Positions 1 through 64,000 are shown, numbered from the stretch's first letter. The stretch is 64,000 nt of DNA from Bacillota bacterium (GCA_029550965.1 JAKPGJ010000012.1:215-64214), one strand, 5' to 3'. The notes: generated by a model from the sequence alone, not told the origin. Program-made: numbers and translations.

Positions 1-1461
1 TGCAGTTCTTATTTCTGTCTCTCCCCGCACGGGGAGAGTGGATTGAAATATCTTGGCTCTATATCTACAAAAGCGAGAACGGAGTCTCTCCCCGCACGGG
101 GAGAGTGGATTGAAATGAGGACGAGTTTATCCGGGCTAAAGCAAATGGAGTCTCTCCCCGCACGGGGAGAGTGGATTGAAATACTTTCCTTTCATTAATT
201 GTTCGCGGGCGTAATAAGTCTCTCCCCGCACGGGGAGAGTGGATTGAAATACACAAGGTAGCCCATACCGCAAGGAAACTTGATGTCTCTCCCCGCACGG
301 GGAGAGTGGATTGAAATAAGTTCTGCTTCAGCTTTTGTTGGAGCCGTAAACGAGTCTCTCCCCGCACGGGGAGAGTGGATTGAAATAATAAAGTATTTGA
401 TTGCTTTGTTTAAGCCAGGCCGTCTCTCCCCGCACGGGGAGAGTGGATTGAAATGTCGCGCGGTTTAATTATGCGGCAGAACATGGCGGGTCTCTCCCCG
501 CACGGGGAGAGTGGATTGAAATGTGGAGGTTGCATTTGGCCATTGTCGCGCTCTTGTGTCTCTCCCCGCACGGGGAGAGTGGATTGAAATCAATATAGTG
601 TCTCGATGCCGCGTCATCCTCATGTCTCTCCCCGCACGGGGAGAGTGGATTGAAATCAATATAGTGTCTCGATGCCGCGTCATCCTCATGTCTCTCCCCG
701 CACGGGGAGAGTGGATTGAAATGGTGTTTGCCATGCCATATATATCACCTCACTATGTCTCTCCCCGCACGGGGAGAGTGGATTGAAATTCTCGGGGCAA
801 CCTGCGACCCAAGAGAAGCCGAAGTCTCTCCCCGCACGGGGAGAGTGGATTGAAATTGCTGTACCAGTCAGCAAATCGTTTACCAGCTTAGTCTCTCCCC
901 GCACGGGGAGAGTGGATTGAAATGTAGCCGCGGAACAGTCGCCTATGTTCGTAGCCGGTCTCTCCCCGCACGGGGAGAGTGGATTGAAATAACAGGATTG
1001 AAGGAAATACACAGTACTTGAAGGGTCTCTCCCCGCACGGGGAGAGTGGATTGAAATCTTCGGGCGAATGACCTGAGCCGGGTCCGGGAAGTCTCTCCCC
1101 GCACGGGGAGAGTGGATTGAAATATCACTAAGTCGAGAAAAGAAGTTGGCGGACCGCTTGTCTCTCCCCGCACGGGGAGAGTGGATTGAAATGTAGAGAA
1201 CCGCAACGGTTATGCGGTTGTCACAGCGTCTCTCCCCGCACGGGGAGAGTAGATTGAAATTTTGCTAAACGGCGCGAAACGCGTCTCCGGCCCGGTCTCT
1301 CCCCGCACGGGGAGAGTGGATTGAAATGGTGGCATAATCGGCTGTCCCGTATCCTTTGAGGTCTCTCCCCGCACGGGGAGAGTGGATTGAAATCGTCGGG
1401 GTAACGAACAGCGACCGCCCGCCGAAAGGTCTCTCCCCGCACGGGGAGAGTGGATTGAAAT
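1..1461 (+). CRISPR. CRISPR array with 22 copies of the 33-bp repeat GTCTCTCCCCGCACGGGGAGAGTGGATTGAAAT and 33-36 bp spacers. It is truncated by the left window edge. The repeat resembles subtype I-C repeats.
   Basis: Repeats start at 17, 84, 150, 218, 285, 354, 422, 490, 558, 624, 690, 757, 824, 891, 958, 1025, 1091, 1160, 1228, 1295, 1361 and 1429. The repeat has an internal palindrome CTCCCC-GCAC-GGGGAG and a 3' end TGGATTGAAAT like known I-C repeats. Bases 1-16 are a partial spacer, so the array continues upstream. Confidence 0.97.
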
Positions 1462-1555
1462 TTCCTTCCGGAGTCGTAGCCGCATAGAAGTTTACGACCG
1501 CTGGACAGCGTATGTGGAGAGGTATTTTAAAAAGTAAATCGAGGAACTAAAATAG

Positions 1556-1592
1556 GCGCTCTATGCTGATTTGTGAGAGCGCTTTTCTTTTT
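1556..1592 (+). terminator. Rho-independent terminator-like hairpin just 3' of the CRISPR array
   Basis: GCGCTCT (1556-1562) pairs with AGAGCGC (1576-1582) and is followed by TTTTCTTTTT. Confidence 0.55.
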
Positions 1593-1618
1593 ATTGGAAA
1601 TATATTTTAAAAAATGCA

Positions 1619-1646
1619 TTGACAATTTATTTATAAATGCTATAGT
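1619..1646 (+). promoter_or_regulatory. sigma-A type promoter upstream of the EamA transporter gene
   Basis: TTGACA (1619-1624), a 16-nt spacer, and TGc-TATAGT with the -10 hexamer at 1641-1646. Confidence 0.5.
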
Positions 1647-1745
1647 GTAGTTGCTTTATACTGTAAAAAACGCATAAAAAACTGCACGATAATGGGCAGA
1701 CTATATGTAATTGAGTCTATACTAAACAGTTTAAGGAGAAAATAA

Positions 1746-2612
1746 ATGCTGTGGCTTATCATGGCGGTGCTGTCCGCCTTCTTCGCAGGTCTGACGTCCA
1801 TACTTGCCAAATGCGGCATTAAAAATACCGATTCGGATTTGGCTACGGCAATCAGAACTGTTGTCATCCTGATTTTTTCATGGATCATGGTGTTTATAGT
1901 CGGTTCTGCCGCGACCATTCTGCAGATTGAGGCGAAATCCGTCATTTTTCTGCTTTTGTCCGGCATAGCCACCGGCGGCTCATGGATTTGCTATTTCAAG
2001 GCACTTTCCATGGCGGATGTCAACAAAGTGGTGCCGGTTGACAAATCCAGCACGGTGCTGACGGTGATTTTGGCGATAATCCTTTTTCATGAAACCAGCA
2101 ATATTGCCGCAAAGATCATCGGCGTGACGCTGATCGCCGTCGGCATATACCTGATGATTGAAAAACAGGATGTGCAGTCGCGCAAGGAAAAAGGATGGTT
2201 TATTTACGCGGTGTTTGCCGCCGTGTTTGCCGCTCTGACCGCCATTCTCGCGAAAGCCGGCATTTCCGGTGTGGAATCCAATCTTGGAACAGCAATCCGC
2301 ACATGGGTTGTGCTTGTCTTCGCGTGGCTGATTGTTTTCGGCAAGAGAAAGCAGAAACGAATCAAAACCGTTGACAAAAAAGAGCTGCTCTTTATCTGCC
2401 TTTCCGGACTAGCGACCGGCGCGTCGTGGGTCTGCTATTATTACGCGATTCAAAAAGGGCATGTCAGCGTCGTCGGGCCGATTGAGAAGCTGAACATTCT
2501 GTTTTCAATCGCGTTTTCGCGCATTGCGCTGAAAGAAAAACTAAAGAAAAGAGCTGTCGTCGGGCTGGCGCTCATGACCGCCGGCACGGTGACGATGGCG
2601 ATATGGCCGTAA
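1746..2612 (+). CDS. EamA/DMT-family transporter with two EamA repeats
   Basis: 288-aa polytopic protein with an internal duplication (GIATGGSWICYFKAL vs GLATGASWVCYYYAI). AAGGAG RBS lies 7 nt upstream of the ATG. Confidence 0.85.
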   Translation: MLWLIMAVLSAFFAGLTSILAKCGIKNTDSDLATAIRTVVILIFSWIMVFIVGSAATILQIEAKSVIFLLLSGIATGGSWICYFKALSMADVNKVVPVDKSSTVLTVILAIILFHETSNIAAKIIGVTLIAVGIYLMIEKQDVQSRKEKGWFIYAVFAAVFAALTAILAKAGISGVESNLGTAIRTWVVLVFAWLIVFGKRKQKRIKTVDKKELLFICLSGLATGASWVCYYYAIQKGHVSVVGPIEKLNILFSIAFSRIALKEKLKKRAVVGLALMTAGTVTMAIWP

Positions 2613-2696
2613 AAACGAGACTGTCCGACAAAACCGCGGCGACGGGCGCGCGGCCGCCGGCGTCAAGGTTTACTCAGGGTTCGAACGCGCGAACAT

Positions 2697-2739
2697 AAAT
2701 CCGGCAGGGCGAAAACACCCGAACCGGATTTTCTTTTTT
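2697..2739 (+). terminator. Rho-independent terminator after the EamA gene
   Basis: AAATCCGG (2697-2704) pairs with CCGGATTT (2724-2731), followed by TCTTTTTT. Confidence 0.6.
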
Positions 2740-2741
2740 GC

Positions 2742-2770
2742 TTGAATTTTTGTTCAATATTCTTTATAAT
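2742..2770 (+). promoter_or_regulatory. sigma-A type promoter for the HAD hydrolase gene
   Basis: TTGAAT (2742-2747), 17-nt spacer, TATAAT (2765-2770). Confidence 0.55.
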
Positions 2771-2803
2771 AAAAATAAAATTTGCCGGAATTGATGGAGC
2801 GTT

Positions 2804-3415
2804 ATGAAAAGATTCGGAAACGTTTTGAAAGCCGTTGTTTTAGACATGTACGGCGTAATCATCAAGCAGACGGGAGACGAATTTGTTCCGTACGTACAAA
2901 GAACCTTCCCGGATTTAACGCCGGAGGAAATCTACGCGCACTGGCTGAAAGCGGAAGTGGGCGAAATCCCCTCGATCGAGATTTGGAAGCGGATTGGGTA
3001 TCAGGGCGATTTGGAGAAAATCGAAAAAGAATTTCTGAAATCCGCGGAAATCAACGACGGTTTTTATGATTTTGCCGCCGCCGCCAGAAAGAAGTATAAA
3101 ATGGCGATTATCTCGAACGACGCGGGCAGCTGGAGCAGACACTTGCGCGAAAAGTTCGACATAAACCGGTATTTTGACGTCGTCAGCGTCAGCGGGGATT
3201 TAAAAATCAGAAAGCCGGACGAACGCATTTTTCAGATAACGTTGGAAAAGCTGGGCTGCAGGGCGGAAGACTGCGTCTTTGTAGACGACCGGGAGAGAAA
3301 TCTGAAAGCCGCGGGCGAACTCGGCATGCGTCCGATTCTGTTCAACAGCAGAAACGTACCGTACGAAGGCGTAATCGCCAACAGTTTTGCTGAACTCGCA
3401 GAATTGATTCTATAA
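2804..3415 (+). CDS. HAD-superfamily hydrolase (subfamily IA-like)
   Basis: Motif I-like VVLDMYGV, motif II ISNDAG, motif III KIRKPDERIF, motif IV VFVDDRERN. The second motif-I Asp is replaced by Tyr. Confidence 0.8.
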   Translation: MKRFGNVLKAVVLDMYGVIIKQTGDEFVPYVQRTFPDLTPEEIYAHWLKAEVGEIPSIEIWKRIGYQGDLEKIEKEFLKSAEINDGFYDFAAAARKKYKMAIISNDAGSWSRHLREKFDINRYFDVVSVSGDLKIRKPDERIFQITLEKLGCRAEDCVFVDDRERNLKAAGELGMRPILFNSRNVPYEGVIANSFAELAELIL

Positions 3416-3502
3416 CAGAATGACAGATGGCGTTTCCAGGATAAGGACGAGACGCACGAAAACGAAACAGGGGGATATATCTGAAAATTATAGGAGAACG
3501 AC

Positions 3503-3628
3503 ATGCAAAGACGCGCGGCGCTGATTTCGATATTCCTTCTTTACTTCGGCTTTTTGCAGCGCGGAAACCGTAACGGATATACGCATATTAAAAACAAGCT
3601 CCCGCAGACGCGGGGGTTTTTTATATAA
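3503..3628 (+). CDS. Hypothetical 41-aa ORF with a signal-peptide-like N-terminus (MQRRAALISIFLLYFGFLQRGNRNGYTHIKNKLPQTRGFFI)
   Basis: TAGGAGAA RBS lies 6-7 nt upstream of the ATG at 3503. The product has a basic N-end, a hydrophobic core and a polar tail. It is below the 60-aa cut-off of the ORF track, and its 3' end overlaps a terminator hairpin. Confidence 0.3.
   Translation: MQRRAALISIFLLYFGFLQRGNRNGYTHIKNKLPQTRGFFI
3599..3622 (+). terminator. Short Rho-independent terminator
   Basis: CTCCCGC-AGAC-GCGGGGG stem followed by TTTTTT (3617-3622). Confidence 0.55.
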
Positions 3629-3644
3629 AAAATCAGGGCGACGC

Positions 3645-3673
3645 TTTACAAAGAATTTTACCAATGGTATAAT
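3645..3673 (+). promoter_or_regulatory. sigma-A type promoter of the XRE-TPR/ABC operon
   Basis: TTTACA (3645-3650), 17-nt spacer, TGg-TATAAT (3668-3673). Confidence 0.55.
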
Positions 3674-3695
3674 TATTTTATTACCAATAGTAAAA

Positions 3696-3711
3696 ACAGT
3701 ATATGTACTGT
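3696..3711. promoter_or_regulatory. Inverted repeat ACAGTA-N4-TACTGT between promoter and start codon, a candidate operator
   Basis: ACAGTATATGTACTGT read directly from the sequence. It sits about 25-40 nt downstream of the -10 box and 43 nt before the XRE start codon. Confidence 0.35.
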
Positions 3712-3753
3712 CGAAAATCAGCGTGATACAATAAGCCGAAAGAAGGAAAATAA

Positions 3754-4842
3754 ATGCTGCGCGAAAAAATAAAAACCTTGCGGAAAGAAATGAATCTGAC
3801 GCAGGAACAGCTCGCGGAAATCATGGGCGTCACCGTCGGCGCCGTTTCAAAGTGGGAGTCGGGGCAGTCCAACCCGGACATCATGCTGCTGCCCAAGCTG
3901 GCAAAATTGTTCGGCGTTTCTTTGGACGTATTGTTCTCGATCGAACTAACCGACCGCTCGGCGGACGACCTCGCGGAGGAAATCAAAACCTACCGCTATG
4001 AAAAACAGTACGATAAGGGCGCGGAAGCCGCGCTCAACGCCATCCGCAGATACCCAAACCATTTCGATATTCTATACCAAAGCGCGCTGCTGCTTACGCT
4101 GCAGGGGGTGGAGAAACGGAAAAAGGACGCGTTGGAAAAAGCGCTGGAACTGTACCGCCGCTGCTGTCCGCTGGTCGGGCAGAGCCGGGATAAAAGCGTC
4201 AGCGAGCTGTCCATTCAGATATCCATCGGCGAGCTTTTGGCTTATTTGGGCAAAAACGAAGAAGCCTACGAGCATTTAAAAAAATACAACTACTGCGGCA
4301 TTAACAACGGCATTCTTGGCATATTTTTGGCGCAGGGGAAGAATCCGAAGGAAGCGGTTCCGTACTTGTCGGAAGGCCTGCTGGACTGCGTTACGAATCT
4401 TATGCGCTGCTGTATCGGATTTTCGATTGTTTACGCGGATATGAAGGATTACAGGACCGCCTGCGACGCGCTGAACATGGGGTATGACGTATCGGAGCAT
4501 CTGCGGAAAGACGGCCAGGTTTCGTACATTGATAAAATTCAGGTTATTCTTCTTGCCTGCATGGCGCAGAACTACGCGAACCTAAAACAGTTCGGCGAAG
4601 CCCGGAAATGCCTGCAGAAAGCGTACGCGCTGGCGCAGAAGTTTGACGCTGCGCCGGATTACAACGCGCAGAACGTCAAGTTCTACAAAGGCAAAAAGCT
4701 GATTCTCGGCGACGACGCCGGCGAGACGGCGATGGAGAGCATAGAAAAAATCGTCGCCGCCGATGAAAAAACCGCTCCTTTCCTTACGCAAATCTGGAAC
4801 AATATCATAAATCATACGGACAACAGGGAGAATCAACCATGA
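3754..4842 (+). CDS. XRE-family HTH regulator with a long TPR-like helical C-terminal domain (RRNPP-like architecture)
   Basis: N-terminus LRKEMNLTQEQLAEIMGVTVGAVSKWESGQSNPDIMLLPKLAKLFGVSLDVLF is a Cro/C1 HTH. The remaining ~300 aa are helical-repeat-like. The stop overlaps the ABC gene start (ATGA). Confidence 0.8.
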   Translation: MLREKIKTLRKEMNLTQEQLAEIMGVTVGAVSKWESGQSNPDIMLLPKLAKLFGVSLDVLFSIELTDRSADDLAEEIKTYRYEKQYDKGAEAALNAIRRYPNHFDILYQSALLLTLQGVEKRKKDALEKALELYRRCCPLVGQSRDKSVSELSIQISIGELLAYLGKNEEAYEHLKKYNYCGINNGILGIFLAQGKNPKEAVPYLSEGLLDCVTNLMRCCIGFSIVYADMKDYRTACDALNMGYDVSEHLRKDGQVSYIDKIQVILLACMAQNYANLKQFGEARKCLQKAYALAQKFDAAPDYNAQNVKFYKGKKLILGDDAGETAMESIEKIVAADEKTAPFLTQIWNNIINHTDNRENQP

Positions 4843-6595
4843 AGCGAAAGAAAAAAGCAGAATCAATCACTTCTCAAAATCCGGCGGCGGCGCAGTTGAG
4901 CAAAAAACTGCGAGCGCAGTTTATGCGCAACAACCGCCTGAACTTCGCCGGCGCGGTGGCGGCGACTTTGATGGCTGCGGTCATAAACCTTGTGCTGTCG
5001 TGGCTGCTTCAGCAGATCATCGACGCATCAACCGGAAAAAATCAAACCTTTGATTTGCTCCAGCTCCTGTTTATCAGCAGCGGGACCGCCATTCTGTTGG
5101 TCGCGATTTTGATGCTGAACGGGAAAACCAACCCTCGTTTTGTAGAAAAGGCGATGGCGCAGTATAAGAATATGGCGTTTTCTGAGATTTCCAAAAAAAG
5201 CATCAGCTCTTTCGCGACCGAAAACACCGCGACCTACCTCTCGGCGCTGTCCAACGACGCGAACAGCATCGAGAAAAACTACTTAATGACAATATTCCCG
5301 CTGATTCAGCAGGTTGTCACGTTCGTCGGCGCGTTTGCGGTTATGCTCTATTACAGCCCCCTGCTGACGTTTGCGGCGGTGCTTTTGTCGCTGTTCCCCG
5401 TCATAGGCTCGATTTTGACCGGAAACAGGCTTGCCGTAATGGAAAAAACGGTTTCTAAAAGAACGAAAGTTTTCTCGGTTCGGTCAAGGATATGCTGAAC
5501 GGGTTCTCTGTGATAAAGAGCTTTAAAGCGGAAAGAGAAATGATGAAGCTCTTCCGCGCGAGCAACGAAGAAACCGAGCTTTCCAAGCGGAGAAGAAAAC
5601 AGGTAGAGATTCTGATTAACATGATCGGCGTAGTAACCGGCGTTATCGCGCAGTTCGGCGTGTTTCTGTTCGGCGCGTATCTCGCGCTGCAGAACAAAGC
5701 GATCACCCCGGGCGTGGTCATTATCTTTGTGCAGCTGATGAACTTTGTCATCAGCCCCATCGGAGAGGTTCCGCAGATTCTGGCGAACCGCAAAGCGGCG
5801 CTGGCGCTCGTAGACAAGCTCGCGTTAGCCTTGTCGGAACAAGCGGAACAGACCGGCAATCCGATCGGGCAAACGCTGCGGGATGCGATCGAGCTAAAGC
5901 GCGTCACCTTCGGCTATGAGGAAAACCATCCGATACTCAAAGATGTCTCGATGCGGTTCGAGGCCGGAAAAAGCTACGCGCTGGTCGGCGGTTCGGGCAG
6001 CGGAAAATCCACGTTGCTCAACCTTTTGATGGGCAGTTATTTTACCTATCAGGGCGAGATCCGCTATGACGGTCAGGAGTTGAGAGAGATCAACCTCGAT
6101 TCCCTGTACGATCTGGTGTCGATCATACAGCAGAACGTGTTCGTGTTCGACAGCAGCATCAAGAACAACATCACCATGTTTAAGGAGTTTGACGAGGAAA
6201 GAATCAAACATGTTGCGGAACAGGCGGGTTTGACCGAGCTGATCGCGCAGAAAGGCATGGAGTACGGCTGCGGCGAAAACGGAAACGGCTTGTCCGGCGG
6301 CGAGCGGCAGCGCATTTCCATCGCGAGATGCCTTTTAAAAGGCAGTTCGGTCATGCTTGTGGACGAAGCGACCGCCGCGCTGGACGCAAAAACGGCCGTC
6401 GCCATTACGAACTCGATTCTGAATATTGAAAACCTGACCCGTATCATCGTAACGCATCGGCTGGAAGAGGAAATCTTGAAGAAATACGACAAGATTTTCG
6501 TTCTGCAGAACGGATGCCTGATCGAACAGGGCACGTTTGATGAACTGATGGAAGAAAAAGGGTATTTTTACTCCTTATATATGGTTTCTCAATAA
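4839..6595 (+). pseudogene. ABC exporter (fused permease and ATPase, MsbA/MdlB type) interrupted by a frameshift near 5457-5460
   Basis: ORF 4839-5498 encodes the N-terminal TM helices. ORF 5492-6595 continues the TMD and carries Walker A GGSGSGKST, signature LSGGERQ and Walker B VMLVDEAT. Adding one A to the A4 run at 5457-5460 restores a continuous reading ...TVSKKNESFLGSVKDMLNGFSVIKSF... Confidence 0.8.
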
Positions 6596-6676
6596 TTCCG
6601 AGAAATATCATCCTTCCAGTTTAGAAGAGTATATGAGTAAATCAAAAGCTGTGTAAGTGTGTTACAACTGCTACAT

Positions 6677-6724
6677 AAAACAACCCGCATTATACTGCTG
6701 CGTAAAATGCGGGTTGTTTTATAT
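6677..6724 (+). terminator. Rho-independent terminator of the XRE/ABC operon
   Basis: AAAACAACCCGCAT (6677-6690) pairs with ATGCGGGTTGTTTT (6707-6720). Confidence 0.75.
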
Positions 6725-6830
6725 TATCGGAAAAAGTCTATACAATATTGCTTTTAAAACGCATTTGTGTTATACTTATTTTGTGTTTTAGGTGCGTATA
6801 AAGAATTTTTTACAACAAGGAGTTAAAACG

Positions 6831-7610
6831 ATGGATGACGAGCAGTTGTTTTCGGAAATAATACGGTTTGAATGTAAGTTTCCGATATTGTTCAGCAAGT
6901 GTTACACAACCGAGTTTGCGTCCATGTATTATAATGAAGAAAATCCTGACCTATACGATGCGAACCATACGCGTTTTTTCGATTATTCAGAAATAGACGA
7001 AGCAAAATTGGCTACTATCACATCATTTTATAAAGAAAAAAACATCAGCCCGCGCATTTATCAGTTTGTTGCGCCAAAAACTCCGGCATATGCGCGTTTT
7101 GAAGCATTGCTAAGTAAATGCGGCTATACCCTTATTTTGTATAACGATAGTCAATATTACGTTTTGAAAGAAAAGAAAACAGGTGCTCACTCGTCATATA
7201 ACAGTCTGACATTCAAACGGCTACAGCATTTGGATGAAGGGATTCTTCGTTTATACAAGCAAAAGCATAAAGGCGATGACGAGGGATATAGAAAAAGAGC
7301 GCTTATAATGAAGTCCGGCTGTTGCGACTTTTTTGCGGGTTATAATGACAAAAATGAACCGGTTGTTATCGGCGCGGTCGAATATATAGATAATGTCTGC
7401 AGGTTGAATGATATATACACGGATTTGAATTTCCGCAACAGAGGGTATTGCCGCGCGCTTTTGCGATATCTTCTTGAAAACTATGATGCGACGCGGGGTA
7501 ATTTATTTTATCTGGATACGGACAATCCAATCGCCGCAAAGATTTATATGGAGAATGGTTTTGAACCTATAAAAAAGCAGGTTAATTTTTTAGTGGCTTA
7601 TCAGTTATAA
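6831..7610 (+). CDS. GNAT-family N-acetyltransferase (AT-rich gene)
   Basis: Motif A-like FRNRGYCRALLRYLL. ATG at 6831 is preceded by AAGGAG (6817-6822). The longest ORF starts at GTG 6792. Confidence 0.65.
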   Translation: MDDEQLFSEIIRFECKFPILFSKCYTTEFASMYYNEENPDLYDANHTRFFDYSEIDEAKLATITSFYKEKNISPRIYQFVAPKTPAYARFEALLSKCGYTLILYNDSQYYVLKEKKTGAHSSYNSLTFKRLQHLDEGILRLYKQKHKGDDEGYRKRALIMKSGCCDFFAGYNDKNEPVVIGAVEYIDNVCRLNDIYTDLNFRNRGYCRALLRYLLENYDATRGNLFYLDTDNPIAAKIYMENGFEPIKKQVNFLVAYQL

Positions 7611-7616
7611 ACAGAG

Positions 7617-8039
7617 GTGCAAAATTTGACTGAAGTAACCGCAGCAATCATAATTCGGGACGGCAAACTGCTTCTCTGCCAGCGGGCAAAGGGAAAGCGC
7701 TGCGAACTGTTGTGGGAGTTCCCGGGCGGAAAGGTAGAAGACGGCGAGACCCCCGAAGCCTGTCTTGCCCGCGAATGCCGCGAAGAGCTGGGAATCGCAA
7801 TCAAAACGGAGCATTTGGTAAATCAAGTCGTGTACGAATATGCGGACATTACCGTCCGTATTCATTTTTATATCTGCGCCCTCGCGGCCGGCGAGCCTGT
7901 TTGCAGGGAACACAACCGGATCGATTGGTTTTTGCTGGATGAGGCAAAAAAACTGCTGCTTTGCCCCGCCGACCGAAAGATGATCGACGGCTCGGAAGCG
8001 GAGATTCGAACGTACTTGCAAAGAAAAGCAAAAAACTAA
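7617..8039 (+). CDS. Nudix hydrolase, MutT/8-oxo-dGTP diphosphatase-like
   Basis: Nudix box GGKVEDGETPEACLARECREELGI. The start may instead be TTG at 7626, downstream of AGAGGTG. Confidence 0.85.
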   Translation: MQNLTEVTAAIIIRDGKLLLCQRAKGKRCELLWEFPGGKVEDGETPEACLARECREELGIAIKTEHLVNQVVYEYADITVRIHFYICALAAGEPVCREHNRIDWFLLDEAKKLLLCPADRKMIDGSEAEIRTYLQRKAKN

Positions 8040-8258
8040 TTCTATACGCAAAAAACGGCTTTTTAAGGCGTCGCCCTGGAAAGCTGTTTTGGTTTTATGC
8101 GCTATTATGCAAATACTTTGCCAAGGAAGCGTATAAAGCGCATGCGGCGTTTGCCGGCTATGCGGCGGCCGTTCGGTGAAAGCGCGGGAACGATGAAAGA
8201 ATTTCCATACAGCTTACGAGTGAGTTGCTGCGGAACATTCAATTTTCTTTTATTTTCC

Positions 8259-8287
8259 TTGACATTGAAACTTAAGAATTCTATAAT
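8259..8287 (+). promoter_or_regulatory. Consensus sigma-A promoter upstream of the lipoprotein gene
   Basis: TTGACA (8259-8264), 17-nt spacer, TATAAT (8282-8287). Confidence 0.65.
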
Positions 8288-8366
8288 AAAACTGGTTTGC
8301 GTAAGCGGACATCAAACGCCGAAGCACAGGTATTGTGTTTTAAAGAATCATTAATGGGGAAAAACT

Positions 8367-9686
8367 ATGCGAAAGTTTATCTTTTTACTTCTAACCGCTG
8401 CAATCATATTGCTGAACACAGGCTGCGCGGCTTCGTCCTCCGCCGATTCGGAGGTTTCGGCGGGCGTTTCAGAAGACGCCGTATCGAACGATACGACCAA
8501 GCCTGTTATCAAAATCAAATCGTCGGAGACGAAAGTCAGTATTCTTCAAGGGGAAGAATATGATTTGATGGCCGGGGTTACGGGCTCGGACAATAAAGAC
8601 GGCGATATTACAGATCAGATTCAGGTTGACAAAGGAGGTTTTGACCCGGCTGTACCCGGTGAATATATGATTACTTATACCTTATCGGATTCCGCAGGCA
8701 ATCAGGCAAACCCGGTTCAAAGAAAAATCATCGTTCGGAACGCGACCGTGCTGGCTGCGCCGCCCGTCTATACGGGTACGATCGAGGGAGAAGTTTTGAA
8801 CCCCGAAAATCCTGCCGTGTTCGGCGGCGCCTGGTATCATAAAGTGGTTTCTTCCAAAGATAAATGGATCGGCATCGAGGGCGTCGTCACCCTGCCCGAA
8901 GTAAAAATCACCCGTTATGACGGCAGCTACAACACCGAGCTGGACTTTGACCCGTACGCGAAAAACCTCGACAACCCGTCGGTATATATGGGCGGACATG
9001 CATTGAGCGAGTCGGACGTAGGGCTGTCCTTCTCGAAAGCGTTAATTGATGTCGAGAACCAGAAATTAAGCACGGGCAGCATCTGCTTCAGACCGTTCTG
9101 GCGCTATATTACGTCCGAGGACAAGGATGAGGGCGGCTACGACGCGCACGACGGCGAATACGCCGTAACCGCAAACGGCAACAACTGCATTGCCAACTAC
9201 CACTGGCGCTACACCGAGTATTACTATCTGCCCGGCGACAAGCTGCGCATGATTATTTATATCCCGGCGCCGAACAAGATGCAGCTTCAGATTGAAGTGC
9301 TGGAAAAATCCACGCTTCCCAGCTCGGTCGAGATGCGCAAGAAGTACGGCTGGAAAGACCCGGCGAACTTTGTCAGCCCCGTTTTCACGTCGCCCGGACA
9401 CGGCACCGGCATGAACGCGGAGTTCAAGCGCGTCAACGCGATTGACCAGTCCGGAAACGAAGGAAAAACCGCGATTGCTACACAGACTGAAATTAAGAAC
9501 GCCATTTGGCAGGAAACCTATCTGTACCGCGAGATCAACGGTACTGTTTACCGCGTCCCGATGGGAGATAACCGCCGCGGCGTGACAAGCGCGCCCGACC
9601 CGACGAAGTTTACGGTCACCTACGAAGGCGTTGACCGGAACTTGGGCGGCGAAGTCGTCACCATTCACCCGGGATATTCGCGTTAA
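8367..9686 (+). CDS. Secreted lipoprotein with an N-terminal bacterial Ig-like (DUF5011/HYR-like) domain and a ~300-aa C-terminal domain of unknown function
   Basis: Signal peptide with lipobox LLNTGC. The segment KPVIKIKSS...GEEYDLMAGVTGSDNKDGDITDQIQVD...PGEYMITYTLSDSAGNQA is typical of Ig-like surface domains. Confidence 0.7.
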   Translation: MRKFIFLLLTAAIILLNTGCAASSSADSEVSAGVSEDAVSNDTTKPVIKIKSSETKVSILQGEEYDLMAGVTGSDNKDGDITDQIQVDKGGFDPAVPGEYMITYTLSDSAGNQANPVQRKIIVRNATVLAAPPVYTGTIEGEVLNPENPAVFGGAWYHKVVSSKDKWIGIEGVVTLPEVKITRYDGSYNTELDFDPYAKNLDNPSVYMGGHALSESDVGLSFSKALIDVENQKLSTGSICFRPFWRYITSEDKDEGGYDAHDGEYAVTANGNNCIANYHWRYTEYYYLPGDKLRMIIYIPAPNKMQLQIEVLEKSTLPSSVEMRKKYGWKDPANFVSPVFTSPGHGTGMNAEFKRVNAIDQSGNEGKTAIATQTEIKNAIWQETYLYREINGTVYRVPMGDNRRGVTSAPDPTKFTVTYEGVDRNLGGEVVTIHPGYSR

Positions 9687-9743
9687 TCGTATAAGCCCCT
9701 GTCATTTGCAGGGGTTTTACTTCATCATAAAGGAGAATTTAAA

Positions 9744-10232
9744 ATGGTCATTGTGTATGCGTCCAAAACGGGATTTACCAAAAAGTACGCCGAGATGCTG
9801 TCGGCGAAAACCGGAATGAAGGCTTACAGCGTAAACGAGCTGACAGGTATAAGTCCTGACGAGGAGATTGTTTTTCTGGGCTGGATAAAAGTAGGGAAGA
9901 TTCAGGGGCTGAACAAAGTCCGCAATCTCAAACTTAAAGCCGTCTGCGCTACGGGCACCGCGCGGACCGCCGAACCGAGCGAAGAAGCGGTCAAAACCCG
10001 GAACAAAATCGAAGATATCCCCTTCTTTTATCTGCGCGGCGGATGCCTGCCGCTAAAAGAAATGCCGTTTTGGGACAGGGTGATGCTGTCTATGTTCGTC
10101 AGGGTGTTAAAGAGCCGGAAAGACCCGGACGAAGAAACGAAGGAAGCAATCGAGCATATCCAAAATGGTTATAACGGCGTCAAGGAAGAAAATCTCGCGC
10201 CTGTGCTCGAATGGCTGAATAAAAGTGAATAA
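9744..10232 (+). CDS. Flavodoxin-like domain protein
   Basis: N-terminus MVIVYASKTGFTKKYAEML is a flavodoxin-type FMN loop. AAAGGAG RBS is present. Confidence 0.7.
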   Translation: MVIVYASKTGFTKKYAEMLSAKTGMKAYSVNELTGISPDEEIVFLGWIKVGKIQGLNKVRNLKLKAVCATGTARTAEPSEEAVKTRNKIEDIPFFYLRGGCLPLKEMPFWDRVMLSMFVRVLKSRKDPDEETKEAIEHIQNGYNGVKEENLAPVLEWLNKSE

Positions 10233-10307
10233 AATTCTTGAAAAATTCGCCAGTTATGTTACAATAAAAGCATAAAAGACAAGCTGTCAACATGGATCGT
10301 CATCTGG

Positions 10308-10349
10308 TATCGGCATTTTACTGTTTTCGCGGCATGCCGATATTTTTTT
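10308..10349 (+). terminator. Rho-independent terminator after the flavodoxin-like gene
   Basis: TATCGGCAT (10308-10316) pairs with ATGCCGATA (10334-10342), followed by TTTTTTT. Confidence 0.7.
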
Positions 10350-10462
10350 GAGATTTTCTTCGCCGCAAGACGCCGAACATAAACGCGAAGGTTTCGGCGC
10401 ATGATAAAAACAGCGGCAGGCATAAAAAAGCGATCAATGCAAAGGACTCAGGAGAGTTACGT

Positions 10463-11029
10463 TTGAATAAGAATAAATTTAAAATACTGTGGGCGTTGTT
10501 TGTGATTTTCTTCAAGGCGGGCACGTTTACCTTCGCCGGCGGCCTCGCGATGCTCCCGGTAATCGAAAAAGACGTGGTCGAAAAATACAAGCTGATGCCC
10601 AAAGAGGACTTTATGGAATACGCGACGCTCGCGCAGACGCTTCCGGGCGTCATCGCGCTCAACTGCGCGTGCTTTGTGGGCAGGCGCGCCGGCGGGTTTC
10701 TCGGCATGCTGGTCGCGGGGTTCGGCGCTACCTTTTCCGCGTTCGCGCTGATGATCGCGGCGACGGTGCTGCTGCAGTTCGTTCCGCAGGAAGGGCCGGT
10801 TGCCGGCGCTTTCATGGGCATTCGCGCGGCGTCGGCGGCGCTGGTGCTTTCGGCGGCGTTTTCGCTCGGCAGGCACAACCTGAAAAGCAGGTTCGCCGTC
10901 GTCGTGATGCTTGCGGCTTTCGCGCTGGTGCTTTTTGCGAAGGTCAGCGCGCCGCTGGTGGTGCTGGCGGCAGGCGCGGCGGGTTATGTTTATCAGAGAA
11001 TAAAAAGCAAAGGTGAAGTCGCAAAATGA
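10463..11029 (+). CDS. Chromate transporter (CHR) family protein, short single-domain form, first of a pair
   Basis: FFKAGTFTFAGGLAMLPVIEKDVV is the CHR N-terminal signature. TTG start with AGGAGA 6 nt upstream. Confidence 0.85.
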   Translation: MNKNKFKILWALFVIFFKAGTFTFAGGLAMLPVIEKDVVEKYKLMPKEDFMEYATLAQTLPGVIALNCACFVGRRAGGFLGMLVAGFGATFSAFALMIAATVLLQFVPQEGPVAGAFMGIRAASAALVLSAAFSLGRHNLKSRFAVVVMLAAFALVLFAKVSAPLVVLAAGAAGYVYQRIKSKGEVAK

Positions 11030-11601
11030 TTGTAAAGTGCGCCGAGCTGCTGTATTCTTTCTTTAAAATCGGGCTGATGGGTTTCGGCGGCGGCTACTCG
11101 ATGCTCTCCATGATAATTACCGAGTCCGAGAAGTTCTCGATCACCGCGCAGCAGTTCGCGGATTTGAACGCGCTGGACATGATCGTTCCCGGCCCGATTG
11201 CGATAAACGCCGCCACCTATGTCGGGTATTTGTATGCCGGCTTTTGGGGCGCTTTGGCGGCTACGGTCGGCGTTTCTCTGCCGTCGATTATCATTATCAC
11301 GCTCGTAATGCGGTTTATTGAAAAATATAAGGAAAACAAGTTTATGAACAGCTTTTTGTCGGGCGTAAAGCCGGCCGCGGTCGGGCTCATCGCCGCCGCG
11401 TCGCTCACCATCGCTTCCGGCGTTCTTTTGCAGCCGGGAGCGCAGCTTGCAACGCTGTTTTCCGATTTCTTCGGCACTGTGTCCGTATTTCTTGTCGCCG
11501 TTTTTGCCGTCACTGCGGTGTGCAATATAAAATTCAACATCAATCCGATTCTCTTAACGCTGCTTGCAGGCGCGGCGGGCGCGATATGGTATATGTTATA
11601 A
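11026..11601 (+). CDS. Chromate transporter (CHR) family protein, short single-domain form, second of a pair
   Basis: FFKIGLMGFGGGYSMLSMI signature. 4-nt ATGA overlap with the upstream CHR gene. Confidence 0.85.
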   Translation: MIVKCAELLYSFFKIGLMGFGGGYSMLSMIITESEKFSITAQQFADLNALDMIVPGPIAINAATYVGYLYAGFWGALAATVGVSLPSIIIITLVMRFIEKYKENKFMNSFLSGVKPAAVGLIAAASLTIASGVLLQPGAQLATLFSDFFGTVSVFLVAVFAVTAVCNIKFNINPILLTLLAGAAGAIWYML

Positions 11602-11613
11602 GAAGTCAGCAAT

Positions 11614-13086
11614 TTGCCGATATATAATAATATATTAATTGAACGGGTGAGGGATTTGATAAACTCGGATCACAAAGCTTCCGTATATGAACTGCCGGAA
11701 AAAAAGAATACTTTTCCGATTGACGCAGTCATTAAAGCCGAAGTGTCCGACGACTTTCTGACAGCCTGGCTTATAATCGAACCGCCTGTGAACGGCGGCG
11801 CGCCGCCTACGCTGGAAGCGTTGCGGAAAGCGCTGGCCGGCAAGCGGATTGTTTACGGCATCAATGAAAAAAAGCTGCTGGACCTGGTCAAAAACCCTGT
11901 TTATAATCAAAGAATCGAAATCGCGCGCGGCGTTGCGGAAGTAAACGGCGTGGACGCCGCGTATGAGCTGAAGTTTAATCCGATCAAAGACTTAAAGCCG
12001 AAAGTGCGCGAGGACGGAACCATTGATTACCAATGCCTGGATATTGTCGAGAATGTTGTCAAAGACCAGCTGTTGTGCACGATAACGCCTGAAACGCCGG
12101 GTACGGAGGGCATGACGGTGACCGGAGTCAAGCTGTATCCGAAGCGGGGAAAACCCGCGCCGATTCTTTTGGGCAACAATACATATTTCAATAAGGACAA
12201 CACCGAGATACGTTCCCTCATCGACGGTCATGTCGAATTTATCAACGGCAGGATCACCGTAAGCGACACTTTTTATGTCAAAAACAACGTGGACCATTCC
12301 ACCGGTAACCTTAACGTGAACGGGAACATCATCGTCCGGGGGAACGTGAAGACCGGTTTTTCCGTCGAAGCGAAAGGCAACATCGAAGTTTTAGGCACGG
12401 TTGAAAACGCAAAACTGAAAGCCGGCGGCAACATCACGCTCCGCAGGGGAACCAACGGCAGCGAAGTGTTTTGCGGCGGCAACTTTAACGGCCGGTTTAT
12501 CGAGAATTCCAACGTAATCATAAAGGGTTCGGCAAGAACCGAGTATATCATGGACAGCGACGTCCGCTGCGGAAAAAATCTGGAAATCGTGGGAAGCTAC
12601 GCCAGGTTTTACGGCGGCAGTCTGGTTGTGGGCGGAGATTTTACCTGCCCCATCATCGGTTCGCCGTCCGGCATAAAGACGATCATCGAAGTCGGAACCG
12701 ACTCGTCCATTTTGGAAAGACAGCAGGAGATTGAGAATAATCTGCCGAAACTGCAAAAGCAGCTGCAGAGCCTGAGACTGCTGATTTCGCTGCTCATGCA
12801 GTATCAGGAAGCGGGCCGTCTTGACGATGAAAAAAGGGAGCGGCTGGAAAACGCGCTGTATAATTACAGTATGGTGGAGTCCCTGTATGAAAGCGAAAGC
12901 AGGGAACTGGAACAAATCCATGAAAAGATTCGGGTAAAAGGATACGGAAGAATTAAATGCGCGCGTACGATTTACCCGGGCACGGTGATAAAAATCGGAC
13001 CGGCCGCCATCACGATTACGGAGCCGCTTCACAACGTCGTGCTGTATTTATCGGACGGCATGATTCATCAGTATCCGATGTATTAA
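11614..13086 (+). CDS. DUF342 (FapA-like) domain protein
   Basis: Beta-helix-like repeats NLNVNGNIIVRGNVKTGFSVEAKGNIEVLGTVENAKLKAGGNITLRRG and a C-terminal coiled coil are typical of DUF342. The start codon (TTG 11614) is uncertain. Confidence 0.7.
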   Translation: MPIYNNILIERVRDLINSDHKASVYELPEKKNTFPIDAVIKAEVSDDFLTAWLIIEPPVNGGAPPTLEALRKALAGKRIVYGINEKKLLDLVKNPVYNQRIEIARGVAEVNGVDAAYELKFNPIKDLKPKVREDGTIDYQCLDIVENVVKDQLLCTITPETPGTEGMTVTGVKLYPKRGKPAPILLGNNTYFNKDNTEIRSLIDGHVEFINGRITVSDTFYVKNNVDHSTGNLNVNGNIIVRGNVKTGFSVEAKGNIEVLGTVENAKLKAGGNITLRRGTNGSEVFCGGNFNGRFIENSNVIIKGSARTEYIMDSDVRCGKNLEIVGSYARFYGGSLVVGGDFTCPIIGSPSGIKTIIEVGTDSSILERQQEIENNLPKLQKQLQSLRLLISLLMQYQEAGRLDDEKRERLENALYNYSMVESLYESESRELEQIHEKIRVKGYGRIKCARTIYPGTVIKIGPAAITITEPLHNVVLYLSDGMIHQYPMY

Positions 13087-13108
13087 ACTAAAAGAGGTAA
13101 AACGCAAA

Positions 13109-14116
13109 TTGAACACAGTAGTTTTGGGCAGAACCGGCATTCAGGCAAATAAGAACGGCTTCGGCGCACTGCCGATTCAACGAATAAGCCGTGACGAAGC
13201 GGACTATCTGCTGAAAAAAGCGTACGACTGCGGCGTCAATTTTTTCGATACCGCGCGGTTTTATACCGACAGCGAGGAAAAAATCGGGTTCGCGCTCAGC
13301 GGCGTGCGGGACAGGATATTCATCGCGACCAAATCAATGGCGGCAAAGCCGGACGAGCTTTGGAAAGAGCTGAAAACTTCGCTTGAAAACCTAAAGACCG
13401 ACTATATCGACGTCTATCAGTTCCATAACCCCAAGTTTTGTCCCAAACCCGGCGACGGAACCGGGCTGTACGAGGTCATGCTCGAAGCGAAGGAAAAAGG
13501 CATGATTCGGCATATCGGCATCACCAATCACCGCTTGAAAATAGCGGTCGAAGCGGTCGAATCCGGCTTATACGAAACCGTACAGTTCCCGTTCAGTTAC
13601 CTTTCGACCGAAGAAGAGCGGGATCTGGTTCGGCTGTGCGCGGAAAAAAACGTCGGCTTTATCGCGATGAAGGCGTTGTCCGGCGGTCTGATTACCAATT
13701 CGGCGGCGGCTTTTGCCTACCTTGCGCAGTTTGACAACGTGCTGCCGATTTGGGGCATACAGCGGGAAAAAGAACTCGACGAATTTTTATCGTTCATGCA
13801 GAACCCGCCGGTTTTGGACGAAAAACTGAAAGCCGTCATCGAAAAAGACCGCGCCGAACTGATGGGCGAGTTCTGCAGGGGCTGCGGCTACTGCCTGCCC
13901 TGCCCGGCGGAAATCGAGATTCCGACCGCCGCGCGGATGTCGCTGATGATCCGGCGCGCTCCGGTTTCGGTGTATATCAACGAAGAATGGATTGCGAAAA
14001 TGAAAAAAATCGACAACTGCATTCGCTGCAATCACTGCAAGGAGCATTGTCCTTACGGGCTGGACACACCGGAACTGTTAAGAAAGAACTGGCTTGACTA
14101 TCAACAGTTTATATAA
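13109..14116 (+). CDS. Aldo/keto reductase with a C-terminal 4Fe-4S ferredoxin-type domain
   Basis: AKR-like N-terminus (LGRTGIQANKNGFGALP, DTARFYTDSE) plus CRGCGYCLPCP and CIRCNHCKEHCP cysteine motifs. Confidence 0.8.
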   Translation: MNTVVLGRTGIQANKNGFGALPIQRISRDEADYLLKKAYDCGVNFFDTARFYTDSEEKIGFALSGVRDRIFIATKSMAAKPDELWKELKTSLENLKTDYIDVYQFHNPKFCPKPGDGTGLYEVMLEAKEKGMIRHIGITNHRLKIAVEAVESGLYETVQFPFSYLSTEEERDLVRLCAEKNVGFIAMKALSGGLITNSAAAFAYLAQFDNVLPIWGIQREKELDEFLSFMQNPPVLDEKLKAVIEKDRAELMGEFCRGCGYCLPCPAEIEIPTAARMSLMIRRAPVSVYINEEWIAKMKKIDNCIRCNHCKEHCPYGLDTPELLRKNWLDYQQFI

Positions 14117-14184
14117 AACCCGAACTATACTTAAAACTCGACAATATTCGACTATATACTATTAAAAAAATAGGAGATGATTAT

Positions 14185-14367
14185 ATGACGGATTTTATTA
14201 CTTTAATAGTAATTGCTATCATTTATTATGTTTCCAAGAAATTTTTTAAGTCTTATAAAGACTTGAAAGATGAAGCGTCTCGTGATTTTTTCCTGGGCAA
14301 AATAAGCTACGAAGAATACTACAAAATATGGGAAAAGTATTTTGATCACAGAATGAAATTCAAGTAA
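14185..14367 (+). CDS. Small (60-aa) single-pass membrane protein of unknown function, in an AT-rich islet
   Basis: TAGGAGA RBS lies 7 nt upstream of the ATG. N-terminal TM helix FITLIVIAIIYYV followed by a Lys/Glu/Tyr-rich tail. Confidence 0.45.
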   Translation: MTDFITLIVIAIIYYVSKKFFKSYKDLKDEASRDFFLGKISYEEYYKIWEKYFDHRMKFK

Positions 14368-14479
14368 AGGAATAAATTCTTTGTATCGACATTCATTTTG
14401 TAGTTCGTAAATACCGAATTGCAAAATGATACCTTACCAAGAATTTAATTTATAAGGTTTTTAGAAAGGCAGCAAGACT

Positions 14480-15805
<1,326 letters not shown>

Positions 15806-15819
15806 TTTATAAAAAAAAA

Positions 15820-15859
15820 CATCGGCAGGTGCAGTCCGCCCGGCCGATGATTTCTTTTT
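15820..15859 (+). terminator. Rho-independent terminator after the GH4 gene
   Basis: CATCGGC (15820-15826) pairs with GCCGATG (15843-15849), followed by ATTTCTTTTT. Confidence 0.65.
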
Positions 15860-16051
15860 GCCGGCCGCGCACTTGACAAAACGGTTGTTTATATAGTACA
15901 GTTAGTGCATAAAATGGGTGTTGTGCGTCGTTTTTTTTAGTTTTTCGGCTGATTCTGACGCAGGCAAAGTGCAACCCGCGCAGTCAGAAAATTATAAATT
16001 CTTTGCGATGAACGCATCATAACATAAAAACACTCGGGAAGTAGGCAAAAT

Positions 16052-17620
16052 ATGAATTTATCTGTTCTGTTGACCGGAGCTTTAATGGCTCTTTCTTTGC
16101 TTATACTCTTTTTGCTGCTTTTCTTTCACAATACAAAACACATCATTCGCAGCAAGCGTTTGCTGGAACTGCTGCTGATATCGGCGTTGATTTATATTTT
16201 CGGATACGTTCTCGAACTGACGGCAAACGTCGAGTCGCAGAAGATCTTTTACAACCATTTTCAATATATCGGATTGGTTATGATCGCTCCGATCTGGTAT
16301 TTGATTTCCGTACGCTTTTCGCACCTGGAAGGCAAATGGCAAAAGCTAAAACCGCTTCTCTTCGTCATTCCGGTAATCGCGTTAATCGGGAATTTCACCC
16401 ATACTTCCAATCAGTACTTCTATCAATCGCATATCTATTCCATCACCAACAGCGGCTTACACGTCATCCTGTACGAAAAAGGGGTCCTGTATTTCGTCCA
16501 CAACGCGTACCAGTCCGTTTTGGTGGCGCTTTCCGCGCTGAACTATTACAACGTGTATAAAACGGCCTCGGGTATGCGTCGAAAGCAGGCCGCCGTTTTG
16601 CTGGGGCTGAGCATACTCGGCTTCCTGACGGTCGCAAGCTGCCATTTCTCGTACTTTACGAGCAATTTTGACAGCGCGACGCTTTTTATGGGAGCTTCTG
16701 CTTTTATTCTGCTGCTGACGTTGTTCAAATATCGGCTGTTTGACCTGCTTCCGGCCGCGTATATGAAGGTGTTTCAATCGATCGACACGCCGATTCTAAT
16801 TTTGGATGACGCGAAAACCATTATCGAATACAATGCCGCGGCGGTAAATGTGTTCGGAAACAGTCTGAGAAAGTTCAGGAAAGTATCCGAAGCGTTTGCA
16901 GACGATACGGAACTGCTGAACGCTCTCGACAACAATCAAAGCTGTATTATCAACCGGACAGTGGACGGCAGGCAGATGTATTTTTCCACGAAACTGATAA
17001 AGCTGGATAAAAAGATTAAGGAATACACCAATGAATATGGCTATCTTTTGACCTTCGCGAACGAAACCGAGCATGTCAACAAAGTCCTCATGCTCGAGAA
17101 CGCGGCTTTTATCGACCCGCTGACGGAAGTTTACAACCGCAGGTACTTCTTTGAAAAAGCCAGTCAGGCGATCGAAGACGCGAAAAAAGGCGAATCCGAG
17201 TTTTCGCTGATTATGCTTGATATCGACCGGTTCAAAAGCGTCAACGACACGTTCGGGCATGTATGCGGCGATTTCGTGCTGAAAAAGGTTTGCGCCGTGA
17301 TGCAGGAGCACATCACCAGCGCGGACATGGCGGCGCGTTTCGGCGGGGAGGAGTTTATCATGCTGCTGCGCGGCGCTGATTTCGACCAGGCGACGGAGAC
17401 CGCCGAGCGGATATGCCGCGGCATCCGCGAGCAGAAGATTTTGTACGAGGAAGAAACCATCGCGGTTTCGGTCAGCGTCGGCGTGTTCACGCCCGAATTT
17501 CCGCTGCCCGCCTTCGCCACGCTGGACAAGCTGATCGCCGCCGTTGACAATTGCCTGTACAACGCCAAAAAGGAAGGCGGCGACCGTGTTTACGGCGCAA
17601 ACGGAGCGGTCCATGTTTGA
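16052..17620 (+). CDS. Diguanylate cyclase (GGDEF) with an N-terminal 7TM sensor-like domain
   Basis: About 230 aa of polytopic membrane region, a linker, then a GGDEF domain (DIDRFKSVNDTFGH, RFGGEEFIMLL). Confidence 0.88.
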   Translation: MNLSVLLTGALMALSLLILFLLLFFHNTKHIIRSKRLLELLLISALIYIFGYVLELTANVESQKIFYNHFQYIGLVMIAPIWYLISVRFSHLEGKWQKLKPLLFVIPVIALIGNFTHTSNQYFYQSHIYSITNSGLHVILYEKGVLYFVHNAYQSVLVALSALNYYNVYKTASGMRRKQAAVLLGLSILGFLTVASCHFSYFTSNFDSATLFMGASAFILLLTLFKYRLFDLLPAAYMKVFQSIDTPILILDDAKTIIEYNAAAVNVFGNSLRKFRKVSEAFADDTELLNALDNNQSCIINRTVDGRQMYFSTKLIKLDKKIKEYTNEYGYLLTFANETEHVNKVLMLENAAFIDPLTEVYNRRYFFEKASQAIEDAKKGESEFSLIMLDIDRFKSVNDTFGHVCGDFVLKKVCAVMQEHITSADMAARFGGEEFIMLLRGADFDQATETAERICRGIREQKILYEEETIAVSVSVGVFTPEFPLPAFATLDKLIAAVDNCLYNAKKEGGDRVYGANGAVHV

Positions 17621-18506
17621 GTACGCTTCCTGCAGCCTATGTCCGCGGGAATGCGGAGCGGACAGGCGGACCCGCTTTGGATTCTGCCGCTGCGGCGACC
17701 AGATAAAGGTTGCCCGCGCCGCCCTGCATTTCTGGGAGGAACCCTGCGTCAGCGGAAAGAACGGCAGCGGCACGGTTTTTTTCAGCGGCTGCACGCTCAG
17801 GTGCCGCTACTGCCAGAATTACCAAATCAGCAGCGGCTGTTTTGGAAAAGAGATAAGCGCGGACCGGCTCGCGCAAATCTTCCTCGAACTGCAGAACCAA
17901 GGCGCGCACAACATCAATCTGGTAACGCCCACACAGTACCTGCCGGGCATACTGACGGCTTTGGACGCCGTAAAGGGAAAGCTGCGCATCCCGGTCGTTT
18001 ACAACTGCGGCGGGTATGAAAAAGTCGAAACCGTAAAACTGCTTAAAGACTACGTCGATATATTTCTGCCCGATATTAAGTATTACGACAGCGCGCTGTC
18101 GCGGGAATTCTCCGGCGCGGCGGATTATTTTGCGGTCGCTTCCGCGGCTGTCCGGCAGATGATTACCCAGACCGGCGGACCGGTCCTGGATCAGGACGGC
18201 ATCCTGCGGAGAGGGGTCCTGATCCGCCATATGGTGCTTCCGGGCTGCAGAGAGGACTCGATCCGCATTCTGCGCTGGATAAAGGAAAACCTGCCGGCGG
18301 GAGAGTACCTGCTCAGCCTGATGAGCCAGTACACGCCGGCGTTCGAGGGCTTAAAGCATAAAGAGCTTCGCCGCCGGGTGACCAGCTTTGAGTATAACGC
18401 CGTCGTACGGGAAGCGGTTCGGCTGGGCTTGACGGCGGGCTTTATGCAGGAGCGGAGCAGCGCGAAGGCGGAGTACACGCCCCCGTTTGATCTTGCGGGC
18501 GTATAA
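17613..18506 (+). CDS. Radical SAM protein (PflX / pyruvate formate-lyase activase-like, COG1313 type)
   Basis: N-terminal Cys cluster CSLCPRECGADR..FCRCG and the radical SAM motif GCTLRCRYCQN. ATG 17613 overlaps the GGDEF stop (ATGTTTGA). The track ORF extends to 17544. Confidence 0.8.
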   Translation: MFEYASCSLCPRECGADRRTRFGFCRCGDQIKVARAALHFWEEPCVSGKNGSGTVFFSGCTLRCRYCQNYQISSGCFGKEISADRLAQIFLELQNQGAHNINLVTPTQYLPGILTALDAVKGKLRIPVVYNCGGYEKVETVKLLKDYVDIFLPDIKYYDSALSREFSGAADYFAVASAAVRQMITQTGGPVLDQDGILRRGVLIRHMVLPGCREDSIRILRWIKENLPAGEYLLSLMSQYTPAFEGLKHKELRRRVTSFEYNAVVREAVRLGLTAGFMQERSSAKAEYTPPFDLAGV

Positions 18507-18530
18507 TTTTATAAAAAACAGGTGAAAACA

Positions 18531-19307
18531 ATGGCTTTACTGCATGTGAATTTCTTTTCGGACGTTCTCGGCGTATGCACGAATATGGAGGTCATATTGC
18601 CCCAGAAGTCCTATACGCAAATCGGGATTGAGAGCAGCGAAGGCGGCGAACGCATCCCGGTTTTGTACCTTTTGCACGGCATGAGTGACGACTGCACGAT
18701 ATGGTGCCGCCGTACGTCGATCGAGCGGTATGTCGCGCCGCTCGGCATCGCGGTCGTCATGGCGTCCGCGCAGCTTTCGTATTATTCCGATATGGTTTAC
18801 GGCGGGAAATTCTTTACCTTCTTCGCGGACGAGCTGCCGAAGATTTGCAGAGGGTTTTTCCCGCAAATCAGCGGCAGAAGAGAGGATACCTTTGTCGCGG
18901 GGCTGTCGATGGGCGGCTACGGCGCGTTCAAGCTCGCCATGCGCCGGCCGGAGAATTACGCTTTTGCCGGTTCTTTGTCGGGCGCGTTCGATATCGCGAA
19001 CCGAGTCATCCACGAAAACGTGTGGAACCTCGCTTTCGGCGGCGCGGATAAAATACCGGGCAGCGAAAACGACCTGTTCTATCTTGCGGAACAGCTGAAG
19101 AACAGCGGCAAGGAAACGCCCTGCTTCTATTTCAGCACCGGAAAGGACGACGAACTCACCTTTGACGGGAACGAGAAAATGCACAAACACCTGACCGAAC
19201 TGGGCATAGACCATACCTATGAAGTGTTCGAGGGCGTTCACAACTGGGACTACTGGGATACGCATATCAAAGATATACTGGCGCGTCTGCCGATAAAAAA
19301 TAAATAA
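18531..19307 (+). CDS. Alpha/beta-hydrolase esterase (esterase D / tributyrin esterase-like)
   Basis: Nucleophile elbow GLSMGGYGA, plus YLLHG and a C-terminal HNWDYW motif. ATG 18531 lies downstream of AGGTGA. Confidence 0.8.
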   Translation: MALLHVNFFSDVLGVCTNMEVILPQKSYTQIGIESSEGGERIPVLYLLHGMSDDCTIWCRRTSIERYVAPLGIAVVMASAQLSYYSDMVYGGKFFTFFADELPKICRGFFPQISGRREDTFVAGLSMGGYGAFKLAMRRPENYAFAGSLSGAFDIANRVIHENVWNLAFGGADKIPGSENDLFYLAEQLKNSGKETPCFYFSTGKDDELTFDGNEKMHKHLTELGIDHTYEVFEGVHNWDYWDTHIKDILARLPIKNK

Positions 19308-19376
19308 AAAAATTTTTCCGAACGTTGCACCAAAACGCTTCTTTCAATCGAATTAGTTAGTGAAAGGGGATAGCCG

Positions 19377-19907
19377 ATGGAAGAAAAAAACTACTCGCGA
19401 GTAAACGAGCTTTTCAGGCAGCGGGTGCAGCGGTTCGGTGATACGGTCTTGAGAGTCGCGTTTAACCGCCTGCGCAATTACGCCGATGCCGAGGATGTTG
19501 CGCAGGAGGTTTTTTTAGCCTTGTATCAATGCGGCAAGGACTTCGAAAGCGACGAACATCTCAAGGCGTGGCTGATCAGAACGACCATAAACAAATGCGT
19601 CGATTTAAGAAGGTCTTTCTGGTTCCTCCGCACCGAGCCCCTGAACGAATCTATTACGTACACCCTTGACGAGACGGACAGGTCAGTTTTGTCCGAAATC
19701 CGAAAGCTGTCCCCCGCGTACAGAGATGTGATTTACCTGTATTATTACGAAGGGTACAGCATCGGCGAAATCGCGTCCATCACAGGGGTCAGCGTGAATA
19801 CGGCGTCCTCCCGCTTGAAGCGAGCGCGCAAGAAATTAGGAATGATTTTGGAAGGAGTGGACTTGGAATGCGCGGAGACGACATTAAAAGAGCCTTTGAC
19901 AAAATAA
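19377..19907 (+). CDS. ECF-type RNA polymerase sigma-70 factor
   Basis: Region 2 DAEDVAQEVFLALY..LKAWLIRTTINKCVDLRR and region 4 YYYEGYSIGEIASITGVSVNTASSRLKRARKKL. Confidence 0.9.
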   Translation: MEEKNYSRVNELFRQRVQRFGDTVLRVAFNRLRNYADAEDVAQEVFLALYQCGKDFESDEHLKAWLIRTTINKCVDLRRSFWFLRTEPLNESITYTLDETDRSVLSEIRKLSPAYRDVIYLYYYEGYSIGEIASITGVSVNTASSRLKRARKKLGMILEGVDLECAETTLKEPLTK

Positions 19908-21364
19908 CATTATCAACAGAACAGAAGAATCTGATCACCAACAGCATTTTAGAGAACAGGGAAATCAGGACCGCCAAAAAAGTACGGCATGTTGCCTGGA
20001 AGCAGGCGCTGCAGGTTTGCCTGCTGGTCGTGCTGTGCGCAATGGTGGTTGCTGCATCGATGGTATTAAGACCTGCTCAGGGCGGCAATAACGCGGCGCT
20101 TGCCGGAGAAAGCGAAGCTGTTTCCATGGAAACAGAAGCTGTTTCCGTTGAAACAGAAGCGTCCCGGCCGGAAATACCGGATGAGATCACCTTTGCGTAT
20201 ATCGTCAACAAAATGATGAACAGCAGCAGCTATTACACGACATTTTCGGGCAAAGGGGTAAAGGAAGACGTTTATTCGAAATTATCCGCTACGATAGATG
20301 TTCAATATAACAGCCAAACCTCGGAGTATTATGAGCATTATCACAGCACTCATTACGGCGGCGCCGATGGTACCGGTCCGGTCATCACACAAGATCTCGA
20401 AACATATTGCGACGGCACAAAAACACTATTTTATAACAATGAAAGGAAGAACTTCAAAGTCATTGACTGTCCGATAAATGAAATTGATATTTTTAACAAA
20501 GAGATCGTACTCCTCGGCGTGAATTTTTCGGGATTGTTCCGGCTGAAAGCATATGAAACTTTACCGATAACTGATTTTAGTTATAGTTATATAAAATATG
20601 ATTTAACGATCACGAAGTATTTAGACAGAGATTGCGCGGTTTTAACAAGGTCGTTTCAATGGAAGCTGCCAGATGCGAACACGCTTGAAGAAACGCCGTA
20701 TCAAACCACGACCGAGTATTACTACGTAGATATTCTGACCGGCTTGGTATTGAACTACGAGTGGAGAAACGAAGCCGGGGAAGTAATTGAAAGCTTTAAG
20801 TTTACTGAAGTAAAGATCGACGAAGACCTGAACGTAAAAACCGTTGCGGACGCGGGCGGCAAGTATGACGACTACCGCAAATTTATGGCGGTAAAAGAAA
20901 ACCTGGCGGATCATACGGCAATTGCCACCCAGACGGTAGGCAATCTTCAGATTACAATGGAGTATAAGTATCGCGTTGTGAAGGGAGATGTCGTTACCGT
21001 TAAGACAACGGTGAAGAATATCGGCAGCGAGCCTGTATCGCTGTGGGCGCCCTCGATCATCGACGGCGTTCAGGGATGCGTAAGTTTATCCGCTTACCGC
21101 AATGGTAAAGCCTGCAATTTCGGGCTTGTTGTGGAAGAGGTGGCAAAACCGGATGAAATCTTCTTTGGCGAACTGCAGCCCGGCGAATCCTTCACGAGAG
21201 AGGACGTATTCGACACCAATCAGGCGGAAGAGATGCAGTTAGATGAGAATGACGAAACCAGCACGCTCATCGAAGTAAGAGGAAAAATTTATATTCACAA
21301 CGGAGATGACTTCGCATCCGAAACCGTAATCACAGAGCTTGCATATACGCCGTTTTATAGGTAA
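19868..21364 (+). CDS. Putative anti-sigma factor: short cytoplasmic N-terminus, one TM helix, ~430-aa extracytoplasmic domain of unknown function
   Basis: It immediately follows and overlaps the ECF sigma gene. N-terminus IKRAFDKITLSTEQKNLI is anti-sigma-like, and the TM helix is ALQVCLLVVLCAMVVAASMVL. GAAGGAG RBS at 19851-19857. Confidence 0.6.
   Translation: MRGDDIKRAFDKITLSTEQKNLITNSILENREIRTAKKVRHVAWKQALQVCLLVVLCAMVVAASMVLRPAQGGNNAALAGESEAVSMETEAVSVETEASRPEIPDEITFAYIVNKMMNSSSYYTTFSGKGVKEDVYSKLSATIDVQYNSQTSEYYEHYHSTHYGGADGTGPVITQDLETYCDGTKTLFYNNERKNFKVIDCPINEIDIFNKEIVLLGVNFSGLFRLKAYETLPITDFSYSYIKYDLTITKYLDRDCAVLTRSFQWKLPDANTLEETPYQTTTEYYYVDILTGLVLNYEWRNEAGEVIESFKFTEVKIDEDLNVKTVADAGGKYDDYRKFMAVKENLADHTAIATQTVGNLQITMEYKYRVVKGDVVTVKTTVKNIGSEPVSLWAPSIIDGVQGCVSLSAYRNGKACNFGLVVEEVAKPDEIFFGELQPGESFTREDVFDTNQAEEMQLDENDETSTLIEVRGKIYIHNGDDFASETVITELAYTPFYR
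20114..20155 (+). repeat. Imperfect 21-bp tandem repeat (2 copies plus a partial third) inside the anti-sigma gene
   Basis: GAAGCTGTTTCCATGGAAACA / GAAGCTGTTTCCGTTGAAACA, encoding EAVSMET/EAVSVET. Confidence 0.8.
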
Positions 21365-21460
21365 GACGCCGAGTTTCCCTAAAAATAAATCCTAAAGAAG
21401 CCGCCCGAAGCCGCGGGCTGACGAAATATTTTTGGCCAAGGACTTTCCATAAAATAGATA

Positions 21461-21508
21461 CACCCTGAACTGTGTTCGCGTTGCGATACGTTCAGGGTGT
21501 GTTTTTTT
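21461..21508. terminator. Bidirectional terminator between the convergent anti-sigma and GNAT genes
   Basis: CACCCTGAAC (21461-21470) pairs with GTTCAGGGTG (21490-21499). There is a T-run on the plus strand and an A/T-rich tract on the other side. Confidence 0.7.
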
Positions 21509-21515
21509 GTTAATA

Positions 21516-21992
21516 TTACAATAGCATTTCCAGCGTTCGCTTCTGTTCCTTCATGCCGAGATTTTCGTAGAAGCGCCGCGCGCCGTCGTTGCCCGCCCAG
21601 ACGTTCAGCGTGATGTTGCGGCATCCCTGTTCGCGGGCGTAAGCGCGGGCGCGCTCGAACAGCATTTTGCCGATGCCTTTACCGCGCTGCGATTCGTCCA
21701 CGCACAAATCGTCGATATACAGCGTTTTGCCGTCTTGCATGATGGCGTGATCTTTATACTCGCTCAGCATGCAGAATATGTAGCCGACCGCGACGTCGTC
21801 CTTGTCCGCGGCGACGAAGATGGTAACCTTGGGGTCGCATAATAAGTCTTTCAGGTCGTTTTCGTTGTACTTCTTTGAGTTCGCTTTAAAAAGGTCCGGG
21901 CGCGCGTTGTTGTGAATCGCCGCGACCTGCTCAAGAAGGGTTATCAGGCGCGGAATATCCTTCTCGCTCGCTTTTCTTATCTGGATGCGCAA
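21516..21992 (-). CDS. GNAT-family N-acetyltransferase
   Basis: Motif A QRGKGIGKMLFERARAYA. TTG start preceded by GGAAGGAAG. Confidence 0.85.
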   Translation of the reverse strand: MRIQIRKASEKDIPRLITLLEQVAAIHNNARPDLFKANSKKYNENDLKDLLCDPKVTIFVAADKDDVAVGYIFCMLSEYKDHAIMQDGKTLYIDDLCVDESQRGKGIGKMLFERARAYAREQGCRNITLNVWAGNDGARRFYENLGMKEQKRTLEMLL

Positions 21993-22151
21993 AACACCAC
22001 TTCCTTCCGCAAGTCATTTTAGTCTTGGCAGAAAGATTTGTCAAGGCCGAACAATTTTGTCCGATATGAGTTTTTCTGTCATATTTCACGGCTGATTTCA
22101 ATATAACATTATATAAGGCAGAGAATCGAAATCGGAAAGGAGCGGGTCCGA

Positions 22152-22610
22152 ATGAAGAAGCTGATTGCGGTCGGCAACCGGTTTATGACCGACGACGGAA
22201 TCGCGATCGCCGTAACCGAGCACATGCGGGACACGATGGAGGAACTCGGATATGACGTGACGATATGCGAAACCGATGACAAAAGCTGTTTTTTCTCCCT
22301 CAACGAAGATGATTTTATCGTCATTTTAGACGCGCTTTATACGAACGACACGCCGGGAAGCATCAAGACATACGAGCTTTCGGAAGTGCTGTCGGCGCCT
22401 TCCTGCTGCGGAAGCCAGCACGAGTTGAGCCTGATTGAGCTGATGAAGCTGTATGGCCGCAATTATAAAGGGTACTTAATCGGCATTGAGGTTGCCGACG
22501 TCTGCTACGGCGAGGAAATAAGCCCGGTTTTGTCGCAGAAGTTTGAGAACATATGCTCCGCCGTTGAGGATTTGCTCGCAAAATTCAATTCGCTGATTAA
22601 GGTGGAGTAA
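22152..22610 (+). CDS. [NiFe]-hydrogenase maturation endopeptidase (HyaD/HybD/HoxM family)
   Basis: N-terminus KKLIAVGNRFMTDDGIAIAV, plus ILDAL and GSQHELS, matching the metal-binding Asp/Asp/His pattern of this family. Confidence 0.85.
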   Translation: MKKLIAVGNRFMTDDGIAIAVTEHMRDTMEELGYDVTICETDDKSCFFSLNEDDFIVILDALYTNDTPGSIKTYELSEVLSAPSCCGSQHELSLIELMKLYGRNYKGYLIGIEVADVCYGEEISPVLSQKFENICSAVEDLLAKFNSLIKVE

Positions 22611-22626
22611 TGAAAGGGTTTTTTCC

Positions 22627-22905
22627 ATGCACGATTCATTTTTGGTAATGGATATTTACGACGCAGTGCTGGACCTTTGCCGGCAGTATTCCATCGTAAA
22701 GCTGACCGAACTGGTGGTTTCCGTCCATCAAGACAGCCAAATCACAAAAGAGAGCATTTTGGAGCAGTTTGTGTCCAGAAACAGCAACATCGTCGGCGAC
22801 TGGACGCAGATTGCGGTTGAGAAAAAGGAAACCGAGAAGTTCAAGGTAAAAATCGAGCATATCTTCGGCGACCAGGACCCGGACATCTGGAAAACCGACG
22901 CATAG
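22627..22905 (+). CDS. HypA-like nickel-metallochaperone N-domain protein lacking the CxxC zinc module
   Basis: It starts MHD (compare the MHE nickel-binding motif of HypA) and has the HypA-like pattern KLTELVVSVHQDSQITKESILEQF. It is 92 aa with a single Cys and no CxxC...CxxC. Confidence 0.55.
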   Translation: MHDSFLVMDIYDAVLDLCRQYSIVKLTELVVSVHQDSQITKESILEQFVSRNSNIVGDWTQIAVEKKETEKFKVKIEHIFGDQDPDIWKTDA

Positions 22906-22944
22906 TACGGTCCATTCACTTCAGGAAGAAAGCAGGATGATGGT

Positions 22945-23460
22945 ATGCGGTATTCATTCGGGGATTTTCTTGTGAATATGGTAAAGGAAATCAAATCGGA
23001 CGTCGAACTGCTCGGCTCGAACGCCTGCAAGAGCAAATGGGAAGTGCTCCGGCAGCTGCGGGACAGGGTATCTACGCTTGAAAGCGCGGTCGAGGTCATA
23101 AACCGCGAATACGATTTGCAGGTGCAGGCGGTTCCGAAAGGTGAAAAAAACGCGCCGGAAGCGCAGGAAACGCGCGCGCAAACGACAGGTTCCGCCGAGC
23201 GCGCGCCCGCCGCAAAAGAAGCCGCATCGGAGCCGCTGAAAGTGTTTTCTAAGGAAGAACTCGCGCAGTGCACGGGCAAAGACGGAAAACCGGCGCTGGT
23301 CGCCATCAACGGACTGGTTTACGACGTGTCCGATCATCCCGCGTTCGCCGCCGGAACCCATTTCGGCGTCAGCTGCGGCAAAGACGTCACCGAAACCTTC
23401 GTGCGGATGCACGGGGACGACAGGTTTAAACAGCTCAAGCTTGTCGGCAAACTGGCGTAA
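22945..23460 (+). CDS. Soluble protein with a C-terminal cytochrome b5-like heme/steroid-binding domain
   Basis: FSKEELAQCTGKDGKPALVAINGLVYDVSDHPAFAAGTHFGVSCGKDVTETFVRMHG matches the b5 fold pattern (x-EL-x-gkdg-x-vai-G-x-VYDV-x-HP...GkD-T-F...H). The N-terminal ~100 aa are coiled-coil or low-complexity. No TM helix. Confidence 0.6.
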   Translation: MRYSFGDFLVNMVKEIKSDVELLGSNACKSKWEVLRQLRDRVSTLESAVEVINREYDLQVQAVPKGEKNAPEAQETRAQTTGSAERAPAAKEAASEPLKVFSKEELAQCTGKDGKPALVAINGLVYDVSDHPAFAAGTHFGVSCGKDVTETFVRMHGDDRFKQLKLVGKLA

Positions 23461-23473
23461 AGGAGACTTTTTT

Positions 23474-24352
23474 ATGCAGCAAAACTGCCCGGGATACTCC
23501 GACCGCAGAAAATACATATCGGAACTGGTCAACGCGGCGATCAATCAGGCCGAAACGACCGGCAAAAAGAAAAAACTGGTCTGGCTGGAGCTGAACGGAT
23601 GCTCCGGCAATATTATTTCGCTTCTTGACGGGTTCGAGCCGAATCTGGAATACATGATGACGGCGATGACCGACTTTATCTATTGCAACAGTCTGGTCGC
23701 AAAAGAAGGAAGCGCTGCGATGGAACAGCTTTTCAGCGTGATCGGAAGCGACTTTATACTGGCGGTGGAAGGCGCGGTTTCCAAACGGGAAAACGGTCTT
23801 TACAACATCATCGGGCGCGTGAACGGCACAGCGGTCACGGGGCTGAGCGCCGTCACCCGGCTCGGGGAAGCCGCCGAATATGTCATCGCGGTGGGCGCCT
23901 GCGCGTCGCACGGCGGGGTCTCGGGCGCAAAACCCAATCCGTCTGAATGCGTGGGCGTGCAGAAGGTGTTGAAACGCCGGGTAATCAACTGCCCGGGCTG
24001 TCCCTGCAATCCGGACTGGTTTCTCGGCACGCTGGCGTATATTCTGCTGTACGGCGAGCCGCCTTTGGACAGCAGGAACCGCCCGCAGATGTTTTACAGC
24101 ATTACGATTCACGACCGCTGCCCGCGCAGGTCCTATTTCGATAACAACATTTTCGCGGAAAAGCTGGGCGATCAAACATGCATGTTCAAGCTCGGCTGCC
24201 GCGGGCCGATCACACCGATTGACTGCCCGGTGCGGATGTGGAACAACCACGTCAACTGGCCGGTCAAATGCGATACGCCCTGCATCGGCTGCGCGCAGTT
24301 CGGTTTCCCCGACGCGATGGAGCCGTTTATAACCTACAACACTACGCGCTAA
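23474..24352 (+). CDS. [NiFe]-hydrogenase small subunit
   Basis: LVWLELNGCSGN, GACASHGGV, NCPGCPCNPDW, HDRCPRR, CMFKLGCRGP, DCP and WPVKCDTPCIGC align with proximal, distal and medial Fe-S cluster motifs. ATG 23474 lies after AAGGAG. The track ORF starts at 23441. Confidence 0.9.
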   Translation: MQQNCPGYSDRRKYISELVNAAINQAETTGKKKKLVWLELNGCSGNIISLLDGFEPNLEYMMTAMTDFIYCNSLVAKEGSAAMEQLFSVIGSDFILAVEGAVSKRENGLYNIIGRVNGTAVTGLSAVTRLGEAAEYVIAVGACASHGGVSGAKPNPSECVGVQKVLKRRVINCPGCPCNPDWFLGTLAYILLYGEPPLDSRNRPQMFYSITIHDRCPRRSYFDNNIFAEKLGDQTCMFKLGCRGPITPIDCPVRMWNNHVNWPVKCDTPCIGCAQFGFPDAMEPFITYNTTR

Positions 24353-24364
24353 AGAGGGTTTGCC

Positions 24365-25768
24365 ATGCCGCAGAAAATTACAATCAATCCGGTAACGCGA
24401 ATCAGCGGATTTATGGAAATCAACGCCGATGTGGACAATGGCGCTGTCGTAAACGCAAAAACAAAAGGGCTGATGTTCCGCGGCTTTGAGCAGATGCTGG
24501 TCGGAAGAAACCCTTTTGACGCGGTATATTTTACCGAGCGGATTTGCGGAATCTGCTCGACCGCGCACTCAATGGCTTCGACGCTCGCGCTCGAAAGCGT
24601 GATGGGCATTGAGGTGACCGAACAGGGAAGGTATCTGCGCGACATTATTCACGGAAGCGAGTTTTTGCAGAACCATTTGCGGCACTTTTTCCAGATGACC
24701 ATCCCCGATTATGTGAAAATGCCCCAAAACTTCCCGCTTTTAAATGCGCGGCATAACGATTACAGGCTGCCCAAAGAAATCAACGACCGAATTGTGAAAA
24801 ACTATTTCGATTCGCTGGAGCTGAGCCGCTCGGCGCATCAGATGGTCGCGATTTTCGGCGGCAAAGCGCCGCATAATCACGGTATTTTTATCGGCGGTGC
24901 GACCATGCAGGCGACGTCCGACAAGGTTATCAGCATGCTCTCGATTTTAGATTCCATCCAGACCTTTATCGAGGAGAAAATGCTTCCGGACGTTTACGAC
25001 ATCGCGAAATATTACCCCGAATACTACCAAATCGGCGGTGGTTACGGCAATCTGTTAAGCTACGGCATATTCGACCATTATAAAGAGCTGGGGACTTTGT
25101 ATGTCGATCCGCTGGTCTACACCAACGGCGATATAACTCCGTTCAACCCGGACCGCATCGCCGAGGTCAGCGATTACTCGTGGTGTAAAAATCTTGAGCC
25201 GCAGGATTTGTATCATCAGCCGATCGAGGATACGAAAGATTTAAAGGCATACACCTGGGTCAAAGCGCCGCGCTACGAGAACAAGCCGTTCGAGGTCGGA
25301 CCGCTTGCCCGCCAGTGGCTCAGCGGCGAGTACCGAAACGGCATTTCCGCGATGGACAGAACCATTGCCCGCGTGCTGGAGGCGAAGAAAATCTGCGCTG
25401 TTTTGAAAACGCTTTTAGAGAACCTGCGTCCCGGCATCAACTTCCAGCAGGTTTACGAAGTGTCGGTCGGCGGGAAGGGCAGCGGATTGATTGATACGAC
25501 CAGAGGCGCGCTCGGTCATTGGGTTTCGGTGGAAAACAGGCAGATTTTAACCTATCAGATCATCACGCCGTCCGCATGGAACTTTTGCGCGCGGGACGAT
25601 GAGCATCCCGGCGTCGCCGAGCGGGCGCTTATCGGCACGCCGGTTCAGGATGTAAAAGACCCGGTGGAAATCGGCAGGGTCATCCGCTCTTTTGACCCCT
25701 GCATCTCCTGCGCGACGCATGTTTATACCGCCGGGCAGTATGTAAAGACATTGGAAGTCAATGTATAA
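24365..25768 (+). CDS. [NiFe]-hydrogenase large subunit
   Basis: N-terminal RICGICSTAH and C-terminal DPCISCATH active-site cysteine pairs. A 15-aa extension follows the His and is expected to be cleaved by the protease. Confidence 0.92.
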   Translation: MPQKITINPVTRISGFMEINADVDNGAVVNAKTKGLMFRGFEQMLVGRNPFDAVYFTERICGICSTAHSMASTLALESVMGIEVTEQGRYLRDIIHGSEFLQNHLRHFFQMTIPDYVKMPQNFPLLNARHNDYRLPKEINDRIVKNYFDSLELSRSAHQMVAIFGGKAPHNHGIFIGGATMQATSDKVISMLSILDSIQTFIEEKMLPDVYDIAKYYPEYYQIGGGYGNLLSYGIFDHYKELGTLYVDPLVYTNGDITPFNPDRIAEVSDYSWCKNLEPQDLYHQPIEDTKDLKAYTWVKAPRYENKPFEVGPLARQWLSGEYRNGISAMDRTIARVLEAKKICAVLKTLLENLRPGINFQQVYEVSVGGKGSGLIDTTRGALGHWVSVENRQILTYQIITPSAWNFCARDDEHPGVAERALIGTPVQDVKDPVEIGRVIRSFDPCISCATHVYTAGQYVKTLEVNV

Positions 25769-25790
25769 GCGGGCAAAAAAAGCATAATAA

Positions 25791-25819
25791 AAACCTCCGT
25801 CAAAGGAGGTTTTATTTTT
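25791..25819 (+). terminator. Rho-independent terminator of the hydrogenase operon
   Basis: AAACCTCC (25791-25798) pairs with GGAGGTTT (25805-25812), followed by TATTTTT. Confidence 0.75.
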
Positions 25820-25886
25820 ATATTGATTTTATCTTGAAATATTGTATAATAAATTTAACAGTTGCAGATTAGGGGGCGGCTTTTTT

Positions 25887-26354
25887 ATGCTTTTATCTAT
25901 TATGAACAGATTCCCCGAGAAAGATCGAAAAAGGTTTTTAAAATTTACAGCTCACTTTATGCTCGCGGATTTGATTTTACTGATCCTTGCGCTCATCATG
26001 ATATGGGTTAGCAAAAGTGAAAGCGATATGCTGTATAGAATCGCCGGGAAGATATTCTTTATCGTCAAAATACTCTCCGGCATTATTGCTTTGTACTTTT
26101 TGCTTGTTGGCGCCGTTACGTTTATAGACGAGTTCAACGCAAACGGCAGGAAGTACCTGTTTCGATTTCTATTAAACTTTTTTATATGTTATCCGCTGAT
26201 GATTCTAATCGCTTATCTGCCGAGTAAGGAATGGCATTTGGCAGAAAGCGCAGCGATAAGTTTCCTGCTTATATTATTGCCCGTGATGCGGAGAGGCGCA
26301 AAAATAATTCTTCAGTACGGCCTATCCGCGCAAAACGAGCAGGACGCCGTTTAA
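25887..26354 (+). CDS. Hypothetical membrane protein (about 4 TM helices), AT-rich
   Basis: AGGGGG RBS upstream of ATG 25887. Hydrophobic segments, with no recognisable motif. Confidence 0.5.
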   Translation: MLLSIMNRFPEKDRKRFLKFTAHFMLADLILLILALIMIWVSKSESDMLYRIAGKIFFIVKILSGIIALYFLLVGAVTFIDEFNANGRKYLFRFLLNFFICYPLMILIAYLPSKEWHLAESAAISFLLILLPVMRRGAKIILQYGLSAQNEQDAV

Positions 26355-27088
26355 TAAACCGCATTCTCCGAACCGACAGCCAAGAGCCCGCACAGACCGC
26401 ACAGAACGGCCGCCGTATTAAAGTTGACATGGTTCGTCAAAACAGCCGCGAAGGCTGTTTCTTTTTTGGTTTTCAAAATACCGGCGTCGTTGAATACATG
26501 GGGGATTTCGCCGGCTTTGCCGTAAAATGCCACGCCGGAATAGATATACCGCATCAGCCGGTCCGCGCATTTCTGCCTGCCCAGTATATCCATCGCCGCC
26601 GGGTTCTGCGACAGTCTTTTTAAAAGCATTACCGTATCGTACGCGCAGGTGTAGTTGTCCAGCCCGCGCTTGATCGCTTCGTAATCCAGCATGCGCCGCC
26701 GCAGGGCGGTGTTTTTCGCGTTCAGCGCGGACTGAATGTAATCGTTTATCGCTTCCATGCCGGCGTGGTCGATTAGAATATTGGTCGCCGTGTTGTCGCT
26801 GGAAGCGATCATCAGCGTCAGCAGTTCGGAAAGGGTCAGACCGCAAAGGTCTAACTCTTTGATGACGCTGTAATCGACATAACAGCTTTTGTCGTACGGA
26901 ATAACCGTGTCCAGCGGCATTTTCCGGTCCAAATAGTATGACATTATGTAAAGTTTAATGACGCTGGCGCTCGGAAAAGCCGTTTCGCTGTTGTGTTCAA
27001 ACTTCACGCTCCCGTCGTCTGCGGCGATCAGAACGCCGCAGGACGGGTTTTTTTGCAGAATGGCGTTGATTTTTTCTTTGATATTCAT
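26351..27088 (-). CDS. Serine hydrolase with a class A beta-lactamase fold
   Basis: SxxK (SASVIKLY) and SDN (SSDNTATN) motifs. No signal peptide. Directly follows the dipeptide epimerase gene. Confidence 0.75.
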   Translation of the reverse strand: MNIKEKINAILQKNPSCGVLIAADDGSVKFEHNSETAFPSASVIKLYIMSYYLDRKMPLDTVIPYDKSCYVDYSVIKELDLCGLTLSELLTLMIASSDNTATNILIDHAGMEAINDYIQSALNAKNTALRRRMLDYEAIKRGLDNYTCAYDTVMLLKRLSQNPAAMDILGRQKCADRLMRYIYSGVAFYGKAGEIPHVFNDAGILKTKKETAFAAVLTNHVNFNTAAVLCGLCGLLAVGSENAVY

Positions 27089-28174
27089 TCAGTCGATCCT
27101 CTTGACGTTCCAGATATCGGTGATGCCCAGTCCGGGTTTTTCGTTGGTTATAATGATTTTGTCGGGCTTAAAAATCGTCGAGGAATCAATCGGGTTGTTT
27201 TGAAGCAGTTCGACCGCGTCCAAATCCGCCATCGTGACGTTGTCGAACGCGGAAGCGAAATGCGCCGCGGCAATCACGCCGATGGGGTTTTCGAGCATGC
27301 AGCCCATCAGACACTTTATGCCGGCTTTTTCGGCGATACGGTTAATTCTTACGGCTTCGGCGATGCCGCCGGATTTTGCGAGCTTGATGTTGATAAAATC
27401 GGCGCACTGGGACGAAGCGACCGCCTTCGCGTCGCGAGCGGTGAAAACGCTCTCGTCCGCAAGAATCGGAATTCTGCTTGCCGCTTTCAGCTTTTTCATC
27501 AGCTCGAGTTCATACCGCCCGAACGGCTGCTCGATCAGCTGGATGTCGTAGTTTTTCTCGACGCAGTGGTTGACGACGCTGACCGCCGTATCAAAGTCCC
27601 ACGCCTGATTCGCGTCGATGCGGATGACGCACCCGCCGACGGCCGCGACCGCGTCGATGCGCCGGATATCCTGTTCCGCAGCGCCGCCTAACTTTACTTT
27701 TAAGATGCGTATGCCTTTCCGAACCGCTTTTGCCGCGTCTTCCGCCATCACGTCCGGCGGGTTTAGGCTGATTGTAATGTCGTTTTCGAGCGTTTTCGCC
27801 TGCCTGCCGCCGAGATATTTGTAAAGCGGAACGCCTTTTTCCTGCGCCAAAAGATCAAACAAAGCCATTTCAGCCGCGGCTTTTGCCGAAGCGTTGCACG
27901 CGATCGCGTTTGCAATTTTTTCGGTCAGAGAAAGATCAAGGTCCTGGTAGAGAACGGCGGATTTGATATAGTCCTTCAGCGCGCAGATAATCGAGGGCAT
28001 GGTCTCGCCCGTAATCGCGGCGGTCGGGGAAGCCGCGCCGTACCCCGTTAAACCTTCGTCCGTCGCGAACTCCACAATGACAGAGGACAGGCTGTCCACA
28101 GTCCGCAGCGCCGTTTTAAACGGCGTTTTGAGCTGCGCGTACTGTTCGTACAGATGGACGCGGATTATTTTCAT
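27089..28174 (-). CDS. Dipeptide epimerase (L-Ala-D/L-Glu epimerase type, enolase superfamily MLE subgroup)
   Basis: KVKLG, IRIDANQAW, IEQP and LADES motifs in the enolase-superfamily order. Confidence 0.85.
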   Translation of the reverse strand: MKIIRVHLYEQYAQLKTPFKTALRTVDSLSSVIVEFATDEGLTGYGAASPTAAITGETMPSIICALKDYIKSAVLYQDLDLSLTEKIANAIACNASAKAAAEMALFDLLAQEKGVPLYKYLGGRQAKTLENDITISLNPPDVMAEDAAKAVRKGIRILKVKLGGAAEQDIRRIDAVAAVGGCVIRIDANQAWDFDTAVSVVNHCVEKNYDIQLIEQPFGRYELELMKKLKAASRIPILADESVFTARDAKAVASSQCADFINIKLAKSGGIAEAVRINRIAEKAGIKCLMGCMLENPIGVIAAAHFASAFDNVTMADLDAVELLQNNPIDSSTIFKPDKIIITNEKPGLGITDIWNVKRID

Positions 28175-28286
28175 AAAAAATCACCTTCTTACTTATATAA
28201 AAATAGCATATACGCACAAGAAATGCAAGTTGTGGAATAGAAAGGTTCGAACAACAAATAATAAATAAAAAAAGGATATTAAGGAT

Positions 28287-29588
28287 ATGAAATCTGTTTG
28301 GAGCGAAAGCGTTGATTTGCCAAAGTTTCCGAAACTGGAAGGGGATAAGTCCTGCGACGTCTTAGTCATCGGCGGCGGGCTTGCGGGAATTCTGTGCGCC
28401 TACTTTTTGAAAGAAGCGGGCGTGGACTGCCTGCTCGTAGAGGGCGAGACCATCTGCAGCGGCGTGACCAAAAACACCACCGCGAAGATTACCGCCCAGC
28501 ACGGGCTGATTTACGCAAAGCTGATTCAAAACTTCGGCGTCCAAAAAGCGAAGCAGTACCTTTCGGCTAACCTCTGGGCGGTCGGGAAGTACCGCGAACT
28601 GAGCGAAGTGTTCCAATGCGATTTTGAAGAAAAGAACGCTTATGTTTACACGCTGACCGATAGAAAGAAAATAGAAGACGAGGTCAGCGCGGTCAACAGG
28701 CTGGGTTTCGGCGCGGAACTGGTCGAAAAAGTGCCGCTTCCGCTGGACGTAAAAGCGGCGGTTCGGTTCCCGAATCAGGCGCAGTTCAATCCGCTCAAGT
28801 TTGCCGCCGGCATCGCGGGCGGTCTGAACATCCGCGAGCGCACTTTTATTCAAAAAGTAAAGGGCAATGTCGCTTATACGGATACCGGCAATATCAAAGC
28901 GGAAAAAATCATTATCGCCACGCATTTTCCGTTTATCAATCGGCGCGGGCTGTATTTTATCAAGCTGTATCAGAGCCGCTCGTACACCATCGCTTTGGAG
29001 AACGCGCCGGATGTCGGCGGCATGTACGTGGACGAAGCGGAAAACGGCATGTCGTTCCGCAACTACCAGAACCTTCTGCTCATCGGCGGCGGCGACCACA
29101 GAACCGGCAAGCCGGGCGGCAGGTATCAGGAACTGCGCAATTTCGCAAGAACGCGCTACCGCGGCGCGGTGGAGCAGTATTCCTGGGCGACGCAGGACTG
29201 CATGAGCCTGGACGGCATTCCGTATATCGGCAGGTATTCGCCCAACACGCCCAATCTGTTCGTCGCGACCGGATTCAACAAATGGGGCATGACCTCGTCG
29301 ATGGTCAGCGCAAGGATTCTGCGCGATATGGTTCTGGAGCAAAAGAACCAGTTTGCGGACGTTTTTGCGCCCGACCGCTCGATTTTTACAAAGCAGCTGT
29401 TTGTCAATCTGAGCGATACGGTCGTCAGCCTGCTGACGCCCTCCACCAAGCGCTGCACGCACCTCGGCTGCTCGCTGAAGTGGAACGAGGTCGAGCACAC
29501 CTGGGAATGTCCCTGCCACGGCTCGCGGTATGACGAAAAGGGCAACCTGATCGACAACCCGGCGATGCGGAACGCGGACGTGAAATGA
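28287..29588 (+). CDS. FAD-dependent oxidoreductase with a C-terminal Rieske [2Fe-2S] domain (YhfW-like)
   Basis: DVLVIGGGLAGI dinucleotide-binding motif and the Rieske motif CTHLGCSL...CPCHGSRYD. Confidence 0.85.
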   Translation: MKSVWSESVDLPKFPKLEGDKSCDVLVIGGGLAGILCAYFLKEAGVDCLLVEGETICSGVTKNTTAKITAQHGLIYAKLIQNFGVQKAKQYLSANLWAVGKYRELSEVFQCDFEEKNAYVYTLTDRKKIEDEVSAVNRLGFGAELVEKVPLPLDVKAAVRFPNQAQFNPLKFAAGIAGGLNIRERTFIQKVKGNVAYTDTGNIKAEKIIIATHFPFINRRGLYFIKLYQSRSYTIALENAPDVGGMYVDEAENGMSFRNYQNLLLIGGGDHRTGKPGGRYQELRNFARTRYRGAVEQYSWATQDCMSLDGIPYIGRYSPNTPNLFVATGFNKWGMTSSMVSARILRDMVLEQKNQFADVFAPDRSIFTKQLFVNLSDTVVSLLTPSTKRCTHLGCSLKWNEVEHTWECPCHGSRYDEKGNLIDNPAMRNADVK

Positions 29589-29597
29589 ATATGAAAT

Positions 29598-29633
29598 CCC
29601 CGTAAAGAAGATTCCGTCTTACGGGGTCTTTTT
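29598..29633 (+). terminator. Rho-independent terminator
   Basis: CCCCGTAA (29598-29605) pairs with TTACGGGG (29619-29626), followed by TCTTTTT. Confidence 0.75.
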
Positions 29634-29710
29634 GAGAAAGATATTTTATAATATAACGCGGCCGCGACGAAAGAATCAGGGCATATGCGGGAGAGAGTTG
29701 AGCAAAAAAT

Positions 29711-29740
29711 AAAAGGAACCGCTTTTTTGCGGTTCCTTTT
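29711..29740. terminator. Bidirectional hairpin terminator (serves the minus-strand surface protein gene)
   Basis: AAAAGGAACCGC-TTTTTT-GCGGTTCCTTTT. Confidence 0.7.
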
Positions 29741-29755
29741 ATTCAAGTTGCTTGC

Positions 29756-30715
29756 TTATTCTTTTTTCTTGTTTTTGCTTACGAAATAGATGACAACCGC
29801 AACGACAGCGACTACAACGGCTGCGATGACAACATAAATCCACCAGTTGCTGCTATCTTCGGTTTCGGTGGATACGCTGCTTGCGGAGCTGTCGCTCTTC
29901 GAGCTGGTTACGTCGGATTTCGCTTCGCTGGAAGTAGAAGAAGCTTCACTCTTAGCGGAAGACGTATCGCTGCTTGCAGCGGAGGAAGCGGCAGAAGAAG
30001 TTGCTACGGAAGAAGCTGCAGAGGATGCGGCGCTCGACTCGAACTTAGTAGGCTCGGGTCTGACTTTGCCGAGATCCTTCACGTCTGCAGTTGAGCTTAC
30101 GTAGAACTTGTAAATCGTAAGTTTGCCGCCGACTTTGCCGACCATATCGAAATCAAGGTCGCAGAAGCGATGCATATGATTGTCAAATACACATGAGGAG
30201 CCTTTATCAACAGTAACGTATGTACCTAAATCCCAAACACCGAAGCCTTCTCCGCTGACTTTACGATGTTTTGCGTATGTTGAATCGCTTTCCATACTGT
30301 TCAGGTAAAGGTCTGCAAGCGTGTTGGCGGTTGCTTTGTCTTTACGGGTATAATGCGCTACGAATCTGCTGAACGAAACGCCGTCGGCAGATGCGTAATC
30401 GTAAACGACAAAGGCGCCTTTGGTGATGTCAAAAGCATCGCCGCTGTAAATTGTGCCGCCGCTTTCTTCCTGATAAACGTTTTCAGCAAAAATCATTTTG
30501 ACGTTTGCCGACGTAGCGGTGAGCGTAAACGTAACCGAACCGTCGCTGTTCTCTTCCATCGTGCAGCCGGTTAACTGCAGTTTGCCCATCGTGTTGTCTT
30601 TGGTGGGCATGAGGTTTACTAAAACTGTGTCTTCGGCCGACGTAGAGATTGCGAACTGCGCTACGATCATCATGAGCGCAACGGCCAACAAAGCGATTTG
30701 CTTGATGTGTTTCAT
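29756..30715 (-). CDS. Cell-surface protein of unknown function: signal peptide, ~210-aa globular domain, Ser/Ala-rich stalk, C-terminal TM anchor
   Basis: N-terminus MKHIKQIALLAVALMMIVAQFAISTSA, a stalk of SSAASSAASSVATSSAASS..., and the anchor WWIYVVIAAVVVAVVAVVIYFVSKNKKKE. Confidence 0.65.
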   Translation of the reverse strand: MKHIKQIALLAVALMMIVAQFAISTSAEDTVLVNLMPTKDNTMGKLQLTGCTMEENSDGSVTFTLTATSANVKMIFAENVYQEESGGTIYSGDAFDITKGAFVVYDYASADGVSFSRFVAHYTRKDKATANTLADLYLNSMESDSTYAKHRKVSGEGFGVWDLGTYVTVDKGSSCVFDNHMHRFCDLDFDMVGKVGGKLTIYKFYVSSTADVKDLGKVRPEPTKFESSAASSAASSVATSSAASSAASSDTSSAKSEASSTSSEAKSDVTSSKSDSSASSVSTETEDSSNWWIYVVIAAVVVAVVAVVIYFVSKNKKKE

Positions 30716-30748
30716 TTTTCAACCTTCTTTTCTATAAATTTACAACAC

Positions 30749-31582
30749 TTATATTATACTAAATTTCAAACTAATGTCAAGAGATTTAACAGAATGTGTC
30801 AAACTTCCGATTGAAATCAAATCCACACCGGTTTTCGCAACCTCGGAAAGGTCCTTTTCGCCCATATTGCCGCTTGCCTCGACGATCGCTCTGCCGCCGA
30901 TGATTTGCACGGCCTTCGCCATATCCTCGTTGGACATATTGTCCAGCATGATAATATCCGCTTTCGCCTCGAGCGCTTCATAAAGCTGGACGAAGTTTTC
31001 CACCTCGACTTCGATTTTTAAGGTATGCGGACAGTGTCTCCTCGCCGCTTCCACGGCATTTTTAATCGAGCCGGCCGCGGCGATATGATTGTCCTTTATC
31101 AAAACGCCGTCCGAAAGATTGAAGCGGTGGTTTACGCCGCCGCCGACTCTGACGGCGTATTTGTCCAGCAGCCGAAGCCCGGGCATGGTTTTCCGCGTAT
31201 CCGCGATATGCGCTTTGGTGCCCGCAACCGCTTTGACGGCTTTCGCGGTCGCGGTCGCGATGCCGCTCGCGCGCTGCATTAGGTTGAGCGCGGTTCTCTC
31301 GCCGGTCAGGATGGTGCGGGCGTTTCCGCTGATTTCGGCGATGACGTCGCCTTTCTTTATCGAGTCGCCGTCTTTGAAATATTTTACCATCTCAAAATCG
31401 CCGCCGACAAGCTCGAACGTGCGCTGCGCGATGTCAATGCCGCACAAAACGCCGTCGTCCTTGGCGATAAACCTGCCAGAAACTCGTCTGTCCGCCGGAA
31501 CAATGCTGTTCGTGGTGATGTCGCCGAACGGAGCGTCTTCCTCAAGCGACATCTGGATTATGCGGTCAAATATGGTTTTCAT
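30749..31582 (-). CDS. nadC: Nicotinate-nucleotide diphosphorylase (carboxylating)
   Basis: Full-length match to the QPRTase pattern (ERTALNLMQRASGIAT, DTRKT.PGLR, VGGG.NHR, IMLDNM). Confidence 0.93.
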   Translation of the reverse strand: MKTIFDRIIQMSLEEDAPFGDITTNSIVPADRRVSGRFIAKDDGVLCGIDIAQRTFELVGGDFEMVKYFKDGDSIKKGDVIAEISGNARTILTGERTALNLMQRASGIATATAKAVKAVAGTKAHIADTRKTMPGLRLLDKYAVRVGGGVNHRFNLSDGVLIKDNHIAAAGSIKNAVEAARRHCPHTLKIEVEVENFVQLYEALEAKADIIMLDNMSNEDMAKAVQIIGGRAIVEASGNMGEKDLSEVAKTGVDLISIGSLTHSVKSLDISLKFSII

Positions 31583-31603
31583 AGAGCGTTACCCCTCTCT
31601 TTC

Positions 31604-33154
31604 TTACTGCTCCTCGTCAGTCAGGTAGTGCGCGCCCACGCTCTTTTTGCGCGCGATGGCCGCTTCCACGACTTTCCGGGAAACCTGAAGCATATTGTAC
31701 ACTTTGAACTCGTAGGGGAGAGACAGATGTGCGTCCTCGATCTGTTCGGCAAGCGCGTCCAGTTCCGCCTGCGCGGTGCGCAGGCCTTCCCGGCTCCGGA
31801 TGGGTCCGGCGTAAGCGGTCATAATCTGCTTGATTTTCGCTTCAAGCGCAGAGTAGAAGCCGATATCCAGTTTTTTATGATAAATCTTCGATTCTACTTT
31901 TATCTTCTTGTTTTCGTTATAGCTGGGCACGATATTGCCGTTGATGTATCGCGCGCACCTGCGTCCGAACACAAGACATTCGAGCAGCGAGTTGGAAGCG
32001 AGCCTGTTCGCGCCGTGTATGCCGGTGCGCGCCGCCTCGCCGACGCAGTAGAGCCCTTTGATGTTGGTTCTGCCGTCAATATCGGTCTTGACGCCGCCCA
32101 TGATGTAATGCTGCGCCGGGCGGACCGGAATCCTGTCTTTGGTCAGATGAATGCCTCTGCTCTCGCACTCGTTGAAGATGGTCGGAAAACGCTCTTTGAA
32201 GAACTCCGTCGTCATGGACGAAACATCCAGCCATACGTTTTGATCGCCGGTTCTTTCCATTTCAGCGAGCACGCAGCGGGTTACGATGTCGCGCGGCGCG
32301 AGGTCGGCAAGCTCGTGCTTGCCCTGCATAAACGCTTCGCCCCTGCTGTTGCGCAGAATTCCGCCTTCGCCTCGGACCGCTTCGGAAATCAGGAACAGTC
32401 TGGACGCTTTTCCGTCGGAAATCAGCGTGGTGGGATGGAACTGAATCATTTCCATATCCTGCAGAACCGCGCCGGCCCGGTACGCAGCGGCAATTCCGTC
32501 GCCGACAGAGCCGAGCGGGCTGGTCGTGTACTGATAAATCTGACCGCAGCCGCCGGTCGCGATGATGACGTTTCTGCTGCGCAGCACCTTGAAATCGTCC
32601 CCGACCTTTACCAGCACGCCGCAGACGCCGTTGTCGTCGGTCAGGAGGTCTACCAAAAAGGTTTCAAAGAAAAAGTGGAGGTTATCCTTCTGCATCGCGA
32701 TTTTGCTGAGCTGAATGGTCGTCTCCCTGCCGGTCGCGTCGCCGCCGCAGTGCACGATACGGCGGGTTCTGTGACCGCCCTCGCGCGTAATCTGCAGGTC
32801 GCCGTCCGCGTTGACGTCGAACGGAACCTTCATGTCAATCAGCGTTCGGATGTTCTCCGGACCTTCCTCGACAAGCACCTTGACGGCTTCCGGGTCGCAA
32901 AGACCGGCGCCCGCTTTTATTGTGTCGTTGATGTGCATGATATAGGTGTCTTCGGGCGACATCACCGCGGCGATACCGCCCTGCGCGAGGTAGGAGTTGC
33001 TCTCGTCGATATTCGCTTTGGTCACGACGGCGCACTGAAGCGCGGAATCCAGATGGAGCGCCGAATACAGCCCCGCGATTCCGCTTCCTATGATGACGAC
33101 GTCAAAGTCGTATACGCTCATTTCTTCATTGATCGAAAATAAATATCTGCGCAT
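31604..33154 (-). CDS. nadB: L-aspartate oxidase
   Basis: DVVIIGSGIAGL FAD motif and the fumarate reductase/succinate dehydrogenase flavoprotein fold (HCGGD, RGEGG). ATG 33154 lies after GAGAGAAG. The track ORF starts at TTG 33160. Confidence 0.92.
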   Translation of the reverse strand: MRRYLFSINEEMSVYDFDVVIIGSGIAGLYSALHLDSALQCAVVTKANIDESNSYLAQGGIAAVMSPEDTYIMHINDTIKAGAGLCDPEAVKVLVEEGPENIRTLIDMKVPFDVNADGDLQITREGGHRTRRIVHCGGDATGRETTIQLSKIAMQKDNLHFFFETFLVDLLTDDNGVCGVLVKVGDDFKVLRSRNVIIATGGCGQIYQYTTSPLGSVGDGIAAAYRAGAVLQDMEMIQFHPTTLISDGKASRLFLISEAVRGEGGILRNSRGEAFMQGKHELADLAPRDIVTRCVLAEMERTGDQNVWLDVSSMTTEFFKERFPTIFNECESRGIHLTKDRIPVRPAQHYIMGGVKTDIDGRTNIKGLYCVGEAARTGIHGANRLASNSLLECLVFGRRCARYINGNIVPSYNENKKIKVESKIYHKKLDIGFYSALEAKIKQIMTAYAGPIRSREGLRTAQAELDALAEQIEDAHLSLPYEFKVYNMLQVSRKVVEAAIARKKSVGAHYLTDEEQ

Positions 33155-33195
33155 TGACAATTCTTCTCTCTAAATTGATATTTAAGGAATCTATT

Positions 33196-34113
33196 TTACA
33201 GTATTTCCTCAATGTTGTACGGCGTGTTCTGGTAAACGAAGTAGTTCAGCCAGTTCGAATACAAAAGATGCGCGTGCGAGCGCCATGTGTTCTTAGGCGT
33301 CAAATTGACGTCGTTGTTCGGGAAGTAATTGTACGGAATGTCAATCTTCAAGCCTTTCGCGACGTCGCGCAGATACTCTTTCTGCAGCGTATCGTGATCG
33401 TATTCAGCATGGCCGGTGACGTAAACCTCTCTGCCGTCTCTGGACGCGACCAGATAAACGCCCGCGATGTCCGAAACGGCGGCGAGCAGGAGGTTATCCT
33501 GCTTTAAAATATCCTCGGGGTCCACCGTCGAATAGCGCGAGTGCGGCGCAAGGAAAACCTCGTCGAATCCTCTGACGAGCGGGTACAGCGGGATTAACGT
33601 CCTGTGCTCGAACACGCCGAACATCTTTTTCTCCAAAATACGCTTCGGTATATTGTAATTAAAATATAGTCCGGCGTACGCGCCCCAGCAGACGTACATC
33701 GTCGAATAAACATTATGCTTGCACCACGCCATAATGGAGCAGAGTTCTTCCCAGTAATCCACTTCCTCAAACGGAAGGGTCTCAACCGGCGCGCCCGTGA
33801 TAATCAGGCCGTCGAACTTTTCTTTTTTGACCTCGTCAAAGGTTTTGTAGAACGAAGCCAAATGCGCGGCGGGCGTGTTCTTGGACTGATGGGATGCGGT
33901 TTTTAAAAGCGTTATATCAATCTGCAGCGGCGTGTTGGACAATAGCCGCATGAATTGCGTTTCCGTAACGATTTTTGTCGGCATCAGATTGAGGATTGCG
34001 ATTCTGAGCGGACGAATATCCTGTCTGAGCGCGCGGTATTCGTCCATAACAAATATGTTTTCGTTGATCAGCACTTCCGTTGCCGGCAGTTCGTGAGGAA
34101 TCTTGATGGGCAT
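33196..34113 (-). CDS. metA: Homoserine O-acyltransferase (MetA family)
   Basis: [11 protein letters not shown]...IAILNLMP...ITGAP...CWGA are MetA hallmarks. ATG 34113 is preceded by AGGAGG. Confidence 0.92.
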
Positions 34114-34224
34114 AGAAAACCTCCTTTTTGTAAAAACAGAATGGATGAAAAACACGGAAAAACGTCTGAAAAACAGACATTTTCGCGATAATAAGACATA
34201 TATGACATATAAATATTAGACCAT

Positions 34225-34253
34225 ATTATAGCATTAGAAAAATGAATTTTCAA
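34225..34253 (-). promoter_or_regulatory. sigma-A promoter for metA (minus strand)
   Basis: On the minus strand: TTGAAA (34253-34248), 17-nt spacer, TGc-TATAAT (34230-34225). Confidence 0.6.
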
Positions 34254-34357
34254 CATATTTTTTTTATGAATTTTCCCCTTGTAAATCTACAAACATATGG
34301 AAAAACAGGCAAAATTATGATAAACTACAAACATCATCCGAAACGAAGGGTTATAGC

Positions 34358-34993
34358 GTGAAAAACACAGTCATTTATAAAGTAATCGAATCAAATCCGG
34401 ATATCGGCATTATCAAAAAATGCGCAGAACTGATTAAAAACGGAGGCGTCGCCGCTTTTCCGACCGAGACGGTGTACGGCGTCGGCGCGAACGCGTTTGA
34501 CGAAAAAGCGGTGGCGGAGATTTATTACGCCAAAGAACGCCCGGCACAGAAGCCGCTGTCCTGCCATATCGCTTCGCTAAAGATAGCGGAGGAAATCGCG
34601 TACTTAACCGACGAAGCGAGAAAGCTGATTGAAGCGTTCACGCCCGGACCGCTGACGGTGATCGTGAAAAAGAAGCCCTGCGTGCCGGACATCGTGACCG
34701 CGGGAAACGATACCGTCGGACTGCGCTTTCCGAGCAACAACATCTTTGTGCTGCTCGCCAAAGAAGCGGGATGTCCCATCGCGGCGACGTCGGCGAATAT
34801 TTCGGGCAGAATCAGCGCAAAGGACGGCAAAGAAGTCGTCGAGGAGCTGTACGGCAGGGTGGATATGATTCTGGACGCCGGACGCACCGAGTACGGCTTG
34901 GAATCCACCATTGTTTCTTTGGTCGGCGAACCGAAAATCCTGCGGCAGGGCGCCATACCGCAAAGCGAAATTGCGAAATATATAAGGCTCTAA
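34358..34993 (+). CDS. tsaC: L-threonylcarbamoyladenylate synthase (YrdC/Sua5 domain, TsaC type)
   Basis: AAFPTETVYGVGANAF and PIAATSANISG motifs. GTG start after GAAGGG. Confidence 0.88.
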   Translation: MKNTVIYKVIESNPDIGIIKKCAELIKNGGVAAFPTETVYGVGANAFDEKAVAEIYYAKERPAQKPLSCHIASLKIAEEIAYLTDEARKLIEAFTPGPLTVIVKKKPCVPDIVTAGNDTVGLRFPSNNIFVLLAKEAGCPIAATSANISGRISAKDGKEVVEELYGRVDMILDAGRTEYGLESTIVSLVGEPKILRQGAIPQSEIAKYIRL

Positions 34994-35014
34994 CCGATTT
35001 TACGGGAGAATGGT

Positions 35015-35617
35015 ATGAAACTGATCGGACTGTGCGGAAGAAGCGGGAGCGGCAAAAGCGAGTGCGGCAGGATGATCGCCTCCATGGGCATCGCGGTCAT
35101 CGACTGCGACGCCGTTTACCATGAGCTGCTGGAGAGCAGCGAGCCGTTGAAGCAGGAGCTGACCGGCTTCTTCGGAACCGAAATTTTAGATCACGAAGGC
35201 AGCATCGACCGCAAGGCTTTGGGCAGAATCGTGTTCGCGGACGATACGCTGCTGATGAAGCTGAACCAAATCACGCACAAGCATATTTTGCAGACCGTGC
35301 TCCGTCGCGCCGAAGCCGCCGCGCCGAAAAGCAGGGGCGGGCTGGTTGTCGTTCAGGCGCCGCTTCTGTTTGAGAGCGGGTTTGACAAACAGTGCTATAA
35401 AATTGTCGGCGTGATCGCGCCCGACGAACAAAGCGTCGAAAGGCTGTGCAAACGGGATAACCTTGCCAAAGAACAGGCGGCGATTCGGCTATCGAAGCAG
35501 TTGGACAACGAATATCTTAAAGCGCGCTGCGATTATATTATATATAACAACTCCGATTTGGCGGCGCTGCGGGCAAACACCGAGCGTGTTTTCGAGAACA
35601 TTCTGAAAGGGTGTTAA
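35015..35617 (+). CDS. coaE: Dephospho-CoA kinase
   Basis: P-loop IGLCGRSGSGKS and overall CoaE length and pattern. Confidence 0.88.
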   Translation: MKLIGLCGRSGSGKSECGRMIASMGIAVIDCDAVYHELLESSEPLKQELTGFFGTEILDHEGSIDRKALGRIVFADDTLLMKLNQITHKHILQTVLRRAEAAAPKSRGGLVVVQAPLLFESGFDKQCYKIVGVIAPDEQSVERLCKRDNLAKEQAAIRLSKQLDNEYLKARCDYIIYNNSDLAALRANTERVFENILKGC

Positions 35618-35621
35618 CATA

Positions 35622-36197
35622 TTGAAGAAAAAGAGAAAAATAATAACGGTGGCTGCCCTGATCGTTGTTTTCCTGACTGCCGGCTATTTGATGCTTTACA
35701 GGTATATCCAGAAACAGCGGTATCCGCTCAAGTACGAGGAGTACGTAGCGAAATACGCCGCGGCGTATGACGTGCCGCAGGAGATTGTTTTCGCCGTGAT
35801 TTATACGGAGAGCAGTTTCCGCGCGGACGCGGTCTCCAGAAAAGGCGCGACGGGTTTGATGCAGCTGATGCCGAGCACCTACGAATGGCTTGCCAAAATG
35901 AAGAGCGAAAACTACGAGGAAGGCGCGCTGACCAATCCGGAAACCAACATCAAATACGGGGTATATTATTTATCCTACCTTTATAAACGGTTCGGGAACT
36001 GGGACACGGCGCTTGCCGGATACAACGCCGGACACGGCAGCGTTACGAGCTGGCTCGCGGATACGCGTTATTCCGACGACGGCGTGACGCTAAAGGCCAT
36101 TCCGTATTCGGAAACGGAACAGTTTGTGAAAAAGGTCAATAAGGTAAAACAAATCTATATCGATTTATATTGCGAAAACAGTCAGTTTGTAAATTGA
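35622..36197 (+). CDS. Lytic transglycosylase (SLT domain) with an N-terminal membrane anchor
   Basis: Catalytic ES motif and GLMQL: VIYTESSFRADAVSRKGATGLMQLMPST...AGYNAG. Confidence 0.88.
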   Translation: MKKKRKIITVAALIVVFLTAGYLMLYRYIQKQRYPLKYEEYVAKYAAAYDVPQEIVFAVIYTESSFRADAVSRKGATGLMQLMPSTYEWLAKMKSENYEEGALTNPETNIKYGVYYLSYLYKRFGNWDTALAGYNAGHGSVTSWLADTRYSDDGVTLKAIPYSETEQFVKKVNKVKQIYIDLYCENSQFVN

Positions 36198-36213
36198 AAA
36201 GGAGAAAAGGGAA

Positions 36214-37590
36214 ATGACAACGGAAGAAGCAAAGAATCTGCTTTACAAACGGGAAAGCGTGTATGCGCGCTATCCGGAAGCGGTGGGCGAGATTTTTCAG
36301 TACGCGAACGGATACCGCAAATTTATTGATTCTGCGAAAACAGAGCGGGAAGCGACCGCTTTCGCGGTAAAGTACGCCGCCGAGCGCGGTTTTGTCCCCT
36401 ATGAGAAGGGAAAGAAGTACAAAGCGGGCGATAAAATATATTATGTAAACAGACAGAAGAGCATATACCTCACGGTCATCGGCGAGGAGAGCCTGGACCG
36501 CGGCTGTTCGATTATCGTCGCGCACACCGATTCGCCGAGGCTGGATCTCAAGCAGATTCCGATGTACGAGGACAGCGGCATCAGCTATTTCAAAACCCAT
36601 TACTACGGCGGAATCAAGAAATACCAGTGGGCGGCCATTCCGCTCGCTTTGCACGGCGTTATCTGCACAAAGGACGGCAGGAAAATCGACGTCAGCGTCG
36701 GCGAGGACGAGAACGATCCGGTATTCTATATCAGCGACCTGATGCCGCATATCAGCAAGGACCAAATGGAAAAGAAGCTCTCGGAGGGCATCACCGGCGA
36801 GGGGCTTAACATTATCAACGGCGTCATGGCTTTAAACGAGGACAACAGCGCGAAACTGTATATTTTGACGCTTCTGAACGAGAAGTACGGCATCACCGAG
36901 CGCGACCTGATTACCGCCGAGCTGACCGCGGTGCCGGCGCTGAAGTCAAGAGAGGTCGGATTCGACCGCAGCATGATCGCCGCTTACGGGCATGACGACA
37001 GAGTCTGCGCATACCCCGCGCTGACCGCCATCTGCGCGCTGTCCGGCGTCAAACGCACCGCCATCGCGATGTTCGCGGACAAAGAGGAAATCGGTTCGGA
37101 GGGCGTGACCGGACTGCGCTCTGCGTCCTTCGCGCATTTCCTGACTTCGCTCTGCGAAATGCAGAATGCGGACATGAAAACCTGCTGCGCCAACTCGATT
37201 TGCTTCTCGGCGGACGTCGGCGGAGCGTACGACCCGTGCTTTGCCGACGCGTACGAAAAGAACAACTCGTCCTACCTCGACAGAGGCGTGGTTGTAACCA
37301 AATACACCGGCAGCAGAGGTAAGGGCGGGGCTTCCGACGCGTCCGCGGAGCTGGTCGCAAGGGTCGCGAAGCTGTTGGACGACAACGGTGTCGTATGGCA
37401 GACCGGCGAGTACGGCAAGGTGGACCAGGGCGGCACCGGCACGGTCGCGACCGAAATCGCGATGCTGAACATCGACGTAATCGACGTCGGCGTGCCGCTG
37501 TTATCCATGCATGCGCCGTTCGAGCTTGCTTCGAAGTCCGATATTTATATGATGTACAAAGCCTGCCTTGCTTTATATAATGAAAAATAA
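36214..37590 (+). CDS. M18-family aminopeptidase
   Basis: IVAHTDSPRLDLK, HDDRVCAY, DKEEIGSEG and LSMHAP motifs. Confidence 0.88.
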   Translation: MTTEEAKNLLYKRESVYARYPEAVGEIFQYANGYRKFIDSAKTEREATAFAVKYAAERGFVPYEKGKKYKAGDKIYYVNRQKSIYLTVIGEESLDRGCSIIVAHTDSPRLDLKQIPMYEDSGISYFKTHYYGGIKKYQWAAIPLALHGVICTKDGRKIDVSVGEDENDPVFYISDLMPHISKDQMEKKLSEGITGEGLNIINGVMALNEDNSAKLYILTLLNEKYGITERDLITAELTAVPALKSREVGFDRSMIAAYGHDDRVCAYPALTAICALSGVKRTAIAMFADKEEIGSEGVTGLRSASFAHFLTSLCEMQNADMKTCCANSICFSADVGGAYDPCFADAYEKNNSSYLDRGVVVTKYTGSRGKGGASDASAELVARVAKLLDDNGVVWQTGEYGKVDQGGTGTVATEIAMLNIDVIDVGVPLLSMHAPFELASKSDIYMMYKACLALYNEK

Positions 37591-37664
37591 CTGCGTAGTT
37601 GAATGCAAAAATCCGGAAAACGCGCTTTTCCGGATTTTTTATAAATACATAAAACGGAGGGCAT

Positions 37665-38150
37665 ATGGAGTATAAAAAGCTGGACAAAAAGGTAATCACA
37701 TCCTGGCGAATCGGCAGAATGGTTTTTTTAGTCATTTTAGCCGTACTTATTCTGGGGGTCAACCTGGCGACCCGCAGCGCGGAGGACTGGGAAACGTATA
37801 AACCGATTTTCTTTGCGGTCGAAGGCGCGCTGCTGCTTTATGCGCTGATATCGCTGCTTTTATATCCCGTCATCGAATACAGGCAGTGGGGGTATTACAT
37901 CGACAACGAAAAAGTAGAGATCCGGCACGGGATTTTCTTTATCACCACGTCGGTTATTCCTGTCATTCGCATTCAGCACATCACGATATCCAGCGGACCT
38001 ATCTATCGAAAACTGGGACTGACGAAGCTGGTCATTCATACCGCAAGCGACGAGTTTACGATCGAAGGGCTGACCGAAGAAACAGCCGGCGAGATTTCCG
38101 AAAACCTGAAAAACAAGCTGATTCAAAAATCAGGCAAGGCGGGTAGCTGA
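37665..38150 (+). CDS. Membrane protein with a bacterial PH domain (bPH_2, YdbS-like)
   Basis: Two TM helices followed by VEIRHGIFF...IPVIRIQHITISSGPIYRKLGLTKLVIHTAS. Confidence 0.8.
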   Translation: MEYKKLDKKVITSWRIGRMVFLVILAVLILGVNLATRSAEDWETYKPIFFAVEGALLLYALISLLLYPVIEYRQWGYYIDNEKVEIRHGIFFITTSVIPVIRIQHITISSGPIYRKLGLTKLVIHTASDEFTIEGLTEETAGEISENLKNKLIQKSGKAGS

Positions 38151-38151
38151 T

Positions 38152-39585
38152 ATGTACGGACCGAAACGCAACCATGTCCTGTTTCTTTTTGACGGATTCC
38201 TTGAAAATTTCGGATTCCCAATCCTTGCGCTTATTTTATTGCTGGGAGGGAACTCGAGCGATTCGATGATGACGCTCGTTATCATTATTGCGGTTCTGCC
38301 GATCAAGCGTTTCGTCGAATTTATGACCACGACATTTGAGATCAACGAAACCTACCTGATTATTCGCAGAGGGCTATTTACCAAAAAGAAAACCGAAATC
38401 CCGCTTTCGACCATAACGACGGTTGACTTGTCGCAGGATTTGCTTTTCCAAATGTTTAAAGTTTACAAGATAAAGATAGACAATACCGCGCAGGCAAACG
38501 ACGCGGCGAACCAAGCGGAAGCGAAGCTGGTGCTGAAAAAAGAGGACGCGCTGTACGTTAAGCAGTTGTTGTTAAGCCATCGTCCGGAAGACCTGCAGGA
38601 AGATTCCGAGCCGGCCCCGCAGGAGCGCATCGTCTTCGACGCCGGGGATTTTATGCTGCTCGGGCTTTTGCGGTCGAAAATCGGATATATCTTTTCGGTA
38701 TTGTCTGTTCTGTATGTGGGCGGAAGCCTTATCGACCAAAGCGTCGACGCGGAACGATTCATCGAAGACTTGCTCAACGGCGAGGCGGTCGGAGATATTT
38801 CGTTTACTTCGGCTGTGATCGTTATTTTGGTCCTGTATTTAATCACGCTCGCGTTTGCGCTGCTGACCAACGTCATACGATACCATCGGTTCACGCTCTC
38901 CAAAAAGGGCTATCACCTGAGCATAGAATACGGTCTGCTGCAGAAAAAGAAATACTCGTTTTCTTTGGATAAAATAAACGGAATAAGGCTGAAGCAAAAC
39001 GCGCTCATGCGGATTTTTAAGTATTATACGATGGAGGTTTTCGTGATCGGCTACGGCGACGAAAAAGAAGAAAAGGCACAGGAAACCGCGATGCTGATCC
39101 CCATCGCGAAGCGCGACCGGGTAGAAAACCTGCTTGAAAAACTGCTACCGGATTTCGAGCTGCCCAAATCGTTGTCAAGACCGCAGAAAAGAGCTTTGCC
39201 GTACTTCTTTTTGTCCTTCCGGTTTCTTGCCGCGCTTTTGTTGCTTGCGGGCTCCTTGTTTACGCAGAATATGATTTTTGTGGCAGGCGCCGCGGTTCTT
39301 CTTGCGCTCGCGGCGGTCGGCGAAGTGCTTGAATACAAAACAGAAGGGTTAAGCATCAACAAAAAGAATGTCGCCGTCGCCAACGGCAGATTTACGTATC
39401 GTACGACCATCGTCAAAACCGGCTCGATCGAAAGCGTGCGCTGCACGGCAAGCATGTTGAAGCGCAAAAAAGGCATCTGCCATATCGCGTTCGGGTTTTG
39501 GGGGCCAAAAATGGTGGCGAATCCAAGAATCCGCAACATGAATATTTCCGATTACGAAGCGCTGACGAAAGCAATTGAATTTTGA
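38152..39585 (+). CDS. Membrane protein with three bPH_2 domains (YdbT-like)
   Basis: Repeated pattern of a TM pair plus a PH-like segment (LIIRRGLFTKKKTEIPL..I, IEYGLLQKKKYSFSLDKINGIRL, VANGRFTYRTTIVKTGSIESV). It starts 1 nt after the YdbS-like gene. Confidence 0.8.
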   Translation: MYGPKRNHVLFLFDGFLENFGFPILALILLLGGNSSDSMMTLVIIIAVLPIKRFVEFMTTTFEINETYLIIRRGLFTKKKTEIPLSTITTVDLSQDLLFQMFKVYKIKIDNTAQANDAANQAEAKLVLKKEDALYVKQLLLSHRPEDLQEDSEPAPQERIVFDAGDFMLLGLLRSKIGYIFSVLSVLYVGGSLIDQSVDAERFIEDLLNGEAVGDISFTSAVIVILVLYLITLAFALLTNVIRYHRFTLSKKGYHLSIEYGLLQKKKYSFSLDKINGIRLKQNALMRIFKYYTMEVFVIGYGDEKEEKAQETAMLIPIAKRDRVENLLEKLLPDFELPKSLSRPQKRALPYFFLSFRFLAALLLLAGSLFTQNMIFVAGAAVLLALAAVGEVLEYKTEGLSINKKNVAVANGRFTYRTTIVKTGSIESVRCTASMLKRKKGICHIAFGFWGPKMVANPRIRNMNISDYEALTKAIEF

Positions 39586-39592
39586 AGAAAAA

Positions 39593-39621
39593 AAGCGTGC
39601 TGAATTCTACTTCAGCACGCT
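39593..39621. terminator. Bidirectional terminator between convergent genes
   Basis: AGCGTGCTGAA-N7-TTCAGCACGCT, flanked by an A-run upstream and a T-rich tract downstream. Confidence 0.75.
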
Positions 39622-39634
39622 TATGTTTTACTTG

Positions 39635-41941
39635 TTATTTATTGGGGAGCGGATAAAGCGCGTTAAACTGCCGCTGAATCTTTTCCTTGTAAACAAACTC
39701 AAAGCCGGAGCTGTACGCGGGGACCAGATCATCCTTGTTGTCTTCGGACGCTTCGTAATAGCCGATTTTCGCGAATATTTCTTCTTTTGAGTATTGAAGT
39801 GCTTCGCTGTTTTCCTCGGCAAACTTGTCGAGCGCTTCTTCGATTGCCTTATTGTAATCTTCAATCATCGCTTTTGCGGCTTTTCGAATGGCGTCGGCGA
39901 TGATCTCGGTGATCACTTCGTCAACCATCAAATCGCCGTTTTTGCTGTACAAAGCGTTCAACTCCTGATTGAACTTCGGAGAATTGACCGCTCTGTCCAA
40001 AGCAATCTGGAACGCGTCGCTGGAAAGATAATCGGAAACTTTGTCGTTGACCAGGTAGGCGATCTCCGACTCGTAAAGATCGTCGATATCCTTCTGAACC
40101 TTCTCGACGGTGGTATCGTCATAGAGATGCTCGTCTATCAGCGCTTCGGTAAGCTCTGCTTCGACCATTTCCAGCAGCTCTTCGTTGGTAGCGTCCGGAT
40201 ATTCGATCCTGTACTTCGTAGTCAGTTCGCTCTGCAGTTTGCTTCTGACAGAGGACCTGAGCTCGTTCATAACCGTTTCTTCAGCCTGCCGTCTGATTTC
40301 TTTGGCTTGAGCGCTGGAGGTTATCTGCTTGCGGACGTTGTTGGTGTACTCCGCAACGAGATTGGTTTGGTAGGTGCGTTTCAGCTGGTCGCGGAGCTCT
40401 TCCATAACCGACTGAACGCTTTCCGCCATAACCGCTTCCATGTCCAGTTCCACGATGGAACCGTCCATGAACTTGGGATAATACTTCGCGGTCACTTCTC
40501 TCAGGATGGTTTTGTAATTCGGCTCGGCAACGGTCGTTTTGCCGTCTTTGCCTTCAACGGTCTTGGGGACGAATTCGAATCCGATCGCTCTGGATGCGGT
40601 GGAAAGTTTGTTCTGCTCCTTGATTTTGAGCCACTTGTTCGGATCTTCGCCCTGACGCGTATAGGTGATCAGCTTGTTGCCCGCGTAATCGGGATTAATT
40701 CTATAATCGTCGTTGAGCATGACGACCTGTCCGTTGTCGTCAAGTCTGTAATTTACGTTTTCAACGCCGTAAGTAAGCAGATTCTGAATAGCCGGGTCGG
40801 TATAGATTTCTGCCAGCGCTTTCGCGATGTTCGTCAAATCGTTCGAAGCGACCGACTTGTGTATGCAGTATATGCTTTTAATCGCCGATTCGTTTGTTAC
40901 GACGGGATTTGCGTAAACGTTGTATACCAGATTCTGTCCGGACTCTTTTTCCAGCTCCTCAATGGTGCTTTCGTCGCCGGTTACGAAGGTCACTGCAAAG
41001 CGTCCTTCGCTGCTTCCCTGCGCGTTCGTAAAGTAGCCGTTCGCTCTGAAGCGCGCCAGCTTTGCGTAGTAGGAAGGAATCTCATTCAGTTCGTAGGTGG
41101 ACAATACGTTGTTGTCTTTGTCGACATAGAAGGGGAAGCCGTCCTCGAACATGAACGAGTAATCTCTCGTGTCAACGGTGTTTTTCAGCGGAACGACGTC
41201 CGGCTCGTTTTCCTGAATGACCTGAAGGTATTCGTTCAGATCGTCGACGGTAATCATTGTTTTTGCTTCGAAATTGTACTTCTCGAGCAGTTCTTTATCG
41301 AAAACGATGTATTTGTAATCGCCGATCGCGCCGTTTGTGGGAACGCCGTAAATCTTCTTATTGATGGTGGCGGCGGTCAGCAAGGAACTGTGTAGATAGT
41401 CTTTGATAACTTTTGCTTCGGCGGAGAGCTTCTCGTTAAACGCGGCGAGTTTTCCCTGCGTGGCCAGCTCGAAGTATTTATCATAGCCTCTGACAAGGAA
41501 TATGTCGAACCGGTTGGTGCGGGGATGAACGTCCTGTCCGTTCTCCAGCATATCAAGAACATCTTCGCCGGTCAGCGTGCCGCTGACGGTCAATACGTAA
41601 TCGGGATTTGCCTCGGATGAAGTAGCAGATGAGGAGCTTCCTTTGGACTTCTTTGCTGCTTCGATCGCATCCATCTCGGCCAGTTTGCTGGCAATCAGCT
41701 CGTCATATTCGTCTTCGCTGACAGCTACGATGTCAATGCATACTTTTTGTCTGTAGAACAATATACGGTTCAAAGCCAGCTCTACCGCTCTGAGCGCTTC
41801 AGGCGTAGTGTCGGCGATTGTGTATAATGTGTAAATGGGTACTTCTTCTGGTACGATAACTGCTTCGTGCGAACAGGAAGACAGTATCGGCAACAGCAGC
41901 AAAGCAGATAGAAGTAAACCTATCAGGCGTTTCTTCATCAC
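39635..41941 (-). CDS. Large (768-aa) lipoprotein. The N-terminal two-thirds look loosely like a solute-binding protein. The C-terminal ~250 aa are helical and charged.
   Basis: Lipobox LPILSSC. There are no adjacent ABC permease genes, and the functional call is weak. Confidence 0.5.
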   Translation of the reverse strand: MMKKRLIGLLLSALLLLPILSSCSHEAVIVPEEVPIYTLYTIADTTPEALRAVELALNRILFYRQKVCIDIVAVSEDEYDELIASKLAEMDAIEAAKKSKGSSSSATSSEANPDYVLTVSGTLTGEDVLDMLENGQDVHPRTNRFDIFLVRGYDKYFELATQGKLAAFNEKLSAEAKVIKDYLHSSLLTAATINKKIYGVPTNGAIGDYKYIVFDKELLEKYNFEAKTMITVDDLNEYLQVIQENEPDVVPLKNTVDTRDYSFMFEDGFPFYVDKDNNVLSTYELNEIPSYYAKLARFRANGYFTNAQGSSEGRFAVTFVTGDESTIEELEKESGQNLVYNVYANPVVTNESAIKSIYCIHKSVASNDLTNIAKALAEIYTDPAIQNLLTYGVENVNYRLDDNGQVVMLNDDYRINPDYAGNKLITYTRQGEDPNKWLKIKEQNKLSTASRAIGFEFVPKTVEGKDGKTTVAEPNYKTILREVTAKYYPKFMDGSIVELDMEAVMAESVQSVMEELRDQLKRTYQTNLVAEYTNNVRKQITSSAQAKEIRRQAEETVMNELRSSVRSKLQSELTTKYRIEYPDATNEELLEMVEAELTEALIDEHLYDDTTVEKVQKDIDDLYESEIAYLVNDKVSDYLSSDAFQIALDRAVNSPKFNQELNALYSKNGDLMVDEVITEIIADAIRKAAKAMIEDYNKAIEEALDKFAEENSEALQYSKEEIFAKIGYYEASEDNKDDLVPAYSSGFEFVYKEKIQRQFNALYPLPNK

Positions 41942-42181
41942 GGGATCCTCCTAAAAAGTGTATATGGAACATAACACGGTAATTGTACAATAGTTTTATT
42001 TCTATGTCAAGGTGATTTTGTTACAAATAAAGCGGCGCTTTTATATCGAAAACATCCAAAATATTTTGCCCTGCGAACAATTGTTAAACAATATTTCTTA
42101 TTGGTTTAACAATTTTGGAAAGCATTGTCCGAAATTGCCATTTTTCGACAGATTTATTCCGGCAACTTTATAAACTCGTTC

Positions 42182-42210
42182 TTGAAAAATATTTACAAAT
42201 ATTATATAAT
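42182..42210 (+). promoter_or_regulatory. sigma-A promoter for the GNAT gene at 42302
   Basis: TTGAAA (42182-42187), 17-nt spacer, TATAAT (42205-42210). Confidence 0.6.
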
Positions 42211-42301
42211 AAATTAAAAGAATCGGCGGATATTTTATTAGTTTGAATCATAGAAACGATTTGTTAAAATTTGTTAATGCTTTGCAGGCACGGAGAGATT
42301 C

Positions 42302-42892
42302 ATGGACAATTATAAATACAGAAAAATATTCTCGGACCTTCCGACAATCGAAACCGAGCGGCTGATCCTGAAAAAAATCGAAATGGCGAACGCGAACGAC
42401 ATGTTTGCGTACGCTTCGCTGGACCAGGTGACCCGCTATCTGCTTTGGATGCCTCATTTGAATATTGAGGAGACCAAAGGATACATCGAATACGTGCAGA
42501 AGCAGTACCGCAAGGGCAATTATGCCGACTGGGGGCTTAACTGCAAAGCGGACGGCGTGTTTATCGGCACCTGCGGGTTTGCCAACATGGATTTTGCCAA
42601 CAACAAGGGCGAACTGGGGTATGTGCTGTCGCCGTCCTATCAGGGAAAAGGCTATATGCGCGAGGCGGTGCTCGCCATTTTGAAGCTGTCCTTTCTTGAA
42701 CTCGAACTGAACCGCGTAGAGCTTCGGATTATGGACGGCAACCAGGTCTCCATCAAGTTTGCAAAGTCCGTCGGATTTAAGTACGAGGGCACCTCGCGGA
42801 AATCTTTATACCTGCGCGGCGAGTACAAAACACTGCACCATTACGCAATGCTGAACGAAGAGTATCGCGAAATGTATTTAACCAACGGTTAG
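42302..42892 (+). CDS. GNAT-family N-acetyltransferase (RimJ/RimL-like)
   Basis: TERLILKK...GELGYVLSPSYQGKGYMREAV...LNRVELRI is typical of the Acetyltransf_3 group. Confidence 0.85.
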   Translation: MDNYKYRKIFSDLPTIETERLILKKIEMANANDMFAYASLDQVTRYLLWMPHLNIEETKGYIEYVQKQYRKGNYADWGLNCKADGVFIGTCGFANMDFANNKGELGYVLSPSYQGKGYMREAVLAILKLSFLELELNRVELRIMDGNQVSIKFAKSVGFKYEGTSRKSLYLRGEYKTLHHYAMLNEEYREMYLTNG

Positions 42893-42972
42893 AAAAACAG
42901 TTTTGCAGGGAAAAGGCGAAAAACGAAAAACAGCCGCTATTTGCGGCTGCCGGATTTTCGGAAATTCAATGT

Positions 42973-43161
42973 TTAAACGGCTCTGGTAACCTTGCCGCTC
43001 TTCAGGCAGCGTGTGCATATGTTTACGGAACGATTTGCGCCGCCAATAACTGCTTTTACCTTTCTTATATTAGGCTTCCAGCGTCTGCTCGTCTTTCTGT
43101 TGGAATGCGATACATTGTTTCCGAATGAAACGCTCTTTCCGCAGAATTCACATTTAGCCAT
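42973..43161 (-). CDS. rpmB: 50S ribosomal protein L28
   Basis: MAKCEFCGK...[15 protein letters not shown]...CTRCLK. Confidence 0.95.
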
Positions 43162-43271
43162 CTATTGCACCTCCAGATTCAACTGCTTTTTATATGCGAA
43201 CAATTAATCATAGAACATTTTTGGGTTTTTGTCAATACATATTTTTGATATTTACAACATTTTCATTGTTT

Positions 43272-44645
43272 TTACTGCGGTCTGACCACCTCTTCGGCAA
43301 GTTCGGTAATGTTTCCGGCGCCCATGAAAATAAGCAGGTCGCCCGCGCGGATTTCCTTTTTCAGGTATTCCTTAATTTTCTCAAAACTGTCGAAATACTT
43401 GCTGCCGCCGACTCTTTCGGAAAGGTTAGCCGAGGAGATTCCGTATATGTTGTTCTCCCGCGCGGAATAAACGTCTGCAAAAACAGCCAGATCGCTGTCA
43501 TGGAAGGAGGACGCGAAATCTTCAAATAAATCGTTTAAGCGGGAATAGGTATGCGGCTGGAAAACGCATACAACTCTGTCGTACTCCATGTTTTTCGCGG
43601 TCGCAAGCGTCGCCCGGATTTCGTCGGGATGATGCGCGTAATCGTCATATACGTCCGCGCCGTTGAAGGTTCCCTTGTATTCAAAGCGCCTGCGCACGCC
43701 TTTGAAGTCTAACAACCCTCCGGCGATGGTTTCTTTATCGACGCCGCACAGGTCGCAGCAGGCGATCGCCGCCAGCGCGTTGGCGACGTTGTGCGCGCCC
43801 GGAACGGACAGCCGGGCAGACATATAATATTCGCCTCTTTTATATACGTCAAAAGAAGCGAAACCTTTCTTTAAAACAATGTTCTTCGCATAGAAATCCG
43901 CCGTCTCGTCGCCGGTGGCGCTGTAAGTGATCACCGTGCCGGGATATTCGACCGCCGCTCTGGTACAGCCTTCGCATTCCTTGTTGACAATGGCGTAGCC
44001 GTCTTTTCCGGTGTTGTTGATAAACTTGTTGAAGGACTGGATGTACCGCTCATAATTGGGGAAATAATCGGTATGGTCCATCTTTATGTTTAAAACCACG
44101 GCGATATGCGGGAAGAAGTTTAAGAAGGAATCGGTGTATTCGTCCGCTTCGAAGATAAAGTTCTCGTCGCTTCCCAAACGGAAGGTGGAGTTCAGGTTCG
44201 GAAGCACGGCGCCGACAATCACGGTCGGATCGTACTTTTGCCCGTGCATAAAAATATACGAAAGCATTCCGCTTGTGGTTGATTTCCCGTGCGTTCCCGC
44301 GACGCCGATGGAGTTGGCGTATTCCCGCGCGAGCGCGCCCAGCAGCTCGGCTCGTTTGTAAAGCGGGATGCCCTTCCGCTGAATCTGGATGATTTCGGGG
44401 TTGTCGCTCTTCAGCGCCGCGGAATAAATCGCGCAGCGGACGCCGTCAAGGTTCGACTCTTTGGTTTCGTAAAAAATACGGATGCCCTTTTTCTCCATTT
44501 CACGCGTCAGCGCGGTCGCCGTCCGGTCATAGCCGCAGACATCGTAGCCTTTATTGTATAGTATCATGGCAAGGGCGGACATGCTGATTCCGCCGATACC
44601 GGCAAAATATATTTTTCCGTTTACGGGTAAATCGTCAAGCGTCAA
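43272..44645 (-). CDS. murC: UDP-N-acetylmuramate--L-alanine ligase
   Basis: GIGGISMSALA and GTHGKSTT motifs. The likely start is TTG 44645, 8 nt after AGGAGG. An in-frame ATG at 44669 is the alternative, and the longest ORF reaches 44696. Confidence 0.93.
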   Translation of the reverse strand: MTLDDLPVNGKIYFAGIGGISMSALAMILYNKGYDVCGYDRTATALTREMEKKGIRIFYETKESNLDGVRCAIYSAALKSDNPEIIQIQRKGIPLYKRAELLGALAREYANSIGVAGTHGKSTTSGMLSYIFMHGQKYDPTVIVGAVLPNLNSTFRLGSDENFIFEADEYTDSFLNFFPHIAVVLNIKMDHTDYFPNYERYIQSFNKFINNTGKDGYAIVNKECEGCTRAAVEYPGTVITYSATGDETADFYAKNIVLKKGFASFDVYKRGEYYMSARLSVPGAHNVANALAAIACCDLCGVDKETIAGGLLDFKGVRRRFEYKGTFNGADVYDDYAHHPDEIRATLATAKNMEYDRVVCVFQPHTYSRLNDLFEDFASSFHDSDLAVFADVYSARENNIYGISSANLSERVGGSKYFDSFEKIKEYLKKEIRAGDLLIFMGAGNITELAEEVVRPQ

Positions 44646-44785
44646 AATGATATTCCTCCTATTTAGCATTATTATCAGTATATCACATAATTGCAAAAAA
44701 TAAAGCTAATTTTCTGCATAAAAATATTTTATTTTTAAATAATAAGTTCGGACATTAATTTAAAGCGACAAGGAGGCATTCAAAA

Positions 44786-45037
44786 ATGCGCGTAACGGAC
44801 ATTAAAATGAGAAAAAGTTTTACGGAAGGAAACCTTCTTGCGGTATTCTCAATCGTTCTGGATGAAGAGCTTGCTTTGCACGATATTAAACTGATAAAGG
44901 GTAAGGAAAAGTATATCGTCGCGATGCCGAGCAGGGTCGGCGCGGACGGCACGCATCGGGACATCGTGCATCCGATTAAACCCGAACTGCGCAAAGAGAT
45001 TGAGACAAATATTATCAACTTTTACGAAAAATTATAG
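44786..45037 (+). CDS. spoVG: Septation/regulatory protein SpoVG
   Basis: MRVTDIKMRK...LLAVFSIVLDEELALHDIKLIKGKEKYIVAMPSR. Confidence 0.93.
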   Translation: MRVTDIKMRKSFTEGNLLAVFSIVLDEELALHDIKLIKGKEKYIVAMPSRVGADGTHRDIVHPIKPELRKEIETNIINFYEKL

Positions 45038-45142
45038 ATTATTTGTAAATATCGCCATTTTTAATGTGAAAAAATGTGAAAGTTGCATATTGTTTTTTCT
45101 TGAGCGCTCCTGTATAATTTTTCTCAATATACATTTACGGGA

Positions 45143-45757
45143 GTGATGAAAATGGAAACAACTAAAAATCAATCTTTTAGGGTGTGGATCGGATGTACGC
45201 TGTTAGCTGCACTGACGGTTGTTCTCCAATTCATTGCCGGTACGATAAAGATTGGCGAGTTCAATTTAACATTCAGCTTAATACCGATTGTAATAGCCGC
45301 AATGTTTTACGGCGTAAAAGGCGGCGTTATTGTCGGCACGACTTTTGGACTTACGATTTTGGTGCAGTGTATCATCGGTTTTGACCCTGGCGGATATTAT
45401 TTATTTAATCTAAATCCGGTATTTACGACAATAGCTTGTGTTGTCAGAACCTTTCTTGTAGGCTTGCTGCTTGGATTGATATATTTGGCAATTCGTAAGG
45501 CAATAAAGAATACATTCGTTCAGTCACTGATTCTTAGCGTCGCAGCGCCTGTTTTGAATACCGGTATTTTCCTGATTTTATATGCTTTAATGTTTAACGA
45601 TCTGCTGATGGCGGCAGCCGCAGAAAACAATACCGATGTTTGGAGCTTTATTATATTCGCTTTTGTCGGTATGAATTTTCTGATTGAGATACTTACAACC
45701 GCCATTCTTTGCCCGCCGATCGTAAAAGCGCTGGAAGCTATAAGAAAACGTATATAA
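45143..45757 (+). CDS. ECF-transporter substrate-specific (S) component, substrate unknown
   Basis: About 200-aa 6-TM protein with the S-component-like pattern LTFSLIPIVIAAMFYGVKGGVIVG. The start may be ATG 45146 or 45152. Confidence 0.65.
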   Translation: MMKMETTKNQSFRVWIGCTLLAALTVVLQFIAGTIKIGEFNLTFSLIPIVIAAMFYGVKGGVIVGTTFGLTILVQCIIGFDPGGYYLFNLNPVFTTIACVVRTFLVGLLLGLIYLAIRKAIKNTFVQSLILSVAAPVLNTGIFLILYALMFNDLLMAAAAENNTDVWSFIIFAFVGMNFLIEILTTAILCPPIVKALEAIRKRI

Positions 45758-45864
45758 TATTTTGTACCGAATATACAGACGGCATGAAAAATCACTTGAT
45801 TTTTCATGCCGTTTTTTGTATTATTTTAAATAAGACGTCTAATATAAAAGGAGTTGCATGTTGG

Positions 45865-46511
45865 ATGAAAAAAGCGATGTCGCTTTTTCTTTGTGTGCTC
45901 TTCATCGCTTCGCTGTCGGGCTGTACCAAAAAAGTAATGTATCCCGAATACACAAAACTGCCCTTTTATCTGCATGCGCTTTCTGAAGCAACGGTTGCGG
46001 ATACGAAACAGTCGGTTTCATCGGAAAGCAAATATTTTCAGCTGGATCTTGATGAAACAATGCACAATCCGGCGAATATGACGCGGTTTTCCTGTGCGGA
46101 TTCTATGCCGATATGGACGCTGGTTTTCAGAAGATACTGAGCATATTGCCGGAATCTACAAAGATGGTTATTTTCCCGGCGCATAACGAAAATGAAAACG
46201 CTCCGTATAACAGTCTATCGCTTCACCCCGAGGTCGGACTTGCGGACTGGAAAGGTTTTCTGGATCAGTTAATCATCGACGGCGTGGAAAAATATATGCT
46301 TTGTTACAACGATGAGTACGGTCATTCCAAACAGCTTGCGGGGTTTGCCGGCGCCTGCCTGATATACAGCTATTTGTATCAAAAACCGGCGACATTCCAT
46401 CAAAGATTGGGTTATATACTGTATCCGAGTGAAACGCAAGATAATATAGAGAATAATCTGAAAGAATTTGAATTCATCAGCGAATCGGCGTATAATTTTT
46501 CATACAATTAA
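45865..46511 (+). pseudogene. Deletion/frameshift-derived remnant of a lipoprotein paralogous to the gene at 46612-47976
   Basis: The lipoprotein signal MKKAMSLFLCVLFIASLSGC is in one frame and stops at 46140. From about 46056 a second frame reads SGEYDAVFLCGFYADM...VIFPAHNE...ADWKGF...LAGFAGACLIYSYLY, collinear with the C-terminal third of the downstream paralogue. Confidence 0.7.
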
Positions 46512-46611
46512 ATCATAAACCGCCTGAAAGGGCGGTTTATTTTTTAAAAAATATATATAAATATCTTGATTATTATAATAAAATTTGGTAGAATATTGAC
46601 AACAGGAAGAG

Positions 46612-47976
46612 ATGATGAAATTGAAAAAGAAAATTTTGGCATTGTTTTTGTGCGTATTGTTTGCAGTTTCCACCGTCGGCTGCGACAAAACAGAGGGCAG
46701 TTCTGAAAGCGCCGGTTCCGACGTGAGCAGCGCCGTATCCGAAACAGAAAGCGCGACCGAAGCGAGCAGTACTGTTTCCGAAACCAGCAGTTCGGTTTCC
46801 GATGCCAGCAGTACTGTTTCCGAAGTCGAGGTTGTGGATAAGGACGCCCCGGAATACTTAAAGAAGAACAGCGACGGTCTTTTGGCTTTGGAAAGCAAAA
46901 TCAGAAACGCGAACATAATCGCTTCGACGGCAATCCGCGTTTCCGGGTATAAATTATCCATACGGCTGCCGGATAATGTAAAAATCAAATTTGTCAAGGA
47001 AAATACCGACGGTACGAGATATCAGATTCTGTTCGATGATATCCTGGCGGGCGAATGTTACATCAACAGCCGAGATTTGCCGAACAACACAGAACAGATC
47101 TCGTCTGAATCGAATACAATTACCGCAACCGTTGACGTCAAAAAACTTACTTTGCTGTATAAAGGCGAAAACGCGAGCTGGGAGGTGCCGGTCTATCAGC
47201 TTTTTGTACGAAACCAGCAGGCGCAGCAGTACGCTATGTTTTATTTCAGACAGGATATGTTTTCGTATAATAAAATTATCGAAATGGCAAGATGGCTGGA
47301 TTTCGGCTATCTTCCTGAAACAAGCAGAGCCGGCGAAAAGGATTATTCCGGTAAGAACTGCACAATTCTGATTCTCGGCAACAGTTTTATCTACTCTTCG
47401 CAGGTGTTCAGGATACTGCAAGATATGGCGCGCGACAACAACGTCAATCTTACGGTGGATGCGGAAAGCCGCGGTTATGCAACCGTCCAGACGTATGCGT
47501 CAGACCCGCTCATACTTCAAAAGCTCAGAAACGGCGTATATGACGTGGTGTTCCTCTGCGGGTTTTACAGCGATATGAATTCGCAGCTCGAAATACTGCT
47601 GAATGAAAAATCCAATTCCACGAAGATTGTGATATTCCCTGCGCACAATGAAGCGCCGAATGTTCCCTATAAAACCAAAACGCTTTACCCCGAAACCGGT
47701 ATCGCGGACTGGAAAGGGTTTATCAATAAGCTGATCGATATGGGCATCGACTACTCAAGAATGTGTATCGATGATATGCATAAGCACTCGACCAACCTTG
47801 CCGGCTACGCCGGAGCCAGCATGATATACAGCTATCTGTATAAAAAAGCACCGGGTGACGGGGCAGCAGGGGAAATGGTTATCGGAGAGCAAATCAGTTA
47901 TGACGTTGCGCAGAGGCAAGTAGAAAGCGACCTCGAAATGATTCGGAAAGCCGCATACGATTACTTATATAACTAA
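46612..47976 (+). CDS. Lipoprotein with an SGNH/GDSL-hydrolase-like (DUF4886-like) domain
   Basis: Lipobox VSTVGC and a Ser/Thr-rich linker. ILILGNSFIYSS resembles block I of SGNH-like DUF4886 proteins. Confidence 0.55.
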   Translation: MMKLKKKILALFLCVLFAVSTVGCDKTEGSSESAGSDVSSAVSETESATEASSTVSETSSSVSDASSTVSEVEVVDKDAPEYLKKNSDGLLALESKIRNANIIASTAIRVSGYKLSIRLPDNVKIKFVKENTDGTRYQILFDDILAGECYINSRDLPNNTEQISSESNTITATVDVKKLTLLYKGENASWEVPVYQLFVRNQQAQQYAMFYFRQDMFSYNKIIEMARWLDFGYLPETSRAGEKDYSGKNCTILILGNSFIYSSQVFRILQDMARDNNVNLTVDAESRGYATVQTYASDPLILQKLRNGVYDVVFLCGFYSDMNSQLEILLNEKSNSTKIVIFPAHNEAPNVPYKTKTLYPETGIADWKGFINKLIDMGIDYSRMCIDDMHKHSTNLAGYAGASMIYSYLYKKAPGDGAAGEMVIGEQISYDVAQRQVESDLEMIRKAAYDYLYN

Positions 47977-47986
47977 ACATAAAAAA

Positions 47987-48010
47987 CCGCCCGCTGCAAT
48001 CAGCGGGCGG
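47987..48010. terminator. Bidirectional terminator between the lipoprotein gene and gap
   Basis: CCGCCCGCTG-CAAT-CAGCGGGCGG, with an A-run before it and TCTGTTTAT after it. Confidence 0.8.
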
Positions 48011-48024
48011 TCTGTTTATATGAT

Positions 48025-49041
48025 TTACTTCAGTTCTGCGAAGTACTTGATGGTACGTACCATCTGGCTTGTGTAGGAGTTCTCGTTGTCGTACCAGGAA
48101 ACAACCTGAACCTGATAGAGATCGTCGCTGATCTTGGATACCATGGTCTGGGTTGCGTCGAAGAGCGAACCGTATGTCATTCCGATAATGTCGGAAGAAA
48201 CGATTTCTTCGTCGGTGTAGCCGAAGGATTCGGAAGAAGCTGCCTTCATAGCTGCGTTGATGCCTTCCTTGGTGATGTCCTTGCCTTTTACGACAGCGAC
48301 GAGGAGGGTGGTAGAACCAGTGGGAACAGGAACGCGCTGAGCGGCGCCGATGAGTTTGCCGTTGAGTTCGGGAATAACCAGACCGATTGCCTTTGCAGCG
48401 CCGGTGCTGTTCGGAACGATGTTGATAGCGGCTGCTCTTGCGCGTCTGAGGTCGCCCTTCGGATGCGGACCGTCAAGCGTCATCTGGTCGCCGGTGTAAG
48501 CGTGAATGGTGCACATAATGCCGCTCTGAATGGGCGCGTAGTCGTTGAGCGCTTTTGCCATCGGAGCGAGGCAGTTTGTGGTGCAGGAAGCCGCGGAAAT
48601 GATGGTGTCGGTGGGCTTGAGGGTCTTCTCGTTTACGCTGTATACGATGGTGGGAAGATCGTTGCCCGCGGGAGCGGAAATGACAACCTTCTTAGCGCCT
48701 GCGTTTATATGAGCCTGTGCTTTCTCTTTGGATGTGTAGAATCCGGTGCATTCGAGAACAACGTCAACGTCGAGCTCGCCCCAGGGAAGATTGTTGGCGT
48801 CCTTCTCTTTGTAAATGATAATCTCTTTTCCATCAACGATAATGGAATTCTCCGTCGCGGTTACCTTGTCGGCGAGCGGGTATCTGCCCTGCGCCGAGTC
48901 ATACTTCAGAAGGTGCGCAAGCATCTTCGGGCTGGTAAGGTCGTTGATAGCGACAACCTCATAGCCGGGGGTGTTGAACATCTGTCTGAATGCGAGACGA
49001 CCGATACGGCCAAAACCGTTAATAGCAACTCTAACTGCCAT
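48025..49041 (-). CDS. gap: Type I glyceraldehyde-3-phosphate dehydrogenase
   Basis: INGFGRIGR and [10 protein letters not shown] active-site motifs. Confidence 0.96.
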
Positions 49042-49196
49042 AAAAATATACCTCCAAAATTTATAATTTATCTAACATCCTGATTATTTTATACCAAAAC
49101 CATCTGATTTACAATAGGCGGCGAAAAATTTTTCCATTTATAGTAAAAACTTTACAATAATTGAATCTGCTTTGGGTAAAACAACCAAAACCACGC

Positions 49197-49844
49197 TTAT
49201 ATGAGTTCCCGTATGCGCAGCTTCACGCCGGCTTCGTCCGCGATTTTTTGGCAGGCCGCCAGTTCTTCTTCGGTCAGGGTCTGTCTTACGACCGAGAAAA
49301 CGACGTTTTTCACATAAGGAACGCAGGCTTTCGCGAACGCGACGACCGCTTCGTACGCCTGTTTTCCGTAAACCGGCAGGCACAGCTTCTCGTATTCTTC
49401 GGCGGAAGGCGTGTTCAAGCTGATGGAAACCGTGTCGATCAGCCCTGCGAACAGGGGAGCGACGTTTCTGCCGTGAATCAGGTTCGCGTGCCCGTTGGTG
49501 TTGATGCGGATCGGCATCTGATAGGCTTCCTTGACGCCTTTCGCGACCGCCAGCAGGACGTCGAGGCGGATGGTCGGCTCGCCGTAGCCGCAGAACACAA
49601 CCTCGTCATATTGACGCATATCGTACTGCTTTAAATCCTCGAGCACCTCCTGCGCGCTCGGCTCGCGGGAAAGCCACAGCGTATCGACGCCGTAAGCGCC
49701 GTCGCCGTTGTTGCGGATGCAGAAGGTGCAGCGGTTCGTGCAGCGGTTTGTCAGATTGATGTAGATGCCGCTTCCGACCACATAGGTAAATCTGTTGCCC
49801 TTATTTTTCAATTTCGTCACCAATCCTTTCAATTTCGTCACCAA
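49197..49844 (-). CDS. TatD-associated radical SAM protein (TIGR04038-like)
   Basis: LTNRCTNRCTFC (CxxxCxxC), about 210 aa, immediately downstream of tatD. The start codon within 49823-49844 is uncertain because of a 21-bp duplication. Confidence 0.8.
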   Translation of the reverse strand: MVTKLKGLVTKLKNKGNRFTYVVGSGIYINLTNRCTNRCTFCIRNNGDGAYGVDTLWLSREPSAQEVLEDLKQYDMRQYDEVVFCGYGEPTIRLDVLLAVAKGVKEAYQMPIRINTNGHANLIHGRNVAPLFAGLIDTVSISLNTPSAEEYEKLCLPVYGKQAYEAVVAFAKACVPYVKNVVFSVVRQTLTEEELAACQKIADEAGVKLRIRELI

Positions 49845-50598
49845 TCCTGAATAGCTTTTTGGCGTTCTCCGCCGTGATTTTCGCGATATGTTCGGGCGTG
49901 GTTCCCCGAAGCTCGGCGATTTTTTGAATCGTGTACGCCAGATAGCCGCTGTCGTTGCGCTTCCCCCGGAACGGGACCGGCGTCAGGTAGGGGCAGTCGG
50001 TCTCGACAAGCAGTTTGTCCTCGTCGACGGCGGCGGCGATTTCGGGCAGTTTCTGCGCGTTTTTAAAGGTCACTACGCCGGAAACCGAAATGTACCATCC
50101 GGCTTTCGTGAGAATCTTCATGCTTTCCAGACTGCCGGAAAAGCTGTGGAAAACGCCCTTTACCTTGGAAAACGATAACGCGATGTCCATGCAGTCCTTG
50201 TGCGCGTCCCGGTCGTGGATGACGACTGGATAGCCGGTTCTCTCCGCGAGCCGCATCTGCTCGAGAAACACTTTCTTCTGCGCTACGCGGGAAGGCGTGT
50301 CGTAATAATAATCCAGCCCGATCTCCCCGACGGCGACTACTTTTGGGTGCTGTAAAAGCTGTTCCAGCCGATTGATATAATCGTCCGGCGTATTGTCCGC
50401 TTCGTGCGGGTGAACGCCGACGGCGGCGTACATCCGCGGATATTTTTCCGCAAAAGAGATCGACCGCAGCGAGGTCGGAATATCGCAGCCGCAGTTGAGG
50501 ATATGGGTAACGCCCTTTTCGCCGAACAGGCTGGCAAGCAGCGCGTCCCTGTCCTCGTCAAAACGGCTGTCGTCATAATGCGCGTGGGTATCAAACAT
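49801..50598 (-). CDS. tatD: TatD-family metal-dependent hydrolase/DNase
   Basis: MFDTHAHYDD, GEIGLDYYY, VVIHDRDA, HSFSG and ETDCPYL motifs. Confidence 0.92.
   Translation of the reverse strand: MFDTHAHYDDSRFDEDRDALLASLFGEKGVTHILNCGCDIPTSLRSISFAEKYPRMYAAVGVHPHEADNTPDDYINRLEQLLQHPKVVAVGEIGLDYYYDTPSRVAQKKVFLEQMRLAERTGYPVVIHDRDAHKDCMDIALSFSKVKGVFHSFSGSLESMKILTKAGWYISVSGVVTFKNAQKLPEIAAAVDEDKLLVETDCPYLTPVPFRGKRNDSGYLAYTIQKIAELRGTTPEHIAKITAENAKKLFRIGDEIERIGDEIEK
49807..49848. repeat. Perfect 21-bp tandem duplication in the tatD / radical SAM overlap
   Basis: TTCAATTTCGTCACCAATCCT occurs at 49807-49827 and again at 49828-49848. Confidence 0.95.
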
Positions 50599-50662
50599 TA
50601 TTGCCTCGATAAAGTATATTTAATGCCGGAAACAGGCAGCTCGCCAAACTCTAAGTAATGCT

Positions 50663-52621
50663 TTATCGTACAATGCTGCCGATTTCGGTTTGGTCGTCCG
50701 CAAAGATCACGCGTACGTCCTCGTTGCCGTCCGCGTCTTTGCTCGAAGCGGCAAGAATCATGCCGTTGCTCTCGACGCCTCTGAGTTTCGCGGTTTTGAG
50801 GTTGGCGACCAGGATTATTTTTTTGCCGATTAAGTCCTCGGGCTTGTAGAATTTCGCGATGCCGGAGACCACCTGCCGCTTTTCCGTGCCGATATCCACG
50901 ATCAGCCGCAACAGCTTGTCGGATTTGGGAACCGGCTCGCATTCCAGCACTTTGCCGACCACCAGCTTAACCTTCGCGAAGTCGTCGATCGTGATGATTC
51001 CGCTGTCGCCGGATTCGGGCGCGGGGACAGGCGTTTCCTTGGCTTTTTGCGCTTCTGCCTGCGCTTTATTGAACGCTTCAAAGAACTTCTTTTCGTCTAT
51101 GCGCGCGAAGAGGATCTGCGATTCGCCCAGCTTTTTGCCGGCGCAAGCGTAGTGAAATCCGATGCCCTCAAACGCGCGGGCGGACGCGTCGAACGAGAAG
51201 ATCGAAGCGATTTTGTCCGCGGTGTCCGGAATAAACGGCGTCAGCAGGATGGAAGCGATGCGGATGCCTTCCGTCAGGTCGGCCAGCACTTTGCCCAGCT
51301 CGGCCTTTTTGCTCTCGTCCTTCGCGAGCACCCACGGGGTGGTTTCGTCGATATACTTGTTGCAGCTCTTTAAGAACGTAAGAACCGCTTCGGTCGCGTC
51401 GGCGACATGGTAGTCGTCCATTAAGTTGACATAATCCTTAACCGCTTTGTCCGCGGCATTCTTGAGCGCGGCCGCCGCGGCGCTGTCGCTGCCGCTGTGC
51501 GCGGGAATCACGCCGCCGAAGTATTGGTTGATCATCGCGGCCGTGCGGGAAACCAGGTTGCCCAGCGTGTTCGCGAGGTCGGAGTTGGTGCGCTTTACGA
51601 TGGCTTCGTAGGTAATGCTGCCGTCGTTTAAATAACCCATCTCGGACAAAAGATAATACCGAACGGCATCCAGCCCGAACAGGTTGACAAGCTCCTCGCC
51701 GTAAATCACGTTGCCCTTGGATTTGCTCATTTTGTCCTCGCCGACCAAAAGCCAGGGATGACCGAGCACTTTTTTGGGCAGCGGCTCGCCGAGCGCAAGG
51801 AGTATGATCGGCCAGTATATGGTATGGAAGCGGACAATGTCCTTTCCGATGACATGCAGGTCGGCGGGCCAGTATTTTTTATACAGTTCGCCCGGATTCT
51901 CGGTATCGTAGCCGAGCGCGGTGATATAGTTGGAAAGCGCGTCGATCCAGACGTAAATGACGTGCTTGGGATCGAACTCGACCGGAATGCCCCAGGTGAA
52001 CGAGCTGCGCGAAACGCAGAGGTCCTGCAGTCCGGGTTTGATGAAGTTGTTGATCATTTCGTTCTTGCGCGCGGCGGGCGTGATAAAGTCGTTGTTCTCG
52101 ATATACGCGAGCAGCTTGTCCGCGTACTTCGACAGCCGGAGGAAGTAGGCCTCCTCTTTTGCTTTTACGCACTTCGCGCCGCAGGTCGGGCAGCAGCCGT
52201 CAACCAGCTGCGATTCTGTCCAGAAGGACTCGCAGGGCGTGCAGTAAGGGCCTTCGTACGCGCTCTTGTAGATGTCGCCCTGCTTATAAAGTTTTGTAAA
52301 GATATGCTGAACCGCCTTGACGTGGTAGTCGTCGGTCGTGCGGATGAATTTGTCGTAGCTGATGTTGAATAGCTTCCAGATCTTCTTAATGTCGTCCGCG
52401 ACCGCGTCGACATACGCTTTCGGAGAAATTCCCTTTTTCTCGGCGTAAGACTGGATTTTCTGACCATGTTCGTCCGTACCGGTGAGAAAGAATACATCAT
52501 ACCCCCGCATTCGCTTGTAGCGCGCAATCGCATCGGACAGTATAATCTCATAGATATTGCCGATGTGCGGCTTCTGCGAAGTATAAACGATGGCTGTGGT
52601 GATGTAGAATTTCTCTTTCAT
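50663..52621 (-). CDS. metG: Methionine--tRNA ligase with a C-terminal tRNA-binding (EMAP/Trbp111-like) domain
   Basis: KPHIGNIYE (HIGH) and KMSKSKGN motifs, Cys knuckles CTPCE..CPTCG, and the C-terminal segment KLVVGKVLECEPVPKSDKLL. Confidence 0.96.
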   Translation of the reverse strand: MKEKFYITTAIVYTSQKPHIGNIYEIILSDAIARYKRMRGYDVFFLTGTDEHGQKIQSYAEKKGISPKAYVDAVADDIKKIWKLFNISYDKFIRTTDDYHVKAVQHIFTKLYKQGDIYKSAYEGPYCTPCESFWTESQLVDGCCPTCGAKCVKAKEEAYFLRLSKYADKLLAYIENNDFITPAARKNEMINNFIKPGLQDLCVSRSSFTWGIPVEFDPKHVIYVWIDALSNYITALGYDTENPGELYKKYWPADLHVIGKDIVRFHTIYWPIILLALGEPLPKKVLGHPWLLVGEDKMSKSKGNVIYGEELVNLFGLDAVRYYLLSEMGYLNDGSITYEAIVKRTNSDLANTLGNLVSRTAAMINQYFGGVIPAHSGSDSAAAAALKNAADKAVKDYVNLMDDYHVADATEAVLTFLKSCNKYIDETTPWVLAKDESKKAELGKVLADLTEGIRIASILLTPFIPDTADKIASIFSFDASARAFEGIGFHYACAGKKLGESQILFARIDEKKFFEAFNKAQAEAQKAKETPVPAPESGDSGIITIDDFAKVKLVVGKVLECEPVPKSDKLLRLIVDIGTEKRQVVSGIAKFYKPEDLIGKKIILVANLKTAKLRGVESNGMILAASSKDADGNEDVRVIFADDQTEIGSIVR

Positions 52622-52624
52622 ATA

Positions 52625-53086
52625 CTAAAAACCCCTTTTGCTGTTTCTTAGTTGTGCAAAAAAATCAGAGAGCAGCGCGGTGCATTCTTTCTCCAGAACG
52701 CCGCCGGTCACTTCGTATTTGTGGTTGAACTTATAATCCGCAATATTAAAAACGCTGCCGTATGCGCCCGCTTTGTAGTCGTAACCGCCGAAAACCACCC
52801 GCCTGATGCGGGAATTAATGACGGCGCCCGCGCACATGGGGCAGGGCTCGAGCGTCACATACAGCGTGCAGTCCTCCAGCCGCCAGACGCCCAGCTTCCT
52901 GCAGGCTCGGTCTATGGCGACAATCTCCGCGTGCAGCAGAGCGTTGCTCTTTTTTTCTCTCAGGTTGTAGCCCGAGGCGATGATTTTTCCGTTCTTGACG
53001 ATAACGGCGCCGACCGGCACCTCGCCGATGGAAGCGGCTTTTTTGGCTCTTTTGATCGCCTGCCGCATAAAGTAAATATCATCCAT
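52625..53086 (-). CDS. tadA: tRNA adenosine(34) deaminase
   Basis: HAEIVAI and PCPMCAGA zinc-binding motifs. Confidence 0.93.
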   Translation of the reverse strand: MDDIYFMRQAIKRAKKAASIGEVPVGAVIVKNGKIIASGYNLREKKSNALLHAEIVAIDRACRKLGVWRLEDCTLYVTLEPCPMCAGAVINSRIRRVVFGGYDYKAGAYGSVFNIADYKFNHKYEVTGGVLEKECTALLSDFFAQLRNSKRGF

Positions 53087-53127
53087 GATACCCTATATCC
53101 GTATATATGATAACATTCGCGAAATTT

Positions 53128-54198
53128 TTACAAATATTCAGGAAAATACCGAACAATCAGCACGACGACATAGATAATCACAAACAGCGCCGTAAACACG
53201 TTCGCAAGCGAAAGCGAAAAATACTGCTTTATACTCAGTTTGGGCTTGTCGGGCGGCGCGACGCTGTGCATAATGCTGGTTTTAAAGAACCCGCTGCGGA
53301 TAAACAGGATTAATCCTACGATGAAGCAGGCGATGGCTCCGAAAACAAACGTCGATTCGACAATTACTAAAGGATTTTCTGATCCTTTGAACTGCAGTGT
53401 ATACGCCGTAAATACCGTGTAGGCGTTGTTGAGCAGGTGTATCAATGCGCCGTACCAAATTGAGCCGGTTTTGATATAGATAAATCCTGCCACAATGCCG
53501 AAACAGGTCGCGAACGCCGCCTGCGGCGGATTGACATGCATCAGACCGAAGATGACGCTGGATACAACCAAAGCGAAGGTTTGCCCATAGGGAAGCAGCG
53601 CGCGCAATAGCACGCCTCGAAACGCCCACTCCTCGAATATAGCGGGCAGGAAGGCAATCATAATAAAATAGAGAATGATTCCGGCAACGGTCTGCGGCAG
53701 CTGTGTATCGGTTTCGATGAATCGGTCGAGCAAACCGCCGAAAATGAGTCTGACGATTAAGTTTACCGTATAGCCGGCGCCCAATCCAAAGGGGATATAC
53801 AGCCAGAATTTATTCGGGCAGTCCGAATTCACATGAAAAGCCTGCCTCGGCCGAATGCCGGCCGCTTTTGAAAGGATTGCAAACGGAAAAATCAGGCTGA
53901 ACAGGTAGGTAAAAATGTTGAAACAGACAGCGAATACCTCGGTTCCCATCATCGCCAGCGCGCTGTTTTTTACGTGCTCAAACGAAAGATTGGAAACGCC
54001 GGAGATAATATAGGCCAAAGCGTCCGCGAGCGCGTGGCAGATGTTTTTATAAACATCCGCGTCAATAAAACTGTACGCCAATAAAATGGAAAGCATTAGC
54101 GCAGAAAAGGCAATCGCCATGCTGAACGCTTTTCCGGCCTGCTTTTTCTGCGCGCGGCTGCGCTGCAGTTCCTGTTGATGAATCATTCCCAGCTGCAT
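53128..54198 (-). CDS. CPBP-family intramembrane glutamic endopeptidase (CAAX protease-like)
   Basis: EEWAFRG, FGLMH and HLLNN motifs in a polytopic membrane protein. Confidence 0.85.
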   Translation of the reverse strand: MQLGMIHQQELQRSRAQKKQAGKAFSMAIAFSALMLSILLAYSFIDADVYKNICHALADALAYIISGVSNLSFEHVKNSALAMMGTEVFAVCFNIFTYLFSLIFPFAILSKAAGIRPRQAFHVNSDCPNKFWLYIPFGLGAGYTVNLIVRLIFGGLLDRFIETDTQLPQTVAGIILYFIMIAFLPAIFEEWAFRGVLLRALLPYGQTFALVVSSVIFGLMHVNPPQAAFATCFGIVAGFIYIKTGSIWYGALIHLLNNAYTVFTAYTLQFKGSENPLVIVESTFVFGAIACFIVGLILFIRSGFFKTSIMHSVAPPDKPKLSIKQYFSLSLANVFTALFVIIYVVVLIVRYFPEYL

Positions 54199-54223
54199 AT
54201 TTGCATATCACCTCATAAAACAT

Positions 54224-54252
54224 ATTTTACCACATAAAAAATATTAAATCAA
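54224..54252 (-). promoter_or_regulatory. sigma-A promoter for the CPBP protease gene (minus strand)
   Basis: On the minus strand: TTGATT (54252-54247), 17-nt spacer, TGg-TAAAAT (54229-54224). Confidence 0.55.
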
Positions 54253-54400
54253 TTATTTTTTATTTATTTGACTTTTAAACCGGATTCGGTACGGCTTCGG
54301 TTCTATACTTATTTCTGCACGACGGATAAAATGAACAGGGTCCGCAGATGGGCGGCATCGCTTCAAGGATTCGGCCGTCGTTGAATGATGGATTTGAACA

Positions 54401-54440
54401 AAAAAACGCCGCGGCAAGCTGCCTTTCCGCGGCTGTTTTC
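54401..54440 (-). terminator. Hairpin terminator, stronger on the minus strand
   Basis: GCCGCGG (54408-54414) pairs with CCGCGGC (54427-54433). The minus-strand transcript would end in a run of U (plus-strand A6 at 54401-54406). On the plus strand it is followed by TGTTTTCT. Confidence 0.55.
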
Positions 54441-54706
54441 TACGGCGCTTTTTTTATAAAAGGGCGCAAAAAAGAAAAAGGACACGCCTTTTCGGAAGTG
54501 CCCTGCGCTCGTCGTTTAGACCTATACAGTGTTCGCGAAAGGTTGCTTTGCGCGGCGCAATACCGAACGGTCCCGCATCGCGCCGTATTCGGTTTAAAGT
54601 GCCGCAATCATGCCGTCCTTCACTTTAAAAAATACTCCTTTCGGGAACCGTTCTACTGACGAAACATTGCCATCAATAAGAAGAAAAGCCGATATTCGCA
54701 TCGCGG

Positions 54707-55828
54707 TTATAGGGAAACACGGTTTTTGTGTTTGTACATATATTTATCTAATATGTTGATAAAAATGTCCGCATCCATGCCGCATGTGTAAATCGCGTAC
54801 CCCATACTTAATTCCAGCTTGTACGGCAAAAGATTTTTTGCGTTAAACGCGCGGAATTCCGTTTTGATTTTCTCAACCGTTTTGTTGAGCGCGTCGGCGT
54901 CCGACGTGTCCAGCACGACGAAGAACTCGTCCCCGCCGTATCGCGCGATCAAGTCGTTTTTATCGACGCAGGCCTGCAGAAGCTCCGCCGCTTTTTTCAA
55001 AGCTTCGTCGCCGGCTTTGTGACCGAAGGTGTCGTTGATGTTTTTAAAGTTGTCGAGGTCCAAAAGGATGGCGGAAAAGGTTCTGCCCGGCGAGCTGCCG
55101 CGGATCATTTTCGACAGGTGAAACTCCAGCTTTTTTCGGTTGGCGACGCCTGTCAGGTAGTCTGTGAAAACATCCTGATTTTGAACGTGCAAGAACACGA
55201 CCAGAATCGTCAGCGCGACTCCGTTGAAAATAAAAGAATATCCGTAAATCATCAGCTGCAGAACAGCGCACAGGACAGCCGGAATCGGAAACAGCAGCAA
55301 GGCGTATAAATGCCTGCGCTGAATCCGTTTTCGCTTTTTATATACCACAAGCGAAGCGAGCGCGAGCAGGATGAAAGAGAACACGAACGGAATCGGGTAG
55401 TGCGGACCTCTGTGATAGACGTTCTGTTCGTCAAGATAATAGATCCATCTGTTTTTCAGCGAGAGAACCACGATTATAAAATTTGCCGCGGTGATGGCGG
55501 AAATAACCGCCGCAATCGCTGTGAACAGCTTTTCGTTGTGTTTTTTGTAGTGAAAGACAAAAAGCAGCCAAAAAGCGGACGCGGCCGGGCTGAATATATA
55601 CAAAAGGAAGATCCCGGCGCGGTTCAGGGCGGAAAGAATCGTTTCCGTGCGGCCGTCCAGCCGGCCGACGCTGTCAAAAATCAGCATGAGCATCGCGGAA
55701 GCGACCAGCCACAAAAATACTCTGTTGTGTTTTAGTTCGGTGTTGCTGTATCTTTTTGAGTAAAAAAAGAGGATCAATAAAAGAATAATCGAGAAGCAGT
55801 TGAGAAACAGGTTGTTGATGAAAGTCAT
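54707..55828 (-). CDS. Diguanylate cyclase (GGDEF) with an N-terminal polytopic membrane domain
   Basis: About 200 aa with 6-7 TM helices, then LDLDNFKNINDTFGH and RYGGDEFFVVL. Confidence 0.88.
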   Translation of the reverse strand: MTFINNLFLNCFSIILLLILFFYSKRYSNTELKHNRVFLWLVASAMLMLIFDSVGRLDGRTETILSALNRAGIFLLYIFSPAASAFWLLFVFHYKKHNEKLFTAIAAVISAITAANFIIVVLSLKNRWIYYLDEQNVYHRGPHYPIPFVFSFILLALASLVVYKKRKRIQRRHLYALLLFPIPAVLCAVLQLMIYGYSFIFNGVALTILVVFLHVQNQDVFTDYLTGVANRKKLEFHLSKMIRGSSPGRTFSAILLDLDNFKNINDTFGHKAGDEALKKAAELLQACVDKNDLIARYGGDEFFVVLDTSDADALNKTVEKIKTEFRAFNAKNLLPYKLELSMGYAIYTCGMDADIFINILDKYMYKHKNRVSL

Positions 55829-56050
55829 TTAATACTGCCCACTTTCTGAAAAATAGAAAAAGATACGCTTATATCATATATCGGCAACGAGCGAAAAAGA
55901 GTTATTTATGCTTCATTTCTTTCTAAGAGAATCGCTTATACGGCGCGCTGTACGCCCTCTCCGACAACTTCGCGCAGGCGCTCCCGGTTGTATTTCGCGG
56001 CCGGATGACGCAAATCCGGTTCGCGTGCCGGATCAGTACAAGATGCATAG

Positions 56051-56506
56051 TCATTCTCCTTTACTGAATAGCTCATCAATGAATGGGTAAACCTTTTTGC
56101 TAAAGAAAGTGCCTTCGTCTATCATATTTCGTATTTTTTCTTTACTTGCCCACACGGCATCGCAGGTTTCGCCCTCCTGCAGAACGATGGTGGTGATATC
56201 TACATCCTGCTCAAACAGCCAGACATCTAAAATGTCTGGGTATTGGGGGCGTACAACAGAGGTAAAAAGTCTGCCGTTTGCCGGGTCTAATGTTACCCCA
56301 AGCTCCTCCCTGACCTCTCTAACGGCAGCGATACGGCTTTCCTCGCCCATAAGAACGCTCCCGCCCGTGCATTCCCACATCAGAGGGTCCGGCTTATTCG
56401 GTGAACGCTTTGAAATCAGATACTCGCCCTTGGAGTTTCGTATTTAGACAGACACAACAAGGTGATACACATCCTGTCCATGTCCGCGCTCGACGATTCT
56501 ACCGGT
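56051..56506 (-). pseudogene. Nudix hydrolase remnant with an in-frame TAA at 56444-56446 and no start codon
   Basis: The minus-strand frame reads KTGRIVERGHGQDVYHLVVSV-stop-IRNSKGEYLISKRSPNKPDPLMWECTGGSVLMGEESRIAAVREVREELGV. The Nudix box is intact, but the only ATG (56380) lies just before the box. Confidence 0.6.
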
Positions 56507-56508
56507 TT

Positions 56509-57006
56509 TTACTTTGCTTTATCATAGGCATCCCAAAGTTCGTTCGGTATGTAAACCATCGGGATAAAAGTAATCCCGTTTACAGTCTGCTCCTTGCCGG
56601 TTTCCGTAAAGCCGAAATGCTTGTAAAAAGGAACACCGTACGGGGAGGAGTTGACGGTGATTCTGTCCGCGCCCTTCAGTTTGAGCGCGACAACCATTTC
56701 CCGCATCAGCGCGGTAGCGACTCCCTGCCGGTGATAATTCTTATCTACAAATAAAAGGCAGATATGGTTTCCGTTCCGTTCGGCAAGCATGCCGATGAGT
56801 TTTTCGCCGTCAAAAGCGCCGAGCATCAGGTGTTTTCCCGAAGTGTAATTGCTTTCGAACGCGTTGTTCTCGATACAATCGCTGACAAAGTGTTTTACGC
56901 CTTCCTCACTGTAGGTCGGCGCTTCAAACTCCATAAAAACTTTATACGATAGTGCAAGTGCCGGTCTGACTTCGGCAGATTTTAATGGTCTGATGATGAA
57001 ATTCAT
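56509..57006 (-). CDS. GNAT-family N-acetyltransferase
   Basis: Motif A HRQGVATALMREM. 165 aa. The last ~10 codons may derive from the neighbouring Nudix gene (see findings). Confidence 0.8.
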   Translation of the reverse strand: MNFIIRPLKSAEVRPALALSYKVFMEFEAPTYSEEGVKHFVSDCIENNAFESNYTSGKHLMLGAFDGEKLIGMLAERNGNHICLLFVDKNYHRQGVATALMREMVVALKLKGADRITVNSSPYGVPFYKHFGFTETGKEQTVNGITFIPMVYIPNELWDAYDKAK

Positions 57007-57492
57007 TCAATGCTCCATTTCTAATGCCCCTCCGATTATGGAGGCATATTGCGGTATTATTCTGCAGTGTTTATTTCACTTATGCAGCGTAGCGCTTCTC
57101 AAGATTTGCTTCACGATCCGCTTAATAGAAAAATAAAATGCTGTACAATGTTTTTTCATTTTCAGATTTATAAAGAAGAATTGACGTATTTCTTGCTTAG
57201 AGCGGCGCTATTATACGCGTATACAAGCGCTGGTCGCCAAACGCGTTTTATCTGTTATGTATACCGTTTTTTTACGCCCAATTCTCAAAAAATTAAATAA
57301 AGACTTTTTAAGTATTATCGCTGAAAGGAAGGTTTTTTTAGGGAATTTCTTATTGTATATTACAACACAATTTGAACTATTTGTCAAGAAAAGGTATAAA
57401 ACGCTGTTATTTAAAGCAATATATAGTATGGAACGGCAATTTTCAGAAAAATCTAAAGAATTATTTTACAAATAAAATTTATTCAGCAATTG

Positions 57493-57520
57493 TTGACAAG
57501 TGTAAAAATTGTGATATAAT
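57493..57520 (+). promoter_or_regulatory. Near-consensus sigma-A promoter for the ArsR-type gene
   Basis: TTGACA (57493-57498), 16-nt spacer, TGa-TATAAT (57515-57520). Confidence 0.65.
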
Positions 57521-57562
57521 AAACTTAAGTATTTCGGATTATATGAAAGGATGGTTTTAAGT

Positions 57563-58582
57563 ATGAAGTATGTAAAAGCGCCAGGGCAGATTTATGACCT
57601 GGTACGACTGTTCGGGTACCACTTTAACAAAAGCACGCTCGACAAGATTATTGACAACCCGGAGGATTACGCGCAGACACATATGACTGTTCTCAACGGA
57701 GAGCAGATAAACGACGATTTGTTCCTCTTCTTTTATTCGGAGGGCGGCACAATCAACTTTATTACCAAAAAGATTTCTGAAGACGCGAACACCGATATAT
57801 TGGCGGACAATCTTTTTGAGATATTCTGCCAGAAGTTAAGCGAAACCGAATTGTTCGGCGACGTATTAAAGTATTATTTGGACGACGCGAACGTTGAAAA
57901 CGCAAATAAGCTGACGCCCGAGCAGGTTTACAACCTTGTAAAAGACGCGAATATTCCCGACAGAATCAAACTGCAGCTCGTACATTTCAGCATGAACAAA
58001 GATTACTACAAAAATCTACTGCTCAACGAAATCAGGAGCAAGTTTATGCTTGTCGAGAAGTACTTCCAGAAAGTCAAGGTGAAAATCGAGTACGCGCAGC
58101 GCCTGATCGAGGCAGAGGGCGCGAACTCCGAGATTCTCAATCTCATGGGCGTCACCCCCAATTCCGGCGAGACCATTTACTGCTCGGTTTCTTCGATGCA
58201 GGATAAGCTTGCTTATGTTATGAAAAACGAAAAACAGCGCTGCCTGATTATCGGCTACGGCGCAATCGAGAAGCTGCAGGAAATGCTCGGTCCGCGTGCG
58301 TTCGATATGTATATGATTTCCAAGGCGCTCTCCGATACGCTCCGCATCGCCATTGTGAACATGGTAAAAGAAAAAGGCGAAATGAACACCACCGAGATCG
58401 CGAACGCGTTCGACAAGGGGCTGACCGCCGTGTTCTATCACCTCAACATGCTGGCGGAAGCGCAGATTCTTCTTACAAGAAGCAGAGGCAGAACCGTTCT
58501 TTACCGCGTAAACACCGAGTTGTTCAATAACTTCAGCATCTTTATCAAGGAATTCGCAGTAAACAAAGACGCAAGACTTTAA
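57563..58582 (+). CDS. Protein with a ~240-aa N-terminal domain of unknown function and a C-terminal ArsR/SmtB-type winged HTH
   Basis: The C-terminus LSDTLRIAIVNMVKEKGEMNTTEIANAFDKGLTAVFYHLNMLAEAQILLTRSRGRTVLYRVN matches the ArsR HTH pattern. The start could be ATG 57551 or 57563. Confidence 0.65.
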   Translation: MKYVKAPGQIYDLVRLFGYHFNKSTLDKIIDNPEDYAQTHMTVLNGEQINDDLFLFFYSEGGTINFITKKISEDANTDILADNLFEIFCQKLSETELFGDVLKYYLDDANVENANKLTPEQVYNLVKDANIPDRIKLQLVHFSMNKDYYKNLLLNEIRSKFMLVEKYFQKVKVKIEYAQRLIEAEGANSEILNLMGVTPNSGETIYCSVSSMQDKLAYVMKNEKQRCLIIGYGAIEKLQEMLGPRAFDMYMISKALSDTLRIAIVNMVKEKGEMNTTEIANAFDKGLTAVFYHLNMLAEAQILLTRSRGRTVLYRVNTELFNNFSIFIKEFAVNKDARL

Positions 58583-58653
58583 TCTATTAAGACGAACAGG
58601 CGAGTCAGGGCGGCAACCCAAGGCTTTTATACGCTCGTCCCAAAAAAATGCTT

Positions 58654-58694
58654 TGCATTTTTATGCCATGCATTTTTAATGCCGTGCATTTTTA
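58654..58694. repeat. Three direct copies of TGCATTTTTA at 15-16 bp spacing
   Basis: Copies at 58654-58663, 58669-58678 and 58685-58694, in the spacer between two convergent genes. Confidence 0.85.
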
Positions 58695-58789
58695 GGGGCG
58701 AGTTTTTAATAGCAAGAGCGGAGATTCCATATGGCGGCGCCGTTCCGAACGGGCGGCCGTCAAAACAGAGAATGAGAGCCTGATCTTGA

Positions 58790-58828
58790 CAAAAAAAGTA
58801 AGAACTGAGCAGCAAAACGCTCAGTTCT
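58790..58828 (-). terminator. Rho-independent terminator of the GH2 gene (the hairpin overlaps its stop codon)
   Basis: AGAACTGAGC (58801-58810) pairs with GCTCAGTTCT (58819-58828). On the minus strand it is followed by TAC-TTTTTTT. Confidence 0.75.
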
Positions 58829-60536
58829 CTTTTTCTATCGCCGCTTTGCGGGCGTTGATTTTCCGGAAAATCTCAGGGTCGAACTTGAACTTTCGGTCGT
58901 AGGTCATCAGCCCGTTGACCTCCTGCTCGACGTCGTACAACTGCGTATAGCAGAAACCGAAGATGTTCTCGTTATTCAGCAGCACGTCGGTCAGTCCCTT
59001 GTAGCGCTTGATAAACTCTTTTTCGGTTTTCGGGCTGTCGCCGTAGCCCCAGCCGTCGCTTTCGTTCGCCGCCCACTTGATGCCGCCGTATTCGCTGATA
59101 AAGTAGGGTTCGCCCTTGTGCGTCTGCCGATGGGGGAAGTTGTTGTATAGACCGTCTTTGTAGTGCGACGCGAACTCCTTGACGTTCTGGCAGTAGTCGT
59201 GGATGTCGAATATGTCGGTGACGACGTGGTAGTTGCCGCTGGTGTCGATAACCGGGCGGGTCGGGTCAAGCGCTTTGGTGACTTCATAGACCATTCTGAT
59301 AAGGCTGTCGCTTTGCGGTTTGCCGTTGAAATCCCATGTCTCATTGAACGGGCACCAGCCGATGACGGAGGGATGGCTGAAATCCCGCTCCACCGCTTCC
59401 ATCCATTCGGGCAGGAAGTGCTCGATCTGCCCCGGTTCGGTCACGTTCAGACCCCAATTCGGATACTCGCCCCAGACCAGATAGCCGAGTTTGTCCGCCC
59501 AGTACAGGTAGCGCGGCTCGAACACTTTTTGGTGCAATCGCGCGCCGTTAAAGCCCAGCTGCATCGCGTACAGAATGTCGTTTTTCAGCGCTTCGTCGCT
59601 CGGCGCGGTGTAAATGCCGTCGGGATAGTAGCCCTGGTCCAAAACCCACCTGCCGAAAACGCTCTTTCCGTTCAGAAGAAAGGCTATTTCGCCCAGACCA
59701 ACGCTTCTCAGCCCGAAATAGCTTTTGACTTTGTCTTTAATTTCGCCGTCCTTTGCGACGGTGATTTCAAGGTCGTACAGGTTGCCCTTTCCGGCTTCCC
59801 AGAGGTGTTTTTCCGAAAGCGGAATATGTATGAAAGCGGAGAAAGCGTTTACTACGCCCGCACCTTCGCCGACCGGTTTGCCGTCAAAGAACGCTTTGAC
59901 GTGCACTGCCGAGCCGTTTGAGCGGGGAGAGAGCTTTACTTCCAGCGTCACGGCCGGCGTGTCGATATCCGGGAACACTTTGACGCTTTTTACATAGTTT
60001 TCGCCGACGCACTCCAGCCATACGGTCTGCCAGATTCCGGTCGTGCGCGTGTAGAAGCACCCGTGCGAAGCCAGCTCGGCTGACTGCTTGCCGCCCGGCT
60101 GGTTGAAGCTTCTTATATCATCGACCGCGCAGACGGTGACGTAATTGTTCTCCGCGCGCAAAAGACCGGTAATGTCAAAACTGAACGGCGTGTAACCGCC
60201 TTTGTGTTCGCCGGCGTATTCGCCGTTGATATAGACAGTCGCATGATAGTCCACCGCGCCGAAGTGAATCAGGACCCGTTTGCCTTTCCAGGTCTCGGGT
60301 ATGGAAAAGTCCCTTCTGTACCAGACGCAGTTCATAAAGTCGGTGTTCCCGATGCCGGAGAGTTTGCTTTCCGGGCAAAAAGGAACAAGGATTTTGTCTG
60401 CCAGTTTTTCTCTTAAAAAAAACTTCTTTTCGGTTCCGACAACAACGTTGTCAATTTCAAAATCCCATTCGCCGTTCAAATTGACCCACTCGTCGCGGAC
60501 CAGCTGCGGTCTCGGATATTCTTCTCTCGGGATCAT
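58821..60536 (-). CDS. Glycoside hydrolase family 2 (beta-galactosidase/beta-glucuronidase-like)
   Basis: N-terminus MIPREEYPRPQLVRDEWVNLNGEWDF, plus GH2-type sugar-binding, Ig-like and TIM-barrel regions (WCPFNETW, FISEYGG). ATG 60536 lies after GGAGGAG. The track ORF extends to 60605. Confidence 0.85.
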   Translation of the reverse strand: MIPREEYPRPQLVRDEWVNLNGEWDFEIDNVVVGTEKKFFLREKLADKILVPFCPESKLSGIGNTDFMNCVWYRRDFSIPETWKGKRVLIHFGAVDYHATVYINGEYAGEHKGGYTPFSFDITGLLRAENNYVTVCAVDDIRSFNQPGGKQSAELASHGCFYTRTTGIWQTVWLECVGENYVKSVKVFPDIDTPAVTLEVKLSPRSNGSAVHVKAFFDGKPVGEGAGVVNAFSAFIHIPLSEKHLWEAGKGNLYDLEITVAKDGEIKDKVKSYFGLRSVGLGEIAFLLNGKSVFGRWVLDQGYYPDGIYTAPSDEALKNDILYAMQLGFNGARLHQKVFEPRYLYWADKLGYLVWGEYPNWGLNVTEPGQIEHFLPEWMEAVERDFSHPSVIGWCPFNETWDFNGKPQSDSLIRMVYEVTKALDPTRPVIDTSGNYHVVTDIFDIHDYCQNVKEFASHYKDGLYNNFPHRQTHKGEPYFISEYGGIKWAANESDGWGYGDSPKTEKEFIKRYKGLTDVLLNNENIFGFCYTQLYDVEQEVNGLMTYDRKFKFDPEIFRKINARKAAIEKEN

Positions 60537-60753
60537 TTTTCTCCTCCAAAACGATATTGAACATGACACGCAATATATAATAGCATTTAATATAAGGTAT
60601 TTCAATAGTATTTATGCAAAAAGCGGCGCAAAATTAAGGAAAAGAAGAAATAATCTTGTAAATACTATTGAAAAAAACCGCATAGATGTTATAATGAAAG
60701 TCAGTTTATGCGTATTTTGCGGCAAAGTCTGCGTTATATGATGGAGGAACCCG

Positions 60754-63339
60754 ATGAAAAAGACAAAACTGATCTGTTTTTTTCTTGTTTTGATATTCGG
60801 CATACAGACGCTGACCGCCTGTCATAAAACAGGCGCGGGCGGGGATACCTCTTCCGAAGCGGAAGAAGTAAATGTTTATCAGCAGCTGCTGGCGGTCTAT
60901 AAGGAAGCCGCGGTTCGCGGGGCTGCGCGCAAGCGCGAAATGGTTACTTTGAACAAGAAATACACGCTGGAGGGCGTCACGACCGCGAAATATGCCGACG
61001 ACGGCAAAAAGCTGACCGACGGCGTGTTCACGCCGCACGGGACGATTTTATCGGAACCCGAGTTTTCAACGTATGTCGGCGCGAAAGTGGACGGGTCCTA
61101 CACGGTGATCGTCGAGCTGGGCGAGGTTGTTCAGGGAATCTGCGATTTTGAGCTTTCCGGAATCCGGAACGTTTCCAACGCGAGCAGCATCGCCAAAACG
61201 GTGGATTATTACGTTTCTACCGACGGCGAGAACTACGTTCTGGTCGGAACGTCATACGGTCCGGACGCTATTATGAACATGGCAGCGTACACGCACACCT
61301 TAAAACTGCAGAACACGGTCGAGGCGGCTTACATAAAGTACGTAGCGAATGGCATCACCAGCAAATATTCGATGATCGACGAGGTCGCCGCATACAGATA
61401 TGTGGATTCAGCGGACGATGGCGGAGAGGAGCAGACAATGTTGTATTATAAAAACGAAGAACTTCCGGTCGTAGAAACGCCGGTTTACTGGGACGCGTCA
61501 GAAAGCGATTACAATACGGTGCAAAACCTTCTGCTGGGCAAAAAAGCGCGAATTTACGAAACGCTCGTGCTGGATGCGGAGGTTTGCACGGCCTACTACA
61601 ACACGCCGGCAGAATCCGCCGGCATGCTGACCGACGGCGTCACCGGCAGCCGCAATTATACCGACAGCGCGTACTTCCACTTTACGCGGGGCTACGCGCG
61701 CGAACTGTTATTCGATCTGGAAAAGACGAGCACGGTTCATGGCTTTACGCTCGGCTGCATTTCCAACGCGACGGTCGGCATCGGAATCACTTCGAAAATC
61801 GTTGTCAGCGTTTCCGAGAACGGCAGGGACTGGATGACCATTTTCAAGGACAAATTCTTTACCGAAGAGAGAGAGGGCAGAGTCGAATTATCGGGCGCCT
61901 TCGACGGCAAATATAAAGCAAGATTTATAAAAATATGGTTCCAGCTCGGTTCCGCGCATACCTGGATCGACGAAATCACGGTGACCGGAACCAAAGCGAT
62001 TGCGCGCGACGCGAAGGACGTCGTACCGAACGGCGAGGAGACCGGTCTGGACGTCAACAAGTACGCCGACCCGAACGCGCTGGGCGCGGAGAACATCCTG
62101 CTTACATACACCTTTAAAAACGAGAACAAAGAGCTTGGTCTGAACACGAAGGAAGAGCTTTTGCCTTATGTCGCGTACTTCGGACCCGACGGACAGATGA
62201 AGGACATCTTCTTTGACGGGTATTTGTTCCTTGCCTGCTCGACGGTTTGTCCTTCCGGCGGATTTTTGTACCATCATACGGAAAAGCCCGCCGTTATGAG
62301 CGACTGGATTGCGTACTTCGACGATTTGTTCTACGAGAACTGCAACGTCAACGCACTGCAGGAAGCGGTCAGCGAAGTGAAGAAAACGCTGAACATTCCC
62401 GATTTCAAAGCGAAGGTTTACTTCCCGATATACGCCACCACGCCGACGCAGACCAACTTCGGCGATGTGGACGGCGACGGCGTTTCCGAGGACTTCTCAA
62501 AGCTGGAGGACAGAAACAAGGCGCACAAGTGGTGGATCGATCTGCTGATCCGGCGCTTCAACGAGGGCGGATACGCCGACCTTGAGCTTGCCGGCTTCTA
62601 CTGGAACGACGAGACCACGCACGGCGCGACCGACAGAGACGAAGAAGCCAATATTCGATTTGTTGAGCAGTATGTTCACAGCATGAATTATAAGTTCTTC
62701 TGGATACCGTATTATATGTCGACCGGCTTTGCGGACTGGAAGGAGTACGGATTTGACGCCGCCACCATGCAGCCGAACTATATGTTCAGCGACAAAGCGC
62801 CCGAGACGCGCTGCGACGACAACGCAAGAATGACCAAGTATTTGGGCATGGGCGTTGAAATCGAGGCGGAAGGTTCGGTCGTCTCGACGCCGAGAGGGCT
62901 TGAGAAGTACAGAAAATACCTTGAAACCGGCATTCGGTGGGGTTATATGCACTCCATCAAGACCTATTATCAGGATGCCGGACCGGGCGTATTCTATCGG
63001 GCCTACAAGTCCGCCGACCCGCTTTACCGTTCGGTTTACGACGACACGTACCGGTACGCCAAGAGAAAGCTGTCACTGGAAGCGCCCGAACTGAAAACGA
63101 CCCGATTTGCAACCGCCGCGAAAACGACGGTAACCGGCAAGCTGGAGTTTGTGGACGACGATTACTACGTCGTTACGTCGGAGCTGTCAATTTCCCCGAA
63201 ATTCGGTTCGCTCAAGCTGAACAGGGATACGTTCGAATATACCCCTGTTTCCGGATTTACCGGAACCGACTCGTTCGAAATCGTCGTCACCAGCGGCATT
63301 GGCAAACGGACGGTTACGATAACCATTGAGGTTAACTGA
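60754..63339 (+). CDS. Large lipoprotein with discoidin-like N-terminal domains, a DUF4855-like central domain and a C-terminal Ig/cadherin-like domain
   Basis: Lipobox LTAC. The central segment FDGYLFL...DWIAYFDDLF...LAGFYWNDE...KFFWIPYY...GFDAATMQPNYMF resembles DUF4855 as I recall it. The C-terminus is TPVSGFTGTDSFEIVVTSG. Confidence 0.55.
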   Translation: MKKTKLICFFLVLIFGIQTLTACHKTGAGGDTSSEAEEVNVYQQLLAVYKEAAVRGAARKREMVTLNKKYTLEGVTTAKYADDGKKLTDGVFTPHGTILSEPEFSTYVGAKVDGSYTVIVELGEVVQGICDFELSGIRNVSNASSIAKTVDYYVSTDGENYVLVGTSYGPDAIMNMAAYTHTLKLQNTVEAAYIKYVANGITSKYSMIDEVAAYRYVDSADDGGEEQTMLYYKNEELPVVETPVYWDASESDYNTVQNLLLGKKARIYETLVLDAEVCTAYYNTPAESAGMLTDGVTGSRNYTDSAYFHFTRGYARELLFDLEKTSTVHGFTLGCISNATVGIGITSKIVVSVSENGRDWMTIFKDKFFTEEREGRVELSGAFDGKYKARFIKIWFQLGSAHTWIDEITVTGTKAIARDAKDVVPNGEETGLDVNKYADPNALGAENILLTYTFKNENKELGLNTKEELLPYVAYFGPDGQMKDIFFDGYLFLACSTVCPSGGFLYHHTEKPAVMSDWIAYFDDLFYENCNVNALQEAVSEVKKTLNIPDFKAKVYFPIYATTPTQTNFGDVDGDGVSEDFSKLEDRNKAHKWWIDLLIRRFNEGGYADLELAGFYWNDETTHGATDRDEEANIRFVEQYVHSMNYKFFWIPYYMSTGFADWKEYGFDAATMQPNYMFSDKAPETRCDDNARMTKYLGMGVEIEAEGSVVSTPRGLEKYRKYLETGIRWGYMHSIKTYYQDAGPGVFYRAYKSADPLYRSVYDDTYRYAKRKLSLEAPELKTTRFATAAKTTVTGKLEFVDDDYYVVTSELSISPKFGSLKLNRDTFEYTPVSGFTGTDSFEIVVTSGIGKRTVTITIEVN

Positions 63340-63347
63340 ATAAAAAC

Positions 63348-63380
63348 AAATCCCGTCTGATCGAAAGACGGGATTTATTC
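63348..63380 (+). terminator. Hairpin terminator after the DUF4855-like gene
   Basis: AAATCCCGTCT (63348-63358) pairs with AGACGGGATTT (63366-63376). The T tract is weak. Confidence 0.55.
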
Positions 63381-63446
63381 AGTATATTCGCGTATTTTTC
63401 GTTTAAATTATGTATGAAAGACGATAAGAAGAAAAGAGGATGCATG

Positions 63447-64000
63447 ATGTCGGAAATTTATCTTGCGGGCGGATGTTTTTGGGGAACCGAGAAGTATCTT
63501 TCGTCCATACGGGGCGTGCTGTCCACACAGGTCGGATACGCGAACGGCAACACCGAAAACCCCACTTACGAGGAGGTTTGCCGTAACAACACCGGACACG
63601 CCGAGACCGTGCGCGTAATCTACGACCCTGCGGTTCTGCCGCTGGAGTTTTTGCTGGAGCTGTATTACGAGTCGGTCGACCCGGTTTCCGTAAACCGGCA
63701 GGGCGGGGACGTCGGCGCGCAGTACCGGACCGGCATTTACTACATCGACGAAAACGACCGTCCGGTCATCGACCGCTCGATTGCGAAACTGCAAACGCGC
63801 TATAAAGAGCCGATCGCCATCGAGGTAGAGCCGCTGCGGAACTTTTATCCCGCCGAGGAATACCACCAGAAATATCTTGACAAAAACCCGTTCGGATACT
63901 GCCATATTCCGCGCGCGAAGTTTGAAAAAGCGGCGCGGGCGGTGGTCAATCCCGCCGCGTATCAAGCGCCGAACAAGGCGGAAATGAAAAGGAAACTGAC
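63447..64000 (+). CDS. msrA: Peptide-methionine (S)-S-oxide reductase MsrA, 5' partial, probably the N-terminal half of an MsrA-MsrB fusion
   Basis: The plus-strand translation reads MSEIYLAGGCFWGTEKY...GYANG...TGHAETVRVIYDP...YHQKYL and runs open to the window end, ending ...KAEMKRKLT (like an MsrAB linker). It is absent from the ORF track because it has no stop in the window. AAGAGGA RBS is present. Confidence 0.88.
   Translation, partial: MSEIYLAGGCFWGTEKYLSSIRGVLSTQVGYANGNTENPTYEEVCRNNTGHAETVRVIYDPAVLPLEFLLELYYESVDPVSVNRQGGDVGAQYRTGIYYIDENDRPVIDRSIAKLQTRYKEPIAIEVEPLRNFYPAEEYHQKYLDKNPFGYCHIPRAKFEKAARAVVNPAAYQAPNKAEMKRKL

What the first reader, a model, noticed from the sequence alone, without database searches (positions are those of the whole stretch)
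22152..25768. Compact, atypically organised [NiFe]-hydrogenase cluster with a cytochrome-b5-like protein in place of a membrane cytochrome b
Five co-directional, tightly spaced genes sit in front of one strong terminator. The order is maturation protease, a zinc-less HypA-like protein, a 171-aa soluble protein with a cytochrome b5-like domain, the small subunit, then the large subunit.

Classical uptake operons run small-large-cytochrome b-protease. Here the accessory genes come first. The window contains no membrane cytochrome b, no HypBCDEF, and no diaphorase or other Group 3/4 partner subunits.

The large subunit (467 aa) is much shorter than typical Group 1/2 enzymes. The small subunit nevertheless keeps the three-cluster layout with a His-ligated distal cluster.

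Together with the motif substitutions reported separately, this suggests a poorly characterised or unclassified cytoplasmic hydrogenase lineage with a heme-b5-type electron partner.
Basis: partly seen in the sequence, partly recalled or inferred. Interest (0 to 1): 0.75.

Follow-up and report, generated by a model that had tools for sequence, protein, structure and literature searches.

The report
Cytoplasmic NiFe hydrogenase with b5-type partner
This is a real, transcribed five-gene cluster for a cytoplasmic nickel-iron hydrogenase whose neighbouring gene encodes a small soluble heme-type (cytochrome b5-like) protein, but it is an ordinary member of a widespread and already catalogued, though biochemically unstudied, lineage of Firmicutes enzymes.

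Summary
Five tightly spaced co-directional genes at 22152-25768 encode a maturation protease, a zinc-less HypA-like protein, a soluble cytochrome-b5-domain protein, and the small and large [NiFe]-hydrogenase subunits, followed by a terminator hairpin.

The cluster is not an oddity. Relatives of the large subunit (60-69% identical) are common in Clostridia and Bacilli. In all 76 related loci with complete upstream sequence, a b5-like gene sits directly before the small subunit. Six loci have the window's exact gene order. Clostridium acetobutylicum pSOL1 (CA_P0141-0145), which a 2022 paper reports as a HydDB Group 1a reference, has all five homologues in another order.

The lineage has no Tat signal. 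The nearest Tat-bearing sister cluster instead carries a membrane cytochrome b.

The b5 domain is closest to the archaeal cytochrome b5M structures, which bind heme b through two histidines. Both histidines are invariant here.

All five genes are under purifying selection (dN/dS 0.09-0.16) and appear in anaerobic-digester metatranscriptomes.

The enzyme is cytoplasmic and has a conserved b5-type gene. It is catalogued under Group 1a rather than unclassified, and the b5 neighbour has been noted before. No biochemical study was found.

The parts
22152..22610 (+). Hydrogenase maturation endopeptidase (152 aa). It is expected to cleave the C-terminal tail of the large subunit.
   Evidence: TIGR00072 79.7 bits (cutoff 47.45) and Pfam HycI 25 bits (cutoff 23). 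Homologues occur in 74 related loci. dN/dS against the L090 relative is 0.12.
22627..22905 (+). Zinc-less HypA-like protein (92 aa). It starts with MHD and has no CxxC motif. Putative nickel chaperone.
   Evidence: No Pfam or NCBIfam hit. The AF2 model has pLDDT 77, and the Foldseek top 10 hits are all HypA (3A43, 5YY0, 6G81, 5YXY, 2KDX, 5AUP, 5AUN). An HMM built only from zinc-less members hits canonical zinc-containing HypA at E 3e-4 to 8e-3; hhalign gives E 3.5e-5 over columns 1-66. A relative has a sub-threshold Pfam HypA hit. It is homologous to C. acetobutylicum CA_P0145. dN/dS is 0.13.
22945..23460 (+). Soluble cytochrome b5M-type protein (171 aa). Layout: N-terminal helical hairpin (about residues 5-55), disordered linker (59-95), b5 domain (99-170) with His139 and His156.
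   Evidence: Pfam Cyt-b5 30.8 bits. The family profile matches 6NZX at E 9e-23 and 6VZ6 at E 2e-18. The top Foldseek hit is 6NZX with TM 0.78. His139 and His156 are invariant in 78 of 78 sequences. No transmembrane helix. The gene lies directly upstream of the small subunit in 76 loci. dN/dS is 0.16.
23474..24352 (+). [NiFe]-hydrogenase small subunit (292 aa). It has no Tat signal and a three-cluster layout with a proximal C-x-x-N motif.
   Evidence: Pfam Oxidored_q6 and NiFe_hyd_SSU_C; TIGR00391 202 bits (cutoff 179.5). PDB alignment to D. gigas 1FRV maps Cys54 to Cys17 and Asn57 to Cys20, in numbering of the 303-aa ORF. The N-terminal hydrophobicity maximum is 0.48, against 1.81 in a true Tat signal.
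24365..25768 (+). [NiFe]-hydrogenase large subunit (467 aa). It carries RICGICSTAH and DPCISCATH motifs, followed by a 15-residue C-terminal tail.
   Evidence: PF00374 at E 5e-101. The best NCBIfam model, NF033181, scores 465.8 bits, below its cutoff of 600. The best PDB matches are the [NiFeSe] hydrogenases at E 3e-99. Relatives of 62-69% identity are common in Clostridia and Bacilli.
25790..25813 (+). Intrinsic terminator hairpin that ends the transcription unit.
   Evidence: 9-bp stem followed by a T-run. Folding energy -14.2 kcal/mol, z = -2.66. Metatranscriptome contig depth falls to about zero at 25650-26115 in three of four runs.

Best explanation
**What it is.** The five genes form one transcription unit for a cytoplasmic [NiFe]-hydrogenase of a widespread Bacillota lineage that is currently lumped into HydDB Group 1a.

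**What is shown.**
- The five gene identities.
- Absence of a Tat signal.
- Family-wide linkage of a b5M-type gene to the small and large subunit genes.
- Purifying selection on all five genes.
- Transcripts in anaerobic digesters.

**Inferred catalytic path.**
- H2 is oxidised at the Ni-Fe site (Cys61/Cys64/Cys446/Cys449).
- Electrons pass through three clusters of the small subunit. These are a proximal cluster with three Cys plus Asn46 or the nearby Cys178, a medial 3-Cys cluster, and a His-ligated distal cluster.
- They then reach a heme b held by His139 and His156 in the b5M domain.
- That domain sits on a flexible linker of about 40 residues, attached to a helical hairpin that probably docks on the enzyme.
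- The heme would hand electrons to an unidentified cytoplasmic acceptor.
- In effect the soluble b5M would replace the membrane cytochrome b of the exported sister enzymes.

**Inferred maturation.**
- The zinc-less HypA-like protein delivers nickel.
- The protease removes the 15-residue tail after His452.
- HypCDEF must be encoded elsewhere in the genome.
For: - **Gene identities:**
- **Linkage:** the b5 gene is directly upstream of the small and large subunit genes in 76 of 76 informative loci across Clostridia and Bacilli. All five homologues are present in C. acetobutylicum pSOL1.
- **Location:** no Tat motif in 73 small subunits and no hydrophobic h-region.
- **Sister cluster:** the nearest Tat-bearing sister has small subunit (Tat), large subunit, then Ni_hydr_CYTB. 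Its large subunit is 44-45% identical to the window's.
- **Heme binding:** the b5 domain is closest to the heme-binding archaeal cytb5M structures 6NZX and 6VZ6. Their axial ligands are His42 and His61 (bioRxiv 10.1101/2021.11.30.470528). His139 aligns with His42, and His156 lies one residue from His61. Both are invariant.
- **Solubility:** no transmembrane helix.
- **HypA-like evidence:**
- **Selection:** dN/dS 0.09-0.16 for all five genes. Synteny without hypFCDE is retained in relatives L089, L090 and L091.
- **Expression:** metatranscriptome contigs cover the cluster and bridge the gene junctions.
Against: - No experiment shows heme binding or electron transfer for any member of the family.
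- Gene order does not separate 'subunit' from 'maturation factor'. In C. acetobutylicum the b5 gene lies between the protease and the HypA-like gene, and in Bacilli between hypE and the small subunit gene.
- Many Clostridia are thought to lack protoheme synthesis. PMC9431212 found only partial pathways in Clostridium acetogens.
- The window's b5 copy departs from near-invariant family residues: Tyr118 to Leu, Trp134 to Phe, Cys155 to Met.
- The AF2 confidence for the b5 domain is only moderate (pLDDT 58-78).
- The final electron acceptor and the direction of catalysis are unknown.
- hypCDEF were not found in the 64 kb window.
- The RNA evidence rests on contigs that may contain carried-over DNA.
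Confidence: 0.6

Rival explanations
1. The b5-like protein is an accessory or maturation factor for the hydrogenase, not its electron acceptor. It could act in small-subunit cluster assembly, in proofreading that replaces the Tat-linked chaperones, or in ligand or metal handling.
For: In every arrangement the gene borders maturation genes. It lies between the HypA-like gene and the small subunit gene in the window, between the protease and the HypA-like gene in C. acetobutylicum, and after hypE in Bacilli. A Cys-His pair (Cys155-His156) is conserved in 77 of 78 sequences and could bind a metal. Some Tat-less relatives have only the small and large subunit genes and no b5 gene (L092; PMC9431212).
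Against: The domain is closest to proven heme-binding cytb5M proteins, and both axial histidines are invariant. The sister clade has a cytochrome b at the corresponding place. No known [NiFe] maturation step uses a b5 fold (general knowledge).
Confidence: 0.2
2. The b5-like domain does not carry heme in these anaerobes. Like eukaryotic MAPR proteins, it would bind another ligand and act as a sensor or regulator of the hydrogenase.
For: The family also matches the MAPR proteins 1T0G, 1J03 and 4X8Y. Heme biosynthesis appears incomplete in clostridial hosts (PMC9431212). The window copy has substitutions at pocket-like conserved residues.
Against: The His-His pair is invariant, whereas MAPR proteins lack it and use Tyr instead. 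The Bacilli that carry the same module make heme. Matches to cytb5M are far stronger than to MAPR (E 9e-23 against 1e-10 to 4e-5).
Confidence: 0.1
3. The cluster is a non-functional remnant, because the hypCDEF genes needed to build the active site are missing nearby.
For: No Hyp genes other than the HypA-like one lie within 64 kb. Most Clostridia relatives keep hypFCDE between the HypA-like gene and the b5 gene. His2 of the HypA-like protein is lost in near relatives. C. acetobutylicum hupSL was not expressed in chemostats (PMC4669385).
Against: All five ORFs are intact, with dN/dS of 0.09-0.16. The same five-gene layout is retained in relatives down to about 60% b5 identity and in complete genomes such as L. 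indolis. Transcripts were detected. All catalytic and cluster ligands are present.
Confidence: 0.05
4. The enzyme is a classical exported Group 1a hydrogenase with an unusual signal peptide. The window's small subunit does contain an RR dipeptide (DRRKYIS).
For: Sequence affinity to periplasmic [NiFeSe] enzymes. An RR dipeptide is present in the N-terminus. PMC9431212 raises the possibility of variant Tat signals.
Against: The RR is not conserved in relatives, which have a single R or K. There is no hydrophobic h-region: 0.48 against 1.81 in a true Tat signal. No membrane anchor and no cytochrome c or b gene is present. The partner protein has no signal peptide.
Confidence: 0.03

Closest known systems
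Clostridium acetobutylicum pSOL1 [NiFe]-hydrogenase cluster CA_P0141-0145 (large subunit WP_010890826.1, reported as a HydDB Group 1a reference)
   Same: It has homologues of all five window genes: a Tat-less small subunit with the CSGN motif, a short large subunit, the protease, a 'cytochrome b5 domain-containing protein', and an 86-aa protein starting with MHD.
   Different: The order is small subunit, large subunit, protease, b5, HypA-like, followed by a truncated HypF-like gene. The large subunit is only 47% identical. The cluster is plasmid-borne.
Lacrimispora indolis and other Lachnospiraceae clusters (L004, L007, L009, L029, L030, L048)
   Same: Identical order: protease, HypA-like, b5, small subunit, large subunit. 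Large subunits are 62-69% identical.
   Different: Different genomic neighbours, and some are flanked by recombinase genes. These copies keep the family-consensus b5 residues that the window's copy has changed.
Periplasmic [NiFeSe] hydrogenase of Desulfovibrio vulgaris and Desulfomicrobium baculatum (Group 1a; PDB 5JSU, 1CC1)
   Same: Best solved-structure match (E 3e-99). Short large subunit. Same overall small and large subunit fold and a His-ligated distal cluster.
   Different: Only 39% identity. The window enzyme has Cys where those have selenocysteine, and it has no Tat signal or lipid anchor. The proximal motif is C-x-x-N rather than C-x-x-C. The medial cluster has three Cys with Pro retained, unlike the all-[4Fe-4S] arrangement I recall for [NiFeSe] enzymes. 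The partner there is cytochrome c3 (from general knowledge); here it is b5M.
Tat-exported clusters of spore-forming Bacillota: small subunit, large subunit, cytochrome b (L093, L094)
   Same: Nearest Tat-bearing sister of the small subunit (45% identity). The large subunit is also short (468-478 aa). The second proximal ligand position is also not Cys (CTGD).
   Different: It has a Tat signal (RREFL), a C-terminal extension of about 150 aa on the small subunit, and a membrane Ni_hydr_CYTB gene instead of b5M.
Archaeal cytochrome b5M (Hadesarchaea 6NZX; Methanococcoides burtonii 6VZ6)
   Same: Same MAPR-like b5 fold (TM 0.78, 36-39% identity). Both axial histidines are conserved.
   Different: Those are stand-alone 78-aa domains. 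The cytb5M papers do not mention hydrogenase at all. The window protein adds an N-terminal helical hairpin and a long linker.
HypA nickel metallochaperone (T. kodakarensis 3A43; H. pylori 6G81)
   Same: An N-terminal M-H-(D/E) start and the alpha/beta nickel-domain fold. The gene sits next to the protease or the hyp genes.
   Different: It lacks the whole zinc-finger domain (no CxxC motif). It fails the Pfam HypA threshold. No HypB gene accompanies it in the Clostridia loci.

Membership tests
[NiFe]-hydrogenase, Group 1-type heterodimer | Large subunit in PF00374 with an N-terminal RxCGxCxxxH motif and a C-terminal DPCxxCxxH motif | tested here: met
   PF00374 at E 5e-101. RICGICSTAH and DPCISCATH are present and invariant in the family alignment.
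[NiFe]-hydrogenase, Group 1-type heterodimer | Small subunit with a three-cluster layout including a His-ligated distal cluster | tested here: met
   NiFe_hyd_SSU_C at E 1e-31; TIGR00391 202 bits against a cutoff of 179.5. His213/Cys216/Cys236/Cys242 and Cys251/Cys270/Cys273 are invariant. One proximal ligand, Cys20 in D. gigas numbering, is Asn.
HydDB Group 1a (periplasmic respiratory uptake [NiFe]/[NiFeSe]) | Classifier or phylogenetic placement with Group 1a references | not testable with these tools
   HydDB could not be run. Indirect evidence: the best PDB and NCBIfam matches are [NiFeSe] Group 1a enzymes. The 47%-identical C. acetobutylicum homologue is reported as a HydDB Group 1a reference (PMC9431212).
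HydDB Group 1a (periplasmic respiratory uptake [NiFe]/[NiFeSe]) | Tat signal peptide on the small subunit (export to the periplasm) | tested here: not met
   No RRxFxK motif with an h-region in the window or in any of 73 relatives. Maximum hydrophobicity is 0.48, against 1.81 in a true Tat signal.
NCBIfam NiFeSe hydrogenase large subunit (NF033181, NF045518) | Score above the curated equivalog cutoff | tested here: not met
   465.8 bits against 600, and 434.2 bits against 780. The residue at the selenocysteine position is Cys.
Cytochrome b5M (MAPR-like prokaryotic cytochrome b5) | b5 fold that is closest to 6NZX and 6VZ6 rather than to classical b5 | tested here: met
   Pfam Cyt-b5 30.8 bits against 23.7. 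The profile matches 6NZX at 9e-23 and 6VZ6 at 2e-18, while classical b5 matches only at E 2e-3 or weaker. The top Foldseek hit is 6NZX with TM 0.78.
Cytochrome b5M (MAPR-like prokaryotic cytochrome b5) | Two axial histidine ligands, equivalent to His42 and His61 of 6NZX | tested here: met
   His139 aligns with His42. His156 lies one residue from His61 in an ungapped HMMER alignment. Both are invariant in 78 of 78 sequences.
Cytochrome b5M (MAPR-like prokaryotic cytochrome b5) | Binds heme b | not testable with these tools
   This needs spectroscopy on the expressed protein.
HypA nickel metallochaperone (PF01155) | N-terminal Met-His-Glu nickel-binding motif and alpha/beta nickel-domain fold | tested here: inconclusive
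   The window protein starts with MHD. The Foldseek top 10 hits are all HypA, but E is only 0.01-0.1. hhalign gives 72% probability and E 3.5e-5. His2 is replaced by Q, D or E in near relatives.
HypA nickel metallochaperone (PF01155) | Zinc-binding domain with two CxxC motifs | tested here: not met
   There is no CxxC motif in the window protein or in 22 zinc-less relatives. Canonical HypA proteins in the Bacilli loci have two.
HypA nickel metallochaperone (PF01155) | Pfam gathering score | tested here: not met
   No hit for the window protein. A relative scores 17.1 bits against 28.9.
Hydrogenase maturation endopeptidase (HycI/HybD) | Family model above cutoff, and a substrate with a C-terminal extension | tested here: met
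   TIGR00072 79.7 bits against 47.45; Pfam HycI 25 bits against 23. The large subunit has 15 residues after His452.

The most novel reading that the evidence does not exclude
The Tat-less, b5M-linked Bacillota enzymes, including this one and C. acetobutylicum CA_P0141-0145, may form a functionally distinct [NiFe] subgroup that is wrongly lumped into periplasmic Group 1a. They would be cytoplasmic hydrogenases whose physiological acceptor is a tethered soluble bis-His heme b protein. That would be the first b5-family redox partner of any hydrogenase. They would also have a non-canonical proximal cluster (Cys to Asn) and their own minimal nickel chaperone, a zinc-less HypA working without HypB.
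Probability: 0.45. Interest if true: 0.6.

Novelty: new member of a known kind. Interest (0 to 1): 0.4.

Why it matters
- **Scale of the lineage.** The window's cluster is itself routine, but its lineage is large. The large-subunit search returned 7,096 proteins at E <= 1e-30. Members occur in anaerobic digesters, gut-associated taxa such as Lachnospiraceae, solvent-producing clostridia and soil bacilli. No biochemical study of this lineage turned up in the papers searched.

- **Effect on H2 budgets.** Metagenomic surveys count these enzymes as 'Group 1a periplasmic respiratory uptake' hydrogenases. If they are really cytoplasmic and feed a soluble b5-type heme protein, H2 budgets and energy-conservation models for Clostridia and Bacilli would need a different entry.

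- **A possible missing HypA.** The zinc-less HypA-like gene is annotated as 'hypothetical' and matches no Pfam model. It may explain why HypA could not be found in several Clostridium acetogens (PMC9431212).

- **A spectroscopic target.** The family-wide replacement of one proximal-cluster cysteine by asparagine is a concrete target for spectroscopy.

Tried and rejected
1. **PDB profile search for the HypA-like family.** It returned only noise (E >= 0.18). Structure prediction followed by Foldseek was needed.

2. **Word-indexed homologue searches.** The b5 and 92-aa proteins gave only 8 and 11 hits, so the alignments used for AF2 were shallow. Wider families had to be collected from ORFs in the 84 related loci.

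3. **The 170-aa membrane ORF downstream (25842-26354) as a hidden membrane partner.** Rejected. It lies after the terminator with its own promoter-like site, has no Pfam hit, and is absent in the close relative L089.

4. **The FAD/Rieske oxidoreductase (28287-29588) as a linked acceptor.** Rejected. It neighbours the hydrogenase in only 2 of 84 loci. It is conserved downstream in the close relative L089, which is what shared ancestry would give.

5. **The RR dipeptide in the small-subunit N-terminus as a Tat motif.** Rejected.

6. **A tail-anchored b5.** High hydrophobicity near the C-terminus of some relatives turned out to be the last beta-strand of the domain.

7. **C-terminal extensions of sister small subunits.** They showed no Pfam domain.

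8. **Literature searches.** No biochemical work on the b5-linked enzymes was found. Only PMC9431212 mentions the neighbour.

Full report
**1. Checking the observation**

The stretch 22152-25768 holds five co-directional ORFs.
- 22152-22610 (152 aa) is a hydrogenase maturation protease. TIGR00072 scores 79.7 bits against a cutoff of 47.45, and Pfam HycI scores 25 against 23.
- 22627-22905 (92 aa) has no Pfam or NCBIfam hit.
- 22945-23460 (171 aa) has a Cyt-b5 domain at residues 102-170 (30.8 bits against a gathering score of 23.7).
- The small subunit carries Oxidored_q6 and NiFe_hyd_SSU_C.
- 24365-25768 (467 aa) is the large subunit (PF00374, E 5e-101).

The ORF listing starts the small subunit at a TTG at 23441. 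Independent gene calls on other contigs use the ATG at 23474, giving 292 aa. A GGAGAAAGGGGG stretch precedes that ATG.

The gaps between genes are 16, 39, 13 and 12 nt. A 9-bp hairpin followed by a T-run lies at 25790-25813. It folds at -14.2 kcal/mol with z = -2.66.

Pfam scans of all ORFs of at least 200 aa in the window found no membrane cytochrome b, no Hyp gene, no diaphorase and no Group 3/4 partner subunit. No window ORF is homologous to the HypF/C/D/E genes present in related loci. The one apparent match, 34358-34993, is a Sua5/TsaC-type protein.

**2. Which hydrogenase it is**

The best solved-structure matches of the large subunit are the periplasmic [NiFeSe] hydrogenases of Desulfovibrio vulgaris and Desulfomicrobium baculatum (E 3e-99). 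The best NCBIfam models are the NiFeSe families, but both score below their curated cutoffs (465.8 against 600, and 434 against 780).

The protein-database search returned 7,096 proteins at E <= 1e-30. The top 120 are 62-100% identical and 458-498 aa long. Those that carry names come from Clostridium aminobutyricum, Lacrimispora indolis, Petroclostridium, Pseudobacteroides, Dehalobacterium, Anaerotignum and similar genera. A scan of species-representative genomes added 80 loci from Clostridia and from Bacilli such as Lysinibacillus, Neobacillus, Halobacillus and Mesobacillus.

A length of 467 aa is therefore normal for this branch. It is short only when compared with Group 1b-1d enzymes.

Identity of the window's large subunit to other enzymes:

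| Compared with | Identity |
|---|---|
| Its own clade | 62-67% |
| C. acetobutylicum CA_P0142 | 47% |
| A Tat-exported sister (L093) | 44-45% |
| A Tat-less relative without a b5 gene (L092) | 41% |
| D. vulgaris [NiFeSe] | 39% |

**3. Gene neighbourhoods**

I called ORFs in 84 related loci and searched them with the five window proteins and with iterated HMMs.

A b5-like ORF lies directly upstream of the small and large subunit genes in 76 loci. Of the other eight, seven are cut by the contig end. The eighth, L071, is an orphan large subunit plus protease with no small subunit at all. The b5 gene is thus present in every informative locus.

| Gene order | Loci |
|---|---|
| b5, small, large, protease | 31 |
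| b5, small, large | 18 |
| protease, b5, small, large | 13 |
| protease, HypA-like, b5, small, large (the window's order) | 6 |

In the second group the protease and the HypA-like gene often sit about 6 kb upstream, before hypFCDE. The six loci with the window's order are L. indolis, Hungatella and other Lachnospiraceae.

Two exemplar clusters were annotated:
- Halobacillus: hypA (with zinc finger), hypB, hypF, hypC, hypD, hypE, b5, small, large, protease.
- A Lachnospiraceae genome: protease, HypA-like, hypF, (hypC), hypD, hypE, b5, small, large, with no hypB.

C. acetobutylicum pSOL1 has small subunit (CA_P0141), large subunit (0142), protease (0143), 'cytochrome b5 domain-containing protein' (0144) and an 86-aa hypothetical protein starting with MHD (0145). 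Each is a significant homologue of the corresponding window protein.

**4. Cytoplasmic location and small-subunit features**

None of the 73 full-length family small subunits has an RRxFxK motif.
- The window's N-terminus contains an RR dipeptide, but it is not conserved in relatives.
- It is followed by a polar stretch. The maximum 13-residue hydropathy is 0.48, against 1.81 for a genuine Tat signal in the sister enzyme.

All family members read G-C-(S/T/A)-G-N where standard enzymes have C-x-x-C. The second proximal-cluster cysteine (Cys20 in D. gigas numbering) is therefore asparagine. The Clostridia members have an extra Cys two residues after the last proximal ligand (C-P-C), whereas the Bacilli members have Val there.

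The distal His/Cys3 ligands and the three medial Cys are invariant. The Pro at the position corresponding to D. gigas Pro238 is retained in the window's small subunit. From general knowledge, this position distinguishes [3Fe-4S] from [4Fe-4S] medial clusters, so a [3Fe-4S]-type medial cluster is likely.

A full search of 50%-identity representatives shows how distinct the clade is.
- The whole clade collapses to one close representative (P0140, 61%).
- The only other Tat-less C-x-x-N sequences among the nearest relatives are P0141 and the C. acetobutylicum small subunit.
- The next representatives have Tat signals with C-x-x-D or C-x-x-N.
- Most of the rest have Tat signals and C-x-x-C.

**5. 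The sister cluster**

The nearest Tat-bearing small subunit, P0143, has an RREFL motif, a CTGD proximal motif and 447 aa. It lies in a cluster of small subunit, large subunit and Ni_hydr_CYTB in a spore-forming Bacillota genome. A more distant Tat-less relative, P0141, has only the small and large subunit genes.

This comparison is the strongest argument available here that the soluble b5 protein occupies the role of the membrane cytochrome b in a lineage that moved into the cytoplasm. It remains an inference from gene content.

**6. The b5-like protein**

- **Family features.** The proteins are soluble, with no transmembrane helix. They share a conserved N-terminal helical region, a low-complexity linker and a C-terminal domain of about 75 aa.
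- **Structure prediction.** AF2 with a shallow 7-sequence alignment gives helices at 5-23 and 31-55 (pLDDT 85-92), a disordered 59-95 segment, and a b5 domain at pLDDT 58-78.
- **Sequence matches.** A 25-sequence profile matches the archaeal 'cytochrome b5M' structures 6NZX (E 9e-23) and 6VZ6 (E 2e-18). It then matches MAPR proteins, and classical b5 only weakly.
- **Structural matches.** Foldseek ranks 6NZX first, with TM 0.78 and 39% identity.
- **Heme ligands.** Those proteins bind heme b with axial His42 and His61 (bioRxiv 10.1101/2021.11.30.470528). Family His139 aligns with His42. His156 lies one residue from His61 in an ungapped alignment. Both are invariant in 78 of 78 sequences.
- **Prior mention.** The word 'hydrogenase' does not occur in the main cytb5M paper.
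- **Window-specific changes.** The window's copy differs from the family at several near-invariant positions: Tyr118 to Leu, Trp134 to Phe, Cys155 to Met.

**7. The 92-aa protein**

It begins with MHD and has no CxxC motif.
- The AF2 model (pLDDT 77) finds only HypA structures among its ten best PDB matches. The E-values are weak (0.01-0.1) but the probabilities are near 1.
- An HMM built only from zinc-less members hits the canonical, zinc-finger-bearing HypA proteins of the Bacilli loci at E 3e-4 to 8e-3.
- hhalign aligns the two families from residue 1 to 66, with E 3.5e-5 and probability 72%.
- A close relative gives a sub-threshold Pfam HypA hit on profile positions 1-49.

I call it HypA-like rather than HypA, because the zinc domain and the Pfam threshold both fail.

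In the window's nearest relatives, His2 is replaced by Gln, Asp or Glu. This is unexplained.

**8. Whether the cluster is used**

- **Synteny.** Relatives L089, L090 and L091 keep the same five genes, without hypFCDE, between the same flanking genes.
- **Selection.** Nei-Gojobori dN/dS between the window and L090 is 0.12 for the protease, 0.13 for the HypA-like gene, 0.16 for b5, 0.09 for the small subunit and 0.15 for the large subunit.
- **Occurrence.** The sequence appears in anaerobic-digester, sludge and bioreactor metagenomes and in at least 24 digester metatranscriptome runs.
- **Transcripts.** Metatranscriptome contigs bridge the junction between the HypA-like and b5 genes and the junction between the small and large subunit genes. 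Depth falls to about zero just past the terminator in three of four runs.
- **Caveat.** These are contigs, and DNA carry-over cannot be excluded.

**9. What is already known**

Di Leonardo et al. 2022 (PMC9431212) classified the [NiFe] enzymes of eight Clostridium acetogens as HydDB Group 1a.
- They found no Tat signals.
- They found heme biosynthesis to be incomplete.
- They could not find HypA or HypB in five species.
- They cite C. acetobutylicum WP_010890826.1 as the HydDB best hit.

Yoo et al. 2015 (PMC4669385) found C. acetobutylicum hupSL unexpressed in chemostats. HydDB's own paper shows that Group 1a has already been split several times (PMC5037454).

I found no biochemical study of the b5-linked enzymes.

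**10. Verdict**

The cluster is real, intact, transcribed and under selection. It is a typical member of a large Bacillota lineage, not an oddity of this genome. The lineage has been catalogued and its b5 neighbour has been noticed.

It is not right that the lineage is unclassified or that the gene order is unusual.

The mechanism, in which H2 electrons pass through the three clusters to a tethered bis-His heme b and on to an unknown acceptor, is my best inference at about 0.6. A maturation or accessory role for the b5 protein is the main rival.

- The b5 linkage holds in 76 of 76 informative loci.
- The b5 domain is assigned to the b5M class, with invariant axial histidines.
- The sister lineage is Tat-exported and carries a cytochrome b.
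- One proximal-cluster cysteine is replaced by asparagine across the family.
- A zinc-less HypA-like gene is recognised.

Noticed in passing
window 23474-24352 (small subunit residues 43-46); also L001-L085: The second cysteine of the proximal-cluster CxxC motif is asparagine (G-C-S-G-N) in the window and in all 73 family small subunits, including C. acetobutylicum. The Clostridia members have an extra Cys in a C-P-C motif, while the Bacilli members have Val at that position. The fourth ligand of the proximal cluster, and therefore the cluster type, is unclear.
   Followed up: partly
window 22627-22905 and relatives P0133-P0139: His2 of the MHD start, the presumed nickel ligand of a HypA-like protein, is replaced by Asp, Gln or Glu in the window's nearest relatives. 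It is conserved in the wider clostridial family.
   Followed up: no
window 22945-23460: The window's b5 copy has the rare residue at several positions that are conserved in at least 74 of 78 family members: Tyr118 to Leu, Trp134 to Phe, Leu142 to Val, Cys155 to Met, Leu161 to Phe. The gene is nevertheless under purifying selection (dN/dS 0.16).
   Followed up: partly
window 4839-5498 and 5492-6595: Two overlapping ORFs together make up one ABC transporter. The first covers ABC_membrane profile positions 5-176. The second covers positions 186-273 plus the ATPase domain. This is either a frameshifted gene or a sequencing error.
   Followed up: no
window 16052-17620 and 54707-55828: Two paralogous membrane diguanylate cyclases, each with a 7TM HisKA_7TM domain followed by GGDEF.
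   Followed up: no
window 13109-14116: An aldo/keto reductase fused to a C-terminal 4Fe-4S dicluster domain.
   Followed up: no
L071 8001-9871: An orphan copy of the large subunit plus protease with no small subunit and no b5 gene upstream. Thiamine-type genes lie there instead.
   Followed up: partly
L002, L003 and L004, downstream of the large subunit: Resolvase or serine-recombinase genes lie immediately downstream of the hydrogenase cluster in an Eubacteriales genome and in L. indolis. This hints that the module is mobile.
   Followed up: no
window 21490-23120 (contig 3 of run X25): One metatranscriptome contig runs from inside the oppositely oriented GNAT gene (21516-21992, minus strand) into the hydrogenase cluster. 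It reflects either DNA carry-over or a transcript that starts upstream of the intergenic region.
   Followed up: no
window 29756-30715 (minus strand), next to nadC and nadB at 30749-33160: Downstream of nadB and nadC on the minus strand, a place where one might look for nadA, lies a 319-aa ORF. It has no Pfam hit at E <= 1e-5, and at E <= 0.001 only two matches below the curated cutoffs (RIFIN, EssA).
   Followed up: no
L085 6555-7973 (C. acetobutylicum CA_P0146): A 472-aa protein, annotated as 'Sua5/YciO/YrdC/YwlC family protein', follows the HypA-like gene. It is much shorter than the 770-785-aa HypF proteins of related loci, so it may be a truncated HypF relative.
   Followed up: no
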